Source: Occultella glacieicola (GTDB taxonomy: Bacteria; Actinomycetota; Actinomycetes; Actinomycetales; Beutenbergiaceae). Taken from it: a stretch of 47,124 nucleotides of DNA. Every line of letters begins with the position of its first letter. Within the stretch, counting starts at the first letter, position 1. Shown here piece by piece: positions 1 through 47,124 of this stretch. A model generated the notes under the pieces. It did not search any database. It was given only the letters and a program-made list of their open reading frames with translations, and was not told the origin of the DNA. The stretch is from positions 496,001-543,124 of the forward strand of contig NZ_SMNA01000003.1 of assembly GCF_004353825.1 (NCBI RefSeq), written 5' to 3'. Both the position numbers and the translations under genes were made by a program.

Positions 1-1
1 C

Positions 2-481
2 GGGTACGTCGTGTCCACCATCCACCGGGCCGAGAACACCGACGACCCCGATCGCCTGCGGGCGATCGTCGACGCGCTCGCCGGTGCGGGCACTCCGGTG
101 CTGCTCCTCGCGCACCCCCGTCTGGTGGCGCGTTGCGCCGAGTTCGGAATCGACCTCGGGGCCGCGGAGACGTTGCACACGGCCGCCCCGCTGCCCTACC
201 CGCAGATGGTCCAGGCCGTCGCCCACAGCGCCGGGGTTGTCACCGACTCCGGTGGGCTGCAGAAGGAGGCGTTCCTGCTCGGCCGGCCCTGCACCACGCT
301 GCGCACCGAGACCGAGTGGGTGGAGACGCTCGCCGACGGGTGGAACGTGCTGCTGCCGGGCCTCGAGGGCCTCGCCGACCTCGCCGCGCGGCAAGCACCG
401 TCGGCCCCTCAGGAGTCGCCGTACGGTGACGGGCGGGCGGCCTCTGCCGTGTTGGCCGCTCTGCGGGCTGCGCACCCTTAA
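2..481 (+). CDS. wecB: Non-hydrolysing UDP-N-acetylglucosamine 2-epimerase family (WecB/WbpI-like), 5'-truncated by the window edge
   Basis: Motifs TIHRAENTD, VVTDSGGLQKEAF, CTTLRTETEWVET and PYGDGRA. The frame is open back to position 2. Confidence 0.93.
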   Translation, partial: GYVVSTIHRAENTDDPDRLRAIVDALAGAGTPVLLLAHPRLVARCAEFGIDLGAAETLHTAAPLPYPQMVQAVAHSAGVVTDSGGLQKEAFLLGRPCTTLRTETEWVETLADGWNVLLPGLEGLADLAARQAPSAPQESPYGDGRAASAVLAALRAAHP

Positions 482-484
482 GGA

Positions 485-535
485 GACGACGGCGGCCCGG
501 CACCCACCGTAGGTAGGTGCCGGGCCGCTCTCGTC
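485..535. terminator. GC-rich hairpin between convergent genes, probable bidirectional intrinsic terminator
   Basis: gcggcccggcacc (492-504) pairs with ggtgccgggccgc (516-528), extended by gacga/tcgtc. It lies between the stop ending at 481 and the stop at 547. Confidence 0.8.
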
Positions 536-546
536 GGCTTCGGTGC

Positions 547-1539
547 TCAGGCCTCGAGCTGGATGGTCTGGCCGGTACGGGCCGACTCGATGGCGGCCTC
601 GGCCACGGCCACCGTGGCCGAGCCCTGCTTCATCGTGACGATGTCGGCCGGCTTGCCCAGTACCGCGTCCCGGAACGCCTCGTGCTCGGTCTTCAGCGGC
701 TCCGGCTTGCTGATCGCGAACCTCACCACGTCCCCTTCGGACACGCCGCGGAACTGGGCGACGTCGTCCCACTGGGTCTGGATCAGGCCGTTCGCGTAGA
801 ACGTCAGGTCCGCGAGCAGCGTGTCCGCCAGGAACGTCCCCTTCTCCCCCGTCACCACGGTGAGCCGTTCCTTCATCGGGGACAGCCAGTTCACCAGGTG
901 GTTGGTGACGATGCCGCCGGACAACATGCCGGTGATCGCGACCAGGTCCTCGAACTCGCGACCACTCTTGAACGCCGTCCGCGCTGCGACCGAGGTGTAG
1001 GACTGCTGCGCCACCCAGGCGGTGAGGTCGATGTCGTGGGTGCCGAGATCCTTGACGACGCCCACATCGGCGATCCTGGCCGGGAACGGGCCCTGGCGTC
1101 GGGTCGCGATCTGGTAGACGTCGCCGAGCTCTCCGGCCTCGAGGCGTGCGCGCAGGGACTGCAGCGCCGGGTTGTACCGCTCGATGTGTCCGACGGCGCC
1201 GACGAGTCCCCTGCTCTCGAACGCCTCCGCGAGCGCACGGGAGCCCTCGGTGTCCTTCGCGAGCGGCTTCTCGATGAGTGCGTGCACCCCGGCCTCAGCC
1301 AGGGCGAGCCCGGTCTCGGTGTGGAACTGCGTCGGCACCGCGACCATCGCGTAGTCGATGCCCGCCGCGATCAGCGCATGGACGTCCGGGAGCACGTCGA
1401 GGTCACCGGCCACGCCGTGCGGGTCGCCGCCGGGGTCGGCGACGGCCACGAGGTCGACGCCGTCGAGCGATCGGAGCACACGGGCGTGGTGACGCCCCAT
1501 CATGCCGAGACCGATGAGGCCGGCGCGCAGGTTCGCCAT
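547..1539 (-). CDS. Gfo/Idh/MocA family NAD-dependent oxidoreductase (WbpB/WlbA-like UDP-GlcNAcA 3-dehydrogenase)
   Basis: Rossmann GLIGLGMMG, LIEKP, VGHIERYNP and DLGTHDID motifs. The ATG overlaps the upstream TGA. Confidence 0.9.
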   Translation of the reverse strand: MANLRAGLIGLGMMGRHHARVLRSLDGVDLVAVADPGGDPHGVAGDLDVLPDVHALIAAGIDYAMVAVPTQFHTETGLALAEAGVHALIEKPLAKDTEGSRALAEAFESRGLVGAVGHIERYNPALQSLRARLEAGELGDVYQIATRRQGPFPARIADVGVVKDLGTHDIDLTAWVAQQSYTSVAARTAFKSGREFEDLVAITGMLSGGIVTNHLVNWLSPMKERLTVVTGEKGTFLADTLLADLTFYANGLIQTQWDDVAQFRGVSEGDVVRFAISKPEPLKTEHEAFRDAVLGKPADIVTMKQGSATVAVAEAAIESARTGQTIQLEA

Positions 1540-2639
1540 CACGCACCCGCCTTCGCGACCGTGTTCACCGCGGTGACGATGCGGTCGAGGTCCTCCTGCG
1601 AGAGCGAGGGGTGGACCGGCAGCGAGATGACCTCGCGGGCCGCCTTCTCGGTCTCCGGGAGGTCCAGGCCCGGGGCGTATGCCTTGAGGGACTCGAGCCG
1701 GTGGTTGGGGATCGGGTAATAGACGCCGCAGCCGACCGCGTGCTCCTCACGCAAAGCGGTCGCGAAGGCGTCCCGGTCACCGGAGACGCGGATCGTGTAT
1801 TGGTGGTAGACGTGGGTAGCGCCCTCCGCCACAGCCGGGGTGAGCACGCCCTCGAGGTTCGCGTCCAAGAACGCGGCGTTGTCCTGGCGGCTCCGGGTCC
1901 AGGCGGCGACCTTGGTCAGCTGCACCCGTCCGATGGCGGCGTGGATGTCCGTCATCCGGGCGTTGAAGCCGATCAGTTCGTTCGCGTACTGCTTCTCCAT
2001 GCCCTGGTTGCGCAGGAGCCGAACGTTACGGGCGATCTCGTCGGTGGCGCACGAGACCATGCCGCCCTCACCGGAGGTCATGTTCTTCGTCGGGTACAGC
2101 GAGAACATCGCGAAGTCGCCGAAGGATCCGACCGGGGCTCCGTCGAGGGTGGCGCCGTGGGCCTGCGCCGCGTCCTCGAACAGGCGCAGTCCGTGCTCGT
2201 GCGCGATGGCGCGCAGCTCGGTCATCGCCGCCGGATGCCCGTACAGGTGGACCGGCATGATGCCCTTGGTGCGCTCGGTGATCGCGGCCCGCACACTGGC
2301 CGGGTCGAGGTTGAAGTAGGTCCCCTCGATGTCGGCGAACACCGGGGTCGCGCCGGTGAGCGCCACCGAGTTGCCGGTCGCGGCGAACGTGAAGGAGGGC
2401 ACGATGACCTCGTCGCCCGGGCCGACACCGGCCGCCAGCAGCCCGAGGTGCAGCCCGGAAGTGCCCGAGTTGACGGCCACGCAGGTACGCCCGGCGACGA
2501 GCTCGGTCGCGAACTCCTGCTCGAAGGCGGCGACCTCCGGCCCCTGGGCGATCATGCCGCTGCGCAGGACGCGGTCGACCGCGGCGCGCTCCTCGTCGCC
2601 GACGATCGGCTTCGCCGCCGGGATCATGGGTTGGTTCAC
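1539..2639 (-). CDS. DegT/DnrJ/EryC1/StrS PLP sugar aminotransferase (WbpE/WlbC-like)
   Basis: VNSGTSGLH, PSFTFAAT, PVHLYG, EDAAQAHGA and FSLYPTKNMTSGEGG. The GTG start at 2639 has a GGAGG RBS and overlaps the upstream stop. Confidence 0.93.
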   Translation of the reverse strand: MNQPMIPAAKPIVGDEERAAVDRVLRSGMIAQGPEVAAFEQEFATELVAGRTCVAVNSGTSGLHLGLLAAGVGPGDEVIVPSFTFAATGNSVALTGATPVFADIEGTYFNLDPASVRAAITERTKGIMPVHLYGHPAAMTELRAIAHEHGLRLFEDAAQAHGATLDGAPVGSFGDFAMFSLYPTKNMTSGEGGMVSCATDEIARNVRLLRNQGMEKQYANELIGFNARMTDIHAAIGRVQLTKVAAWTRSRQDNAAFLDANLEGVLTPAVAEGATHVYHQYTIRVSGDRDAFATALREEHAVGCGVYYPIPNHRLESLKAYAPGLDLPETEKAAREVISLPVHPSLSQEDLDRIVTAVNTVAKAGA

Positions 2640-3250
2640 TTCGGTTCCTCCGTGTCCTGACCGGCCAGCGTGAGCACGCCGCCGGTTTCGTGATAGGTCT
2701 CGCCCGTGGTCGGGCAGCGCCATTGGCCGTCGCCGGCCTCCTCGAGTGGCACTCCGGCTCGGCCGACCCACTTGATCCGCCGTGCCGGGACGCCGGCGAC
2801 CAGCGCGAAGTCCGGCACATCCTTCGTCACGACCGCGCCCGCCGCCACGGTGGCCCAGCGGCCGACCGTCACGGGGGCGACGCAGACCGCGCGGGCCCCG
2901 ACCGAGGCCCCTTCGCGCAACGTCACCCCGACGGCCTCCCAGTCGGCGCCGCTCTTGAGTGAGCCGTCCGGGTTGACCGAGCGCGGGAACGTGTCGTTGG
3001 TCAACACGGCGGCAGGGCCGACGAACACCCCCGCTTCGAGCACCGCCGGCTCGTAGACCAGGGCGTAGTTCTGCACCTTGCAGTTGTCCCCCATCCGTAC
3101 CCCGGTGCCGATGTACGCGCCCCGCCCCACGATGCAGTTCTCGCCGAGGACCGCGTTCTCCCGGACCTGGGCCAGGTGCCAGACGGAGGACCCGTCACCG
3201 ATGGTGGCTCGGTCGTCCACGTCCGCGGTGTCGACGATGCGCACGTTCAA
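2636..3250 (-). CDS. Hexapeptide-repeat N-acetyltransferase (WbpD/WlbB-like)
   Basis: Left-handed beta-helix repeats, IGDGSSVWH, TNDTFPRS and VAAGAVVTKDVP..LVAGVPAR. TTG start with GGAGG RBS. Confidence 0.9.
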   Translation of the reverse strand: MNVRIVDTADVDDRATIGDGSSVWHLAQVRENAVLGENCIVGRGAYIGTGVRMGDNCKVQNYALVYEPAVLEAGVFVGPAAVLTNDTFPRSVNPDGSLKSGADWEAVGVTLREGASVGARAVCVAPVTVGRWATVAAGAVVTKDVPDFALVAGVPARRIKWVGRAGVPLEEAGDGQWRCPTTGETYHETGGVLTLAGQDTEEPK

Positions 3251-3345
3251 GGGATGGCCTCCGTGGTGTTCGGGGTGGGTCGAAGCGCGTCAAGCGTACA
3301 GTCCTCGGAATCGGCGATCGGACCGAAGGTCCCAGACCGCCGTCC

Positions 3346-5412
3346 CTACGCGGCATCGATGCCCTCGGCGAGGAAGGGCACGAGCGCTACCGAGTATTCG
3401 GCCGAGATGTGGCTGTAGTCGCGGTACACGATCACGTCACCGATGACCGGATAGCACGTGGTCTCGTCGCAGAAGTGGTCGGTCAGGTCGATCAGGTTCG
3501 CCCCGGCCGAGTCCGCCGCGGCGACGAGCGGGTCGGCCGGAACGGCGTCCGCCCGGTCCGTCGCGCAGTCGATCGGGACCTGCGCCGTCGCGAGACAGTC
3601 GGGGACATTCTCCCCCTGGGTCCTCGGGACCGCGGCGATCACGTGGACCGGATGACCCTGCTCGATCCACTGCGACCATACGTCGGCGTACCCGTCGCTC
3701 GCGGGATCCGCGTAGTCCTCTCCGGGCGCCGATTCGTAGGTGTACGCGGATGAGTAGGCGGTCGTGACGATGTCGGTGATCTCCGGGTGCGCCGCGAGAT
3801 CAGCATTCACCGCGGCGAGCCATTCGGTGCACAGCTGTTGTGCCTCACCGGTCTGCTCGCTCGGCAGTCCCCGGAGGGCGTTGGTCGGCGGGCAGCTCGA
3901 CTTCGTGTAGGTGCGCACCTGCCAGTTCCGCTCCCGCCCCAACGCGTCCAGGGCGGTGAACCACTGGGTGCCGTGCGAGTCTCCGATCATCGCGATCACC
4001 CGCTCGGGGTCGGGGTCGGAACTTCCGATCGTGCAGGACCGGAGGGCAGCCGAGGCAAGGCTGGTCTGGCAGTCAGGGAACCGCGGCTCGGAGTTCTGCT
4101 CGGCGACCACTTCGGGTGGCGGGTTGACGGGCCCTGCTCCGATCACGGAACCGCATGCGTCTGGGGCGGCGATCGCGGCCGGTCCGAAGCAGTCCTGTTG
4201 CTGGGCCTGCGTGAACGCCTCCTGTGCCGCAGCCTCGCGGCTGTCCAGCGCGGCGCCGATCCCGAGGCCCATGGCGACCACCGTGACCATTCCGACGACG
4301 GCGAACCGGTAGGCGTTCGCCCGCGCACGCGCGATCCAGCCCGTGGTCCGGAACCGGTCCTCGACAACCACCTTCGTGACCCAGGCCAGCAGGAGCGACA
4401 CCGCGCCGATCAGGATCTTCTGCCAGGCCACCAGCGAGGAGCCGATGACGTAGGGCACCACGACGATGAGCGGCCAGTGCCAGAGATAGACGGAGTACGA
4501 GATGTCCCCGACGAAGGTCATCGGGCGCCAGGACAGCAACCTGCCCGCACTCCACGGCTGGGAGGTCGACCCCGCGAGGATCACAGCGGCCGCACCCAGG
4601 GTCGGGACGGCGGCCAGCCAGCCCGGGAAGGCCGTCGCCCCGGTGTAGGCGAACCCGCTGTAGACGATTGCTCCCAGACCCAGGAGCCCGAGGACCGGCG
4701 CCCAACGCCCGGGAGCCCGCAGCGGCAGCAGCGCCAGAGCGGCGCCGATGACGAACTCCCAGATCCTGGTCGGGGTCACGAAGTACGCCGACGCCTGGTT
4801 GGCCCCGGTCTCGACCACCGACCAGACGAGCGATGCGATGCCGACGATCCCGAGGATCACGGTCAACGCCAGCCGACGATCACCGCCGAACATGCCGGTC
4901 CGCCGGACCAGCACGATCGTGCCCAGCACCAGGAGCGGCCACAGCACGTAGAACTGCTCCTCCACGGACAGCGACCAGAAGTGCTGTGCCACGGTCGGGA
5001 CATTGCCCTGGGCCATGTAGTCGACGGCGTCGGACGCCAGCACCCAGTTCTGGACGTAGAGCGCGCTGGCGCCGATCTGACGGGCGGACTGACTCCAGAG
5101 GGTCTCCGGCACCCAGAGCACGACCGCGACGGCGGAGACCGCCAGCACCAGCAGCGACGCGGGCAGGAGTCGTCGGATCCGTCGCGCCCAGAAGGAGGAC
5201 AGCGAGAGCGAGCCCGTCCGCTCCACCTCTCGGAAGATGTGGGACGTGATCAGGTAACCCGATATGACGAAGAACACATCGACGCCGACGTAGCCCCCGG
5301 GCATCCGCAGCGGCCACAGGTGGTAGATGACGACCAGGCCGACCGCGATGGCGCGCAAACCTTGGATCTCCGGGCGGAAGCCCCCCGTGCTCTGGCGTTG
5401 GTCCTGGCTCAA
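3346..5412 (-). CDS. Acyltransferase family 3 fused to a C-terminal SGNH domain (OatA-like O-acyltransferase)
   Basis: FRPEIQGLRAIAV, GGYVGVDVFFVISGYLIT, FWARRIRRLLP, HFWSLSVEEQFY and GDISYSVYLWHWP, about 11 TM segments, then GDSH and YRDYSH (DxxH). Confidence 0.93.
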   Translation of the reverse strand: MSQDQRQSTGGFRPEIQGLRAIAVGLVVIYHLWPLRMPGGYVGVDVFFVISGYLITSHIFREVERTGSLSLSSFWARRIRRLLPASLLVLAVSAVAVVLWVPETLWSQSARQIGASALYVQNWVLASDAVDYMAQGNVPTVAQHFWSLSVEEQFYVLWPLLVLGTIVLVRRTGMFGGDRRLALTVILGIVGIASLVWSVVETGANQASAYFVTPTRIWEFVIGAALALLPLRAPGRWAPVLGLLGLGAIVYSGFAYTGATAFPGWLAAVPTLGAAAVILAGSTSQPWSAGRLLSWRPMTFVGDISYSVYLWHWPLIVVVPYVIGSSLVAWQKILIGAVSLLLAWVTKVVVEDRFRTTGWIARARANAYRFAVVGMVTVVAMGLGIGAALDSREAAAQEAFTQAQQQDCFGPAAIAAPDACGSVIGAGPVNPPPEVVAEQNSEPRFPDCQTSLASAALRSCTIGSSDPDPERVIAMIGDSHGTQWFTALDALGRERNWQVRTYTKSSCPPTNALRGLPSEQTGEAQQLCTEWLAAVNADLAAHPEITDIVTTAYSSAYTYESAPGEDYADPASDGYADVWSQWIEQGHPVHVIAAVPRTQGENVPDCLATAQVPIDCATDRADAVPADPLVAAADSAGANLIDLTDHFCDETTCYPVIGDVIVYRDYSHISAEYSVALVPFLAEGIDAA

Positions 5413-5565
5413 GCCCTACTGTCCTCACTTCGCCGTAGTCCCGGGCGAGCATAGCTCGCGGTGCACCGGTCCCGACCACTTCCGACGGGCCACCGCCCGG
5501 TACGTCCTATCCTTGTGGCTGGCCACCGTGCCATCGTCCGGATCCCGAAGTGAGAGAGAGTCGCC

Positions 5566-6423
5566 ATGGCGAGTGTCACCGAGAACACCTCGCCCGTCGA
5601 TGAACTCCACATCTACGAGCCACACCGGGCCGGCCTCCCGAAACTCGGCCCTTACACCAGGCAGTTGTGGGCCCGTCGGGAGTTCGCCGCAGAGTTCTCA
5701 CGCGCCGGTATCCGTGCAGCGAACACGCAGACCCTCTTCGGCCAGCTCTGGTTGGTGCTCAACCCGACACTCCTTGCCCTGGTGTACTACGTGCTCGTGA
5801 GCGTGATCCGCCAGAGTGCCGGCGGATTCGAGACCCTGGCCCACATCACCTGCGGGCTCTTCCTCTTCTACTTCGTCTCGGGGAGCATCACCCAGGGCGC
5901 CCAGTCGGTGACGGGGGGCGGGAAGCTCATCATGAACATGAACTTCCCACGGCTGCTGCTGCCTTTCGCGGCCGTGCGGACCGCGTTCTTCCGGTTCCTG
6001 CCCACCGTCCCGGTGTACTTTCTCATCCACATCCTGGCCGGCGGAGTCTGGAGCCCCCAGATGCTGTTGGCGAGCGTCTTCCTGGGGCTCACGGTCATCT
6101 TCTGTATCGGGATGGCCGCCATCTTCGCGACGGTCCAGGTCTACTTCCGGGACACGTCGAGCTTCCTGCCCTACCTCGTCCGGATCTGGCTGTATCTCTC
6201 GCCTGTGCTCTGGTTCGCCGACGAGGCTCCGGAGCAGTTCCAGGACCTGATGGTGCTCAACCCCTTGTACTCGCTGATCGGTAGCTGGACCGACCTGCTG
6301 CTTCGCGGGATCATCCCCGAGCCGAAGATGTGGCTGGCCGCGTCGATCTGGGCCGTTCTCGCCTTCGTGGGCGGATCACTGCTGTTCATGTCTAGGGAGC
6401 GTGAGTTCACTGTCCGCCTCTGA
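5566..6423 (+). CDS. wzm: ABC-2 polysaccharide export permease (Wzm/TagG-like)
   Basis: FGQLWLVLNP, FPRLLLP, VYFRD, YLSPVLW and LNPLY motifs. Hydrophobic, and followed by its ATPase. Confidence 0.92.
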   Translation: MASVTENTSPVDELHIYEPHRAGLPKLGPYTRQLWARREFAAEFSRAGIRAANTQTLFGQLWLVLNPTLLALVYYVLVSVIRQSAGGFETLAHITCGLFLFYFVSGSITQGAQSVTGGGKLIMNMNFPRLLLPFAAVRTAFFRFLPTVPVYFLIHILAGGVWSPQMLLASVFLGLTVIFCIGMAAIFATVQVYFRDTSSFLPYLVRIWLYLSPVLWFADEAPEQFQDLMVLNPLYSLIGSWTDLLLRGIIPEPKMWLAASIWAVLAFVGGSLLFMSREREFTVRL

Positions 6424-7312
6424 TTCCACACCGACGCCGACTCCGGGCGGCACGGAGGTTCCGGTCGCGGGCCCCGAGGACGGAGCGAACCCGACCGCCC
6501 CGCACGTCGGCGAACCGGCTCAACCCCCGGCCACGGCCGCCGCTCCCCCGCCGGTCGTCTCCGTCCAGAACGTATCGATCACCTATCGGACGACGTTCGA
6601 GGCGGCTCCGACCCTCAAGAACACCATCGTTCGGCTGGGTCGGGGCGAGCGCAAGGTGAAGGTCGTCGATGCGGTCAAGAACATGTCGTTCGACATCAAG
6701 CCGGGAACCTCGGTCGGGATCATCGGGGCCAACGGCGCGGGAAAGTCGACACTGATGCGCGCCATCGCGGGAGTCCTGCCACCGAGTCAGGGCCGCATCG
6801 AGGTCCGCGGCCGGATCAGTGCCCTCCTTGCCCTCGGGGTCGGGTTCAATCCGAACCTGACCGGCCGGGAGAACGTGATCCTGGGCGGCCTCGCCGCGGG
6901 ACTGACCCGTGCCGAGGTGAAGGAGCGCGCCGACGAGGTCGCCGACTTCGCGGAGATCGGCGACTTCATGGACATGCCGATGCGCACCTACTCCTCGGGG
7001 ATGTACCAGCGTCTCGCGTTCTCCGTCTCGGTCCACATGGACCCCGACATCCTGCTCGTCGACGAGGCGCTCTCGGCGGGTGACGCGAGTTTCAAGGTGA
7101 AGGCCACCGCCAAGATGGCCGAACTCATGGAGAGCGCCCGCGCGATGTTCCTGGTCTCCCATTCACTCGGATCGATCCGGGAGATGTGCAACGAGGTGCT
7201 CTGGATCCACAAGGGCGAACTGATCATGCAGGGTTCCCCGCGGCGGGCGATCCGTGCCTACACGAACTTCCTCAAGGTGGGCGAGAACGCCTATACCTTC
7301 GAGGACCTCTGA
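6401..7312 (+). CDS. wzt: ABC polysaccharide export ATP-binding protein (Wzt/TagH-like)
   Basis: Walker A GANGAGKST, GFNPNLTGREN, signature YSSGMYQRLAF, Walker B ILLVDEALSAGD and the SH switch. Exact start uncertain (Pro-rich N-terminus). Confidence 0.93.
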   Translation: MSSLSASDSTPTPTPGGTEVPVAGPEDGANPTAPHVGEPAQPPATAAAPPPVVSVQNVSITYRTTFEAAPTLKNTIVRLGRGERKVKVVDAVKNMSFDIKPGTSVGIIGANGAGKSTLMRAIAGVLPPSQGRIEVRGRISALLALGVGFNPNLTGRENVILGGLAAGLTRAEVKERADEVADFAEIGDFMDMPMRTYSSGMYQRLAFSVSVHMDPDILLVDEALSAGDASFKVKATAKMAELMESARAMFLVSHSLGSIREMCNEVLWIHKGELIMQGSPRRAIRAYTNFLKVGENAYTFEDL

Positions 7313-7319
7313 CGGACGC

Positions 7320-8435
7320 GTGCACCAGGTCGACCTCTCGATCATCACCTCGGCGCACGACGTCGCGGATGCTCGGCTGCACCGTCAGGTCGCCGCGCTC
7401 CGACGGGCGGGCCTGAGCGTCGAGGTGCTCGGACTCGGGAGGGCCGAGGACGGGCCCTCCGGTGCCGACATCCGCGTGTTCGCCCGACGGCACGGGGTGC
7501 GGCGCGCATCGTTCGCCATGTCGTTGCCCTGGCGCGCGCACGGCCGGGTGCTGATGACACTCGATCCCGACTCGTCGTTCGCCGGCTGGCTCAACAGTCG
7601 GTTGACCCGACGGAGCCTGATCAGCGACGTGCATGAGGACTACCGCGCACTGCTCGCGGACCGGGCCTGGGCACGGGGCATCCGCCGCCTGCCCGCATCG
7701 ATCTGGGCGCGGCTGGGCCTCTTCGCTGCGGCGCGTTCCGACGCGACCGTCGTGGCGGATGCCCATCTGCTACCCGACCTGGACCGTCGCGTGGTGTTGC
7801 GTAACGTTCCCGACCTCACGATGGTGCCGGAGCCGTCGACCCCGTCGCTGCCCAGGCGAGCTCTGTACATCGGGGACATCCGGGCAAGTCGTGGCCTGTT
7901 CGCGATGGTGGAGGCGGTGCGCTCGGCGCCCGCGTGGCGACTGGACCTCATCGGCCCGATGGCCGAAGCGGACCGAGGCCGGTTCGAGGCATGTCTGGCC
8001 GAGGATCCGGCCCTGGCTGCCCGCGTCCAGTGGCGCGATCGACTACCCCCGGCCGACGCCTGGGCCGCCGCAACCGGGGCCAGCGTCGGTCTCTCCCTCC
8101 TGGACGACACGCCGGCCTTCCGGGCCGCGATGCCGTCCAAGATCTACGAGTACCTCGCGACCGGCCTCCCGGTGCTCACCACCGGACTACCGCGCCCGGC
8201 CGAACTGCTCCGCTCCAGCGGCGCGGGCGTCGTGGTCACGGGCTCCGCCGAGGCGGGCCAGGTTCTCGCCGGATGGACCGATCGTCCGCAGGAGTTGGCT
8301 CGCCTCCGTGATCGCGCCCTGATCTGGCGGGCCGAGGAACTCGTGGCGGCCGATCCGACGGCCGACTTCGTGCGCGTCGTGACCGACCTGACCGACAACC
8401 AGCCGAAAGCCGATCACCCGGGGGACAACGAGTGA
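7320..8435 (+). CDS. Glycosyltransferase, GT-B/GT4-like
   Basis: SAHDVADARL, DVHEDY, YIGDIRASRG and MPSKIYEYLATGLPV. GTG at 7320 chosen as the start. Confidence 0.85.
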   Translation: MHQVDLSIITSAHDVADARLHRQVAALRRAGLSVEVLGLGRAEDGPSGADIRVFARRHGVRRASFAMSLPWRAHGRVLMTLDPDSSFAGWLNSRLTRRSLISDVHEDYRALLADRAWARGIRRLPASIWARLGLFAAARSDATVVADAHLLPDLDRRVVLRNVPDLTMVPEPSTPSLPRRALYIGDIRASRGLFAMVEAVRSAPAWRLDLIGPMAEADRGRFEACLAEDPALAARVQWRDRLPPADAWAAATGASVGLSLLDDTPAFRAAMPSKIYEYLATGLPVLTTGLPRPAELLRSSGAGVVVTGSAEAGQVLAGWTDRPQELARLRDRALIWRAEELVAADPTADFVRVVTDLTDNQPKADHPGDNE

Positions 8436-10087
8436 CTACCCGCAAGCCACGGCTCGTCATCGTGGTCCAGAGCAAGATCACGGGGGACTCCCGGGTCCAG
8501 AAGGCCGCCATCTCGGCGGCCAGGGCCGGTTGGGAGGTCGCCCTGCTCGGCTTCGACGGGATCGGTGGAGAGCCCCGGTCCTGGCTCGGCTCCGTCCGGG
8601 TGATCCGGCGCGGAATCGGAACCGCACACCGTGACGAGTTCGCGGCCCGCTGGGTCGAGATCCGCAGTCCCCTGTTCCCGGGCGCCTATCGACACACGTC
8701 CGAACAGGTGAACGCCGGTCGCCGGCTGAGCCGCCGGATCCGGCGGGAGCGGGAGCGGCTCCCCCAGCGGTCCGGCCCGGCGGGGCTCCTGCGACGGATA
8801 CTTCTCGAGACCCGGCTGCTCGGGCCACGCGTCAGCCACAAGGTCCGCTCCTGGGGGGCCGGCAGCCACCGCAGCACGCTCCCGGACAAGAACCCCGAGG
8901 ATGTCACCTGGCGGGAGGACCTCCCAGCCTTCCTCGACTGGCGCGATGCCTTCGCGCCCGCGTTGGTGAGCCTGGCCCCGGACCTGATCCACTCCAACGA
9001 TCCCGCCATGATCGGCGTGGCCCACGAGGCGGTCTCGGCCCTGCGGGCTCGCGGCCGTGCCGTGGGCTGGATCCACGACATCCACGAGCATGTCTCCGCG
9101 GTCGACTGGGGCTCGGAACGCATCTCGGCTGCGTACGTGGACCACGAGCGGGAGTACATCGCGGCGCCCGATGCCTTGGTGACGGTCAGTCCCGAGATCG
9201 CCGAGATGCTCGCCGACGAGTATGCGCTCGACGAGCCTCCCGCCGTCGTCCGCAACGCCCCCCTGGCCGACGTTCGCACCGATGACGCGCCGAGCCTGCG
9301 GGAGCGGATCGGCCTGGACCCGGGTGTGCCGCTCATCGTGAGCAGCGGTTCGGTCGATCCACGACGCGGGCTGCACACCGTGATCGAGGCATTGCCGGCC
9401 GTGCGCGACGTCCACCTCGCGATCGTCACCCGGGAGCCCGAGACCACCGGTCCGCTGCACACGCTGCTGAAACGCGCCGAGGAACTCGGGGTCAGGGACC
9501 GGGTGCACACGGCACCCTACGTGCCCACGTTCCAGATCTCGGCCTACCTCTCCTCGGCCGACATCGGCGTGTTCGCCGGTGTCCATTATCCGAACTACGA
9601 AGCGTCGCTACCCACCAAGCTGCCGGAGTACCTCCACGGCGGCCTACCACTCCTCGTCAGTGACCTGGCCACGCCGTCGGCGTTCGTGCGGAAGCATGGT
9701 GTCGGCGAAGTGTTCGTCGCCGAGGACTCAGCCGACCTCGCCCGGGCCGTCCGTGACCTGCTGGCCGACCTCGACGGCTATCGGAACGCGATCACGAAGC
9801 CCCTCCTCGAGGAACTCTCCTGGCAGCACCAGGCGACCACGCTCGTCGACCTCTACACCCGCGTGACGGGGATCCGTCCGGAGGTTCCCGAGGAGGCGAT
9901 CCCCTGGGAGGTATCGGAGACCGAGAGCGGGCCGCGCGACCCGTGGCCGGACCTCGAACCGGTCCACGATCCCCAGCCTGCCTCGGAGGGCGTCGAGGAC
10001 CCGAACCCGGAGGCGGACGAAGACGAGGCTCTAGCGCTGCCCGACGGCACGCGCAGCCGCCTGGAGGCCGTTGAGGATCGCGGCTGA
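8432..10087 (+). CDS. Glycosyltransferase family 4
   Basis: DSRVQKAA, IHSND, HDIHE, TVSP, VVRNAP and LPTKLPEYLHGGLP. GTGA coupling to the previous gene; acidic C-terminal tail. Confidence 0.88.
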   Translation: MTTRKPRLVIVVQSKITGDSRVQKAAISAARAGWEVALLGFDGIGGEPRSWLGSVRVIRRGIGTAHRDEFAARWVEIRSPLFPGAYRHTSEQVNAGRRLSRRIRRERERLPQRSGPAGLLRRILLETRLLGPRVSHKVRSWGAGSHRSTLPDKNPEDVTWREDLPAFLDWRDAFAPALVSLAPDLIHSNDPAMIGVAHEAVSALRARGRAVGWIHDIHEHVSAVDWGSERISAAYVDHEREYIAAPDALVTVSPEIAEMLADEYALDEPPAVVRNAPLADVRTDDAPSLRERIGLDPGVPLIVSSGSVDPRRGLHTVIEALPAVRDVHLAIVTREPETTGPLHTLLKRAEELGVRDRVHTAPYVPTFQISAYLSSADIGVFAGVHYPNYEASLPTKLPEYLHGGLPLLVSDLATPSAFVRKHGVGEVFVAEDSADLARAVRDLLADLDGYRNAITKPLLEELSWQHQATTLVDLYTRVTGIRPEVPEEAIPWEVSETESGPRDPWPDLEPVHDPQPASEGVEDPNPEADEDEALALPDGTRSRLEAVEDRG

Positions 10088-10450
10088 TCCGCTCAGCCGA
10101 CGTGCTCGCCACGCCAGCGGGACGGCGTCGGCGTCCAGGGCCACGATCAGGTCGGCAGATTCCAGAACCGCGCGAACCGCTGCGCTGCGGAGCCCGTTCC
10201 GCTCGAACCCGGCCGCGTTAGTCCGACCCAGCAGGACGGCCACGACGTGACCCACCGCGTCCTTCCCCGACACCTTGCGCTGGGGCCGGAGCGGGGACGA
10301 CGACACCTCGAGGCGGCGAACCCCCTCGGTCGTCGCGCCGGATCCGGCCAGGACCACGGTGACCTCGATGTCGTCGGGCACATTCCGGACGAGTTCCCGT
10401 ACCGCGGCAGCACCGTTCGTGGTGCCCGCTAGGACGACGACCGACCTCAT
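10031..10450 (-). CDS. Hypothetical protein, 139 aa, Rossmann-like alpha/beta pattern
   Basis: ATGA-coupled to the upstream GT. Plausible beta-alpha pattern (VVVLAG.., ADLIVALDADAVPLAW). Overlaps the convergent GT by 57 nt. Confidence 0.6.
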   Translation of the reverse strand: MRSVVVLAGTTNGAAAVRELVRNVPDDIEVTVVLAGSGATTEGVRRLEVSSSPLRPQRKVSGKDAVGHVVAVLLGRTNAAGFERNGLRSAAVRAVLESADLIVALDADAVPLAWRARRLSGSAAILNGLQAAARAVGQR

Positions 10451-11808
10451 CCGCTCGTCCCCTGCCGTGCGGGGCTGATGTCACTGAGCGCCCGGAGCCG
10501 AGGAGCGAACTGACGGTCCCGACGGAACTGCTCGGCGAACTCCAGCGCCACGGCGGCGAGGCTCGGGTCGGCGCCCCGGGCCAGCTGCCAACCCCTGCCG
10601 AGCGCGACCGCGACCGCAGCCGCGTCCGTGGCGTCGGTCGGCACCCACAGCGGGTATCCACGCAGCACCGTGGCCGCGGCGTTCCGGGGATCGTGGACCG
10701 AGACGATCGGCAGTCCGGTGGCGAGGTATTCGAAGACCTTGCCGCTCGTCACATAGCGGCCCGCGCCCAGAGCCAGGACGAGTACGTCGACATCGGCGTA
10801 GTAGGCGCCCACGTCGTTCTTGGCGATCGGCCCGTCATAGGACACCCCGAACGAGCGCCCGCGCTCGATCGTCGCCAGCATCTGCGGGTCGGGGACCGCG
10901 AAGTAGCCGAGGTAGCCGGCCAGCGACAGGGTCGCCCCGGTCGGCAACGACCCGTTCCGTTTGGCCAGTTCCCAGCCGTCGATGAGCTCGGTCAGCGGCA
11001 CCATGCGGGTCATCGTGCCGACGTAGCCGAACCGCGGCCGCGGGGGTTCGTCGACACCTGCGATCTCCGCCGCCTCCGACCTGCCCGTTGCAGGCGACCG
11101 GTCCTCGCTCCGGAGGAGATCCGGATCCCAGCCGTTCGCGACCACGTGCATCCGGTCGGCGACCTCCCGATAGCGAGCGGCGTGCCAGTCCCGGATCGGC
11201 TCGTTCACGAACCAGACCTCGCGTGCGCCCGCGAGGAGCCGCTGCTCCCATCGTCCGATCCGACTCCATCGGCCGGTGAGCGTGCGGCCGGAGAAGACGT
11301 CGAGCGTCCAGGCGTCCCGGTAGTCCAGCACGTAAGGCACCCCGTCCTTGGCGAGAGCGTCGGCAGCGGTGAACGTGACGTAGGGATTGGCCGTCGACAC
11401 GACGAGGTCGACCGGGTCGGCGGCGTGGATGCTGCGCGCGGCCCGCTCCAAGGGCCCGCGCCATGGGCCGTATCCGCGCTCGGGAAACGACCGCCGGTCC
11501 AGCAGTCCACGCCAGCGATGCCATGCCTGCGGTAACTGGGCCCGCAGCCAGGAATAGGTGCGGATGTCGGCATCCTGCGCGGGCCATTCGAAGGGGACCC
11601 GCATCACCGTGATGTCCGGGTCGATCCGGGACTCCAGCGACGGGTCGGTGCCGGTGTACCGATCGAAGGTGTCCCGGTCGGCGGTCAGCACCGTCACCCG
11701 CCAGCCCGACCTCGCGAACGCGTTCGCCGTGGCCAGGGCCCGGTACACGCCTCCACCGCGACACGGCGGGTATCCCCACGCGACGTAGAGGAGGTGCGGT
11801 TGGGTCAC
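10447..11808 (-). CDS. Glycosyltransferase family 4
   Basis: HLLYVAWGYPP..GGVYR, LDYRDAWT, ANGWD and SGKVFEYLATGLPIV. GTG start at 11808. Confidence 0.88.
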   Translation of the reverse strand: MTQPHLLYVAWGYPPCRGGGVYRALATANAFARSGWRVTVLTADRDTFDRYTGTDPSLESRIDPDITVMRVPFEWPAQDADIRTYSWLRAQLPQAWHRWRGLLDRRSFPERGYGPWRGPLERAARSIHAADPVDLVVSTANPYVTFTAADALAKDGVPYVLDYRDAWTLDVFSGRTLTGRWSRIGRWEQRLLAGAREVWFVNEPIRDWHAARYREVADRMHVVANGWDPDLLRSEDRSPATGRSEAAEIAGVDEPPRPRFGYVGTMTRMVPLTELIDGWELAKRNGSLPTGATLSLAGYLGYFAVPDPQMLATIERGRSFGVSYDGPIAKNDVGAYYADVDVLVLALGAGRYVTSGKVFEYLATGLPIVSVHDPRNAAATVLRGYPLWVPTDATDAAAVAVALGRGWQLARGADPSLAAVALEFAEQFRRDRQFAPRLRALSDISPARQGTSG

Positions 11809-11860
11809 GTCGTGGTCTTTCCGTCGGCTGGCCCACGTGGGGTTCGGTCCGCGGCCCTCG

Positions 11861-11870
11861 TTACAATAGC
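11861..11870. promoter_or_regulatory. Candidate overlapping -10 elements of a divergent promoter
   Basis: ttacaatag reads TACAAT on + and TATTGT on -. It is the most conspicuous AT-rich patch between divergent starts at 11808 and 11927. Confidence 0.5.
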
Positions 11871-11926
11871 GTGACCGCGAGAACAGGAGCGTGCCGCGCC
11901 CTGAATCACCACGAAGGGAACTGGCC

Positions 11927-13189
11927 GTGACCGACTCCGGGCTGCGAGGACTGCGCCGGGTGTGGCGTCGGGTGCCGAAGCCCGTCCGCGATCGGCTCAA
12001 GCCGCTCCGCGATGCCCTCAGGGGTCCGGCTGCCCGGGTCGAGCCCGTTGTGGCGGAGCCCGTGGAGGAGCCCGGACCCCAACCACGTGCGATCACCCTC
12101 CCCGAGGGACTCCAACCACGTCCCGTGCCACCGGAGCGCGACATCACGGTCTTCATCGGCCCGGCCAACCATGCCGGTCAGGGCTTCCGGTGGGCGCGCG
12201 CGTTGGAGCAGGCCGACGGGAATCTGGCAGCGGTCTCGTTCGCCCCCACTCGCGAGAACGGCTTCGCCTTCGAGATCGACTACACGGTCCCGGTGGGGAT
12301 CTACTGGGACAACGAGATCTGGGCGCGGGATCAGCTCGAATACCTCACCGGATCCTTCAGCCACGTCCTCTTCGAGGCCGAGCAACCGCTGCTCGGCCTC
12401 CACCTGGGTGAGGACTTCAGCGCCGAGGCAGGGAGACTGCGTCAGAGCGGTGTCGAGGTCGCCACGATCTGTCACGGCAGCGATATCCGTCTGCCCAGCC
12501 GCCACATCCGCGACAACCCCTGGTCCCCGTTCCTGGTGCCGGGCTATCGCAAGACCAAGGAACTGGAAGTGCTGGCCCGCCTCAACGCCCGCCGGCTCGC
12601 CGATCTCGACGCCCCGGTCTTCGTGTCGACACCGGACCTGCTGGACGACGTGCCAACCGCGTCGTGGTGCCCGGTGGTCGTCGATCCCGAGCGGTGGCGC
12701 TCAGAGCCCCGCACGATCCCCACGCGCCCCGTCGTCGTCCACGCGCCGAGCCGCGCCGCCGTGAAAGGCACCGAACTCATCGAGCCGATCCTGGAGCAAC
12801 TCCATGCGGACGGGTTGATCGAATACCGGCGCATCACGAAGGTGCCCTCGGCGGCGATGCCCGGCGTGTACCGCTCCGCGGACATCGTCCTCGACCAGTT
12901 CCGGATCGGGAGCTACGGGGTCGCGGCCTGCGAGGCCATGGCCGCCGGCTGTGTGGTGGTCGGCAATGTCCGCGACTCGGTCCGTCGACACGTGCGGGAG
13001 AGCACCGGCACCGACCTCCCGATCGTGCAGGCCGACCCCGACGATCTGGCCCCGGTCCTGCGAGGCCTGCTCGGCTCCCGCGACGGGTGGCCAGTCCTGG
13101 GTGAGCGTGGCGAGGCGTTCGTCGAACGCGTGCACAACGGCGTCCGGTCCGCCGAGGTGCTGGAGACCTTCGTCGGAGCGAACCGATGA
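11927..13189 (+). CDS. Putative glycosyltransferase (GT-B C-terminal domain), paralog 1
   Basis: IGPANHAGQG, HGSDIRLPS, HAPS..KGT and YRSADIVLDQFRIGSYGVAACEAMAAG. Start is GTG 11927 (aagggaa RBS) or 11891. Confidence 0.75.
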   Translation: MTDSGLRGLRRVWRRVPKPVRDRLKPLRDALRGPAARVEPVVAEPVEEPGPQPRAITLPEGLQPRPVPPERDITVFIGPANHAGQGFRWARALEQADGNLAAVSFAPTRENGFAFEIDYTVPVGIYWDNEIWARDQLEYLTGSFSHVLFEAEQPLLGLHLGEDFSAEAGRLRQSGVEVATICHGSDIRLPSRHIRDNPWSPFLVPGYRKTKELEVLARLNARRLADLDAPVFVSTPDLLDDVPTASWCPVVVDPERWRSEPRTIPTRPVVVHAPSRAAVKGTELIEPILEQLHADGLIEYRRITKVPSAAMPGVYRSADIVLDQFRIGSYGVAACEAMAAGCVVVGNVRDSVRRHVRESTGTDLPIVQADPDDLAPVLRGLLGSRDGWPVLGERGEAFVERVHNGVRSAEVLETFVGANR

Positions 13190-14445
13190 ATCACGCCCGC
13201 CGGTTGCTGACGACGATGGCACGAACCGTCGCCGACTCCCGTCGACACCTTCCTGGACCGCTTCGACGCTTGCTCACATCGGTGAAGGATCGCCTGCCTC
13301 GCGCCACGGTCGAACGGGCCATGGGCCGCGAGGTTCACGTGGGTGGACCGGACGACGGCGACGAGGGTCGGCCCGCCGTCCCGGACACCGCCGTCCGGCT
13401 GTTCGTCGGCCCCGCGAACTTCGCGGGCCAGGGCTACCTGTGGGCCCGAGCCGTCGAACGGTCCGTCCCAGATGTCTCCGCTGTCTCATTCGCTCCACAC
13501 GTGCCAGGAGCGTTCGACTTCCCGGTGGACTACCTCGTGCCGCAGGCGACCTACCTCGACGACTTCGAGTTCCACGAGCGTCTGTTGGCCTACGTCCGCG
13601 GGCAGTTCACGCACGTCCTGTTCGAGGCTGCGCGCCCCCTGTTCGGGCGTTCTTACGGACTGAACTTCCTCACCGAGTCGAAGCTCCTGACGAGGGCGGG
13701 CCTCGCCGTCGCCGTGATCGCCCATGGAACCGATGTGCGACTCCCCAGCCGACACGCCGCCGCCTACGACTACTCACCCTTCCGAGGCGACCTCGTTCCG
13801 GAGACGCCGCTGTTGGAGGATCGGGCGGCACGCAACATCGCCAGGATCGATGCGTTCAGCGGACCGGCTTTCGTCTCCACACCGGATCTCCTGCTCGACC
13901 TTCCGGAGGCCACCTGGTGTCCCGTGGTCGTCGACGTGGATCGGTGGCACACCGACGTGCCGCCGATGCAGCGCAAGGTTCCGGTCGTGGTTCATGCGCC
14001 GAGCAAGAGCCACGTCAAGGGAACGGACCTCGTCGAGACCGCCCTCGCGGACCTCGTGGCGCGCGGCGCCATCGAGTACCGCAGGATCGAGGGTGTGCCC
14101 GCTGCGGAGATGACGCGGGTGTACACCGAGGCGGACATCGTGCTCGACCAGTTCCGCCTCGGCAGTTACGGTGTGGCCGCGTGTGAGGCGATGGCGGCCG
14201 GGCGCGTCGTCGTCGGGAACGTGTCCGATCTGGTCCGCGAGCACGCAACCTCCGTGGGGGCCGGCGAGTTGCCGATCATTCAGGCGGACGGCAGCGACCT
14301 CGCCAGTGTGATCGAGAGCATCATCGACGACCCGACGACCGCCCGGACGCGGGCCGCCGACGGGCTCGGCTATGTTCGCGCCGTGCACGACGGCAGCATT
14401 TCGGCCGGTATTCTTCGAAACTTCCTGGAGGAAGGGCAGCAGTGA
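13186..14445 (+). CDS. Putative glycosyltransferase (GT-B C-terminal domain), paralog 2
   Basis: VGPANFAGQG, HGTDVRLPS, HAPS..KGT and ADIVLDQFRLGSYGVAACEAMAAG. ATGA coupling. Confidence 0.75.
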   Translation: MNHARRLLTTMARTVADSRRHLPGPLRRLLTSVKDRLPRATVERAMGREVHVGGPDDGDEGRPAVPDTAVRLFVGPANFAGQGYLWARAVERSVPDVSAVSFAPHVPGAFDFPVDYLVPQATYLDDFEFHERLLAYVRGQFTHVLFEAARPLFGRSYGLNFLTESKLLTRAGLAVAVIAHGTDVRLPSRHAAAYDYSPFRGDLVPETPLLEDRAARNIARIDAFSGPAFVSTPDLLLDLPEATWCPVVVDVDRWHTDVPPMQRKVPVVVHAPSKSHVKGTDLVETALADLVARGAIEYRRIEGVPAAEMTRVYTEADIVLDQFRLGSYGVAACEAMAAGRVVVGNVSDLVREHATSVGAGELPIIQADGSDLASVIESIIDDPTTARTRAADGLGYVRAVHDGSISAGILRNFLEEGQQ

Positions 14446-16025
14446 CCTCGGATCGGCCGCCACACGTCGTCTACATGCCCGGCAATGACGTCCTCGTCGA
14501 TGCCCGCGTGTTGAAATACATCGCCAGTGCGGACTCGCTCGGACTGCGGGTCACGGGCGTCGGGGTTGTGCGCAAGGGGCACCACCGTAGTTTCGCTCTG
14601 GGCAACGGCCACATCCTCATCGAGCCGGTGCCCATCCCCCAGACCCCCGCAGCCGCCCCCACCGCCGAGCGCACCCCCCTCGGTCTCGCGGTCCGCGACC
14701 TGGTGCGCCCCGGTGCCGGCACACGTGACCGGCTCGAGGCCGGCCGCCGCGCCACCGCCAAGCGCAGGCGGGGGGCGGCCCGCGCCCTGCGCGAGCGCCA
14801 GCACGGCGCTCTCGCCTATCCGGTGGCGCTCGTCCGGCACGGGCAGATCGCTCTCGAGAGGCTGTACAACAAGGCGCTCGGAGTTCGGCTCCGGGGCAGG
14901 CCCACCGACGAGGCCATCGAGGAGATCACCGACCGCGATCTGGCCATCGCGCACTACCAGGCGCATCCCGAGTTGAGTCGCTGGCGCGAGACCCTGCCCA
15001 ACGCCCGCGTCGACGAGGAGTCGCTCGGTCGCCTCCTCGACGAACTTCGCCCCGACATCATCCACGTCCACGACGTCTTCATGCTCGGCGTCGCCGTGAA
15101 CGCCGCTGATCGGGCCGCCGCACGGGGGCGGACCGTCCGACTCGTCTACGACGCCCACGAGTACATCGCCGGTGTCGCCGTCATTCCCGCATTGACCATC
15201 GGTGCCTACTGCGACCTTGAGCGTGAGTTCGTCCCACGAATGGATCGCATCATCACGGTCTCGGAACCGCTGGCCGGCTGGCTCCAGCGCGACTACCACC
15301 TCGAGCGGACCCCTGACGTGGTGCTCAACGCACCAATGGTCGGTCGCCCGCCCGAAGACTTCAAGGATCTGCGCGACGTCGTCGGGCTCGGGGACGATGT
15401 TCCGCTCATGGTCTACGGCGGCGGCGTGAACCGTGCGCGGGGCGTCCAGACCGCTGTCGCTGCTCTCGCCGAACTGCCCGAGATGCATCTGGCGCTCGTG
15501 ACCAACCGGCCGAACGGGCCCGTGACGCGGGAACTGCTTGCGCAGGCCCGGTCGCTGGGCGTCCTGGATCGCTTTCACGTGGCCCCGTTCGTGCCGCCCG
15601 AGTTCGTGACACATTACTTCGGCCGGGTCACGATCGGACTGAGCACTCTGCTGCACGCGCCGAACCACGACGTCGCACTCACGAACAAGTTCTGTGAGTA
15701 CCTGCTCGCTGGGATCCCGATCATCACCAGCGACACGCCCGCGCAGGCGGAGATCGTCGAGGAACGAGGCCTCGGCGGGGTGTACATCGCCGGCGACGTC
15801 CAGGATCTCGTTCGAGCGGTACGGGAGCTGCTTCCGCGTGTCAATGAGGTCCGCGACCGGATCGCCGGCGACCAGGCCCTCCGGCACGAGTTCTCCTGGG
15901 CGGCCCAGGTCGAGACCATCCGCGACGTGTATGCGGACCTGCTTGGTTCGCTGCCCGAGCGAGCCTGGGCCGCCGATGCCACACACATCACCCAACTGGA
16001 GCCGAGGGAGATCACGAAACCGTGA
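14442..16025 (+). CDS. Glycosyltransferase family 4
   Basis: DARVLKY, IHVHD, YDAHEY, ITVSE, VLNAP and LTNKFCEYLLAGIP. Confidence 0.88.
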   Translation: MTSDRPPHVVYMPGNDVLVDARVLKYIASADSLGLRVTGVGVVRKGHHRSFALGNGHILIEPVPIPQTPAAAPTAERTPLGLAVRDLVRPGAGTRDRLEAGRRATAKRRRGAARALRERQHGALAYPVALVRHGQIALERLYNKALGVRLRGRPTDEAIEEITDRDLAIAHYQAHPELSRWRETLPNARVDEESLGRLLDELRPDIIHVHDVFMLGVAVNAADRAAARGRTVRLVYDAHEYIAGVAVIPALTIGAYCDLEREFVPRMDRIITVSEPLAGWLQRDYHLERTPDVVLNAPMVGRPPEDFKDLRDVVGLGDDVPLMVYGGGVNRARGVQTAVAALAELPEMHLALVTNRPNGPVTRELLAQARSLGVLDRFHVAPFVPPEFVTHYFGRVTIGLSTLLHAPNHDVALTNKFCEYLLAGIPIITSDTPAQAEIVEERGLGGVYIAGDVQDLVRAVRELLPRVNEVRDRIAGDQALRHEFSWAAQVETIRDVYADLLGSLPERAWAADATHITQLEPREITKP

Positions 16026-17440
16026 GCAGCGAACACGTCGTGATGGTCGTCGCCAGCGGCATCGCTTCGGACGCGCGAGTCCGCAAGACTGCGGTTGCGG
16101 TCGCCGACCTCGGCTACCGCGTCACCCTGCTCTACGGGGAACTCGACGCGACCGAACCTGTCGAGGGCACCCTCGGCCCGGCCCGGACCGTTGGCCTGCC
16201 GGTCGCGTACACGCGCCGCGACGAGCAAGTCGAACGGCGCCGAGCCCGGCGCGCGTGGCGGCCCTCGTGGCCCGCCTACCGTGACGGTGAGCGTGAGGAA
16301 CACGGTCGTCAGGCACTCAACACTCGTCGCGCCAGTAAGGGCGACACCCCCGAGATCCTCGCCCGACGCGGGATCCATTGGGCTCGCCGCACACTCCGCG
16401 CGGCACAGGACCCGGCGTTCCGGCTCGCGTGGGGCAAGTACGACGGCCTGCGCGCACGGTTCGTGGGCCGGACTTGGCGCAGCGAGCTACCCAACATCGT
16501 CGACCTCGAGCGGGTGTTCACCGACCGGATGGCTGCCGAGACCCCCGACATCCTGCACGTGCACGACATCCACCTGCTCAGCGCCGGCGTCCGGGTCAAA
16601 CAGCGCGCTGCCCGGACCGGCCGCGCGGTACGGCTGATCTACGACGCCCACGAGTACATCCCCGGCACCGTCGCGCGCACCGTGCTCGAGGAGAACGCAC
16701 TCAAGGCGATGGAGTCGGACCTGATCGGGGATGCCGACGCCGTCATCACGGTGAGCGAACCGATCGCCGAGGCGCTCCGTGACCGTTACGACCTGCGGCG
16801 GACCCCGAGCGTGGTGCTCAACAGTCCGTCCCTGACGGTCGAGTCGACGTGTGCGAAGGACGTGCGCACCGAGTCCGGGATCGAGCCGGGTACGCCGCTC
16901 GTCGTGTACTCGGGAGTCCTGAACGAGAAACGCGGCCTGCCGACCGTGGTCCAGGCACTCTCACTGTTGCCCGAGGTGCACTTCGCCGTCGTCTGTGTGC
17001 CGGACGCGAGCCACTGGCGGGCAGCCCTGCTGATGAAGGCCGCTCGCAAGGCGGGAGTGTCGGACCGGGTCCACCTCATCGATCCGGTGGCACCCGAGGA
17101 GATCCTTGCCTATCTCCGGACGGCCGACGTAGGGATCCACCCTCTGATCGCAGGCCTGCCGAACCATGAGATGGCCCTGCCGAACAAGTTGTTCGACTAT
17201 CTGTTCGCCGGCCTGCCGATCGTGGTCAGCGATCTCAAGCTGATGGGTGCGTTCGTGCGGGAGAATCGGATTGGCACGACCTTCACGGCGAGCGACCACC
17301 GCGATTGTGCCCGAGCGATCCGGGAGGCGCTCGAGAACGTCAAGGTCTACGGCGGTTCGGCGCGGTCGGAGGAGTTCACAGCCCGCTTCTCCTGGGAGCA
17401 CCAGATCGAGCAGCTCGACCAGACGTACGCCGCCCTGTAG
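16022..17440 (+). CDS. Glycosyltransferase family 4
   Basis: DARVRKTA, LHVHD, YDAHEY, ITVSE and NHEMALPNKLFDYLFAGLP. Confidence 0.9.
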   Translation: MSSEHVVMVVASGIASDARVRKTAVAVADLGYRVTLLYGELDATEPVEGTLGPARTVGLPVAYTRRDEQVERRRARRAWRPSWPAYRDGEREEHGRQALNTRRASKGDTPEILARRGIHWARRTLRAAQDPAFRLAWGKYDGLRARFVGRTWRSELPNIVDLERVFTDRMAAETPDILHVHDIHLLSAGVRVKQRAARTGRAVRLIYDAHEYIPGTVARTVLEENALKAMESDLIGDADAVITVSEPIAEALRDRYDLRRTPSVVLNSPSLTVESTCAKDVRTESGIEPGTPLVVYSGVLNEKRGLPTVVQALSLLPEVHFAVVCVPDASHWRAALLMKAARKAGVSDRVHLIDPVAPEEILAYLRTADVGIHPLIAGLPNHEMALPNKLFDYLFAGLPIVVSDLKLMGAFVRENRIGTTFTASDHRDCARAIREALENVKVYGGSARSEEFTARFSWEHQIEQLDQTYAAL

Positions 17441-17478
17441 TGGGAGGATCGGACCGTCGGTAGTGGGAGGATCGGACC
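17437..17478 (+). repeat. Perfect 19-bp direct repeat (period 23) spanning a stop codon and an RBS
   Basis: gtagtgggaggatcggacc occurs at 17437-17455 and 17460-17478. Confidence 0.9.
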
Positions 17479-19518
17479 ATGACACCGCCAGTACCCTCCC
17501 AACCCGACCGGTTCGGCCGACGCCGACCGTCGCGTTGGCTGGCTGCCGTGATGACCGCGCTGTTTCTCGTCGGCCTGGGTGCCGTCAACCAGCCGCCGGC
17601 CGAGGCCGCCGTCAGTATCACGGTCGACGGGCGGGGTTTCGGCCACGGCATCGGCATGTCGCAATACGGTGCCGCGGGACGCGCTACCGCGGGGCAGACG
17701 TACACGCAGATCCTCGCGGCCTACTACCCGGGCACGACCGTCGGATCGCTGGCTGACTCCCAGTCCATCCGCGTGTGGATCCAGGGAGACACCGACCGGC
17801 AGACCTGGGTCCGTGGCGAGTCGGGCCTGTCCGTGCGGGTGGGTACCGCGTCGGTCGCCCTGCCGACGACGATCGGCGGCACGGTGGCGCTCTGGCGGCT
17901 CCGGCTCGTGTCCGGCGCCCTGGTGATCGAGGCCAGCGTCAACGGCACCTGGCGTGCGCCCGGTGTGCCCGGTCTGAGCACGCTGCTCAACGGCGCGACG
18001 GCGGCTGAGTTCGTGGCCGGAGACGGCACCGTCCAACTCGTCACGTCCACCTACCGCGAGTACCGTGGCGTGGTCCGTGCGGTCCGCGTGCCCGGCTCCA
18101 CGACCGACCTGCGCACCGTGGTGGTCTCGACCTACGCCAACTACCTCCCCTCGGTGGTCACCTCCGAGATGCCGGCCAGCTGGCACATCCAGGCGTTGCG
18201 GGCGCAGGCAGTCGCCGCCCGCACGTACGCCCGCTTCGACCAGGCCAGCAAGGCCCCCTCGGCCTGGTACGACACTTGCGACACGACGTCCTGCCAGGTC
18301 TTCCAAGGACTGGCCGACTACACCGCGGCCGGGGCCCTGGTGCGTTCGTACACCCACGAACGCACGACCAGGGCGGTCGCCGAGACCTCCGGTGTGGTTC
18401 TGCTCTATGGAGGTTCGCCGGCATTCACCCAGTTCAGCGCCTCGAACGGCGGCTACTCGTTGCAGGGGTCACGGCCCTACCTGGCTGCCAACCCCGACCC
18501 GTTCGACGGCTACGCGCCCTGGCGGGTCACCTTGACCGGCGCGCAGATCACCGCCGCGTACCCGAGTATCGGAGTGTTCCGGGGCCTGACCTTCGCCCGC
18601 GATGGCCGTGGCGCCTACGGCGGTCGGGTCACGTCGGCGACCCTGACCGGCAGCCAGGGCTCCGTGACCATCACCGGCGCACAGTTCCGGTCGGCCTTCG
18701 GCCTGCGTTCCACGCTGCTGACGGCCTCCGTCAGCGGGGTGCCACTCAGCCTGCCGCAGCGGGACTGGAACGGCGACCAGCAGCCCGACCTGGTCGCCCG
18801 CGGCCCAAACGGCGCCCTCTACACCTACCTGAGCAGCGGCCCGGCGACGTGGCACTCGCGGGTCGCCATCGGACGTGGCTGGCAGAGTATGGGCGTCATG
18901 ACCCAAGTCTGGAACTTCTCGGGGACGAGGACCTCCGAGATCATCGCCATCCAACCATCCACGGCACAACTCTTCGTGTATCCCGGCGACGGTCGTGGCG
19001 GTTGGGGTACGCCACGTGTGATGGGGCGGGGCTGGCGGGGCTTCGACCAGTTCGTCGGTGTGCAGGACTGGTCCGGTCGGGGTACCGCCGGCCTGATCGT
19101 GCGCCAGCGGAGTACCGGTCACCTGCTGTACTACGCCGGCAACGGTTCCGGTGGCCTCACCGCCGGCGTCCGCATCGGCACCGGCTGGAACGGCATGGAC
19201 ATGATCCTGGCCGCGGGCGACTGGGACGGCGACGGCAACGTCGACCTCCTGGCCCGCCAGGCCCGAACCGGCGACCTCTACCTCTACCGGGGCAGCGGGC
19301 GCGGTGCGATCCTCTCAGGCTCCCGGATCGGCAACGGCTGGGCCAGCATGGATGCGCTGGTGGGTGCCGCGGACTGGGATCAGGACGGCACGGTGGACGT
19401 CCTGGCACGGGAGGCGGGCACCGGAGCCCTCTGGCTCTACCCCTCCGACGGCGCCGGGAACTTCCGGCCGCGCCAGCAGGTGGGGCACGGTTGGACGGGT
19501 TTCGACCTGGTGCGCTGA
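17479..19518 (+). CDS. Secreted SpoIID/LytB-domain peptidoglycan hydrolase with five C-terminal FG-GAP-like repeats
   Basis: Signal peptide ending PPAEA; GRGFGHGIGMSQYGA, YRG, VVTSEMPASW..ALRAQAVAARTYA, CDTTSCQVF, FSASNGG and FGLRS; DWNGD..DLVAR / IGxGW repeats. Confidence 0.9.
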   Translation: MTPPVPSQPDRFGRRRPSRWLAAVMTALFLVGLGAVNQPPAEAAVSITVDGRGFGHGIGMSQYGAAGRATAGQTYTQILAAYYPGTTVGSLADSQSIRVWIQGDTDRQTWVRGESGLSVRVGTASVALPTTIGGTVALWRLRLVSGALVIEASVNGTWRAPGVPGLSTLLNGATAAEFVAGDGTVQLVTSTYREYRGVVRAVRVPGSTTDLRTVVVSTYANYLPSVVTSEMPASWHIQALRAQAVAARTYARFDQASKAPSAWYDTCDTTSCQVFQGLADYTAAGALVRSYTHERTTRAVAETSGVVLLYGGSPAFTQFSASNGGYSLQGSRPYLAANPDPFDGYAPWRVTLTGAQITAAYPSIGVFRGLTFARDGRGAYGGRVTSATLTGSQGSVTITGAQFRSAFGLRSTLLTASVSGVPLSLPQRDWNGDQQPDLVARGPNGALYTYLSSGPATWHSRVAIGRGWQSMGVMTQVWNFSGTRTSEIIAIQPSTAQLFVYPGDGRGGWGTPRVMGRGWRGFDQFVGVQDWSGRGTAGLIVRQRSTGHLLYYAGNGSGGLTAGVRIGTGWNGMDMILAAGDWDGDGNVDLLARQARTGDLYLYRGSGRGAILSGSRIGNGWASMDALVGAADWDQDGTVDVLAREAGTGALWLYPSDGAGNFRPRQQVGHGWTGFDLVR

Positions 19519-19522
19519 GCCC

Positions 19523-20839
19523 TTGGAACCAGACCGCACGGGGCCCGACCGACCCCATCTCCTGCTGATCGCGATGCACTTCCCGCCGTCCCGCGCGAGC
19601 GGGGTGTTCCGGCCACTGGCCATGGCGAACCACTTCGTGTCGACCGGCTGGCAGGTGACGGTCATCACCGCCACCGAGAAGTTCTTCGGCGACGTCAACG
19701 GCACCACGGACGACGCGCTGCTCGCGCACGTCGACCCGCGGGTGCGCGTGGAGCGCGTGCCCGTACCGGCGGAGCATCTCATCACGGACGTCCGGCGGAT
19801 GAGTTGGCGCCGTGCCCACATCCCGAAGGTCGTCGGCGCCTGGGCGAAGGTGCGCGAGCGGGTTCTGTTCCCCGAGCGGTACAGTTCCTGGATCCCGGGG
19901 GTTGTGCGTCGCGCGCTCGCGGTCCATCGCCGTCGGCCGGTCGACGTCGTGTTGGGCACCGGCAATCCGTGGAGCGCCTTCGAGGCCGGCCGGCTCATCA
20001 AGACGTTGACGTCGGCACCCCTGATCCTCGACTACCGCGATTCCTGGACCCTCGATCAGTTCGGTGAACGGGACGCATTCGGGCCCGGCCATCCAGCCTG
20101 GGCCGCGGAGCGGAAGGCCGTGACCGCCGCCGACCTGATCGTGTATGTCAACGAGCCGATGCGCGACTGGCATGCTGCTCGCTATCCCGACGCCTCGAGC
20201 CGGATGACCGTCCTTGAGAACGGCTACGACGCCGGCCTGCTCGGCGAGGTCCCGTTCCGGTCACCGTCGTCCGGTCCACTGGTCCTCGGTAGCGTCGGCA
20301 CGATCACCGAACACTGGCCGCACGAGGCCTGGCGAGGCTGGGACCGGGCCAGATCCGAACCAGAGCTCGGGGACGCGAGCCTTCATCTCTACGGGCACCT
20401 GGGCTTCACCCGTGCCGCTGCATCGGCGATACGGGCCATGCTTCCCGGCCCCGACAGTCAGGTGGTCTGGGAGGGATCGGTCCCGAAGTCGGAGCTCACT
20501 GCCGTCTACACCTCGATCGATGTTCTCGTGATGATGATTCCGAGCTCCCGGTACGTCACCGCGGGCAAGACCTACGAATACATGGCCACCGGCAGGCCGA
20601 TCGTGGCGATCCACACTCCGCGGACCGCGGCAGCCATCCCGATGCGCGGTTATCCGCTCGCGTTCCCGTGCACGGACCTCGGACCGACGAGCGTGGCCGA
20701 GGCGTTCCTGGCCGCGGCCAGACGTGCCCGCACGATGACCGCCGCGGATCACGAGGCCGCCCTGGCACACGCCGCACGCTACCGGCGCGACCGCCTGCTC
20801 GACCCGTTCGAGGCCCGCGTCCGAGGGCTGTTGCGATGA
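19523..20839 (+). CDS. Glycosyltransferase family 4 (paralog of 10447..11808)
   Basis: HLLLIAMHFPP..SGVFR, LDYRDSWT, ENGYD and AGKTYEYMATGRPIV. The TTG start is inferred from alignment with the paralog. Confidence 0.85.
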   Translation: MEPDRTGPDRPHLLLIAMHFPPSRASGVFRPLAMANHFVSTGWQVTVITATEKFFGDVNGTTDDALLAHVDPRVRVERVPVPAEHLITDVRRMSWRRAHIPKVVGAWAKVRERVLFPERYSSWIPGVVRRALAVHRRRPVDVVLGTGNPWSAFEAGRLIKTLTSAPLILDYRDSWTLDQFGERDAFGPGHPAWAAERKAVTAADLIVYVNEPMRDWHAARYPDASSRMTVLENGYDAGLLGEVPFRSPSSGPLVLGSVGTITEHWPHEAWRGWDRARSEPELGDASLHLYGHLGFTRAAASAIRAMLPGPDSQVVWEGSVPKSELTAVYTSIDVLVMMIPSSRYVTAGKTYEYMATGRPIVAIHTPRTAAAIPMRGYPLAFPCTDLGPTSVAEAFLAAARRARTMTAADHEAALAHAARYRRDRLLDPFEARVRGLLR

Positions 20840-22659
20840 CGCGTGCAGCCACGAGGGACGTGGTGATCGTCACTCCGTGGTACCCGACTCCTGAGGAGGC
20901 GTACCACGGTGTCTTTGTGCGGGACACGGTGGCCGCCCTGGCGATCGAGCCGGAGCGGATCCGGATCGTGCACCTGGCCCGGCTGGGGGCACACGAGCCC
21001 GCGACGACCGAGATCGTCGCCACTCCGGAGGGCGAACTGCTCCGGATCGGGATCCCGATCCTCGCGGGCACGGCGCGTTCTGAGGTCGCGCGCCGCCAAC
21101 GCGACGTGCTCCGGGCACATGATGCCCTGGCGGGAGCCACGGTCATCCACGCCCACGTCGGCCTCCCGACGGGCTGGGCAGCGGCTGCCGCTGCCCCGGA
21201 CGGCGCCCGCCTCGTGGTCACCGAACATGCCACCTACCTGCGTGAGGAACTGCGGACGGTGTCGGGCCGGCAGGCATACCGAGAAGTTCTCGATCGCGTG
21301 TCCACGCTGCACATGGTGAGCGAGGCCGAGGCGGAGCGGGTCCGGGCGCTGTACCCCGAGCATGCGTCCCGGGTGATCGCCACCGGGAACCCGGTCCGGC
21401 CGCCGCGGCATCCGATGCCGCCGCGGGGGCCAGGACCTCTCGACCGTTGGCTCTACATCGGCAATCTCATTCCCCGCAAGGGTGTTCAGCAGTTGCTGGA
21501 GTCGTTCGCGCTGTTCCATCGGGACCGCCCGACGGCGTCCCTCACCCTGGTCGGTGGCGGTCCGCTCGAGGGGTTCTTGTGGGAGCAGACGGCCGAACTG
21601 GGTCTCACCGCGCACGTGCGGTTCGCCGGGCCGCAGGGGCCCGAGGACCTGGTCGACCTGGCGCGTTGGGGTGACGTGCTCGTGCATCTGTCCGCGTTCG
21701 AGACGTTCGGCCTGACACCCGTTGAGGCCGCGCTGAACGGCCTCGCCGTAGTCGTCACCAGATGCGGTGGTCCCGAGGAGACACTTTTGGAGTCGGCGGC
21801 GGCCGGCATCGCGCGGCTCGTACCGGCGGGCGCCTCGCCCGAGGTGGTCGTGGCTGCCGTCCGCTCGCTCGAGTCGTCGGCACCCGACGCCCGCGCCAGC
21901 CAGGCTCTGACGGACCTGCATGAGCGCTATGCGGCTGGCCCGTGGGGTCGGCGGATGACCGCGACGCTGCTGCCGTCCGGGCACGCCGGCGACGTTGCCG
22001 CCAGTGTGCCCGAAACCGACGCGGACAGCCCGGATGGGGCAGCGTGTGCCGGAGGGCTGCCCCGGCGCGTCCTCCTGTTGGCGAACTCCCCCGTCGGCCG
22101 CCGCAAGGTGCGCGAACTGGTTCCGATGACGCTGCGTCACGACGTCCCGCTGATGGTCGTGACCAACCGGTCGTCGATGGCGGCCGCGCTGGACCGGCGG
22201 GTGCGCGTGCTCGACATCCAGCCGGCCACGTCCTGGCTCCCGTTGCAGCTCCTCGAGTCGGCACTGTTGGTCGGGGTGCCGCGTCTGATCCTGAGTACGG
22301 CCGAACGTCTGGCCGGACTCGTCGCTCGGGTGCCTGGGCGGGTCGGGCGTCTGGCGCTCGCTGGTCAACGCCGCGTCGGTGCGGTCCGGACTCGCGCCAT
22401 CGACCTCGGCAACAGGATCCATGACTCGGTGCTCCACCCGCTGGTCTACGCCGTCACCGATCCCATCCCGAACGCCCGGTACGTCATGCGCCACCGGGCA
22501 AGCATCGACGAGTTCGACCCCAGCCACGTCTTCTACGCCGACAGCGAGTCACTGGCGATCGCCTGGCGCTTGGTCCGGGCATGGCCGGACCTCGACGTCG
22601 ACCGCCTGCCCCGGACGATCGACTACTGGGAGTTCCTCCGCCCGGCGCCGGTGGACTGA
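20836..22659 (+). CDS. Glycosyltransferase family 4 with an extra C-terminal domain
   Basis: TPWYPT..GVFV, HAHV, VTEH, YIGNLIPRKG and ETFGLTPVEAALNG. ATGA coupling; ~200-aa extension after the GT domain. Confidence 0.87.
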   Translation: MTRAATRDVVIVTPWYPTPEEAYHGVFVRDTVAALAIEPERIRIVHLARLGAHEPATTEIVATPEGELLRIGIPILAGTARSEVARRQRDVLRAHDALAGATVIHAHVGLPTGWAAAAAAPDGARLVVTEHATYLREELRTVSGRQAYREVLDRVSTLHMVSEAEAERVRALYPEHASRVIATGNPVRPPRHPMPPRGPGPLDRWLYIGNLIPRKGVQQLLESFALFHRDRPTASLTLVGGGPLEGFLWEQTAELGLTAHVRFAGPQGPEDLVDLARWGDVLVHLSAFETFGLTPVEAALNGLAVVVTRCGGPEETLLESAAAGIARLVPAGASPEVVVAAVRSLESSAPDARASQALTDLHERYAAGPWGRRMTATLLPSGHAGDVAASVPETDADSPDGAACAGGLPRRVLLLANSPVGRRKVRELVPMTLRHDVPLMVVTNRSSMAAALDRRVRVLDIQPATSWLPLQLLESALLVGVPRLILSTAERLAGLVARVPGRVGRLALAGQRRVGAVRTRAIDLGNRIHDSVLHPLVYAVTDPIPNARYVMRHRASIDEFDPSHVFYADSESLAIAWRLVRAWPDLDVDRLPRTIDYWEFLRPAPVD

Positions 22660-22666
22660 GACGTGA

Positions 22667-23770
22667 TCAGCGGGTGAGGAAGGACGCGGCCATCAGCCGC
22701 AGCGGCGCCTCGGTGGCGAACATCTGGGTCAAGTCTCGGGTGATCACGGTCGAGGGGTGACCGTGCCGGCGCCGCTGGAGCGCGAGGGAGATCAGTCGTT
22801 CCGCGTTCCCAGAACGCCCCAGGATGGCGTCGAGGAGCCGGCGGTCGGCCAGTGAGAGCACGGCCTCGACGCCCGGCGCGGCGTCGAGCAGCCGACGAGC
22901 GACCTTGGCCAGGGAGGCACGCTCGGCGTCGGTCCAGAACTCCGGGTCGTTCCGGTTGTGTACGGCGCCGAACAGGTGGATCCGGATGAACTTCACGCAC
23001 GCCGACCGGCGCTGCTCCAGCGTCAGAGCCTCGAACCACGGCTGCCGCACCAGCCGTCGGAGGAACCTGAGTTCGTCCTTGATCGGGCGCTGGACGTACG
23101 TGACCCGGTCCGCGGCGTCCTCCCCGATCACGTACGCAGGGCCCCACCGGTCGAACACCGCCTTCCCGCCGAACCACAACCGCGTCACGAAGCCGACGTC
23201 ACCGCCCACCTGAGCGCGCTCCTCGAGTCGCAGTCCCAGGCGGGTGATCGCGGCCCGGGAAACCAGACCGAGTGGAGCACTCCGGTAGGAGAGCCGGTCG
23301 GCGACCGGGTCAAGCTCCTTGCGCCGGAACGGCCGGGTGGGCGGCGTCCGGACCATCCGGTGCTCCAGGCCGAGCACGAGCCGGGCCACGACGGCGTCGG
23401 CACCGGTCCGGCGGGCGAGCCAGAACCAGGACGATATTGCCCCCGGCAACAGGGTGTCGTCGGAGCCCATGATGGCCACATACTCGGCGGTTGCCAGGTC
23501 GATGCCGGCGTTGAACGGGCCGGACGCGCTCCGGTACGGGTCACGGTGTTCCAGGAACCGCACCTGGTCGCGGTGGTGGGCGTCCAGTAGCGGTCCGATC
23601 TCGTCGGCACCGATGTTGTGGCAGACGACCGTGAGACGGACCCCCTCGCCGTTGCGGTCGAGCACGGACCGGACGGCCCGCGCGATCGGCCGCTCCGTGG
23701 AGTGGACGGCGATGATCACGTCGACGCCGACCCCGCCCTTCGGCTCCATGTCCGCACCCGGCTCAGGCAC
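22667..23770 (-). CDS. Glycosyltransferase family 2
   Basis: VDVIIAVH, SGPFNAGID and YVAIMGSDD (DxD region). GTG at 23770 follows GGAGG and overlaps the upstream stop. Confidence 0.85.
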   Translation of the reverse strand: MPEPGADMEPKGGVGVDVIIAVHSTERPIARAVRSVLDRNGEGVRLTVVCHNIGADEIGPLLDAHHRDQVRFLEHRDPYRSASGPFNAGIDLATAEYVAIMGSDDTLLPGAISSWFWLARRTGADAVVARLVLGLEHRMVRTPPTRPFRRKELDPVADRLSYRSAPLGLVSRAAITRLGLRLEERAQVGGDVGFVTRLWFGGKAVFDRWGPAYVIGEDAADRVTYVQRPIKDELRFLRRLVRQPWFEALTLEQRRSACVKFIRIHLFGAVHNRNDPEFWTDAERASLAKVARRLLDAAPGVEAVLSLADRRLLDAILGRSGNAERLISLALQRRRHGHPSTVITRDLTQMFATEAPLRLMAASFLTR

Positions 23771-24878
23771 GGCGACCCTCCGCGGCTGCCCGGTACCCGG
23801 CCACATACCCGGCTCCAACTCGAGCGGCTGAGAACGAGTCACCGATGGTCTCGGCGATGTCCGAGGCGTTCAGGTGCCGGGTCCGCCGCTCCGTCTCGAC
23901 GATCGCGTCCGCGTACGCCGAGGCTTCCTGGAGGTCCACGAGGGTCCCGACCTCGGGCCGGATGTACTCGCCCTGGCCGCCGGTCGCGCCGACGACCACG
24001 GGTCGTCCGTGCACCAGTGCCTCGGCCGCGGACACACAGAAATTGTCCGCGCGCGTCGGCAGGAAGAACAGGTCCGCGGCGTTGAGGGCCGCGGAGACTC
24101 CGGCCGCGTCGGCCGTTCCGGCTAGACGCACCCGGTGTCCGACCTTGCGCTTGCGGGCCCGGCGCTCGACCGCCTCGCGCAATTCGCCGTCCCCCACCCA
24201 CGTGAGGTGCGCGGACACACCGCGGCGCGCCAGCTCCGCGACCGTGTCGACCGCGAGGAGCGGATCCTTGCGGTCCACGAGTCCGCCTACGGCGACGAGT
24301 CGCAGCGGCATGCGTGGTCGCATCGGCCGTGGGGCCAGATGCTGCCGCGGGGGCACGATGCACGGCACGACGGCGGTCGGTGCGTCCGCGCGGGCGGACC
24401 GGATCGGGCCGGCCAGGTACTCGCAGACCCCGGTGACGACGTCGGGCATCCGCAACAGCGGCCGCAGCAGCGGCAGGGCCGCACGCGCCGCGAGCGGGAG
24501 GGTCGCCGGCGTCGTCAGACCGGACCAGTGCTCGGTGTGGACCCAGGGCGCGTCGGGCCGATTCAACCCGAACGGCAGCAACGACGAGAACGCCATCGTG
24601 TGGACCACATCGGCACCTGCGAGCAGTGAGCCCAGCGAGCGGGCGACCGTCAGGATGTCGAGCGGGGAACGGGTGGACATCGGCACCCGCCGGACCCTGA
24701 GGCCCTCGCGGGTGAGAGCGCGGATGCCATCGTCCTGGTGCGGCGGGACGAGGTGCAGCACGTCCACCGAGTCGATCTGCGGTCGAGCAGCGATGGCGGC
24801 TACGTCCTTCGCGACGAACGCGCCGCTACTGGGGGCGCGTTCGGTCGGAAACCAGGTTGTCACGGCGATGATCCGCAT
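23763..24878 (-). CDS. Glycosyltransferase family 4
   Basis: TTWFPT..SGAFV, HTEHWS, VGGLVDRKDP and DNFCVSAAEALVHGRPVV. ATG at 24878. Confidence 0.88.
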   Translation of the reverse strand: MRIIAVTTWFPTERAPSSGAFVAKDVAAIAARPQIDSVDVLHLVPPHQDDGIRALTREGLRVRRVPMSTRSPLDILTVARSLGSLLAGADVVHTMAFSSLLPFGLNRPDAPWVHTEHWSGLTTPATLPLAARAALPLLRPLLRMPDVVTGVCEYLAGPIRSARADAPTAVVPCIVPPRQHLAPRPMRPRMPLRLVAVGGLVDRKDPLLAVDTVAELARRGVSAHLTWVGDGELREAVERRARKRKVGHRVRLAGTADAAGVSAALNAADLFFLPTRADNFCVSAAEALVHGRPVVVGATGGQGEYIRPEVGTLVDLQEASAYADAIVETERRTRHLNASDIAETIGDSFSAARVGAGYVAGYRAAAEGRRA

Positions 24879-24884
24879 ACGCTG

Positions 24885-24890
24885 AAAGTA
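24885..24890 (-). promoter_or_regulatory. Candidate -10 element of a leaderless transcript
   Basis: Minus strand reads TACTTT-cagcgt-ATG, with no SD sequence before the ATG. Confidence 0.5.
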
Positions 24891-24995
24891 TCCGATCCTC
24901 GACGATGCGGTTGTCGGGCCCGCGCCGTTGTCGACCCGGACTCCCAGCACCTGAGACACTGGCAGGGCCCTGTCAGCCGTCCCCTTGGAGCGCCC

Positions 24996-26075
24996 ATGCC
25001 CGCAACCATCCGCGCCACGGTCGGCGATCTGTTGGACACCTACCAACGGATGGATGGCTGCTCCCCGGACGAGCACCACGACGAGGTTCGACAGCACCCC
25101 ATGGCCGAGGCCAAGTACATTCTGGCCTGCGTCGACACGTTCAGAAGTTCGCTGATGAGCGAGGACGAACTGGCCACTCGGATGGTGGGTTCGTTCGCGC
25201 GCCTCGAGGCCCATCGTCTGGACGACACCGGTCACGCCGGATGGGGCCTTGGCTTCGCGTACGGAGCCGGGTCAGCAGACGAGACGTATGTGATCACCAC
25301 CACGCTGGTGGTCCACGCCCTCCACAGCGTGACGACGTTCGCGCCCGCTGCGGTTCCTCCCGGCTGGATCGATCTGCTCCGGTCGGCAACCGACTACCTC
25401 CTCCACGCTGCGCGCGTGGGCACTCCGGACGGTGACCTGATCGCCTACTCGCCGAGGAACGATCTCCCGACTTACAACGTGACCGCGATGTGGAGTGGCG
25501 TCCTGAGCGAGGTCCTCGGGCCGGACCACCCCGACGGGGCCGGGATCCGGCAGGTGGCGAACGACCTCCTCGGGCGACGCATCCCCGGGGGCGGGTGGAC
25601 CTACGGGCCTGGATCGATCCGGGCGGACCTCCTGCACACCTGCTACACCGGGGTCGGGCTGACGATGGCACTCCCCGACCAGATCGACGCGCTGGACCGC
25701 ATGTTCCTCGAGGACATCCTTCGGTTCAGCAGCACGCCTGTCTGGTTCGATCGCTATGACCTGCACACCGTCGAGGATCTCCTGGCGGGTGAGGTCCCTG
25801 GTCTGGGACGAGGGGTCCACGTGGTGAACGGCAACGCCCTGGTCGGGTTCGATGCACCCGCACGATCCTGGTCGATGGGGGAGCTCCTCGTCGTCATCTC
25901 CGAGGCGGCCGCGCGTCCGACGACGGGAAGATACTGGATGGCCCAACTCCGCCGGCTCGCGCGGTCGACCACCGAGGTGCAGCTGCCCGAGAACTGGTTC
26001 CGACACTCGATGCACATCGCACACGGCCTCGCGAGCGCACTGCGTGTCCTGCGCGCGGATCAGGGGTCGTCATGA
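24996..26075 (+). CDS. Hypothetical protein, putative (alpha/alpha)-barrel of a type seen in polysaccharide loci
   Basis: GGAG RBS before ATG 24996. Spaced motifs GWGLGF, YSP..TYNVTAM, GGWTYG and DLLHTCY between amphipathic helices. ATGA-coupled to the next gene. Confidence 0.65.
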   Translation: MPATIRATVGDLLDTYQRMDGCSPDEHHDEVRQHPMAEAKYILACVDTFRSSLMSEDELATRMVGSFARLEAHRLDDTGHAGWGLGFAYGAGSADETYVITTTLVVHALHSVTTFAPAAVPPGWIDLLRSATDYLLHAARVGTPDGDLIAYSPRNDLPTYNVTAMWSGVLSEVLGPDHPDGAGIRQVANDLLGRRIPGGGWTYGPGSIRADLLHTCYTGVGLTMALPDQIDALDRMFLEDILRFSSTPVWFDRYDLHTVEDLLAGEVPGLGRGVHVVNGNALVGFDAPARSWSMGELLVVISEAAARPTTGRYWMAQLRRLARSTTEVQLPENWFRHSMHIAHGLASALRVLRADQGSS

Positions 26076-27532
26076 GGCCGGGCCTGCGCAACTGGCTACT
26101 GGCTCGCCGACGCCCTCCGGCGGCTACGGAGCGCGGATCAGCGGAGAGCGTCGATGCGTCCCCAGCAGTGCCGCGAACCGTCGCAGTCGAGCGCGAGCAG
26201 AGTGGATCGCCCGACATGCCCCCGTTCGTCCACTTCGCGAAGATGCAGGACTTCTACCGATTCGCGTTCCTTCCTGACGGCTATCCGGGTCGCGCAGGGT
26301 CAGACGGCTCGATCTTCCCCCACCCCATCTATGGCACCTATGCGCTCATCGACTACCTGAAGCAGTACGCGAGGGATCCACGACCGGAGCTGCTGCAGGC
26401 GATCTCGCGCGTGGCTCACGCCGCAATCTCGCGCATGACCCCGTTCAACGACACCCTCGTGTTCTGGTACGAGGCGAATCCGAGCCTGGGCGCCCGCCTA
26501 TACGCGGATCACTACTCGGGGCTGACACAGGCCTATTACGCAGTGCAACTAGCCCGAGCAGGCACGGTTCTCGAGGATGCTTCGGTGCGTACGGCCGCGG
26601 AATCCGTGTTTCGCAGCCTCTTGGTTCCTGCCGAGGCCGGCGGGGTGTTGCACCGCACGCCGGCGGGTCCGGTGATCGCCGAGGTACCCCAGACGCCGAA
26701 CAGCTGGATCCTGAACGGTTGGCTCTCAGCGCTAACGTCCATCCAGGAGTTCTCTGACATCACCGGGTTGGACGAAGCCCGAGACCTCATTCACGACAGC
26801 ACTCGAACCATGGCACGCGTTCTTCACCTGTATGACGAACCTGTCAAACGGACCAGCCGATACGGCTTGACCGGTTTCGCCTATCTTCGCCTCCGCTTCG
26901 AGCACCTCCCTCAGTCTCTGCAGGACGTGACACTGCATATCCCAGGCGAGCCGGACATCGTCCTTCCGACCGGGTCGGGAACCCGTTGGCAGCCCTATGT
27001 CTTCGGCCCAGACATGGTGCGCACGACTCCGAAGACGACGACGGTTCGGATCAATGCGGTCCTCTCGCTCGCGAGTGCGCCAGAACCCAACCGAGTCGGC
27101 TTCACCGCCACAACGGAGAGTCCGGGCACCGTGACTCTCGAAGGGATGCTCGGCGCGTACGAGCCGACGGCATCATCGCCGGTGAACGCTGAATGGAAGG
27201 AGATCGCGAGCACCACCATTCCTTCGGGCACCTCGAGCTGCATGATGGACATCCCAGCGTTCGTGGTTGATTCGACCGTCTATCCCACGAACTTCGCCAA
27301 GAAGATCGAGGGGCAGAACGTCAACGTCTACCACAGCATCCATATTCAGCGTCTGCGGCAACTGCATGGCCGGACCGGCGTCGACGAACTCCTCACATGG
27401 GCGGACAAGTGGCACGGATACATCGCCGACTGGGCGACGATGCCGACCTACTCCGGCCTGGCATTCAGGGACCCGGTCAGCGGGAAGGTTCGGCCGGTGA
27501 CGGATCAGCCTGCAGCCATCGAGGGGTCCTGA
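26072..27532 (+). CDS. D-glucuronyl C5-epimerase family protein with a large insertion
   Basis: HYSGLTQ, GGV, EVPQTPNSWILNGW, LHLYD..SRYGL, YHSIHIQRL and W..Y match, in order, the GLCE C-terminal domain motifs (WYSAMAQG, EEYPT.P.SFVLNGF, LPLYD..YDL, YH..HI.QL). Confidence 0.8.
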   Translation: MRPGLRNWLLARRRPPAATERGSAESVDASPAVPRTVAVEREQSGSPDMPPFVHFAKMQDFYRFAFLPDGYPGRAGSDGSIFPHPIYGTYALIDYLKQYARDPRPELLQAISRVAHAAISRMTPFNDTLVFWYEANPSLGARLYADHYSGLTQAYYAVQLARAGTVLEDASVRTAAESVFRSLLVPAEAGGVLHRTPAGPVIAEVPQTPNSWILNGWLSALTSIQEFSDITGLDEARDLIHDSTRTMARVLHLYDEPVKRTSRYGLTGFAYLRLRFEHLPQSLQDVTLHIPGEPDIVLPTGSGTRWQPYVFGPDMVRTTPKTTTVRINAVLSLASAPEPNRVGFTATTESPGTVTLEGMLGAYEPTASSPVNAEWKEIASTTIPSGTSSCMMDIPAFVVDSTVYPTNFAKKIEGQNVNVYHSIHIQRLRQLHGRTGVDELLTWADKWHGYIADWATMPTYSGLAFRDPVSGKVRPVTDQPAAIEGS

Positions 27533-27761
27533 GTCGGGAAATGCTCCGTCGTCTCGAACTCACCCTCCATCACCGATGGCCAGACTGGTCGAGCATGGAT
27601 CCGTTGAGCCGTGTCGAGCCCAATGCTGGTCCCGGCCAGCACGCTGCCGATCCGCTGTCGGCAAGACGCATCACATACCGAGGCGTGATCAACGCCGTTG
27701 AGGACACCTTTCCTGCAGTGTTGACGGGCTGGCGTCCGAGTCCAAGGGAGACCGAAGTACG

Positions 27762-29543
27762 GTGTCGAGTAGCCAGTTCCTTCTGAGTTACGCGTGCGAC
27801 CGAGAAGACGCAATGTCATCTGCTGAGCTGCGACTGCGCCTCGATTCTGCGACCTCGCATCTCGAGTCTCTAGTTCGCACAGAGGTCGAGCGAGTCGATG
27901 TCGGCGATGGTCGAGTTGGGTTCTCCGCGTGGCGGTACGTCGACGCGGGAAACTCGTGGCCCGTGGTGGCCACGCGAGAAGGTGTGGCGGCCGCCTGGCT
28001 ACACACACCGCCAGCTGCCGGCCCGATCGAGAACGCGGCGGATCCGATCGATCTCGCTCGGGATATCACCAACGGAACCACAGATCGAGCGGAACTCGGC
28101 GCGCCGGCCGCCGCGTTCTACTTGTCCGAGTCAGGGCTGCGAATTTCCAATGACCGCCTTGGCATGGTCCGGCTCTACGAGTTTGCGGTGAAGGGCTTCG
28201 GCCACGTCTGGAGCAGCCGTCCGGGTCTCGCTCACATCTTCGGCGGCCTGGTTCCTCGGCTCGAGCAGTCGACCTGGAGCGATATGGCGACGCTGGGATG
28301 GGCGGCAGATGGCAGCGCGCACCTGGGTAACGGTCACCAGATGGCTGCGAGCACGACGATCCAGGTCGACCGAAACGGACACACCGTGTCGTCGTCCGAC
28401 CGTGACGAGTGGCTTCGGGCCGCACTGGACGGCGACGTTCCTTCGATCGTTGATGGCGCTCGGGGAATGGTTCGCTCAGTCGCTGTCGCTTCGTGGTGGC
28501 AAGGAAGTCCGGTTGCCGATCTCTCGGGTGGCAAGGACTCGCGCGTGACGGCCGCAGCTGCGATCCGAGCTGGCGTCGTCAGCACGGTGAGGACTGTCAA
28601 CACCGATACCGGCGAGGTGGACACGGCCAGGGAGTTGCTTCGTCTCGCCGGAAATCCGGTCGCGCATCGGGTGGACCAGGTCGTGGAGCCGAAGAAGCCT
28701 CAAGGCGGCGTCCTCACCCGATACCTCTCCATGCACCGGGCCTGGGAGGGCGCCTACAACGCCAGGTCGGCCTACCGATCGATTGAGTTCCGAGGCTTCA
28801 CTTCGCCGTCGGCGCCCCGGATCAACGGCCTTGGCGGCGAAGCGATCCAAGGGCGAACGATGGTCAGCCCGGCGTGGCGCGAGAAGCTGGAGGGTGGGGG
28901 GCCGGACGCGGGACGGTCGCGGCTCGCACAGATGGTTCGGTCGGGCGCTGCCGGCGTCACAGATGCGGGGATCGAATGCTCCCTAGCGTCGATCGACTGC
29001 TTCGTCGATCGCGCCTTGATGGTTGATATGGCTACCGCATTCATGGTCGTGGATTACTTCTACCACTTCAGCAAGATGCCATTCTGGTCGATGCCGCAGG
29101 CAAGTTCGAACACGCTGCTTCCGTTCTATTCCCCGCAGGTGCTTCCACGCACCATGTGGTCGTTGTCACATGCTGCAGCCGAGTACGGGCAACATCATCG
29201 CGACCTACTTCGAGAGCTACAGCCCGCGTGGGCCGATGTGCCGTTCTACAAGGGATCGGTGAAGACACGGGGCACACCGTGGATGTGGGAGAACGCTGAC
29301 TGGCGAGAGATGTCGAGCACGGTGCTCGACGGGGTTGGTTCGTTGGACACCTTCTCGACGAGGGCTGTGAGCCAGTTCGTCCAGGAGGCCGAAATGGGCA
29401 CAGGAAACGTTCGCCACGAACTGGCACTGACGCGCGTGATGTGGGAACTGAGTTTCCGCGAGTACGTCAAGGAGGTTGCACGCGCTGCGGAGGCGACCTC
29501 GAGGGAGGTTTTACGCGTTCGGGCCGCCGAACGAAGGCGTTGA
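27762..29543 (+). CDS. Asparagine synthetase-like protein (adenine-nucleotide alpha-hydrolase domain)
   Basis: NDRLGMVRLY, PP-loop DLSGGKDSR, NGLGGE and LPF. No N-terminal catalytic Cys. Start uncertain. Confidence 0.75.
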   Translation: MSSSQFLLSYACDREDAMSSAELRLRLDSATSHLESLVRTEVERVDVGDGRVGFSAWRYVDAGNSWPVVATREGVAAAWLHTPPAAGPIENAADPIDLARDITNGTTDRAELGAPAAAFYLSESGLRISNDRLGMVRLYEFAVKGFGHVWSSRPGLAHIFGGLVPRLEQSTWSDMATLGWAADGSAHLGNGHQMAASTTIQVDRNGHTVSSSDRDEWLRAALDGDVPSIVDGARGMVRSVAVASWWQGSPVADLSGGKDSRVTAAAAIRAGVVSTVRTVNTDTGEVDTARELLRLAGNPVAHRVDQVVEPKKPQGGVLTRYLSMHRAWEGAYNARSAYRSIEFRGFTSPSAPRINGLGGEAIQGRTMVSPAWREKLEGGGPDAGRSRLAQMVRSGAAGVTDAGIECSLASIDCFVDRALMVDMATAFMVVDYFYHFSKMPFWSMPQASSNTLLPFYSPQVLPRTMWSLSHAAAEYGQHHRDLLRELQPAWADVPFYKGSVKTRGTPWMWENADWREMSSTVLDGVGSLDTFSTRAVSQFVQEAEMGTGNVRHELALTRVMWELSFREYVKEVARAAEATSREVLRVRAAERRR

Positions 29544-29602
29544 CGTCTTCGCGACCGTGACGAACCTGAATTCCCCAGCCGAATGATCCCGAACCGCAGT
29601 GG

Positions 29603-31078
29603 TCAGCCACCCACACGGGCATAGAGTTCGGCCAGTTTGCCCTCCTGGCTCTCCCACGAGTACACGTTCTCGAGCGAGTTCCCGGTGACCTTGGCCCGAT
29701 ATTCGGGCAGCGCCCCGAAGACCTCCTTGAGCGCCCTGGCACAGTCCGCGGCATCACCGAAGGAGAACGTCTCGCCGACAGCGGTCCGTCGGACGAACGC
29801 GCCCATCTCCTGAAGGTCGCTGACCACGATCGGCAACCCGGCGAAGATGTAGTCGAACAGCTTGTTCGGCAGGGCCATCTCGTGGTTCGGGATGTCGCCG
29901 ATCATCGGGTGCACCCCGACATCGGCGGAGCGTAGATAGCTGAGGACCTCCTCCGGCTTCACGGGTTCGAGCAGATGCACCCGGTCCACCACCCCGAGTT
30001 CCGTCGCTCGTCGGGCGAGCTCGCGTGAGAGTTTGTGACTCACGCTGGGGACACAGATGACGGCCAGGTGCACCTCAGGCAGGAAGGTCAGGGCCTCGAC
30101 CACGGTGGCGACTCCCCGCTTCTCGGCCATCGAACCGGAATACGCCAGGAGTGGCACATCGCGGCCGAGACCACAATCGGTGCGGATGTCTGAAGGCGCT
30201 TCCGCGATCTCCTCGACCACCGGGGCATTGAGAACGACCGTCGGACGATCCGGGAGCCGATAGACCCGCTGCAACGCGTCCGCGATCGACTCACTCACCG
30301 TGATGACCCCATCGGCCGCTCTGGTGTAGTGCTTCTCCATCTGTGCCCACGCACGTCGCTGCCGCTCGGAGGTACGCACGGCACCGACCACGAATTCGTG
30401 CGCGTCGTAGATCAACGTCGGTCGCACCCGGTGTGCTCGCATGTGATTCGTGGCGTTGACCGCTGCCTTCAGGACGTGAGCGTCGTGGGCGTGAATGATG
30501 TCGGGCTTCTGCCGCCAGATCTCACGCGTGAAGGACAGGCTCAGGTCGGAGAACTGGGTGACCTCGCGGCGCCAGTCCAGCCGTCGCGGCACGGCGTCTG
30601 GATCGGCCTGCTGCTCCCAATAGGCGCGGATGCGCTCTTCCCTGCGCTCGTGGAATCGAACCCGCCAGTCGAAGAACATCCGGGGCAGCCTAAGGAGCGC
30701 ACGCACGGGAAGGGCGTACCGGGATGCGCGCAAGCCTGCCAGCGTGTTCTGATAGCGAGCCCACTCGAGGTCGCTCTCCGAGATGAATCCTGGGAAACCC
30801 GACCGGTAGGCCCGGCGCTCCCGCTCCAGTTTCGCCTTCGTGGCTGTCATCCCGTAGGGCTGTGGAATACCGAGGGTCGCGACGTCGCCGAGCGTGCCTC
30901 GAACAGGCTCCGTGATGCCCTGCAGCCCATACAGCAACGTCACGTCGAACCCGAGCCGCTGGACGGACTGCGCGGACTTGCGAACACGAGCGTCGGCGAC
31001 GATGTCGTGATTGACAACCATGACGACCTTTCGTCGGCCACGTCGCCCAGGCCTCGTCGCCCTTGATGTCAATGCCAC
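29603..31078 (-). CDS. Glycosyltransferase family 4 (close paralog of 16022..17440)
   Basis: DARVRKSA, IHAHD, YDAHE, ITVSE and NHEMALPNKLFDYIFAGLP. Confidence 0.9.
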   Translation of the reverse strand: MALTSRATRPGRRGRRKVVMVVNHDIVADARVRKSAQSVQRLGFDVTLLYGLQGITEPVRGTLGDVATLGIPQPYGMTATKAKLERERRAYRSGFPGFISESDLEWARYQNTLAGLRASRYALPVRALLRLPRMFFDWRVRFHERREERIRAYWEQQADPDAVPRRLDWRREVTQFSDLSLSFTREIWRQKPDIIHAHDAHVLKAAVNATNHMRAHRVRPTLIYDAHEFVVGAVRTSERQRRAWAQMEKHYTRAADGVITVSESIADALQRVYRLPDRPTVVLNAPVVEEIAEAPSDIRTDCGLGRDVPLLAYSGSMAEKRGVATVVEALTFLPEVHLAVICVPSVSHKLSRELARRATELGVVDRVHLLEPVKPEEVLSYLRSADVGVHPMIGDIPNHEMALPNKLFDYIFAGLPIVVSDLQEMGAFVRRTAVGETFSFGDAADCARALKEVFGALPEYRAKVTGNSLENVYSWESQEGKLAELYARVGG

Positions 31079-31111
31079 AGTTCACGCCCCGATTTGTCAT
31101 GTTGAAACGCT

Positions 31112-31122
31112 CGCCAGCCTAG
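31112..31122 (-). promoter_or_regulatory. Candidate -10 element (TAGGCT)
   Basis: Minus-strand CTAGGCTGGCG lies ~35 nt upstream of the 31078 start. An identical 11-mer occurs at 35665-35675. Confidence 0.5.
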
Positions 31123-31195
31123 GGGGTGTACGAGTGCCCTTCGGCACGCAGGCGCCGTGGGCACCCCATTGGCGGTGTTGGGTCCGTCACTCGGT

Positions 31196-32326
31196 TCACT
31201 GCGAGGACCCCGTCAGCCTTGCCAACGCCGACTCCCACGCGCTCACCTGATGGTCCGCAGCAAGGTCCGACGCGACCGCATTCGACGCCCGCTTCCAGTC
31301 ACGAATCATCTGCGGATCGAGGTTCTCCAGGGCCCGGGCCACCGAACTCGGGTCGAACGCCTCCGTCACCGCACCCAGTTCGTGCTCACGGACGAGCGCC
31401 GCCATCTCCGGCGACGGCCCGACGATGATCCCGAGCCGGGCCTGGACGTAGTCGAAGAACTTGTTCGGCAGCGTCCACTCGTAGTTGAACGTGACCGGGG
31501 GCAGCACGAACACCCCGATGTCGTAGTCATTCAAGGTCCTGATCAGGTCCGCGTACGGCACAGGGTCGTGCACCGTGACACCGGGCACACCGGCGGCCTG
31601 CTCACGGACCTCGGCCAGGTAGCCAGGGTCGTTCGGCATCAGGAACAGGTCGAGCGTCACATCCGCCCGGGTCAGCCGCACCGCCTCGATCATGAGCCCG
31701 AGATCACGGTTGCGACGGGCGTTGCCGGAGTGCACCAGACGCACCGCCGCGTGCACCGGGGTCGGCCTGAGATCGTGGAACGGGGTCGCGTTCGGCACCA
31801 CGCTCGCGTGGATCCCGAACTCGCGTCGGTACTCGTCGGCGAGTCCTTGGCCCACGGTGCTCACCGACGCGGCCTTCGCCACGAACTCGCGGCACAACCA
31901 CCGGTAGTACGGCGCCACGAAGAGCCGCCAGCGCCAGGATTCCTCGTTCTCGCGCGGTGCGTACTCGTGCAGGTCAACGTGCACCCCTGCCCGCGGACGA
32001 AGGCTCAGTGCCAGGGGCACGGTGTCCGCGTCGTTGGCGAGAACCACGTCATATGCGCCCACCGGCAGCACCGCTCGCAGGTGGGCTAGGACCGCATTCG
32101 TGCGCTGGACTTCGGCGTACCGGCGCAGGATCAGGGCCCGACGGCCCTTGCGCCAGGCGACGAGCTGTGCGGGGATCTCGTGGTGTGCCACGACCCCGTC
32201 GGGAGCCGGCCCGTACCCGACCGTGGTCACGTCGTAATGGGTCGTGAACAACCGGACCTGTTTGAGCACCCGAGCGTCCTCGTGAATGGGTGAGAACGCG
32301 ATGATGAGGAGCGTGGGCCTGCTCAC
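31196..32326 (-). CDS. Glycosyltransferase, GT4-like
   Basis: DARVLKQ, LAND, DLHEY, VPNA and TLPNKFFDYVQARL. The GTG overlaps the upstream stop. Confidence 0.87.
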   Translation of the reverse strand: MSRPTLLIIAFSPIHEDARVLKQVRLFTTHYDVTTVGYGPAPDGVVAHHEIPAQLVAWRKGRRALILRRYAEVQRTNAVLAHLRAVLPVGAYDVVLANDADTVPLALSLRPRAGVHVDLHEYAPRENEESWRWRLFVAPYYRWLCREFVAKAASVSTVGQGLADEYRREFGIHASVVPNATPFHDLRPTPVHAAVRLVHSGNARRNRDLGLMIEAVRLTRADVTLDLFLMPNDPGYLAEVREQAAGVPGVTVHDPVPYADLIRTLNDYDIGVFVLPPVTFNYEWTLPNKFFDYVQARLGIIVGPSPEMAALVREHELGAVTEAFDPSSVARALENLDPQMIRDWKRASNAVASDLAADHQVSAWESALARLTGSSQ

Positions 32327-33801
32327 CGTTCCCCCCATAGGACGCTCCGGTACAGGGCGACCAGACGCTCCACCTCGTGCTCCCAGGTGAGTGCGGTGGT
32401 GGCTGCTCGAGAGGCCGCACGGTATCGCTCCGGATCCGCCAGCACCCGGGTCATCGCCGCTGCGAGCCCCTCCGGCCCGTCCGACTCGAAGACCAGACCG
32501 ACTCCATACTCGGCGACCACGTCGGCGGTGTCCGGGAGATTGGCGGCCGCGATCGGCAGGCCCGCGTGGATGGACTCGAAGAGCTTGTTCGGCAGGGAGT
32601 AGTAGTAGCTCAGGCAGGTAGGCCGGACATACACGACGGCGAGGTCAGCGTCGGACAGCGCGTCGGCGACCTCCGCGGAGGGAACCTTGCCGACGAAGTG
32701 CACACGGTCCCGCAACCCAGCGGTCCGGGCCCGCTCGGCGAGCGGACCGACGTAGTCCGGTTCGCCGTAGCCGAGGAGCACGAGGTGGACCTCGGGACCC
32801 ATGAGGTTCAGGGCGTCGATCGTCTCCTCGATGCCACGGTTCGTGGTGAGCCGGCCGCTGTACGCGATGACCTTGGTTTCGGCAGGCAGGCTCGCGAGCT
32901 CGCGCAGACGCCCGGTGCCGGCTCCGCTCGGCAGGTCACCGGTCGCGGGGATGTTCCGCACCAGCACCGGGCGGTGGAGCAGACCATAGGTGCGCTGCAG
33001 CCAACTCGCGATGCTCGGGGAGACCGTGACCACTCCGGCGGCCCGGCGGATACCGGCCCGTTCGATGAGGTGCTCCACGTGCGGGGCGACCGGGCGCTTG
33101 CGGACATTGCGGTGACGCCACAATTCGTGGGCGTCGTAGATGATCCTGGTCCCGGTGCCGCGGGCGGCCAGCATCGCCGGAGCGAGAGTGTTGCCGTCGT
33201 TCGCGTGGATGACGTCCGGTCGCCAGCGCCGCACGGCCCCGACCGCGCGCGCCCAGTACACCGTGAGGCTGACGGTCCGGTACGCCTTGAGCCACAGGTC
33301 GAAGAACGCAGCGAACGCCCGGGCACTCAGCGGCGCCGCGGCCGTCGGTGCGACCAGGGGCTGCTGCGCCAGGAACGCCGTCGGCGGCGTGCCACAGCCA
33401 TCAGCGTCGCGCGCGGTCGCCGCGACCGACTCCGTCGTCGCAGGTGCAGCACCGTCCGCCACGGGTGCGTCGATGGCTTCCTCCACCGCCACCACCTCGC
33501 CTCGTTCGGCAAGCCCCCGGGCGCGTCCCATCACCCACCGGTACGCGCCCGCAAGCCAAGGGACGGACCGGGCGAGTTCGAACTCGGGCAGCCGCTCGAG
33601 TTCCACGCCACTGTCCAGCCGCTCGATCGTGGCCGGAAAGCCCGAACGGGCCCGAGCGACCGCGAAGATCTTCACGTGCGCTCCGGCTCGGTGGAGGCTC
33701 GCGGCGGTCTTGAGTACACGTGAGTCGGCGTGCGCGTCGTTGTAGACGAGCACGGCCACGCGCGCGGGTCGGTCACCGACCCGCAGGTCAACGTCGGTCA
33801 C
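32323..33801 (-). CDS. Glycosyltransferase family 4
   Basis: DSRVLKTA, IHAND, YDAHE, VTVS and SLPNKLFESIHAGLP. Confidence 0.9.
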   Translation of the reverse strand: MTDVDLRVGDRPARVAVLVYNDAHADSRVLKTAASLHRAGAHVKIFAVARARSGFPATIERLDSGVELERLPEFELARSVPWLAGAYRWVMGRARGLAERGEVVAVEEAIDAPVADGAAPATTESVAATARDADGCGTPPTAFLAQQPLVAPTAAAPLSARAFAAFFDLWLKAYRTVSLTVYWARAVGAVRRWRPDVIHANDGNTLAPAMLAARGTGTRIIYDAHELWRHRNVRKRPVAPHVEHLIERAGIRRAAGVVTVSPSIASWLQRTYGLLHRPVLVRNIPATGDLPSGAGTGRLRELASLPAETKVIAYSGRLTTNRGIEETIDALNLMGPEVHLVLLGYGEPDYVGPLAERARTAGLRDRVHFVGKVPSAEVADALSDADLAVVYVRPTCLSYYYSLPNKLFESIHAGLPIAAANLPDTADVVAEYGVGLVFESDGPEGLAAAMTRVLADPERYRAASRAATTALTWEHEVERLVALYRSVLWGER

Positions 33802-35606
33802 TGCGGTTCGATCTCTCCGGTCAGGCCGGCCAGGGCAGCCTGCTCGGCGAAGTCCGCCTCGGCAGCGACGACCTCGTCGAACGTGCCGTGGGCCACGAGT
33901 TCCCCGTCCCGCATGAAACAGACCACGTCGCTGTGCCGGATCGTCGCGAGCCGGTGTGCGACCACCACCATCGTGACGTCACCGCGCAGCTCCCGGATCG
34001 CCGAGGTGACCGCCGCCTCCGTGGAGGTGTCCAGGGCGCTGGTCGCCTCGTCCATGATCAGCACGAGCGGGTCGTTGTACAGGGCGCGGGCGATTCCGAT
34101 CCGCTGCCGCTGACCGCCGGACAGGCTCAGGCCCCGTTCGCCGATCCGGGCGTGGATCCCGTCCTCGCGGGCCTCGACCACGTCGAGGATCTGCGCGCGA
34201 GCGAGGGCGCGGCGCACCCGGTCCTCGTCAACCTGTTCCGGGATCCAGGTCAGTGCGACGTTCTGCGCGACGGTCGAGTCGAACAGGGAGACCTCCTGCG
34301 GCACGTACCCGACCCGGGAACGCCAGTCGTCGAGGACGGTACCCATCGGGGTGGTCCCGACCAGGATCCGACCGGCACTTGGCTCGAGCAGCCCGAGCAT
34401 CAGGTCCACCAACGTCGACTTCCCCGAGCCGGAGGCGCCGACGAGGGCCAGCGAGTGCCCGAACGGCAGGGTCATGCTCACCTCGCGTACGGCCTCGGTG
34501 GAGCCACTCGGGTAGGTGAAGCTCACGTCCTCGAGCGTGAGCCGGTCCGCCTCGGCGGGAATCGGTGCCGTGGTGCCCTCCGCTGGTCTGGCTTCGCGGC
34601 GCTGGTCACCCTTGCGGATCTCGTCGAGCACTTGCTGAGCGAACGGCATCGACGCCCCGGTCTGCGCCATGATCGACTGGAACCTGGTTAGCGATGGCAC
34701 GATCCGGAACCCGGCCACCCCGAACAGCGCGACTGCGCCGAGCGCCCCGGTGACACCGTCCTGCAGGTATCCCACGCCTGCCCCGATCGCCAGCCCCCCG
34801 ATGAGGCCGGCCTCGAGGACGTACCGGGGCACCACACCGAGGAAGGACATGTTCGCCCGGGCGTGGGAGCTCTTCAGGCGCACCTGACGAACGACGCCAG
34901 CAACCTCGGGCCCCTTTCCACGCAGCGTGATCTCCTTGAGGGAGTGCACCATCTCGCTGACCAGGCGCACCGAGCGCGTGGAGTAGTTCCTGTTCACCCG
35001 CCCGGCCTCCACCGCCTTGCGCAGCACCCACAAGTACAGGAACGCGCCGATGACCCCGAAGTAGGCGATGGCCACCAGGGCGATCACCGGTTGGGCGACG
35101 ATGAGAACCACCAGTACCGCCACGAACGTGAAGATCTCGCCGGAGAGCATGGCTGCCGGGATGAGAACGCCGGAGACGGTCGTCGCCACCCCGACGTCGG
35201 TGGACCGGACCAGGTCCGTGGAGTTGCGACCGAGCCGGTCCGTCCAGGGCGACTCGAAGAAGGCGTTCAGCAACTGGCTGCCGAGGTCCTGTTCGAACCT
35301 GGCGAAGCGACGGGTGGCGAAGTACTGCAGGGTGACCGCGAAAACGCTCTTCGCGACGATCAGGGCACCGACGATGACGAGCATGTTCCGGAAGTCGGTC
35401 GGTTCGCTGAGCGTCCAGCCGAGGACCGGGATCGTCAGTTCTGCGCCGGAGATCATCGGGGCCATCGTGATCGCCAGCAGGCCGAGGGCGGCGACGTCGA
35501 GGATCGACAGGGCCGCGGAGAGCACAGCGAAGGTCACGATGAAACGCGAGCTACCGCCGGGCAGCACGGCAAGCAGGTCACGAACGATGCGCCACAGGGC
35601 GGCCAT
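33798..35606 (-). CDS. Fused ABC transporter permease/ATPase (PglK/MsbA-like lipid-linked glycan flippase candidate)
   Basis: N-terminal six-TM domain, GASGSGKST, VGYVPQ, LSGGQRQRIGIARALY, LIMDEATSALD and AHRL. Coupled to the downstream GTs. Confidence 0.9.
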   Translation of the reverse strand: MAALWRIVRDLLAVLPGGSSRFIVTFAVLSAALSILDVAALGLLAITMAPMISGAELTIPVLGWTLSEPTDFRNMLVIVGALIVAKSVFAVTLQYFATRRFARFEQDLGSQLLNAFFESPWTDRLGRNSTDLVRSTDVGVATTVSGVLIPAAMLSGEIFTFVAVLVVLIVAQPVIALVAIAYFGVIGAFLYLWVLRKAVEAGRVNRNYSTRSVRLVSEMVHSLKEITLRGKGPEVAGVVRQVRLKSSHARANMSFLGVVPRYVLEAGLIGGLAIGAGVGYLQDGVTGALGAVALFGVAGFRIVPSLTRFQSIMAQTGASMPFAQQVLDEIRKGDQRREARPAEGTTAPIPAEADRLTLEDVSFTYPSGSTEAVREVSMTLPFGHSLALVGASGSGKSTLVDLMLGLLEPSAGRILVGTTPMGTVLDDWRSRVGYVPQEVSLFDSTVAQNVALTWIPEQVDEDRVRRALARAQILDVVEAREDGIHARIGERGLSLSGGQRQRIGIARALYNDPLVLIMDEATSALDTSTEAAVTSAIRELRGDVTMVVVAHRLATIRHSDVVCFMRDGELVAHGTFDEVVAAEADFAEQAALAGLTGEIEPQ

Positions 35607-35664
35607 GCCTCACCTGCTCCCGTCTCCCGAACCGAGCAATGAGCCCGCAATCGAGCCCTCGGAA

Positions 35665-35675
35665 CGCCAGCCTAG
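35665..35675 (-). promoter_or_regulatory. Candidate -10 element (TAGGCT) for the ABC/GT operon
   Basis: Minus-strand CTAGGCTGGCG ~60 nt upstream of ATG 35606. Confidence 0.45.
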
Positions 35676-35801
35676 AACGCCGCAGCCCCCGAACCGCACC
35701 TACGCAGCCCGGCGCGGCTCAAGCGGGATACGTACGGCCGGCTCGCGGCCGATGGCGTGGGGCCGCCTGAGCACAGGATCCTCGGGCCCTAGAGTGGCCC
35801 C

Positions 35802-36755
35802 GTGACCGTAGCCGTCCGGGAGTCGATTGCGAATCGCACTCGTGGCATGCTCCGGATGGCGGGCCTGGTCCTGGTCCTGACCCTGGCGGTCATATGCGTT
35901 GCCACGAGCCGGACCGTCGCGACCGGCACCCCGAAGACCGGTCACGTCACCGCCGTCGAGTCCGCGGTCGGTCCTCAGGATGCGCCGAGCGATTTGACGC
36001 CGTCGCTCGAGGAGGCCGGCGCTGATCAACCGAGCACGTACGCCACGGGGTGCCATCTCGGAGTTCCAGCGTCCGAACCGGTCGGATGCACGAGCGGCTC
36101 ACCGGCGGCACCGCTCGACGTCGTCCTGTTCGGGGACTCCCACGCGGCGAACTGGCACCCGGCACTGGAGACTCTCGCCACCCGCGGCGACCTGCACGTC
36201 ACATCACACACCAAGTCCGGCTGCCCCGCACATCAGGTGTCCGACGAGTACATGACGGAGCCGTATCCGGAGTGTGCGACCTGGCGCGAGGCGGTTCTCA
36301 CGCTGATCGCGGCGGACCCGCCCGACGTTGTCGTGCTGTCCGGCTTACCTCGCGGCACGGCAGCTCCGGTGCCGCTGTCGGAGTGGACGGCTGGCGTCGC
36401 CGCGACGGTCGAGCGGCTCTCGGTCGTCACCACGGTGCTGGTGGTCGCGGACACGCCGAACTTCCAGGTCGACCCGCCAGCCTGTCTGTCCACTGGTCCG
36501 GTCGACGCCACAACCTGTGATCGTCCGCGATCCGATGCGATCAACGACGAGTACGCCGCGCAGGAACGGGCCGCGGCCATGGCGGCTGGTGGCACGTACG
36601 CCGACCTCACGGACCATTTCTGCTCCGACACCTGCCCGGTCATCCAGGGGAACATCCTCCTGTACCGGGACGACCACCACCTGACCGCAACCTTCAGCGC
36701 CTCGATGGCGGATGCCCTGGGCGCGGTCATCGCCTCCGCCCTCGCAGGACCCTAG
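35802..36755 (+). CDS. Exported stand-alone SGNH domain protein (AT3-associated type)
   Basis: N-terminal hydrophobic segment, VLFGDSHA, TKSGCP and YRDDHHLT. TAGAGT-6 nt-GTG suggests a leaderless start. Confidence 0.85.
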   Translation: MTVAVRESIANRTRGMLRMAGLVLVLTLAVICVATSRTVATGTPKTGHVTAVESAVGPQDAPSDLTPSLEEAGADQPSTYATGCHLGVPASEPVGCTSGSPAAPLDVVLFGDSHAANWHPALETLATRGDLHVTSHTKSGCPAHQVSDEYMTEPYPECATWREAVLTLIAADPPDVVVLSGLPRGTAAPVPLSEWTAGVAATVERLSVVTTVLVVADTPNFQVDPPACLSTGPVDATTCDRPRSDAINDEYAAQERAAAMAAGGTYADLTDHFCSDTCPVIQGNILLYRDDHHLTATFSASMADALGAVIASALAGP

Positions 36756-37912
36756 ATCGAACGGTGGCCGGCGACACTCAGGACGACGTCGACACTCCTG
36801 CGCGCGACCGCCTGCAGCGAGCGGTTCGCTTCGACCCAGGCGGCTAGGCGAGCAGGTTCCTCGGGCATCGGGTCGTGCTCGATTGCCTCGATCATGGTCT
36901 TGGCCACGTCGTCGACGTCATAGTCACAACGCCAGCCCATCGCCTCGCTCTCGATGAGTTCGCCGGCCTCCCCCGGGCCCGCGTAGACCACAGGCGTGCC
37001 CGTGCCGAGCGCGGCCAGCACCTTGGTCGGAAACGCGAAGTCGTAGCCCTGCCCGGGCCGCAAGGAGACGACGGCGGCACGTGCGCCGCGCAACCAGGCG
37101 GCTGACTCGTGGGCAGAGGCGAGCGGATGGAAGTCAACTGATGTTGGCGCGACCGCTGCAGCCAGCTCCTTTAACGACGACCAGGCGCTCCCCTGGCCCA
37201 GGAACACCAGGCGCGCGCCGGGATGGCGCTCCAGCACGTGCGGCATCGCCCGTACGAAGACGTCGGCGCCCTGCCACTCCGACGCTGTACCGGCATACAG
37301 GAGGAAGGGGCCGGTGCCGCGGATGTCGCCGTCGGGCGTGAACACCGTGGTGTCCACGCCGTTGCCGACCGTGACCGCGCGGTCGGCGCCGAGCTCACGC
37401 ACCCGGGCCGTGACGCCGTCGGACACCGAGAGAACGGCGCGGGCGCCCCGGAGCACCCATCGTTCCAGTGCTCGCACGAACCTCACCACGAGCCGCGGCG
37501 CGCCGGTGGACTCCGCCGCGTCGGACCAGACGTCTGCGGCGTTGTACACGTACGGGATTCGTCGTAGGCCGCAAACGATTCGAACGACTGCGCCGCTGGT
37601 CGGCGGCGGCTCGACGACGACCACGTCAGGCCGCGGCTGGGACAGCAGCCGTAGCAGCAACGGGGCATCGAAGCTCAGGTACGGCAGGTACCCGCGGACG
37701 TACCCGCTTCGGTTCCGCAGCACCGGCCACCGACGGACACGGACGGTCTGAGGTATCCCGGAGTCCGGCCCGTGCGGGTCGGTCACGGTGAGCACCGTCA
37801 CCGTAGCCACAGTCGCCAGCTCCCTGGTGAGCGCCGCCAGCCGGAACGACGCCGCCGAAGCTTCGGGTGCGTAGATCCGGCTGGCGATCACGGCATCCGG
37901 TCTCTTCCTCAA
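36752..37912 (-). CDS. Glycosyltransferase family 4
   Basis: SRIYAPEASAASFRL, EPPPT, ADVW, GNGVD, YAGT and FAFPTKV. The TTG overlaps the amidase stop. Confidence 0.88.
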   Translation of the reverse strand: MRKRPDAVIASRIYAPEASAASFRLAALTRELATVATVTVLTVTDPHGPDSGIPQTVRVRRWPVLRNRSGYVRGYLPYLSFDAPLLLRLLSQPRPDVVVVEPPPTSGAVVRIVCGLRRIPYVYNAADVWSDAAESTGAPRLVVRFVRALERWVLRGARAVLSVSDGVTARVRELGADRAVTVGNGVDTTVFTPDGDIRGTGPFLLYAGTASEWQGADVFVRAMPHVLERHPGARLVFLGQGSAWSSLKELAAAVAPTSVDFHPLASAHESAAWLRGARAAVVSLRPGQGYDFAFPTKVLAALGTGTPVVYAGPGEAGELIESEAMGWRCDYDVDDVAKTMIEAIEHDPMPEEPARLAAWVEANRSLQAVARRSVDVVLSVAGHRSI

Positions 37913-40854
37913 CTCACTACGGCGCCGCTCGGGACGGTGCCGACCGGGCGCCCGGGCAGGAACCTGCCCAGCCCGTTTCCGGGGTACTCCATGATCTGAC
38001 CGGAGCCGGTCACGGCGATCAGGTCCGAGACGCCGTCCGAGGTCTCGTCGTTCACGCCGACCAGCGAGGTGAACGAACCCCATCCCGAGCCGATCTGGGT
38101 CGGGCCGACGGCGAGGCCGGCGCCGGTGCCGTTGAAGAACTGCAGCGTCGTTCCGGCGCGGGCGATCAGATCCGGGGCGCCCGCGCCATCCCACTGACCC
38201 ACGTTCGCGATCTGATAGATGCTCGGCGCGTTCCTCATGACCGGAACAGGAGGACGGAAGGATCCGGTGGCCGTCGCCGAGTAGAGGTAGGCCGCGCGAT
38301 CATCCCAACTGTAGGCAATGATCCCCGGCAGGCCGTCGCCCCGCCAGTTCCCGGCCCCGACGAGCACTTCGAAACTCTGCCAACCGTTGCCGATCTGGGT
38401 ACCTGCGGCGAATCGACCGCCACCGGTCCCCAGGTGCAGCATCAGGGCGCCGTTCCCACGCCGGACGACCAGGTCCGCCCGCCCGTCACCGTTCCAGTCT
38501 CCGACCGGTGTCACGTCGATGTCGCCCTGAGCGAGAGTGATACCGGTCGGGGTGAGCTCGGAGTACCCCGGATCCGCCGCGCCGTAGGTCGCCCGATACA
38601 ACCGTCCACCGGAGTCCAACCGATAGAAGATCCGTCCGCTGGACCGCGCTCCGGCGTCCATGATCATCGTGGTGCCGCCCCAACCGCTGTCCAGGACCCC
38701 GCGTGGTCGGACGCTGCCCGACCCCGTGCCCGGGTAGATCAGGAGGTCACCTGCCAGCGACACCGCGACCAGGTCGGTCCGCCCGTCTCCGGTCAGATCG
38801 GAGATCCCAGCCGTGGCGGACACCCCGTTCCACGACGAGCTCACCGTCACGGTGCCCGTGATCGCACCGCGGCCGTTCGAGGCGTACGCGTAAAGGTGCC
38901 CGTTCGAGCCGTGGACACCGAGCAGGGTCGGTCGACCGCCGATGAACCCGCCGGCCATCGAGATCGTCTCCATCCCGTTCCAGCCGGATCCGATCTGCAC
39001 GCCGCGATGGAAGTTTCCACGACCATCGGATGCGTAGAGCCAGAGCGACCCGTTCGAGTGCCGTGCGACGAGGTCGAGGTGGTCGTCGCCGTTCCAGTCG
39101 TCGCCACCGATGAGAAGGTTGAATGTGTTCCAGCCCCACCCGACGCGGACGCCGTTCCCGACACTGCCATCGGCCCGCCCCGGGTAGAGCAGCAGGCTGC
39201 CGTCGGCGGTTCGCAACATCATGTCGACGGTGCCGTCACCGTTCCAGTCGCCGGCGATCGTCGTGCGCGACGGGGTCCAGCCATGTCCGATCCGCTCGTC
39301 CGTCCACCCGAGCGTCGGTGCTGTGGACATCAGCGAGACATTGTTACCGTGACGCACGACCAGGTCCGCTCGACCGTCGCCGTTCAGGTCCCGGTCGAGT
39401 TCTCGGCCCGCGAACGACCCCTGGAAGGCCGCGATCCGGTTCTTCAGTTCGTCCAGCCGGGAGTACATGTACTGCCCCGGGCAGGTGGTCTGCTTCGCGT
39501 CCCGGTGTCCGACGATCCGGTTCCAGGTGGTGCCGTTGAACGTGGTGGTGCCGTGCGGCGTGGTGCCGTGGATGGAGAGTTTCCACGCGGCCACTCGGGC
39601 GACCATGTCGAACGCGGCGGTGGGCACCGCGACCGTGTCGTAGTTCCCCATCAGGGAGATGCCGGCCATGTTGCCGTTCAGGCCGGTGGCGTGGGCACCG
39701 ATGATCGCCTGGTCGAGACCGCCGTAGCGGCCTTCCCAGGCGCGGCCGAAGCGGTCGACCAGAACGTTGTAGCCGATGTCGCCCCAGTCCCGGCCCCACT
39801 CCTCGGCGTGGTAGGAGTAGATGCCCCGCAAGATCGAGGGCACCTGGCTGGCGGAGTACCCGTTCACACCTGCGGTGTGGTGGATGTCGATGCCGGTGAC
39901 CCGGCCCACTTCCGGCGCCCAGGTCCGGATGCTCTCGTCGGCGCCCCACTGGGCGCGCGAGTAGATGGTCGGCCGCGCCGTGGCGGCCGTGGACATGGCG
40001 GAGGCCGTCACGGGGGCGGAGTCGGCGGTGGAGGTGCCGGGGTCGATGACGGAGAGGTTCGCGCCCGTGGGCGCGGTCTCGGCGGTGGTGAGCCGCACCT
40101 CGATCTGGGTGGCGTCGACGACGGCGAGCGGTTCTGTGCCCTGCCGGTCGGTCAGGTCCTCGTCGGCGAGCTGGTTGTCGATCTCCAGCTCCTCCCACTC
40201 GGTCCAGCCGTCCACGGTCAGGGTGCGGACGTCGACAGCGAGGTCGGCCGGGGCACCGGCGTCCCAGGTGACACCGACGACGGCGAGCTCGGGGGTGTCG
40301 GCCGCGGCGATCACGACGTTGTCGGTGGTCTCGGGCGCGTCAGCCGGGGTTTCACCTGCGTCGGCCGGGGTTTCGGCTGCGTCAGCCGGGGTCTCGGGCG
40401 CTTCGGTCGGCTCTGCGTCCGGGGTCCCGGTGCCTTCCGGCGCCGTATTCTCGGGCTCCTGGGCCGTCGCGGCGTCGTCGTCAGCGCCGTCCTCGGCCGG
40501 GGTCTGCGACTGGAGCCCGAACGAGGTGACCTCATCCGCGGCCGTCTCGGCCTGCTCGTCCGACGCGGCTCCATCGCCGGAGTCCCCCGTATCACCGGAA
40601 GCCTCCGAACCGCCGGCGGCCGCAGGCTCGAACGTGACGAGCTCCACCTCGGACTCCACCGGGTGGGCATCGTCGGAGACCTCGGCGGTGATCTCCTCGG
40701 CGCTGGGTACCTCACCCGCGTCGGCGGCCGGCTGGTCGGTCGGCGCGTCGTCGGGTTCGGCCTGGGCCGGCGCGCCGACCAGGAAGGCCAGCACCAGGGA
40801 GGCGGAGGCGGTAGCCACGATGGCGGACGAGGTTCGGCGACGGGCCGGGCGCAT
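37909..40854 (-). CDS. Secreted N-acetylmuramoyl-L-alanine amidase (Amidase_2/PGRP-like) with an acidic N-terminal region and ~10 FG-GAP-like repeats
   Basis: Signal peptide ending PAQA; SRAQWGA, IHHTAG, WGDIGYN.LVD..G..WEGR, GAH, GHRD..TTCPG (Zn ligands H/H/C); DWNGDG/IGxGW repeats. GAGG RBS. Confidence 0.92.
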   Translation of the reverse strand: MRPARRRTSSAIVATASASLVLAFLVGAPAQAEPDDAPTDQPAADAGEVPSAEEITAEVSDDAHPVESEVELVTFEPAAAGGSEASGDTGDSGDGAASDEQAETAADEVTSFGLQSQTPAEDGADDDAATAQEPENTAPEGTGTPDAEPTEAPETPADAAETPADAGETPADAPETTDNVVIAAADTPELAVVGVTWDAGAPADLAVDVRTLTVDGWTEWEELEIDNQLADEDLTDRQGTEPLAVVDATQIEVRLTTAETAPTGANLSVIDPGTSTADSAPVTASAMSTAATARPTIYSRAQWGADESIRTWAPEVGRVTGIDIHHTAGVNGYSASQVPSILRGIYSYHAEEWGRDWGDIGYNVLVDRFGRAWEGRYGGLDQAIIGAHATGLNGNMAGISLMGNYDTVAVPTAAFDMVARVAAWKLSIHGTTPHGTTTFNGTTWNRIVGHRDAKQTTCPGQYMYSRLDELKNRIAAFQGSFAGRELDRDLNGDGRADLVVRHGNNVSLMSTAPTLGWTDERIGHGWTPSRTTIAGDWNGDGTVDMMLRTADGSLLLYPGRADGSVGNGVRVGWGWNTFNLLIGGDDWNGDDHLDLVARHSNGSLWLYASDGRGNFHRGVQIGSGWNGMETISMAGGFIGGRPTLLGVHGSNGHLYAYASNGRGAITGTVTVSSSWNGVSATAGISDLTGDGRTDLVAVSLAGDLLIYPGTGSGSVRPRGVLDSGWGGTTMIMDAGARSSGRIFYRLDSGGRLYRATYGAADPGYSELTPTGITLAQGDIDVTPVGDWNGDGRADLVVRRGNGALMLHLGTGGGRFAAGTQIGNGWQSFEVLVGAGNWRGDGLPGIIAYSWDDRAAYLYSATATGSFRPPVPVMRNAPSIYQIANVGQWDGAGAPDLIARAGTTLQFFNGTGAGLAVGPTQIGSGWGSFTSLVGVNDETSDGVSDLIAVTGSGQIMEYPGNGLGRFLPGRPVGTVPSGAVVS
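40328..40401 (-). repeat. 21-bp in-frame tandem repeat (ETPADAx, ~3.5 copies) in the amidase linker
   Basis: Protein reads APETPADAAETPADAGETPADAPETT. Confidence 0.8.
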
Positions 40855-40907
40855 GACATACCTCACAGAGACGGCTGGGTTCGGGTACAGAGTGCCAGAA
40901 GCGTCCT

Positions 40908-40973
40908 CGCGGGACCTCCCGCGGCGCGCCGGGGGCCGTCCTGGCGGCCCCCGGCGCGCATTTCCGGTCCCGC
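40908..40973. other. Strong nested stem-loop structure in the divergent intergenic region
   Basis: gcgcgccgggggccg (40924-40938) pairs perfectly with cggcccccggcgcgc (40945-40959). The outer gcgggacc (40909-40916) can pair with ggtcccgc (40966-40973). Confidence 0.75.
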
Positions 40974-41049
40974 CCAACCCGGACGCACCACGGCCTAGGA
41001 CGTTCGAGTCGTGGGCGACCGGGTGTCGGACCCCTGCCACAATGTGCCC

Positions 41050-41724
41050 ATGCGCGCGAACGACGACACCTGGCTCGTGGTGCCGTTGTACAACGAGGCC
41101 ACCGTGATCGGGAACGTCGTCGCCGGCGCCCTGCCGACGTTCGCCAACATCGTGTGCGTGGACGACGGCTCCAGCGACGCCTCGGCGGTCGCCGCCCGGG
41201 ACGCGGGCGCCCTGGTCATCCACCACGCCACGAACCTCGGTCAGGGCGCCGCCCTGCAGACCGGCATCTCCTACGTGGTCACCCAGACCGACGCCGAGTA
41301 CCTGGTCACCTTCGACGCCGACGGGCAACACCAGGTCGACGACGCCGCGGCGATGGTGGCCCTGGCGCGCGAGAAGGACCTCGCGATCGTGTTCGGCTCG
41401 CGGTTCCTCGACGACCGCACGAAGGCGGGCTGGCTGAAGAAGGCCATCCTGAAGACGGCGGTCTGGGTCACGAACCAGAGCACCGGGCTGCGTCTGACCG
41501 ACGCCCACAACGGCCTGCGCGTGATCCGCCGGGACGCGGCCGCACGGGTGGACCTGGTCCAGAACCGGATGGCGCACGCCAGTGAGATCGTGCTGCAACT
41601 GGGCCGCACGAAACTGCCCTGGCGTGAGTACCCCGTGCACGTGCTGTACACGGAATACTCCAAGGGCAAGGGTCAGTCGGTGCTGAACTCGGTGAACATC
41701 CTCGTCGACCTGGTCTTCAAGTGA
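41050..41724 (+). CDS. GT2 polyprenol-phosphate glycosyltransferase (DPM1/PpgS-like)
   Basis: VVPLYNEA, VDDGSSD, NLGQGAALQTG, TFDADGQH, GSRF and TDAHNGLR. CACAAT-6 nt-ATG suggests a leaderless start. Confidence 0.9.
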   Translation: MRANDDTWLVVPLYNEATVIGNVVAGALPTFANIVCVDDGSSDASAVAARDAGALVIHHATNLGQGAALQTGISYVVTQTDAEYLVTFDADGQHQVDDAAAMVALAREKDLAIVFGSRFLDDRTKAGWLKKAILKTAVWVTNQSTGLRLTDAHNGLRVIRRDAAARVDLVQNRMAHASEIVLQLGRTKLPWREYPVHVLYTEYSKGKGQSVLNSVNILVDLVFK

Positions 41725-41734
41725 GGAGGCTCCC

Positions 41735-42163
41735 ATGGACAAGATCTGGATCCAGCTGATCCTGCTCGCGGGCGTGGCCGCCGTCGCGGTCACCCTCACG
41801 CGGTCGACGGCGGACGCCCGGCACCAGGCGGTCCGGCGGGTCCTGCTCGTCGGCTTCGTGCTGGTCGCGGCCTCCGCGATCCTGTACCCCACGTTCCTGA
41901 GCCATCTGGCCGCGCTCGTCGGCGTCGGCCGGGGCACCGACCTGGTGCTGTACGCCCTCGTCATCGCCTTCCTGTCCTATGTGGCGACCATGTACCGGCG
42001 GATGAAGATGATGGACCGCCGGATCACCGCCCTGACCCGCGAGATCGCCCTCGCCGAGGTGCGGCTGGAACAGGCCGGCTACCCGACCGCCCGGACCTCG
42101 GCGTCGCCGAGCGACCCCTCCCCGGCCGACCACACGACCGGCCCGCCAGAGCGGCGGCCCTGA
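41735..42163 (+). CDS. DUF2304-family small membrane protein (Rv3632-like partner of PpgS)
   Basis: Three TM segments, VGVGRGTDLVLY and ITALTREIAL. GAGGAGG RBS; directly follows the GT2. Confidence 0.85.
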   Translation: MDKIWIQLILLAGVAAVAVTLTRSTADARHQAVRRVLLVGFVLVAASAILYPTFLSHLAALVGVGRGTDLVLYALVIAFLSYVATMYRRMKMMDRRITALTREIALAEVRLEQAGYPTARTSASPSDPSPADHTTGPPERRP

Positions 42164-42167
42164 CCAC

Positions 42168-44249
42168 GTGCCCACCACCAACGCCTTCCTCGCGCTGGCA
42201 GTGTTCGGATTCGGGCTCCTGCTGCTGTACGCGCCCGGGGTCCTGACCCTGCGGCTGGTCGGTCTGCGCGGGCTGACCCTCGCGGCACTCGCGCCACCGG
42301 TGACGGTCGCGGCCCTGTCCCTGACCGCGATCCTGACCCGGTTCGCGGGCAAGGACTGGGGCCTGGTCCCGGCCACGATCGGCCTCGCGGCCACGTTCGG
42401 CGCGGCCCTGGTGCTGCGAGCGCTCGGCATCGTGCTGACACCCGAGGAGGTGCCCGGCTCGCGACGGCTGCGGACCGTCCTGATGGCCGGCCTGGCCGCG
42501 GGCCTGATCCTGGCCGTGGTCCCGGTCGCCGTGGGCGCCGGGGGCGTGGACTCGCTGCTGCAACGCTGGGACGCCGTCTACCACCTGAGCGCCCTGCGCC
42601 TCATCGACGAGACCCGCTCGGCATCGTCGCTGACCGTCGGCGCCCTCTCCTACGGCACCGGCCAGGCGCATCTGTACCCGGCCGGGTGGCACGCCTTCGC
42701 GTCGTTGTTGCCGCTGTCCAGCCCGACGGCGGTGCTCAATCTGGCCGGCACGCTCACCTCCGGTCCGGCGTGGGTGCTGGGGTGCGCGGCGCTGGCGCGC
42801 CGCGTGTGGCCGCACCTGCCGCCGGCGCCGGCGCTGGTGGGGTTCGCCGCCGGCCTGATCACGGCCACTCCGATGAGCCTGTGGATCGGGTGGGGGCACC
42901 TGCCGAACGCGGCCGCGCTGGCGATGACCCCGGGCGTGCTCGCGTTCGGGATCGGGGCGCTGGACCGGGCCGGGGTGTCGGCCACGGCACGGCTGTCCGG
43001 CCGGGCCGGGCCGTCCGGCCGAGTCGGTCCGTCCGGCGGGGTCGGGTCGTCCGGCCGGGTCGGGTCGTTCGGAGGGATCGAAAGTTCCGGCGGAGTCGAG
43101 CCGTCCCGCCGGACGGGACCGTCCGGCCCGCTCGGGCTGCCGACCGGATGGCACCAGCACGCGGCCGGCGTGGTGGTCCTCGGCGCGGGTGCCGTCGGCC
43201 TCGGCCTGACCCACCCGAACGCGTTCCTCGCCCTCGCCGTGGTGGCGCTGCCGGTCGCCGTCGCCGCCGTGGTGCGGATCGCCCGGGCGGCGTCGGCCGC
43301 GGGCCACCGCGCAATCGCCGTCGGGCTGCCTGCGGCCCTGACCGTGGTCACGGTCGGCGGGGCGCTCGCGTTCGCCGTCTCACCGCTGGCGGCCTCGGTG
43401 ACCGGCTACGTCGGCGACGAACCGGACGGGGCGGGCGCCGCCGTCGGCAGCGTGCTCGTGGGCTGGTACGAGCTCTGGCCGCACGTGGTGACGGCGGCCG
43501 TGGTCGTGGCGGCCCCGTACGGCGCCGTGCTCGCCTGGCGGCGCGGCGCCCCGTGGGCGGCCGGGATGCTCGCGGTGGTGTGGGTGCTGTACATCGACGC
43601 GGCCATGGGTGGGCCGACCGGGATCTCTGCCCTCTGGTACACCAGCCCGGCCCGCCTGAGCGTGGTGACCGCGATGGTGACCGTGGTGCTGGCCGTGGGC
43701 GCGCTCGTCCAGCTCGGCGTGGCGGCCGCTCGCCGGTGGTCCGGCGCCCGCGCCCGCGCGGTCGCCGCCGCGAGCCTCGCGGTCCTGCTCGCCGCCGCGG
43801 TGGTCGCCTCCTCGCTGTACAAGGCCGAACGCACCGCCAAGCTCTACGACCCGGACGCCACCGGGGTGCCCCGGTTCGTGACCGCCGCCGAGCTCGAGAT
43901 GCTCGCCGAGGTGGACCTGGAGCCGGGAGCAGCCGTGCTGGGCAGCCCGTTCTCCGGGGCGGCCCTGCTGTACGGGCTGCACGGCGTGCCGGTGGTCTTC
44001 CCGATCGCCGGTCAGGTGTGGTCCCCGGCCCAGCAGACGATCATGGGTGGCCTCGACGACCTCTCCGACCCGGAGGTCTGCGCGGCCTTGGACGAGCTCG
44101 GCGTGCGGTACCTGTACCAGGACTCCCGGCCCTATCAGGCGTCCGGGGACTACCGTGCGCTCGACGACCTCGAGGTGCCCGGCGCGGAGGTCGTCGCCGA
44201 GGCGGACACGGCCCGGATCCTGCGCCTGCCGGACTGCCACGCGGGCTGA
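42168..44249 (+). CDS. Polytopic membrane protein, GT-C-like (DUF6541/Rv3779-like glycosyltransferase candidate)
   Basis: Many TM helices, a loop with QRWDAVYHL and YPAGWH, HPN, WY..RL, a C-terminal soluble domain, and its context downstream of PpgS-like and DUF2304 genes. Confidence 0.72.
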   Translation: MPTTNAFLALAVFGFGLLLLYAPGVLTLRLVGLRGLTLAALAPPVTVAALSLTAILTRFAGKDWGLVPATIGLAATFGAALVLRALGIVLTPEEVPGSRRLRTVLMAGLAAGLILAVVPVAVGAGGVDSLLQRWDAVYHLSALRLIDETRSASSLTVGALSYGTGQAHLYPAGWHAFASLLPLSSPTAVLNLAGTLTSGPAWVLGCAALARRVWPHLPPAPALVGFAAGLITATPMSLWIGWGHLPNAAALAMTPGVLAFGIGALDRAGVSATARLSGRAGPSGRVGPSGGVGSSGRVGSFGGIESSGGVEPSRRTGPSGPLGLPTGWHQHAAGVVVLGAGAVGLGLTHPNAFLALAVVALPVAVAAVVRIARAASAAGHRAIAVGLPAALTVVTVGGALAFAVSPLAASVTGYVGDEPDGAGAAVGSVLVGWYELWPHVVTAAVVVAAPYGAVLAWRRGAPWAAGMLAVVWVLYIDAAMGGPTGISALWYTSPARLSVVTAMVTVVLAVGALVQLGVAAARRWSGARARAVAAASLAVLLAAAVVASSLYKAERTAKLYDPDATGVPRFVTAAELEMLAEVDLEPGAAVLGSPFSGAALLYGLHGVPVVFPIAGQVWSPAQQTIMGGLDDLSDPEVCAALDELGVRYLYQDSRPYQASGDYRALDDLEVPGAEVVAEADTARILRLPDCHAG
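42995..43129 (+). repeat. Degenerate 18-bp tandem repeat (~7.5 units, SG[R/G]xG[P/S]) inside the GT-C-like gene
   Basis: Units such as gtccggccgggtcgggtc recur every 18 nt from 42995 to 43121. Confidence 0.85.
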
Positions 44250-44385
44250 CGCCGGGGGTGTACCGCCCGGTGGCCCGCCGCGGCTCGGCGATGTGACCTG
44301 GGTCTCCCCCCTCCACACAACCTCCCCCACAACGGCGCGCCCGGTCCGCCGATCCGGGACGGAAGTTGCCTACGATCGGTGATCG

Positions 44386-45558
44386 ATGCCAGCAACCGAC
44401 ATGTCCTCGCGCCCTGCCCACGGCCGGCGCCGCGCACCGCGACACTCCCGGCGGGTCAACCGCCACCAGGTGCTCCGCGGTGCTCTGCTCGCGCTCATCG
44501 GGATCTTCGCGTTCGCCGGGACCGGGGCCGCCCTGACGTACAACTCGCTGCAGGGCAACATCGACCAGCACGACCTCAGCTCGATCCTCGGCGAGGACCG
44601 GGAGAGCCCGTCGCCCGCACAGCCGGGCGACCCCGCCGAGGGCCGGGCCTACAACCTGCTCGTGCTCGGCTCGGACACCCGCACGGGTGACAACTCCGAG
44701 TACGGCGAGGCCGAGGGTCAGCGGTCGGACACCACGCTCGTGGTGCACATCTCCGCGGACCGGTCCCGGGTGGACGTGATCTCCATCCCCCGTGACCTGA
44801 TCGTGGACATCCCGAGCTGCCCGCTCCCGGACGGTTCCGAGACCGGCGAGTCCTACGACGAGCGCTTCAACGCCGCGTTCGCCTACGGCGGCCAGTCCGG
44901 CGACACCGCCTACGCCGCGGCCTGCACGATCCTGACCGTGGAGGAGATGACCGGTCTGTTCATCGACGACTTCGTCGTCGTCGACATGGAGGGCTTCAAG
45001 GACATGGTGAACGCCATCGGCGGCGTGGACATGTGCTTCGAGGAGGACATGGTCTCCCCGGAGGCGAACCTGAACATCACGGCCGGGTGCCACACGCTCG
45101 ACGGTGAGACCGCCCTCGCGGTCGCCCGGGCCCGCAAGGGCATCGGCAACGGCTCCGACATCGGCAGGATCGACCGACAGCAGGAACTCCTGACGGCGAT
45201 GGTCGAACAGGTCCTGGCGAAGAACCTGCTCACCGACTCCGCCGGGCTGTTCCAGTTCCTGCAGGCCGCGACCGCCTCGCTGAGCACCAGCAACGGGATC
45301 GGCAACATCACCTCGATGGCCGGCCTCGCGTACTCGCTGAACGACGTCGGGATCGACAACTTCACGTTCGCCACCGTGCCGTTCGACTGGTCCGGGAACG
45401 TGGTGCTGCAGAACGCCGACTCCGAGGCGCTCTGGGCGTCGGTGGCCGCGGACCAGCCGCTGGTGCTGCCGCCGGACCCCGACGCGACCGACGGCACCGG
45501 GACCGAGGACACCTCGGGGGCAACCGGCGAGGGCCAGGAGGAGCCCGGCCAGGGCTGA
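44386..45558 (+). CDS. LCP (LytR-CpsA-Psr) family glycopolymer-peptidoglycan ligase
   Basis: N-terminal TM, NLLVLGSDTR, RSDT, SIPRD, ARARK..SDIGRIDRQQ. Confidence 0.93.
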   Translation: MPATDMSSRPAHGRRRAPRHSRRVNRHQVLRGALLALIGIFAFAGTGAALTYNSLQGNIDQHDLSSILGEDRESPSPAQPGDPAEGRAYNLLVLGSDTRTGDNSEYGEAEGQRSDTTLVVHISADRSRVDVISIPRDLIVDIPSCPLPDGSETGESYDERFNAAFAYGGQSGDTAYAAACTILTVEEMTGLFIDDFVVVDMEGFKDMVNAIGGVDMCFEEDMVSPEANLNITAGCHTLDGETALAVARARKGIGNGSDIGRIDRQQELLTAMVEQVLAKNLLTDSAGLFQFLQAATASLSTSNGIGNITSMAGLAYSLNDVGIDNFTFATVPFDWSGNVVLQNADSEALWASVAADQPLVLPPDPDATDGTGTEDTSGATGEGQEEPGQG

Positions 45559-45609
45559 CCGACAGGACCCGCCACTCCGGCGCGCCCGTCGCGCGGACCC
45601 GATGAGACC

Positions 45610-46974
45610 ATGGAAGCGATGAATCGGCAGCCCAGCAGTCCCCGAGCCCGGCACGCCGCGCCGCCCCGCAGCCGGCGCTCTGTCGGCGTCGATCGCGGGC
45701 GCACCCCGGTGCCCGCCGCCGGGTCCGGCCGGGCGCCCCACGGGAGCGCGGGCCGCGGCCTCGCCGGCCTGGTGCGGCACGCCCGCCGGCGGCGGCGTCC
45801 CAGGCGGCACGCCGTTCCGGTCGCCGGCCTCGCCGTGGCCCTGTTCGCCGTCAGCGGCGCCGCCCTCGCCTACGACGATCTGAACCGCAACATCGGCGGT
45901 GGCGACGTCGAACCGCTGCTCGGCACCGACCGGCCGGAGCCGGCTCCCCCGGTGGACGGCGCCGCCGGTGCGGCCGTGAACCTGCTGCTGATCGGCTCCG
46001 ACGACCGGTCCGGGGAGAACGCGTCGATCGGCGGCGGCAACGTCGAGTCCGGCATCCGCTCGGACACCGTGATCCTCGCCCACATCTCGGCGGACCGGAC
46101 CCGGGTGGAGATGGTCTCGATCCCCCGCGACTCCTGGGTGGACGTGCCCTCCTGCGAGCTCCCCGACGGGTCGATGACCTCGCCGCTGACCGGGAAGTTC
46201 AACAACGCCTTCCAGCAGGGCGGCCAGACCGGGGACGTCACCTACGCGGCTGCCTGCACGATCCGCACGGTCGAAGGTCTCACCGACGTCCGCATCGACG
46301 GGTTCGTCGCCGTGGACTTCGGCGGTTTCGTGGACATGGTCGACGCCATCGGCGGCATCCCGATCTGCATCCCGGAGGACATCGACGACGACAACGCCCA
46401 CCTGCAGTTGAGCGCGGGCGAGCAGGTCCTCGACGGCACCCAGGCCCTCGGCTACGCCCGGGTGCGCAAGTCGGTCGGTGACGGCAGCGACATCGGGCGG
46501 ATCGGCCGGCAGCAGGCGCTGCTGGCCGCCACGGTGCGCCAGGTCCTGAACCAGAACGTGCTCACCGACGCGCCGCGGCTGTACGGCTTCCTGGACGCGG
46601 CGACGGCGTCGCTGAGCACCAGCTCCAACTACGCCTCGATCTCCGCGTTGTCCGGGCTCGCCTACTCGCTGCGCGGCCTCGGCAGCGAGGACATCTCGTT
46701 CGTGACCGTGCCGATCACCGACCGTGGCGACGGCGCCAACGTGCTCTGGACCGATGAGGCCGATGCCCTGTGGGAGGCCATCGCCGCCGACCGGCCGCTG
46801 ACGGTCGAGGGCACCGACGACGGGACCGCCGACGCCAGCCCCGACCCTGGGACCGATGCCTCGACGGACCCGACCGAACCGACCGGTGCCGCCGCGTCCT
46901 CCACGGCCACGGCCGATCCCGGTCCTACCCTCGAGGGAACCACCGCCGACGACGGGAGTGCCCAGTGCGGGTGA
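45610..46974 (+). CDS. LCP (LytR-CpsA-Psr) family protein, second tandem copy
   Basis: NLLLIGSDDR, RSDT, SIPRDS, YARVRK..SDIGRIGRQQ. Arg-rich cytoplasmic N-terminus; start approximate. Confidence 0.92.
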   Translation: MEAMNRQPSSPRARHAAPPRSRRSVGVDRGRTPVPAAGSGRAPHGSAGRGLAGLVRHARRRRRPRRHAVPVAGLAVALFAVSGAALAYDDLNRNIGGGDVEPLLGTDRPEPAPPVDGAAGAAVNLLLIGSDDRSGENASIGGGNVESGIRSDTVILAHISADRTRVEMVSIPRDSWVDVPSCELPDGSMTSPLTGKFNNAFQQGGQTGDVTYAAACTIRTVEGLTDVRIDGFVAVDFGGFVDMVDAIGGIPICIPEDIDDDNAHLQLSAGEQVLDGTQALGYARVRKSVGDGSDIGRIGRQQALLAATVRQVLNQNVLTDAPRLYGFLDAATASLSTSSNYASISALSGLAYSLRGLGSEDISFVTVPITDRGDGANVLWTDEADALWEAIAADRPLTVEGTDDGTADASPDPGTDASTDPTEPTGAAASSTATADPGPTLEGTTADDGSAQCG

Positions 46975-47124
46975 GCCGAGACGAACCGTTCGACAACGAG
47001 CGCGAGCCGGCCTCCGTCGACCCGTTCGCGGACGCGCCCCGCCGCAGCGCCCCGGGCCGAAACGCCCCCGGGCGCCGTCCCGCCCGCGGCAGCAGCCGCG
47101 CCCGCACCGGCGGCTCCGCGCAGG
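46971..47124 (+). CDS. Possible start of a further gene, truncated by the window edge
   Basis: GTGA overlap with the LCP stop, and the frame is open to the window end (MSRDEPFDNEREPASVDPF...). No family motif is visible. Confidence 0.4.
   Translation, partial: MSRDEPFDNEREPASVDPFADAPRRSAPGRNAPGRRPARGSSRARTGGSAQ

Follow-up and report, generated by a model that had tools for sequence, protein, structure and literature searches.

A GLCE-like C5-epimerase relative and two putative tailoring enzymes in a predicted diacetamido-uronate glycan locus of Occultella glacieicola

The glycan locus of Occultella glacieicola raises the question of what three genes of no glycosyltransferase type do between blocks of glycosyltransferase genes. 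In the window, the whole 47,124-nucleotide stretch of DNA analyzed here, gene A (24996-26075, a 359-aa ORF), gene B (26072-27532, 486 aa), and gene C (27762-29543, 593 aa) all lie on the plus strand and, as the original prediction had it, sit between glycosyltransferase genes; their neighbors are minus-strand GT4 genes, one divergent from gene A (23763..24881, start approximate) and one convergent with gene C (29603..31078). That prediction took the trio for a cassette that edits the uronates of a wall glycan after polymerization. The reading we favor, with a probability of roughly 55%, is that B would convert D-ManNAc3NAcA to L-GulNAc3NAcA on a lipid-linked chain, that C would cap the carboxyl with an amine, and that A would act on the same sugar.

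In terms of sugar supply, homologues of wbpA, wbpB, wbpE, wbpD, and wbpI, the steps of the UDP-ManNAc3NAcA pathway given in PMC10622841, are all found at the locus, partly left of the window. The window opens with the 3′ part of a wbpI-type UDP-sugar 2-epimerase gene (1..481, plus strand), the remainder of which lies to the left, and a wbpA-type UDP-sugar dehydrogenase gene sits just beyond the left end. On the minus strand follow a wbpB-type Gfo/Idh/MocA 3-dehydrogenase (547..1542), a wbpE-type DegT aminotransferase (1539..2771, true start probably near 2630), and a wbpD-type hexapeptide-repeat N-acetyltransferase (2636..3250). Export is represented by a Wzm/Wzt-type ABC glycan exporter (5566..7312, plus strand) and an MsbA/PglK-type ABC exporter (33798..35606, minus strand), and the products of two LytR-CpsA-Psr genes (44386..46974, plus strand) are predicted as the likely means of attaching the glycan to the wall.

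The stop codon of A and the start codon of B share the sequence ATGA, which confirms the translational coupling proposed for these two genes; B and C are separated by 229 bp and are not coupled. In O. gossypii an in-frame GTG just 5′ of the A stop gives a similar basic N-terminus of B, so the A-B coupling is conserved, and the GT4 gene matching 29603..31078 directly adjoins gene B there, gene C being missing from this syntenic locus. A scan for promoters and terminators gave nothing above chance. A direct repeat around gene C was considered and rejected, as its two copies in the window have no significant match to each other.

Judged from its sequence, gene B is a relative of the D-glucuronyl C5-epimerases (GLCE family), to which the heparan-sulfate epimerase of animals belongs, and is part of a long-insertion subfamily; it belongs to no shorter bacterial form. 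It matches the Pfam profile C5-epim_C (PF06662) with an E value of 9.8e-21 and 74.5 bits, above the curated cut-off of 23.3, and the only PDB matches of a profile of 42 B relatives are GLCE chains (best E 4e-13), both in agreement with the GLCE-like character first ascribed to the middle gene. B further has an insertion of ~140 residues and a basic N-terminal extension. No match to B was found in phages. The idea that gene A is a distant paralogue of B was rejected on a profile comparison (E 0.19).

With residues of B counted from Met49, Glu156, Asn167, and Tyr372 align in the PDB profile alignment with Glu499, Asn510, and Tyr578 of GLCE, all in the list of five catalytic residues that we took from PMC13308652. 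Glu156, Asn167, Tyr216, Tyr372, and His373 are invariant in 42/42 relatives; in the 6I01 chain the GLCE Tyr578 position is occupied by Phe. The equivalent of Tyr560 is probably kept as Tyr216, which follows an LYD motif at about the right spacing, the PDB alignment ending before it. The catalytic set ascribed to B is nevertheless incomplete, as the position of Tyr500, one of the five, is Val in B and Tyr in none of the 42 aligned relatives; this tyrosine is retained in more distant long-insertion members. The loss of Tyr500 could be taken to mean that the clade of B with Val at this position has little or no epimerase activity and instead fills a glycan-binding or eliminase role, with A, a histidine-rich barrel like the AGE-family epimerases, as the actual epimerase; the archaeal C5-epimerase Agl32 indeed has an AGE-like fold (PMC13308652). 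We regard this as very doubtful, as the acid and base positions of B are among the invariant residues and A lies within 10 kb of B in just 1 of 22 genome B loci, the other 21 being without it.

The proposed tie of B to the 2,3-diacetamido-uronate pathway proved to be far above background. A wbpB orthologue is present in 12 of the 13 genomes with a GLCE-like match, compared with 137 of 401 genomes of the order. With stratification by family and our own genome left out, wbpB occurs in 11/12 GLCE-bearing genomes (P = 0.007), and within Streptomyces it occurs in 4/4 epimerase-bearing genomes, a count that is a lower bound, versus 31/151 (P = 0.007 when only the three non-centre genomes are counted), these P values being overstated because the genomes are kin. 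At least two wbp-type genes lie within 10 kb in just 8 of 22 B loci and none in 11. For 8 actinobacterial B loci with no wbp genes nearby, wbpB is found elsewhere in the genome in every case, at 60-75% identity. Among 72,556 plasmids, the two that carry B both bear genes for a dehydrogenase, Gfo, DegT, a 2-epimerase, and an ABC permease.

The wbpB co-occurrence cannot tell manno from gluco substrates. An alternative to which we give a small chance is that the substrate of B is another uronate or a D-gluco residue, GlcNAc3NAcA being turned into its L-ido form: a gluco-configured acid is the substrate of both GLCE and the Bermanella enzyme, wbpB marks both configurations, and GlcNAc3NAcA occurs at the reducing end of the S. 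griseus polymer (PMC13274773), but a wbpI-type 2-epimerase is present at the locus itself, on both plasmids, and close to B in nine other loci (L012-L016, L018, L019, L076, and L077). A D-manno substrate is also favored by Pseudomonas aeruginosa, in which O5 and O18/O20 differ in epimeric residues, D-manno versus L-gulo, despite identical polymerases, the mechanism being left open in the portion of PMC12004945 available.

No signal peptide or other export signal was found in A, B, or C, so editing is likely to be cytoplasmic, on a lipid-linked chain. Of the predicted post-polymerization editing of a wall glycan, action at the level of the chain is thus favored, but action on the wall itself is unlikely. 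Across the B family, an N-terminal hydrophobic stretch occurs in 16/47 proteins and a lipobox-like motif in 8; exported members would not meet UDP-sugars, which argues for action on polymers. The missing export signal of the window's own B would also suit an enzyme that works before transfer, converting UDP-ManNAc3NAcA to UDP-L-GulNAc3NAcA. For the C5-epimerase of E. coli O112ab, PMC7685785 proposes a UDP-L-IdoA route without experimental support, and PMC2615507 argues that sugar modifications mostly precede transfer. We consider such a nucleotide-sugar enzyme improbable, given that signal or lipoprotein peptides occur in many B relatives, among them the sister rows closest to B in a quick tree, and that GLCE and the one tested bacterial enzyme (in vitro) act on polymers (PMC12624080).

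Gene C contains the PP-loop noted earlier, as LSGGKDSR at residues 254-261, no position of which is lost in more than one of 73 relatives, and a GxGGE motif at residues 356-360 that is likewise conserved among the 73. No Pfam or NCBIfam profile matches C at cut-off, and Asn_synthase gives a weak match in just 1/73 relatives; Atlas clusters with a score of 0.98 to C bear Asn_synthase, however, and hhalign of the C profile against a Pfam Asn_synthase protein gives E 1.6e-5 and a probability of 79%. The match to an AsnB-like protein is collinear and non-significant (E 0.18), and the single PDB match, to an NH3-dependent NAD synthetase, is weak (E 0.6). The glutaminase cysteine, Cys2, is missing in 72/73 relatives. 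C thus appears from its motifs and profiles to be an asparagine-synthetase-like PP-loop ligase without a glutaminase cysteine; a glutamine amidotransferase was rejected on this ground, and the WbpS-type, glutamine-dependent part of the predicted amidation becomes unlikely while the asparagine-synthetase likeness stands.

Close C orthologues occur in 3 of 55 genomes of one genus, that of genome G066, in all three with a B-type gene directly downstream; this partner belongs to a separate subclade and is 31-33% identical to the window's B. An NMT1/SsuA-type ABC importer adjoins a C paralogue in these loci. No match to C was found in plasmids. A plain primary uronamide made by C from free ammonia, the WbpS product, would be compatible with the model for B. 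Uronamides of diamino-uronates are known and are made by AsnB-like enzymes (PMC7468200, PMC2615507), and PP-loop synthetases that use ammonia only exist, the weak PDB match being to one of them. We find this product unlikely, considering the cysteine missing across the C family and the amine-type importer in the loci of close orthologues, and prefer the transfer of an amine.

Gene A has no family match in Pfam or NCBIfam, and 119 members of its family, which comprises 597 representatives, give only scattered weak matches to Pfam. The AlphaFold model (pLDDT 97, pTM 0.95) is a 12-helix (α/α)6 barrel, the α/α barrel that had been anticipated. Conserved residues are His34, Asn161, Asp211, His214, Arg290, Arg336, and His340, of which His214 (119/119 relatives) begins helix 8 and His340 (113/119) helix 12; strong conservation among polar residues falls mainly on His, Arg, Asn, Tyr, and isolated Asp residues. 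In VIA-align, GH76 hydrolases are the best structural match (Z 28.0, rmsd 3.3, 307 residues aligned), with cellobiose 2-epimerase (5ZIG) at Z 24.3 (rmsd 3.5, 318 aligned) and GH105 and GH88 at Z 22-24. Foldseek ranks AGE-family 2-epimerases first (E 1.5e-6). The fold matches listed for A do not include GLCE, which by itself excludes nothing. At the sequence level, comparison with an AGE profile of just 3 sequences is not significant (E 0.19), and the best PDB hits are squalene cyclases (E 0.01).

We take A to be a sugar epimerase or eliminase that works through a histidine pair; this is the weakest step of the proposal, a tentative assignment that falls a little short of even odds. Slightly less probable is a role in cutting back or removing stalled glycan, as a hydrolase or lyase in the manner of GH76, GH88, and GH105: it would account for the VIA-align ranking and for the low shares of GH76, GH88, and pectate-lyase families among the Atlas neighbors of A. 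GH76 catalysis uses an adjacent pair of Asp residues. No such conserved pair exists in the 119 A relatives, however, and the Foldseek ranking also speaks for an epimerase.

The original prediction fails as regards the three-gene unit, as none of the other genomes and contigs examined combines A, B, and C. C is near B in 0/22 B loci and near A in 0/16 A loci, 8 of which are shorter than 7 kb. A is present in just one other genome of 401, in which C was not found, and the sole plasmid carrying A also carries B. Among metagenome A loci of at least 7 kb, 4/8 have a GLCE-like gene and 5/8 wbp-type genes; locus L080 has, within 16.9 kb, A with a full wbp set and no B. A-B and C-B thus recur as separate pairs. 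A fixed cassette was rejected because the trio was not found elsewhere and the syntenic O. gossypii locus lacks C. The best explanation is that A, B, and C are separately acquired tailoring enzymes, carried as independent add-ons in related genomes, for a wall glycan in which 2,3-diacetamido-D-mannuronic acid is predicted.

In the proposed pathway, the wbpA/B/E/D/I products would yield UDP-ManNAc3NAcA, and glycosyltransferases would assemble the chain at the inner membrane face. Glu156 of B would take the C5 proton and Tyr372 would reprotonate, like Glu499 and Tyr578 of GLCE. C would adenylate the C6 carboxyl with ATP and transfer a small amine such as an amino acid, not glutamine-derived ammonia, and this capping would follow epimerization if B requires a free carboxylate. 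A is likely to be a second acid/base enzyme on the same sugar, and an ABC exporter and the LytR-CpsA-Psr ligases would place the glycan on the wall. Established parts of the proposal are the family assignments, conserved residues, predicted fold of A, missing export signals, and co-occurrence.

A broader reading, speculative and on the unlikely side, is that the long-insertion GLCE subfamily, with exported and cytoplasmic branches, makes L-guluronic diacetamido sugars of bacterial surfaces, and that C (a new cysteine-less ligase class) and A (a new histidine-pair uronate epimerase class) belong with it to a swappable kit. In such a kit C would be specific for the epimerized sugar, and edited surface glycans would be toxin and phage receptors.

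As of 2026, the identified bacterial D-glucuronyl C5-epimerases numbered only one, and its activity had been tested on heparin and not on its own glycan (PMC13308652). Small, soluble, and wbp-linked in actinobacteria, Bacillota, and Rhodobacterales plasmids, B offers a direct test of the origin of L-gulo sugars, with O. gossypii, which has A and B but lacks C, as a natural comparison strain. A and C represent two uncharacterized enzyme families that now have a predicted substrate. Actinobacterial ManNAc3NAcA glycans are receptors of umbrella toxins (PMC13274773), and editing that differs between strains could therefore determine which of them are killed. The literature searched, with subscription carbohydrate-structure papers and bioRxiv supplements outside its scope, yielded nothing relevant on GulNAc3NAcA-type sugars.

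Compared with known systems, B shares with GLCE the C5-epim_C domain and the residues aligned above, but it differs in its valine at Tyr500, in having no membrane anchor, in its tie to diacetamido-uronate genes, and in its Asn-to-Tyr spacing (205 residues; the human GLCE chain has 68 and short bacterial forms have 55-65). Catalogues of bacterial GLCE relatives go back to 2011; the candidates of Raedts et al. (PMC3068255), including that of E. coli O112ab, are likewise strain-patchy PF06662 genes by glycosyltransferases in type-specific polysaccharide loci, but the text of that paper available to us discusses L-iduronic acid only, with no long-insertion subfamily, wbp link, or partners A and C. 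Like WbpS, WbqG, PGN_1234, and Bordetella WbmC/I/Z, C is an asparagine-synthetase-type PP-loop enzyme of a diamino-uronate locus with the C6 carboxyl as predicted target; unlike them, it has no cysteine at its N-terminus, stays below the Asn_synthase cut-off, and has close orthologues beside a C5-epimerase. A resembles the AGE superfamily, GH76/GH88/GH105, and Halobacterium Agl32 in its (α/α)6 barrel, in which every other helix begins with conserved residues, but its structural alignments with AGE and the GH families show 4-15% identity and no family profile matches it. The genetics of such a wall glycan, of which the original prediction knew no description, are in part known from the Streptomyces griseus utrA-J teichuronic-acid locus (PMC13274773), although the terms C5-epimerase, glucuronyl, guluronic, and uronamide were not found in the text or supplements of that paper, and the epimerase and amide steps were not found there. 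Both loci are actinobacterial, with wall ManNAc3NAcA, a wbp-like pathway, and variable accessory genes; the one described here differs in using Wzm/Wzt export and in carrying about a dozen GT4 genes.

The three neighboring genes are ORFs on the + strand between − strand GT4 genes: gene A at 24996–26075, gene B at 26072–27532, and gene C at 27762–29543. An ATGA overlap joins A to B, and a gap of 229 bp separates B from C. Among named organisms, Occultella gossypii supplies the closest relatives of both A (81% identity) and B (86%).

The assignment of gene B to the D-glucuronyl C5-epimerase (GLCE) family, made originally from motifs, is borne out by a match to PF06662 (E 9.8e-21) and by a 42-sequence B profile, for which GLCE chains are the sole matches in the PDB. 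The expectation that the GLCE catalytic residues would have equivalents in B holds for three of the five and probably for a fourth (Y560). The residues named in the accessible part of PMC13308652 (E499, Y500, N510, Y560, and Y578) correspond, numbered from Met49, to E156, V157, N167, probably Y216, and Y372 of B; all are invariant in 42/42 relatives with the exception of V157, the Y500 column holding Tyr in 0/42 aligned sequences. Tyr is kept at this position in remoter members, from Bacillota, plasmids, and one further genome (G066). Tyr108 of B, also invariant, is a candidate for filling the space of Y500. The spacing from Asn to Tyr is 180–213 residues in the B subfamily versus 68 in the human chain, and about 140 residues are therefore inserted inside the B barrel. 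Two different GLCE-like genes share a single locus in three cases (L016, 5325–8247; L007, 9469–17024; L135, 11962–14414).

B tracks the UDP-ManNAc3NAcA pathway, for which the 3-dehydrogenase gene wbpB served as marker. Among 401 genomes of the order, a wbpB orthologue is present in 137 and a GLCE-like match in 13 (four of them long-type); 12 of the 13 are wbpB-positive, and the one exception is an 89% complete genome. With stratification by family and our own genome left out, 11/12 are wbpB-positive (P 0.007), a value that overstates the association because kin genomes are not independent. In Streptomyces, 31 of 151 genomes have wbpB, and all four of the GLCE-like matches, a floor count of at least four, fall among these 31. 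The 22 genome loci with B include eight with two or more wbp-type genes and 11 with none within the stretch; genome-wide searches for eight of these 11 found wbpB at 60–75% identity in 8/8, the other three being two Flavobacteriales loci and the syntenic O. gossypii locus (L001), whose stretch ends before the wbp position. Both B-bearing plasmids carry the wbp pathway including the 2-epimerase, and the B–wbp link covers several phyla. These two are small plasmids of the repABC type, from Paracoccus (L123, NZ_CP025434.1) and Limimaricola (L124, NZ_CP139697.1); A is present as well on the one from Paracoccus.

No hydrophobic segment was found in A, B, or C of the window. Across the families, such a segment occurs in 16/47 B proteins versus 0/77 C and 0/144 A proteins, and eight of the 16 have a lipobox-like motif by our own pattern. 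Several signal-bearing B members are isolated, far from a sugar locus; lone signal-bearing or lipoprotein-type relatives stand among unrelated genes in L002, L004, L006, L017, L022 (near 10001), and L009 (near 4476), and wbpB lies elsewhere in the genome in 5/5 of these searched. In a quick tree, the B of the window belongs to a clade of nine rows that lack a signal (support 94), amid signal-bearing relatives. We infer that the family comprises polymer-level enzymes with exported and cytoplasmic branches, and that the B of the window would act on a lipid-linked chain before ABC export.

Gene A was originally described as an alpha/alpha-barrel protein, and its structure model is indeed a 12-helix (alpha/alpha)6 barrel (pLDDT 97). 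With a threshold of E 0.001, 597 representatives make up its unnamed family. VIA-align of the model puts GH76 at the top (Z 28.0, rmsd 3.3, 307 aligned); next come cellobiose 2-epimerase, with Z 24.3, and GH105/GH88. Foldseek ranks AGE-family epimerases first. The conserved residues H34, T101, N161, D211/H214/Y217, R290/W292, and R336/H340 lie at the starts of six alternate helices, the usual catalytic face in (alpha/alpha)6 barrels; A may be a histidine-pair acid/base enzyme or, a little less probably, a hydrolase. Of the 401 genomes of the order, two have A, and each of these also has B; the one plasmid with A likewise carries B. Eight of 16 metagenome A loci are at least 7 kb long, and among those eight a GLCE-like gene is present in four and wbp-type genes in five; one locus (L080) has A with a full wbp set and B absent from 16.9 kb. 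Several A relatives, from several lineages, are fused to or beside SAM methyltransferases (P0157, P0175, and P0183; L073, L076, and L077).

The asparagine-synthetase-like character of gene C stands by its PP-loop and GxGGE motif, conserved in the family, by its place among Asn_synthase clusters in the Atlas protein-cluster resource (0.98), and by a profile match to a Pfam-positive protein (E 1.6e-5); it does not stand by domain models, Pfam and NCBIfam giving no match for C and the Asn_synthase Pfam a weak match in 1/73 relatives. Ntn glutaminases need an N-terminal cysteine. Cys2 is absent in 72/73 relatives, which argues against the WbpS-type amidation first proposed, and the nitrogen donor of C likely differs from that of WbpS-type enzymes. 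A carboxyl is nonetheless a plausible target because WbpS-type enzymes amidate diamino-uronates, according to the portions available of PMC7468200 and PMC2615507.

The syntenic O. gossypii locus has no C, and B there directly adjoins the following GT gene; searches of three genomes from the same genus did not find C either. The GC3 of C is 0.73 versus 0.81–0.93 in the flanking genes measured. The 3′ end of B in L001 (11275–11340) aligns to the window both at the end of B (27500–27545) and after C (29550–29610), each with 0/1000 shuffles, and the two window copies have no significant match to each other; this is possibly a scar of C gain or loss. In the genus of G066, a close C (56–63%) occurs in 3/55 genomes, with a long-insertion epimerase directly downstream in 3/3. 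These epimerases are 31–33% identical to the B of the window, so C is paired with two distant B subclades. The same loci also encode an importer of the NMT1/SsuA type as well as a paralogue of C. In the glycan loci L055 (4721–8457) and L140 (6883–11534), the genes upstream of a C paralogue encode an NMT1/SsuA-type ABC importer, an amidohydrolase, and a Na/glutamate symporter, a hint that the amine donor may be imported. Remoter C-like genes stand alone (L057, L059) or lie beside or fused to heparinase II/III-like domains: the two are adjacent in L065 and L067 and fused in a 1518-aa protein in L063 (9607–14160). A second, distant asparagine-synthetase-like ORF lies elsewhere in our own genome (C19, 211685–213586).

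The A–B–C trio was seen in the window alone, and A–B and C–B pairs recur separately, which speaks against the single cassette originally predicted. Contigs of equal length point, indirectly, to two further A–B pairs and two further B–C pairs.

L-GulNAc3NAcA occurs in a teichuronic acid of Actinoplanes, and other bacteria have uronamides formed with taurine or amino acids. In the pathway we favor, at a probability of roughly 55%, UDP-ManNAc3NAcA would be synthesized, the glycan assembled in the cytoplasm, C5 inverted by B to give L-GulNAc3NAcA, an amide cap added by C in an ATP-dependent step, a further acid/base step contributed by A, and the product exported and attached to the wall. A catalogue of candidate GLCE enzymes from prokaryotes dates from 2011 (PMC3068255), and one bacterial C5-epimerase is reported as identified (PMC13308652), as far as the available parts of these papers extend; the accessible text of PMC12004945 gives no explanation for the D-manno/L-gulo epimers of P. 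aeruginosa O-antigens. A search largely confined to literature outside subscription journals found no link of a C5-epimerase to diacetamido-guluronate.

The surrounding locus encodes Wzm/Wzt, a second ABC exporter, about 12 GT4 enzymes, one acyltransferase, and two LCP proteins. Also encoded inside it (17479–19518 and 37909–41964) are proteins that combine FG-GAP repeats with a SpoIID or an Amidase_2 domain; a relative of A in L074 is flanked by a comparable pair. In a same-genus genome (G063; L146, 1–14588), wbpB/E/D directly adjoin three GT4 genes and an ABC exporter whose window counterparts are about 28–35 kb from wbpB/E/D, and the block holding A, B, and C therefore looks accessory. The pathway genes are of the wbpB/E/D type, with a 2-epimerase cut at the window edge and a UDP-sugar dehydrogenase-type gene just beyond it. 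As a whole, the gene set agrees with the route of five enzymes to UDP-ManNAc3NAcA (PMC10622841) and with the utr core of Streptomyces (PMC13274773), as described in the available portions of those reports.
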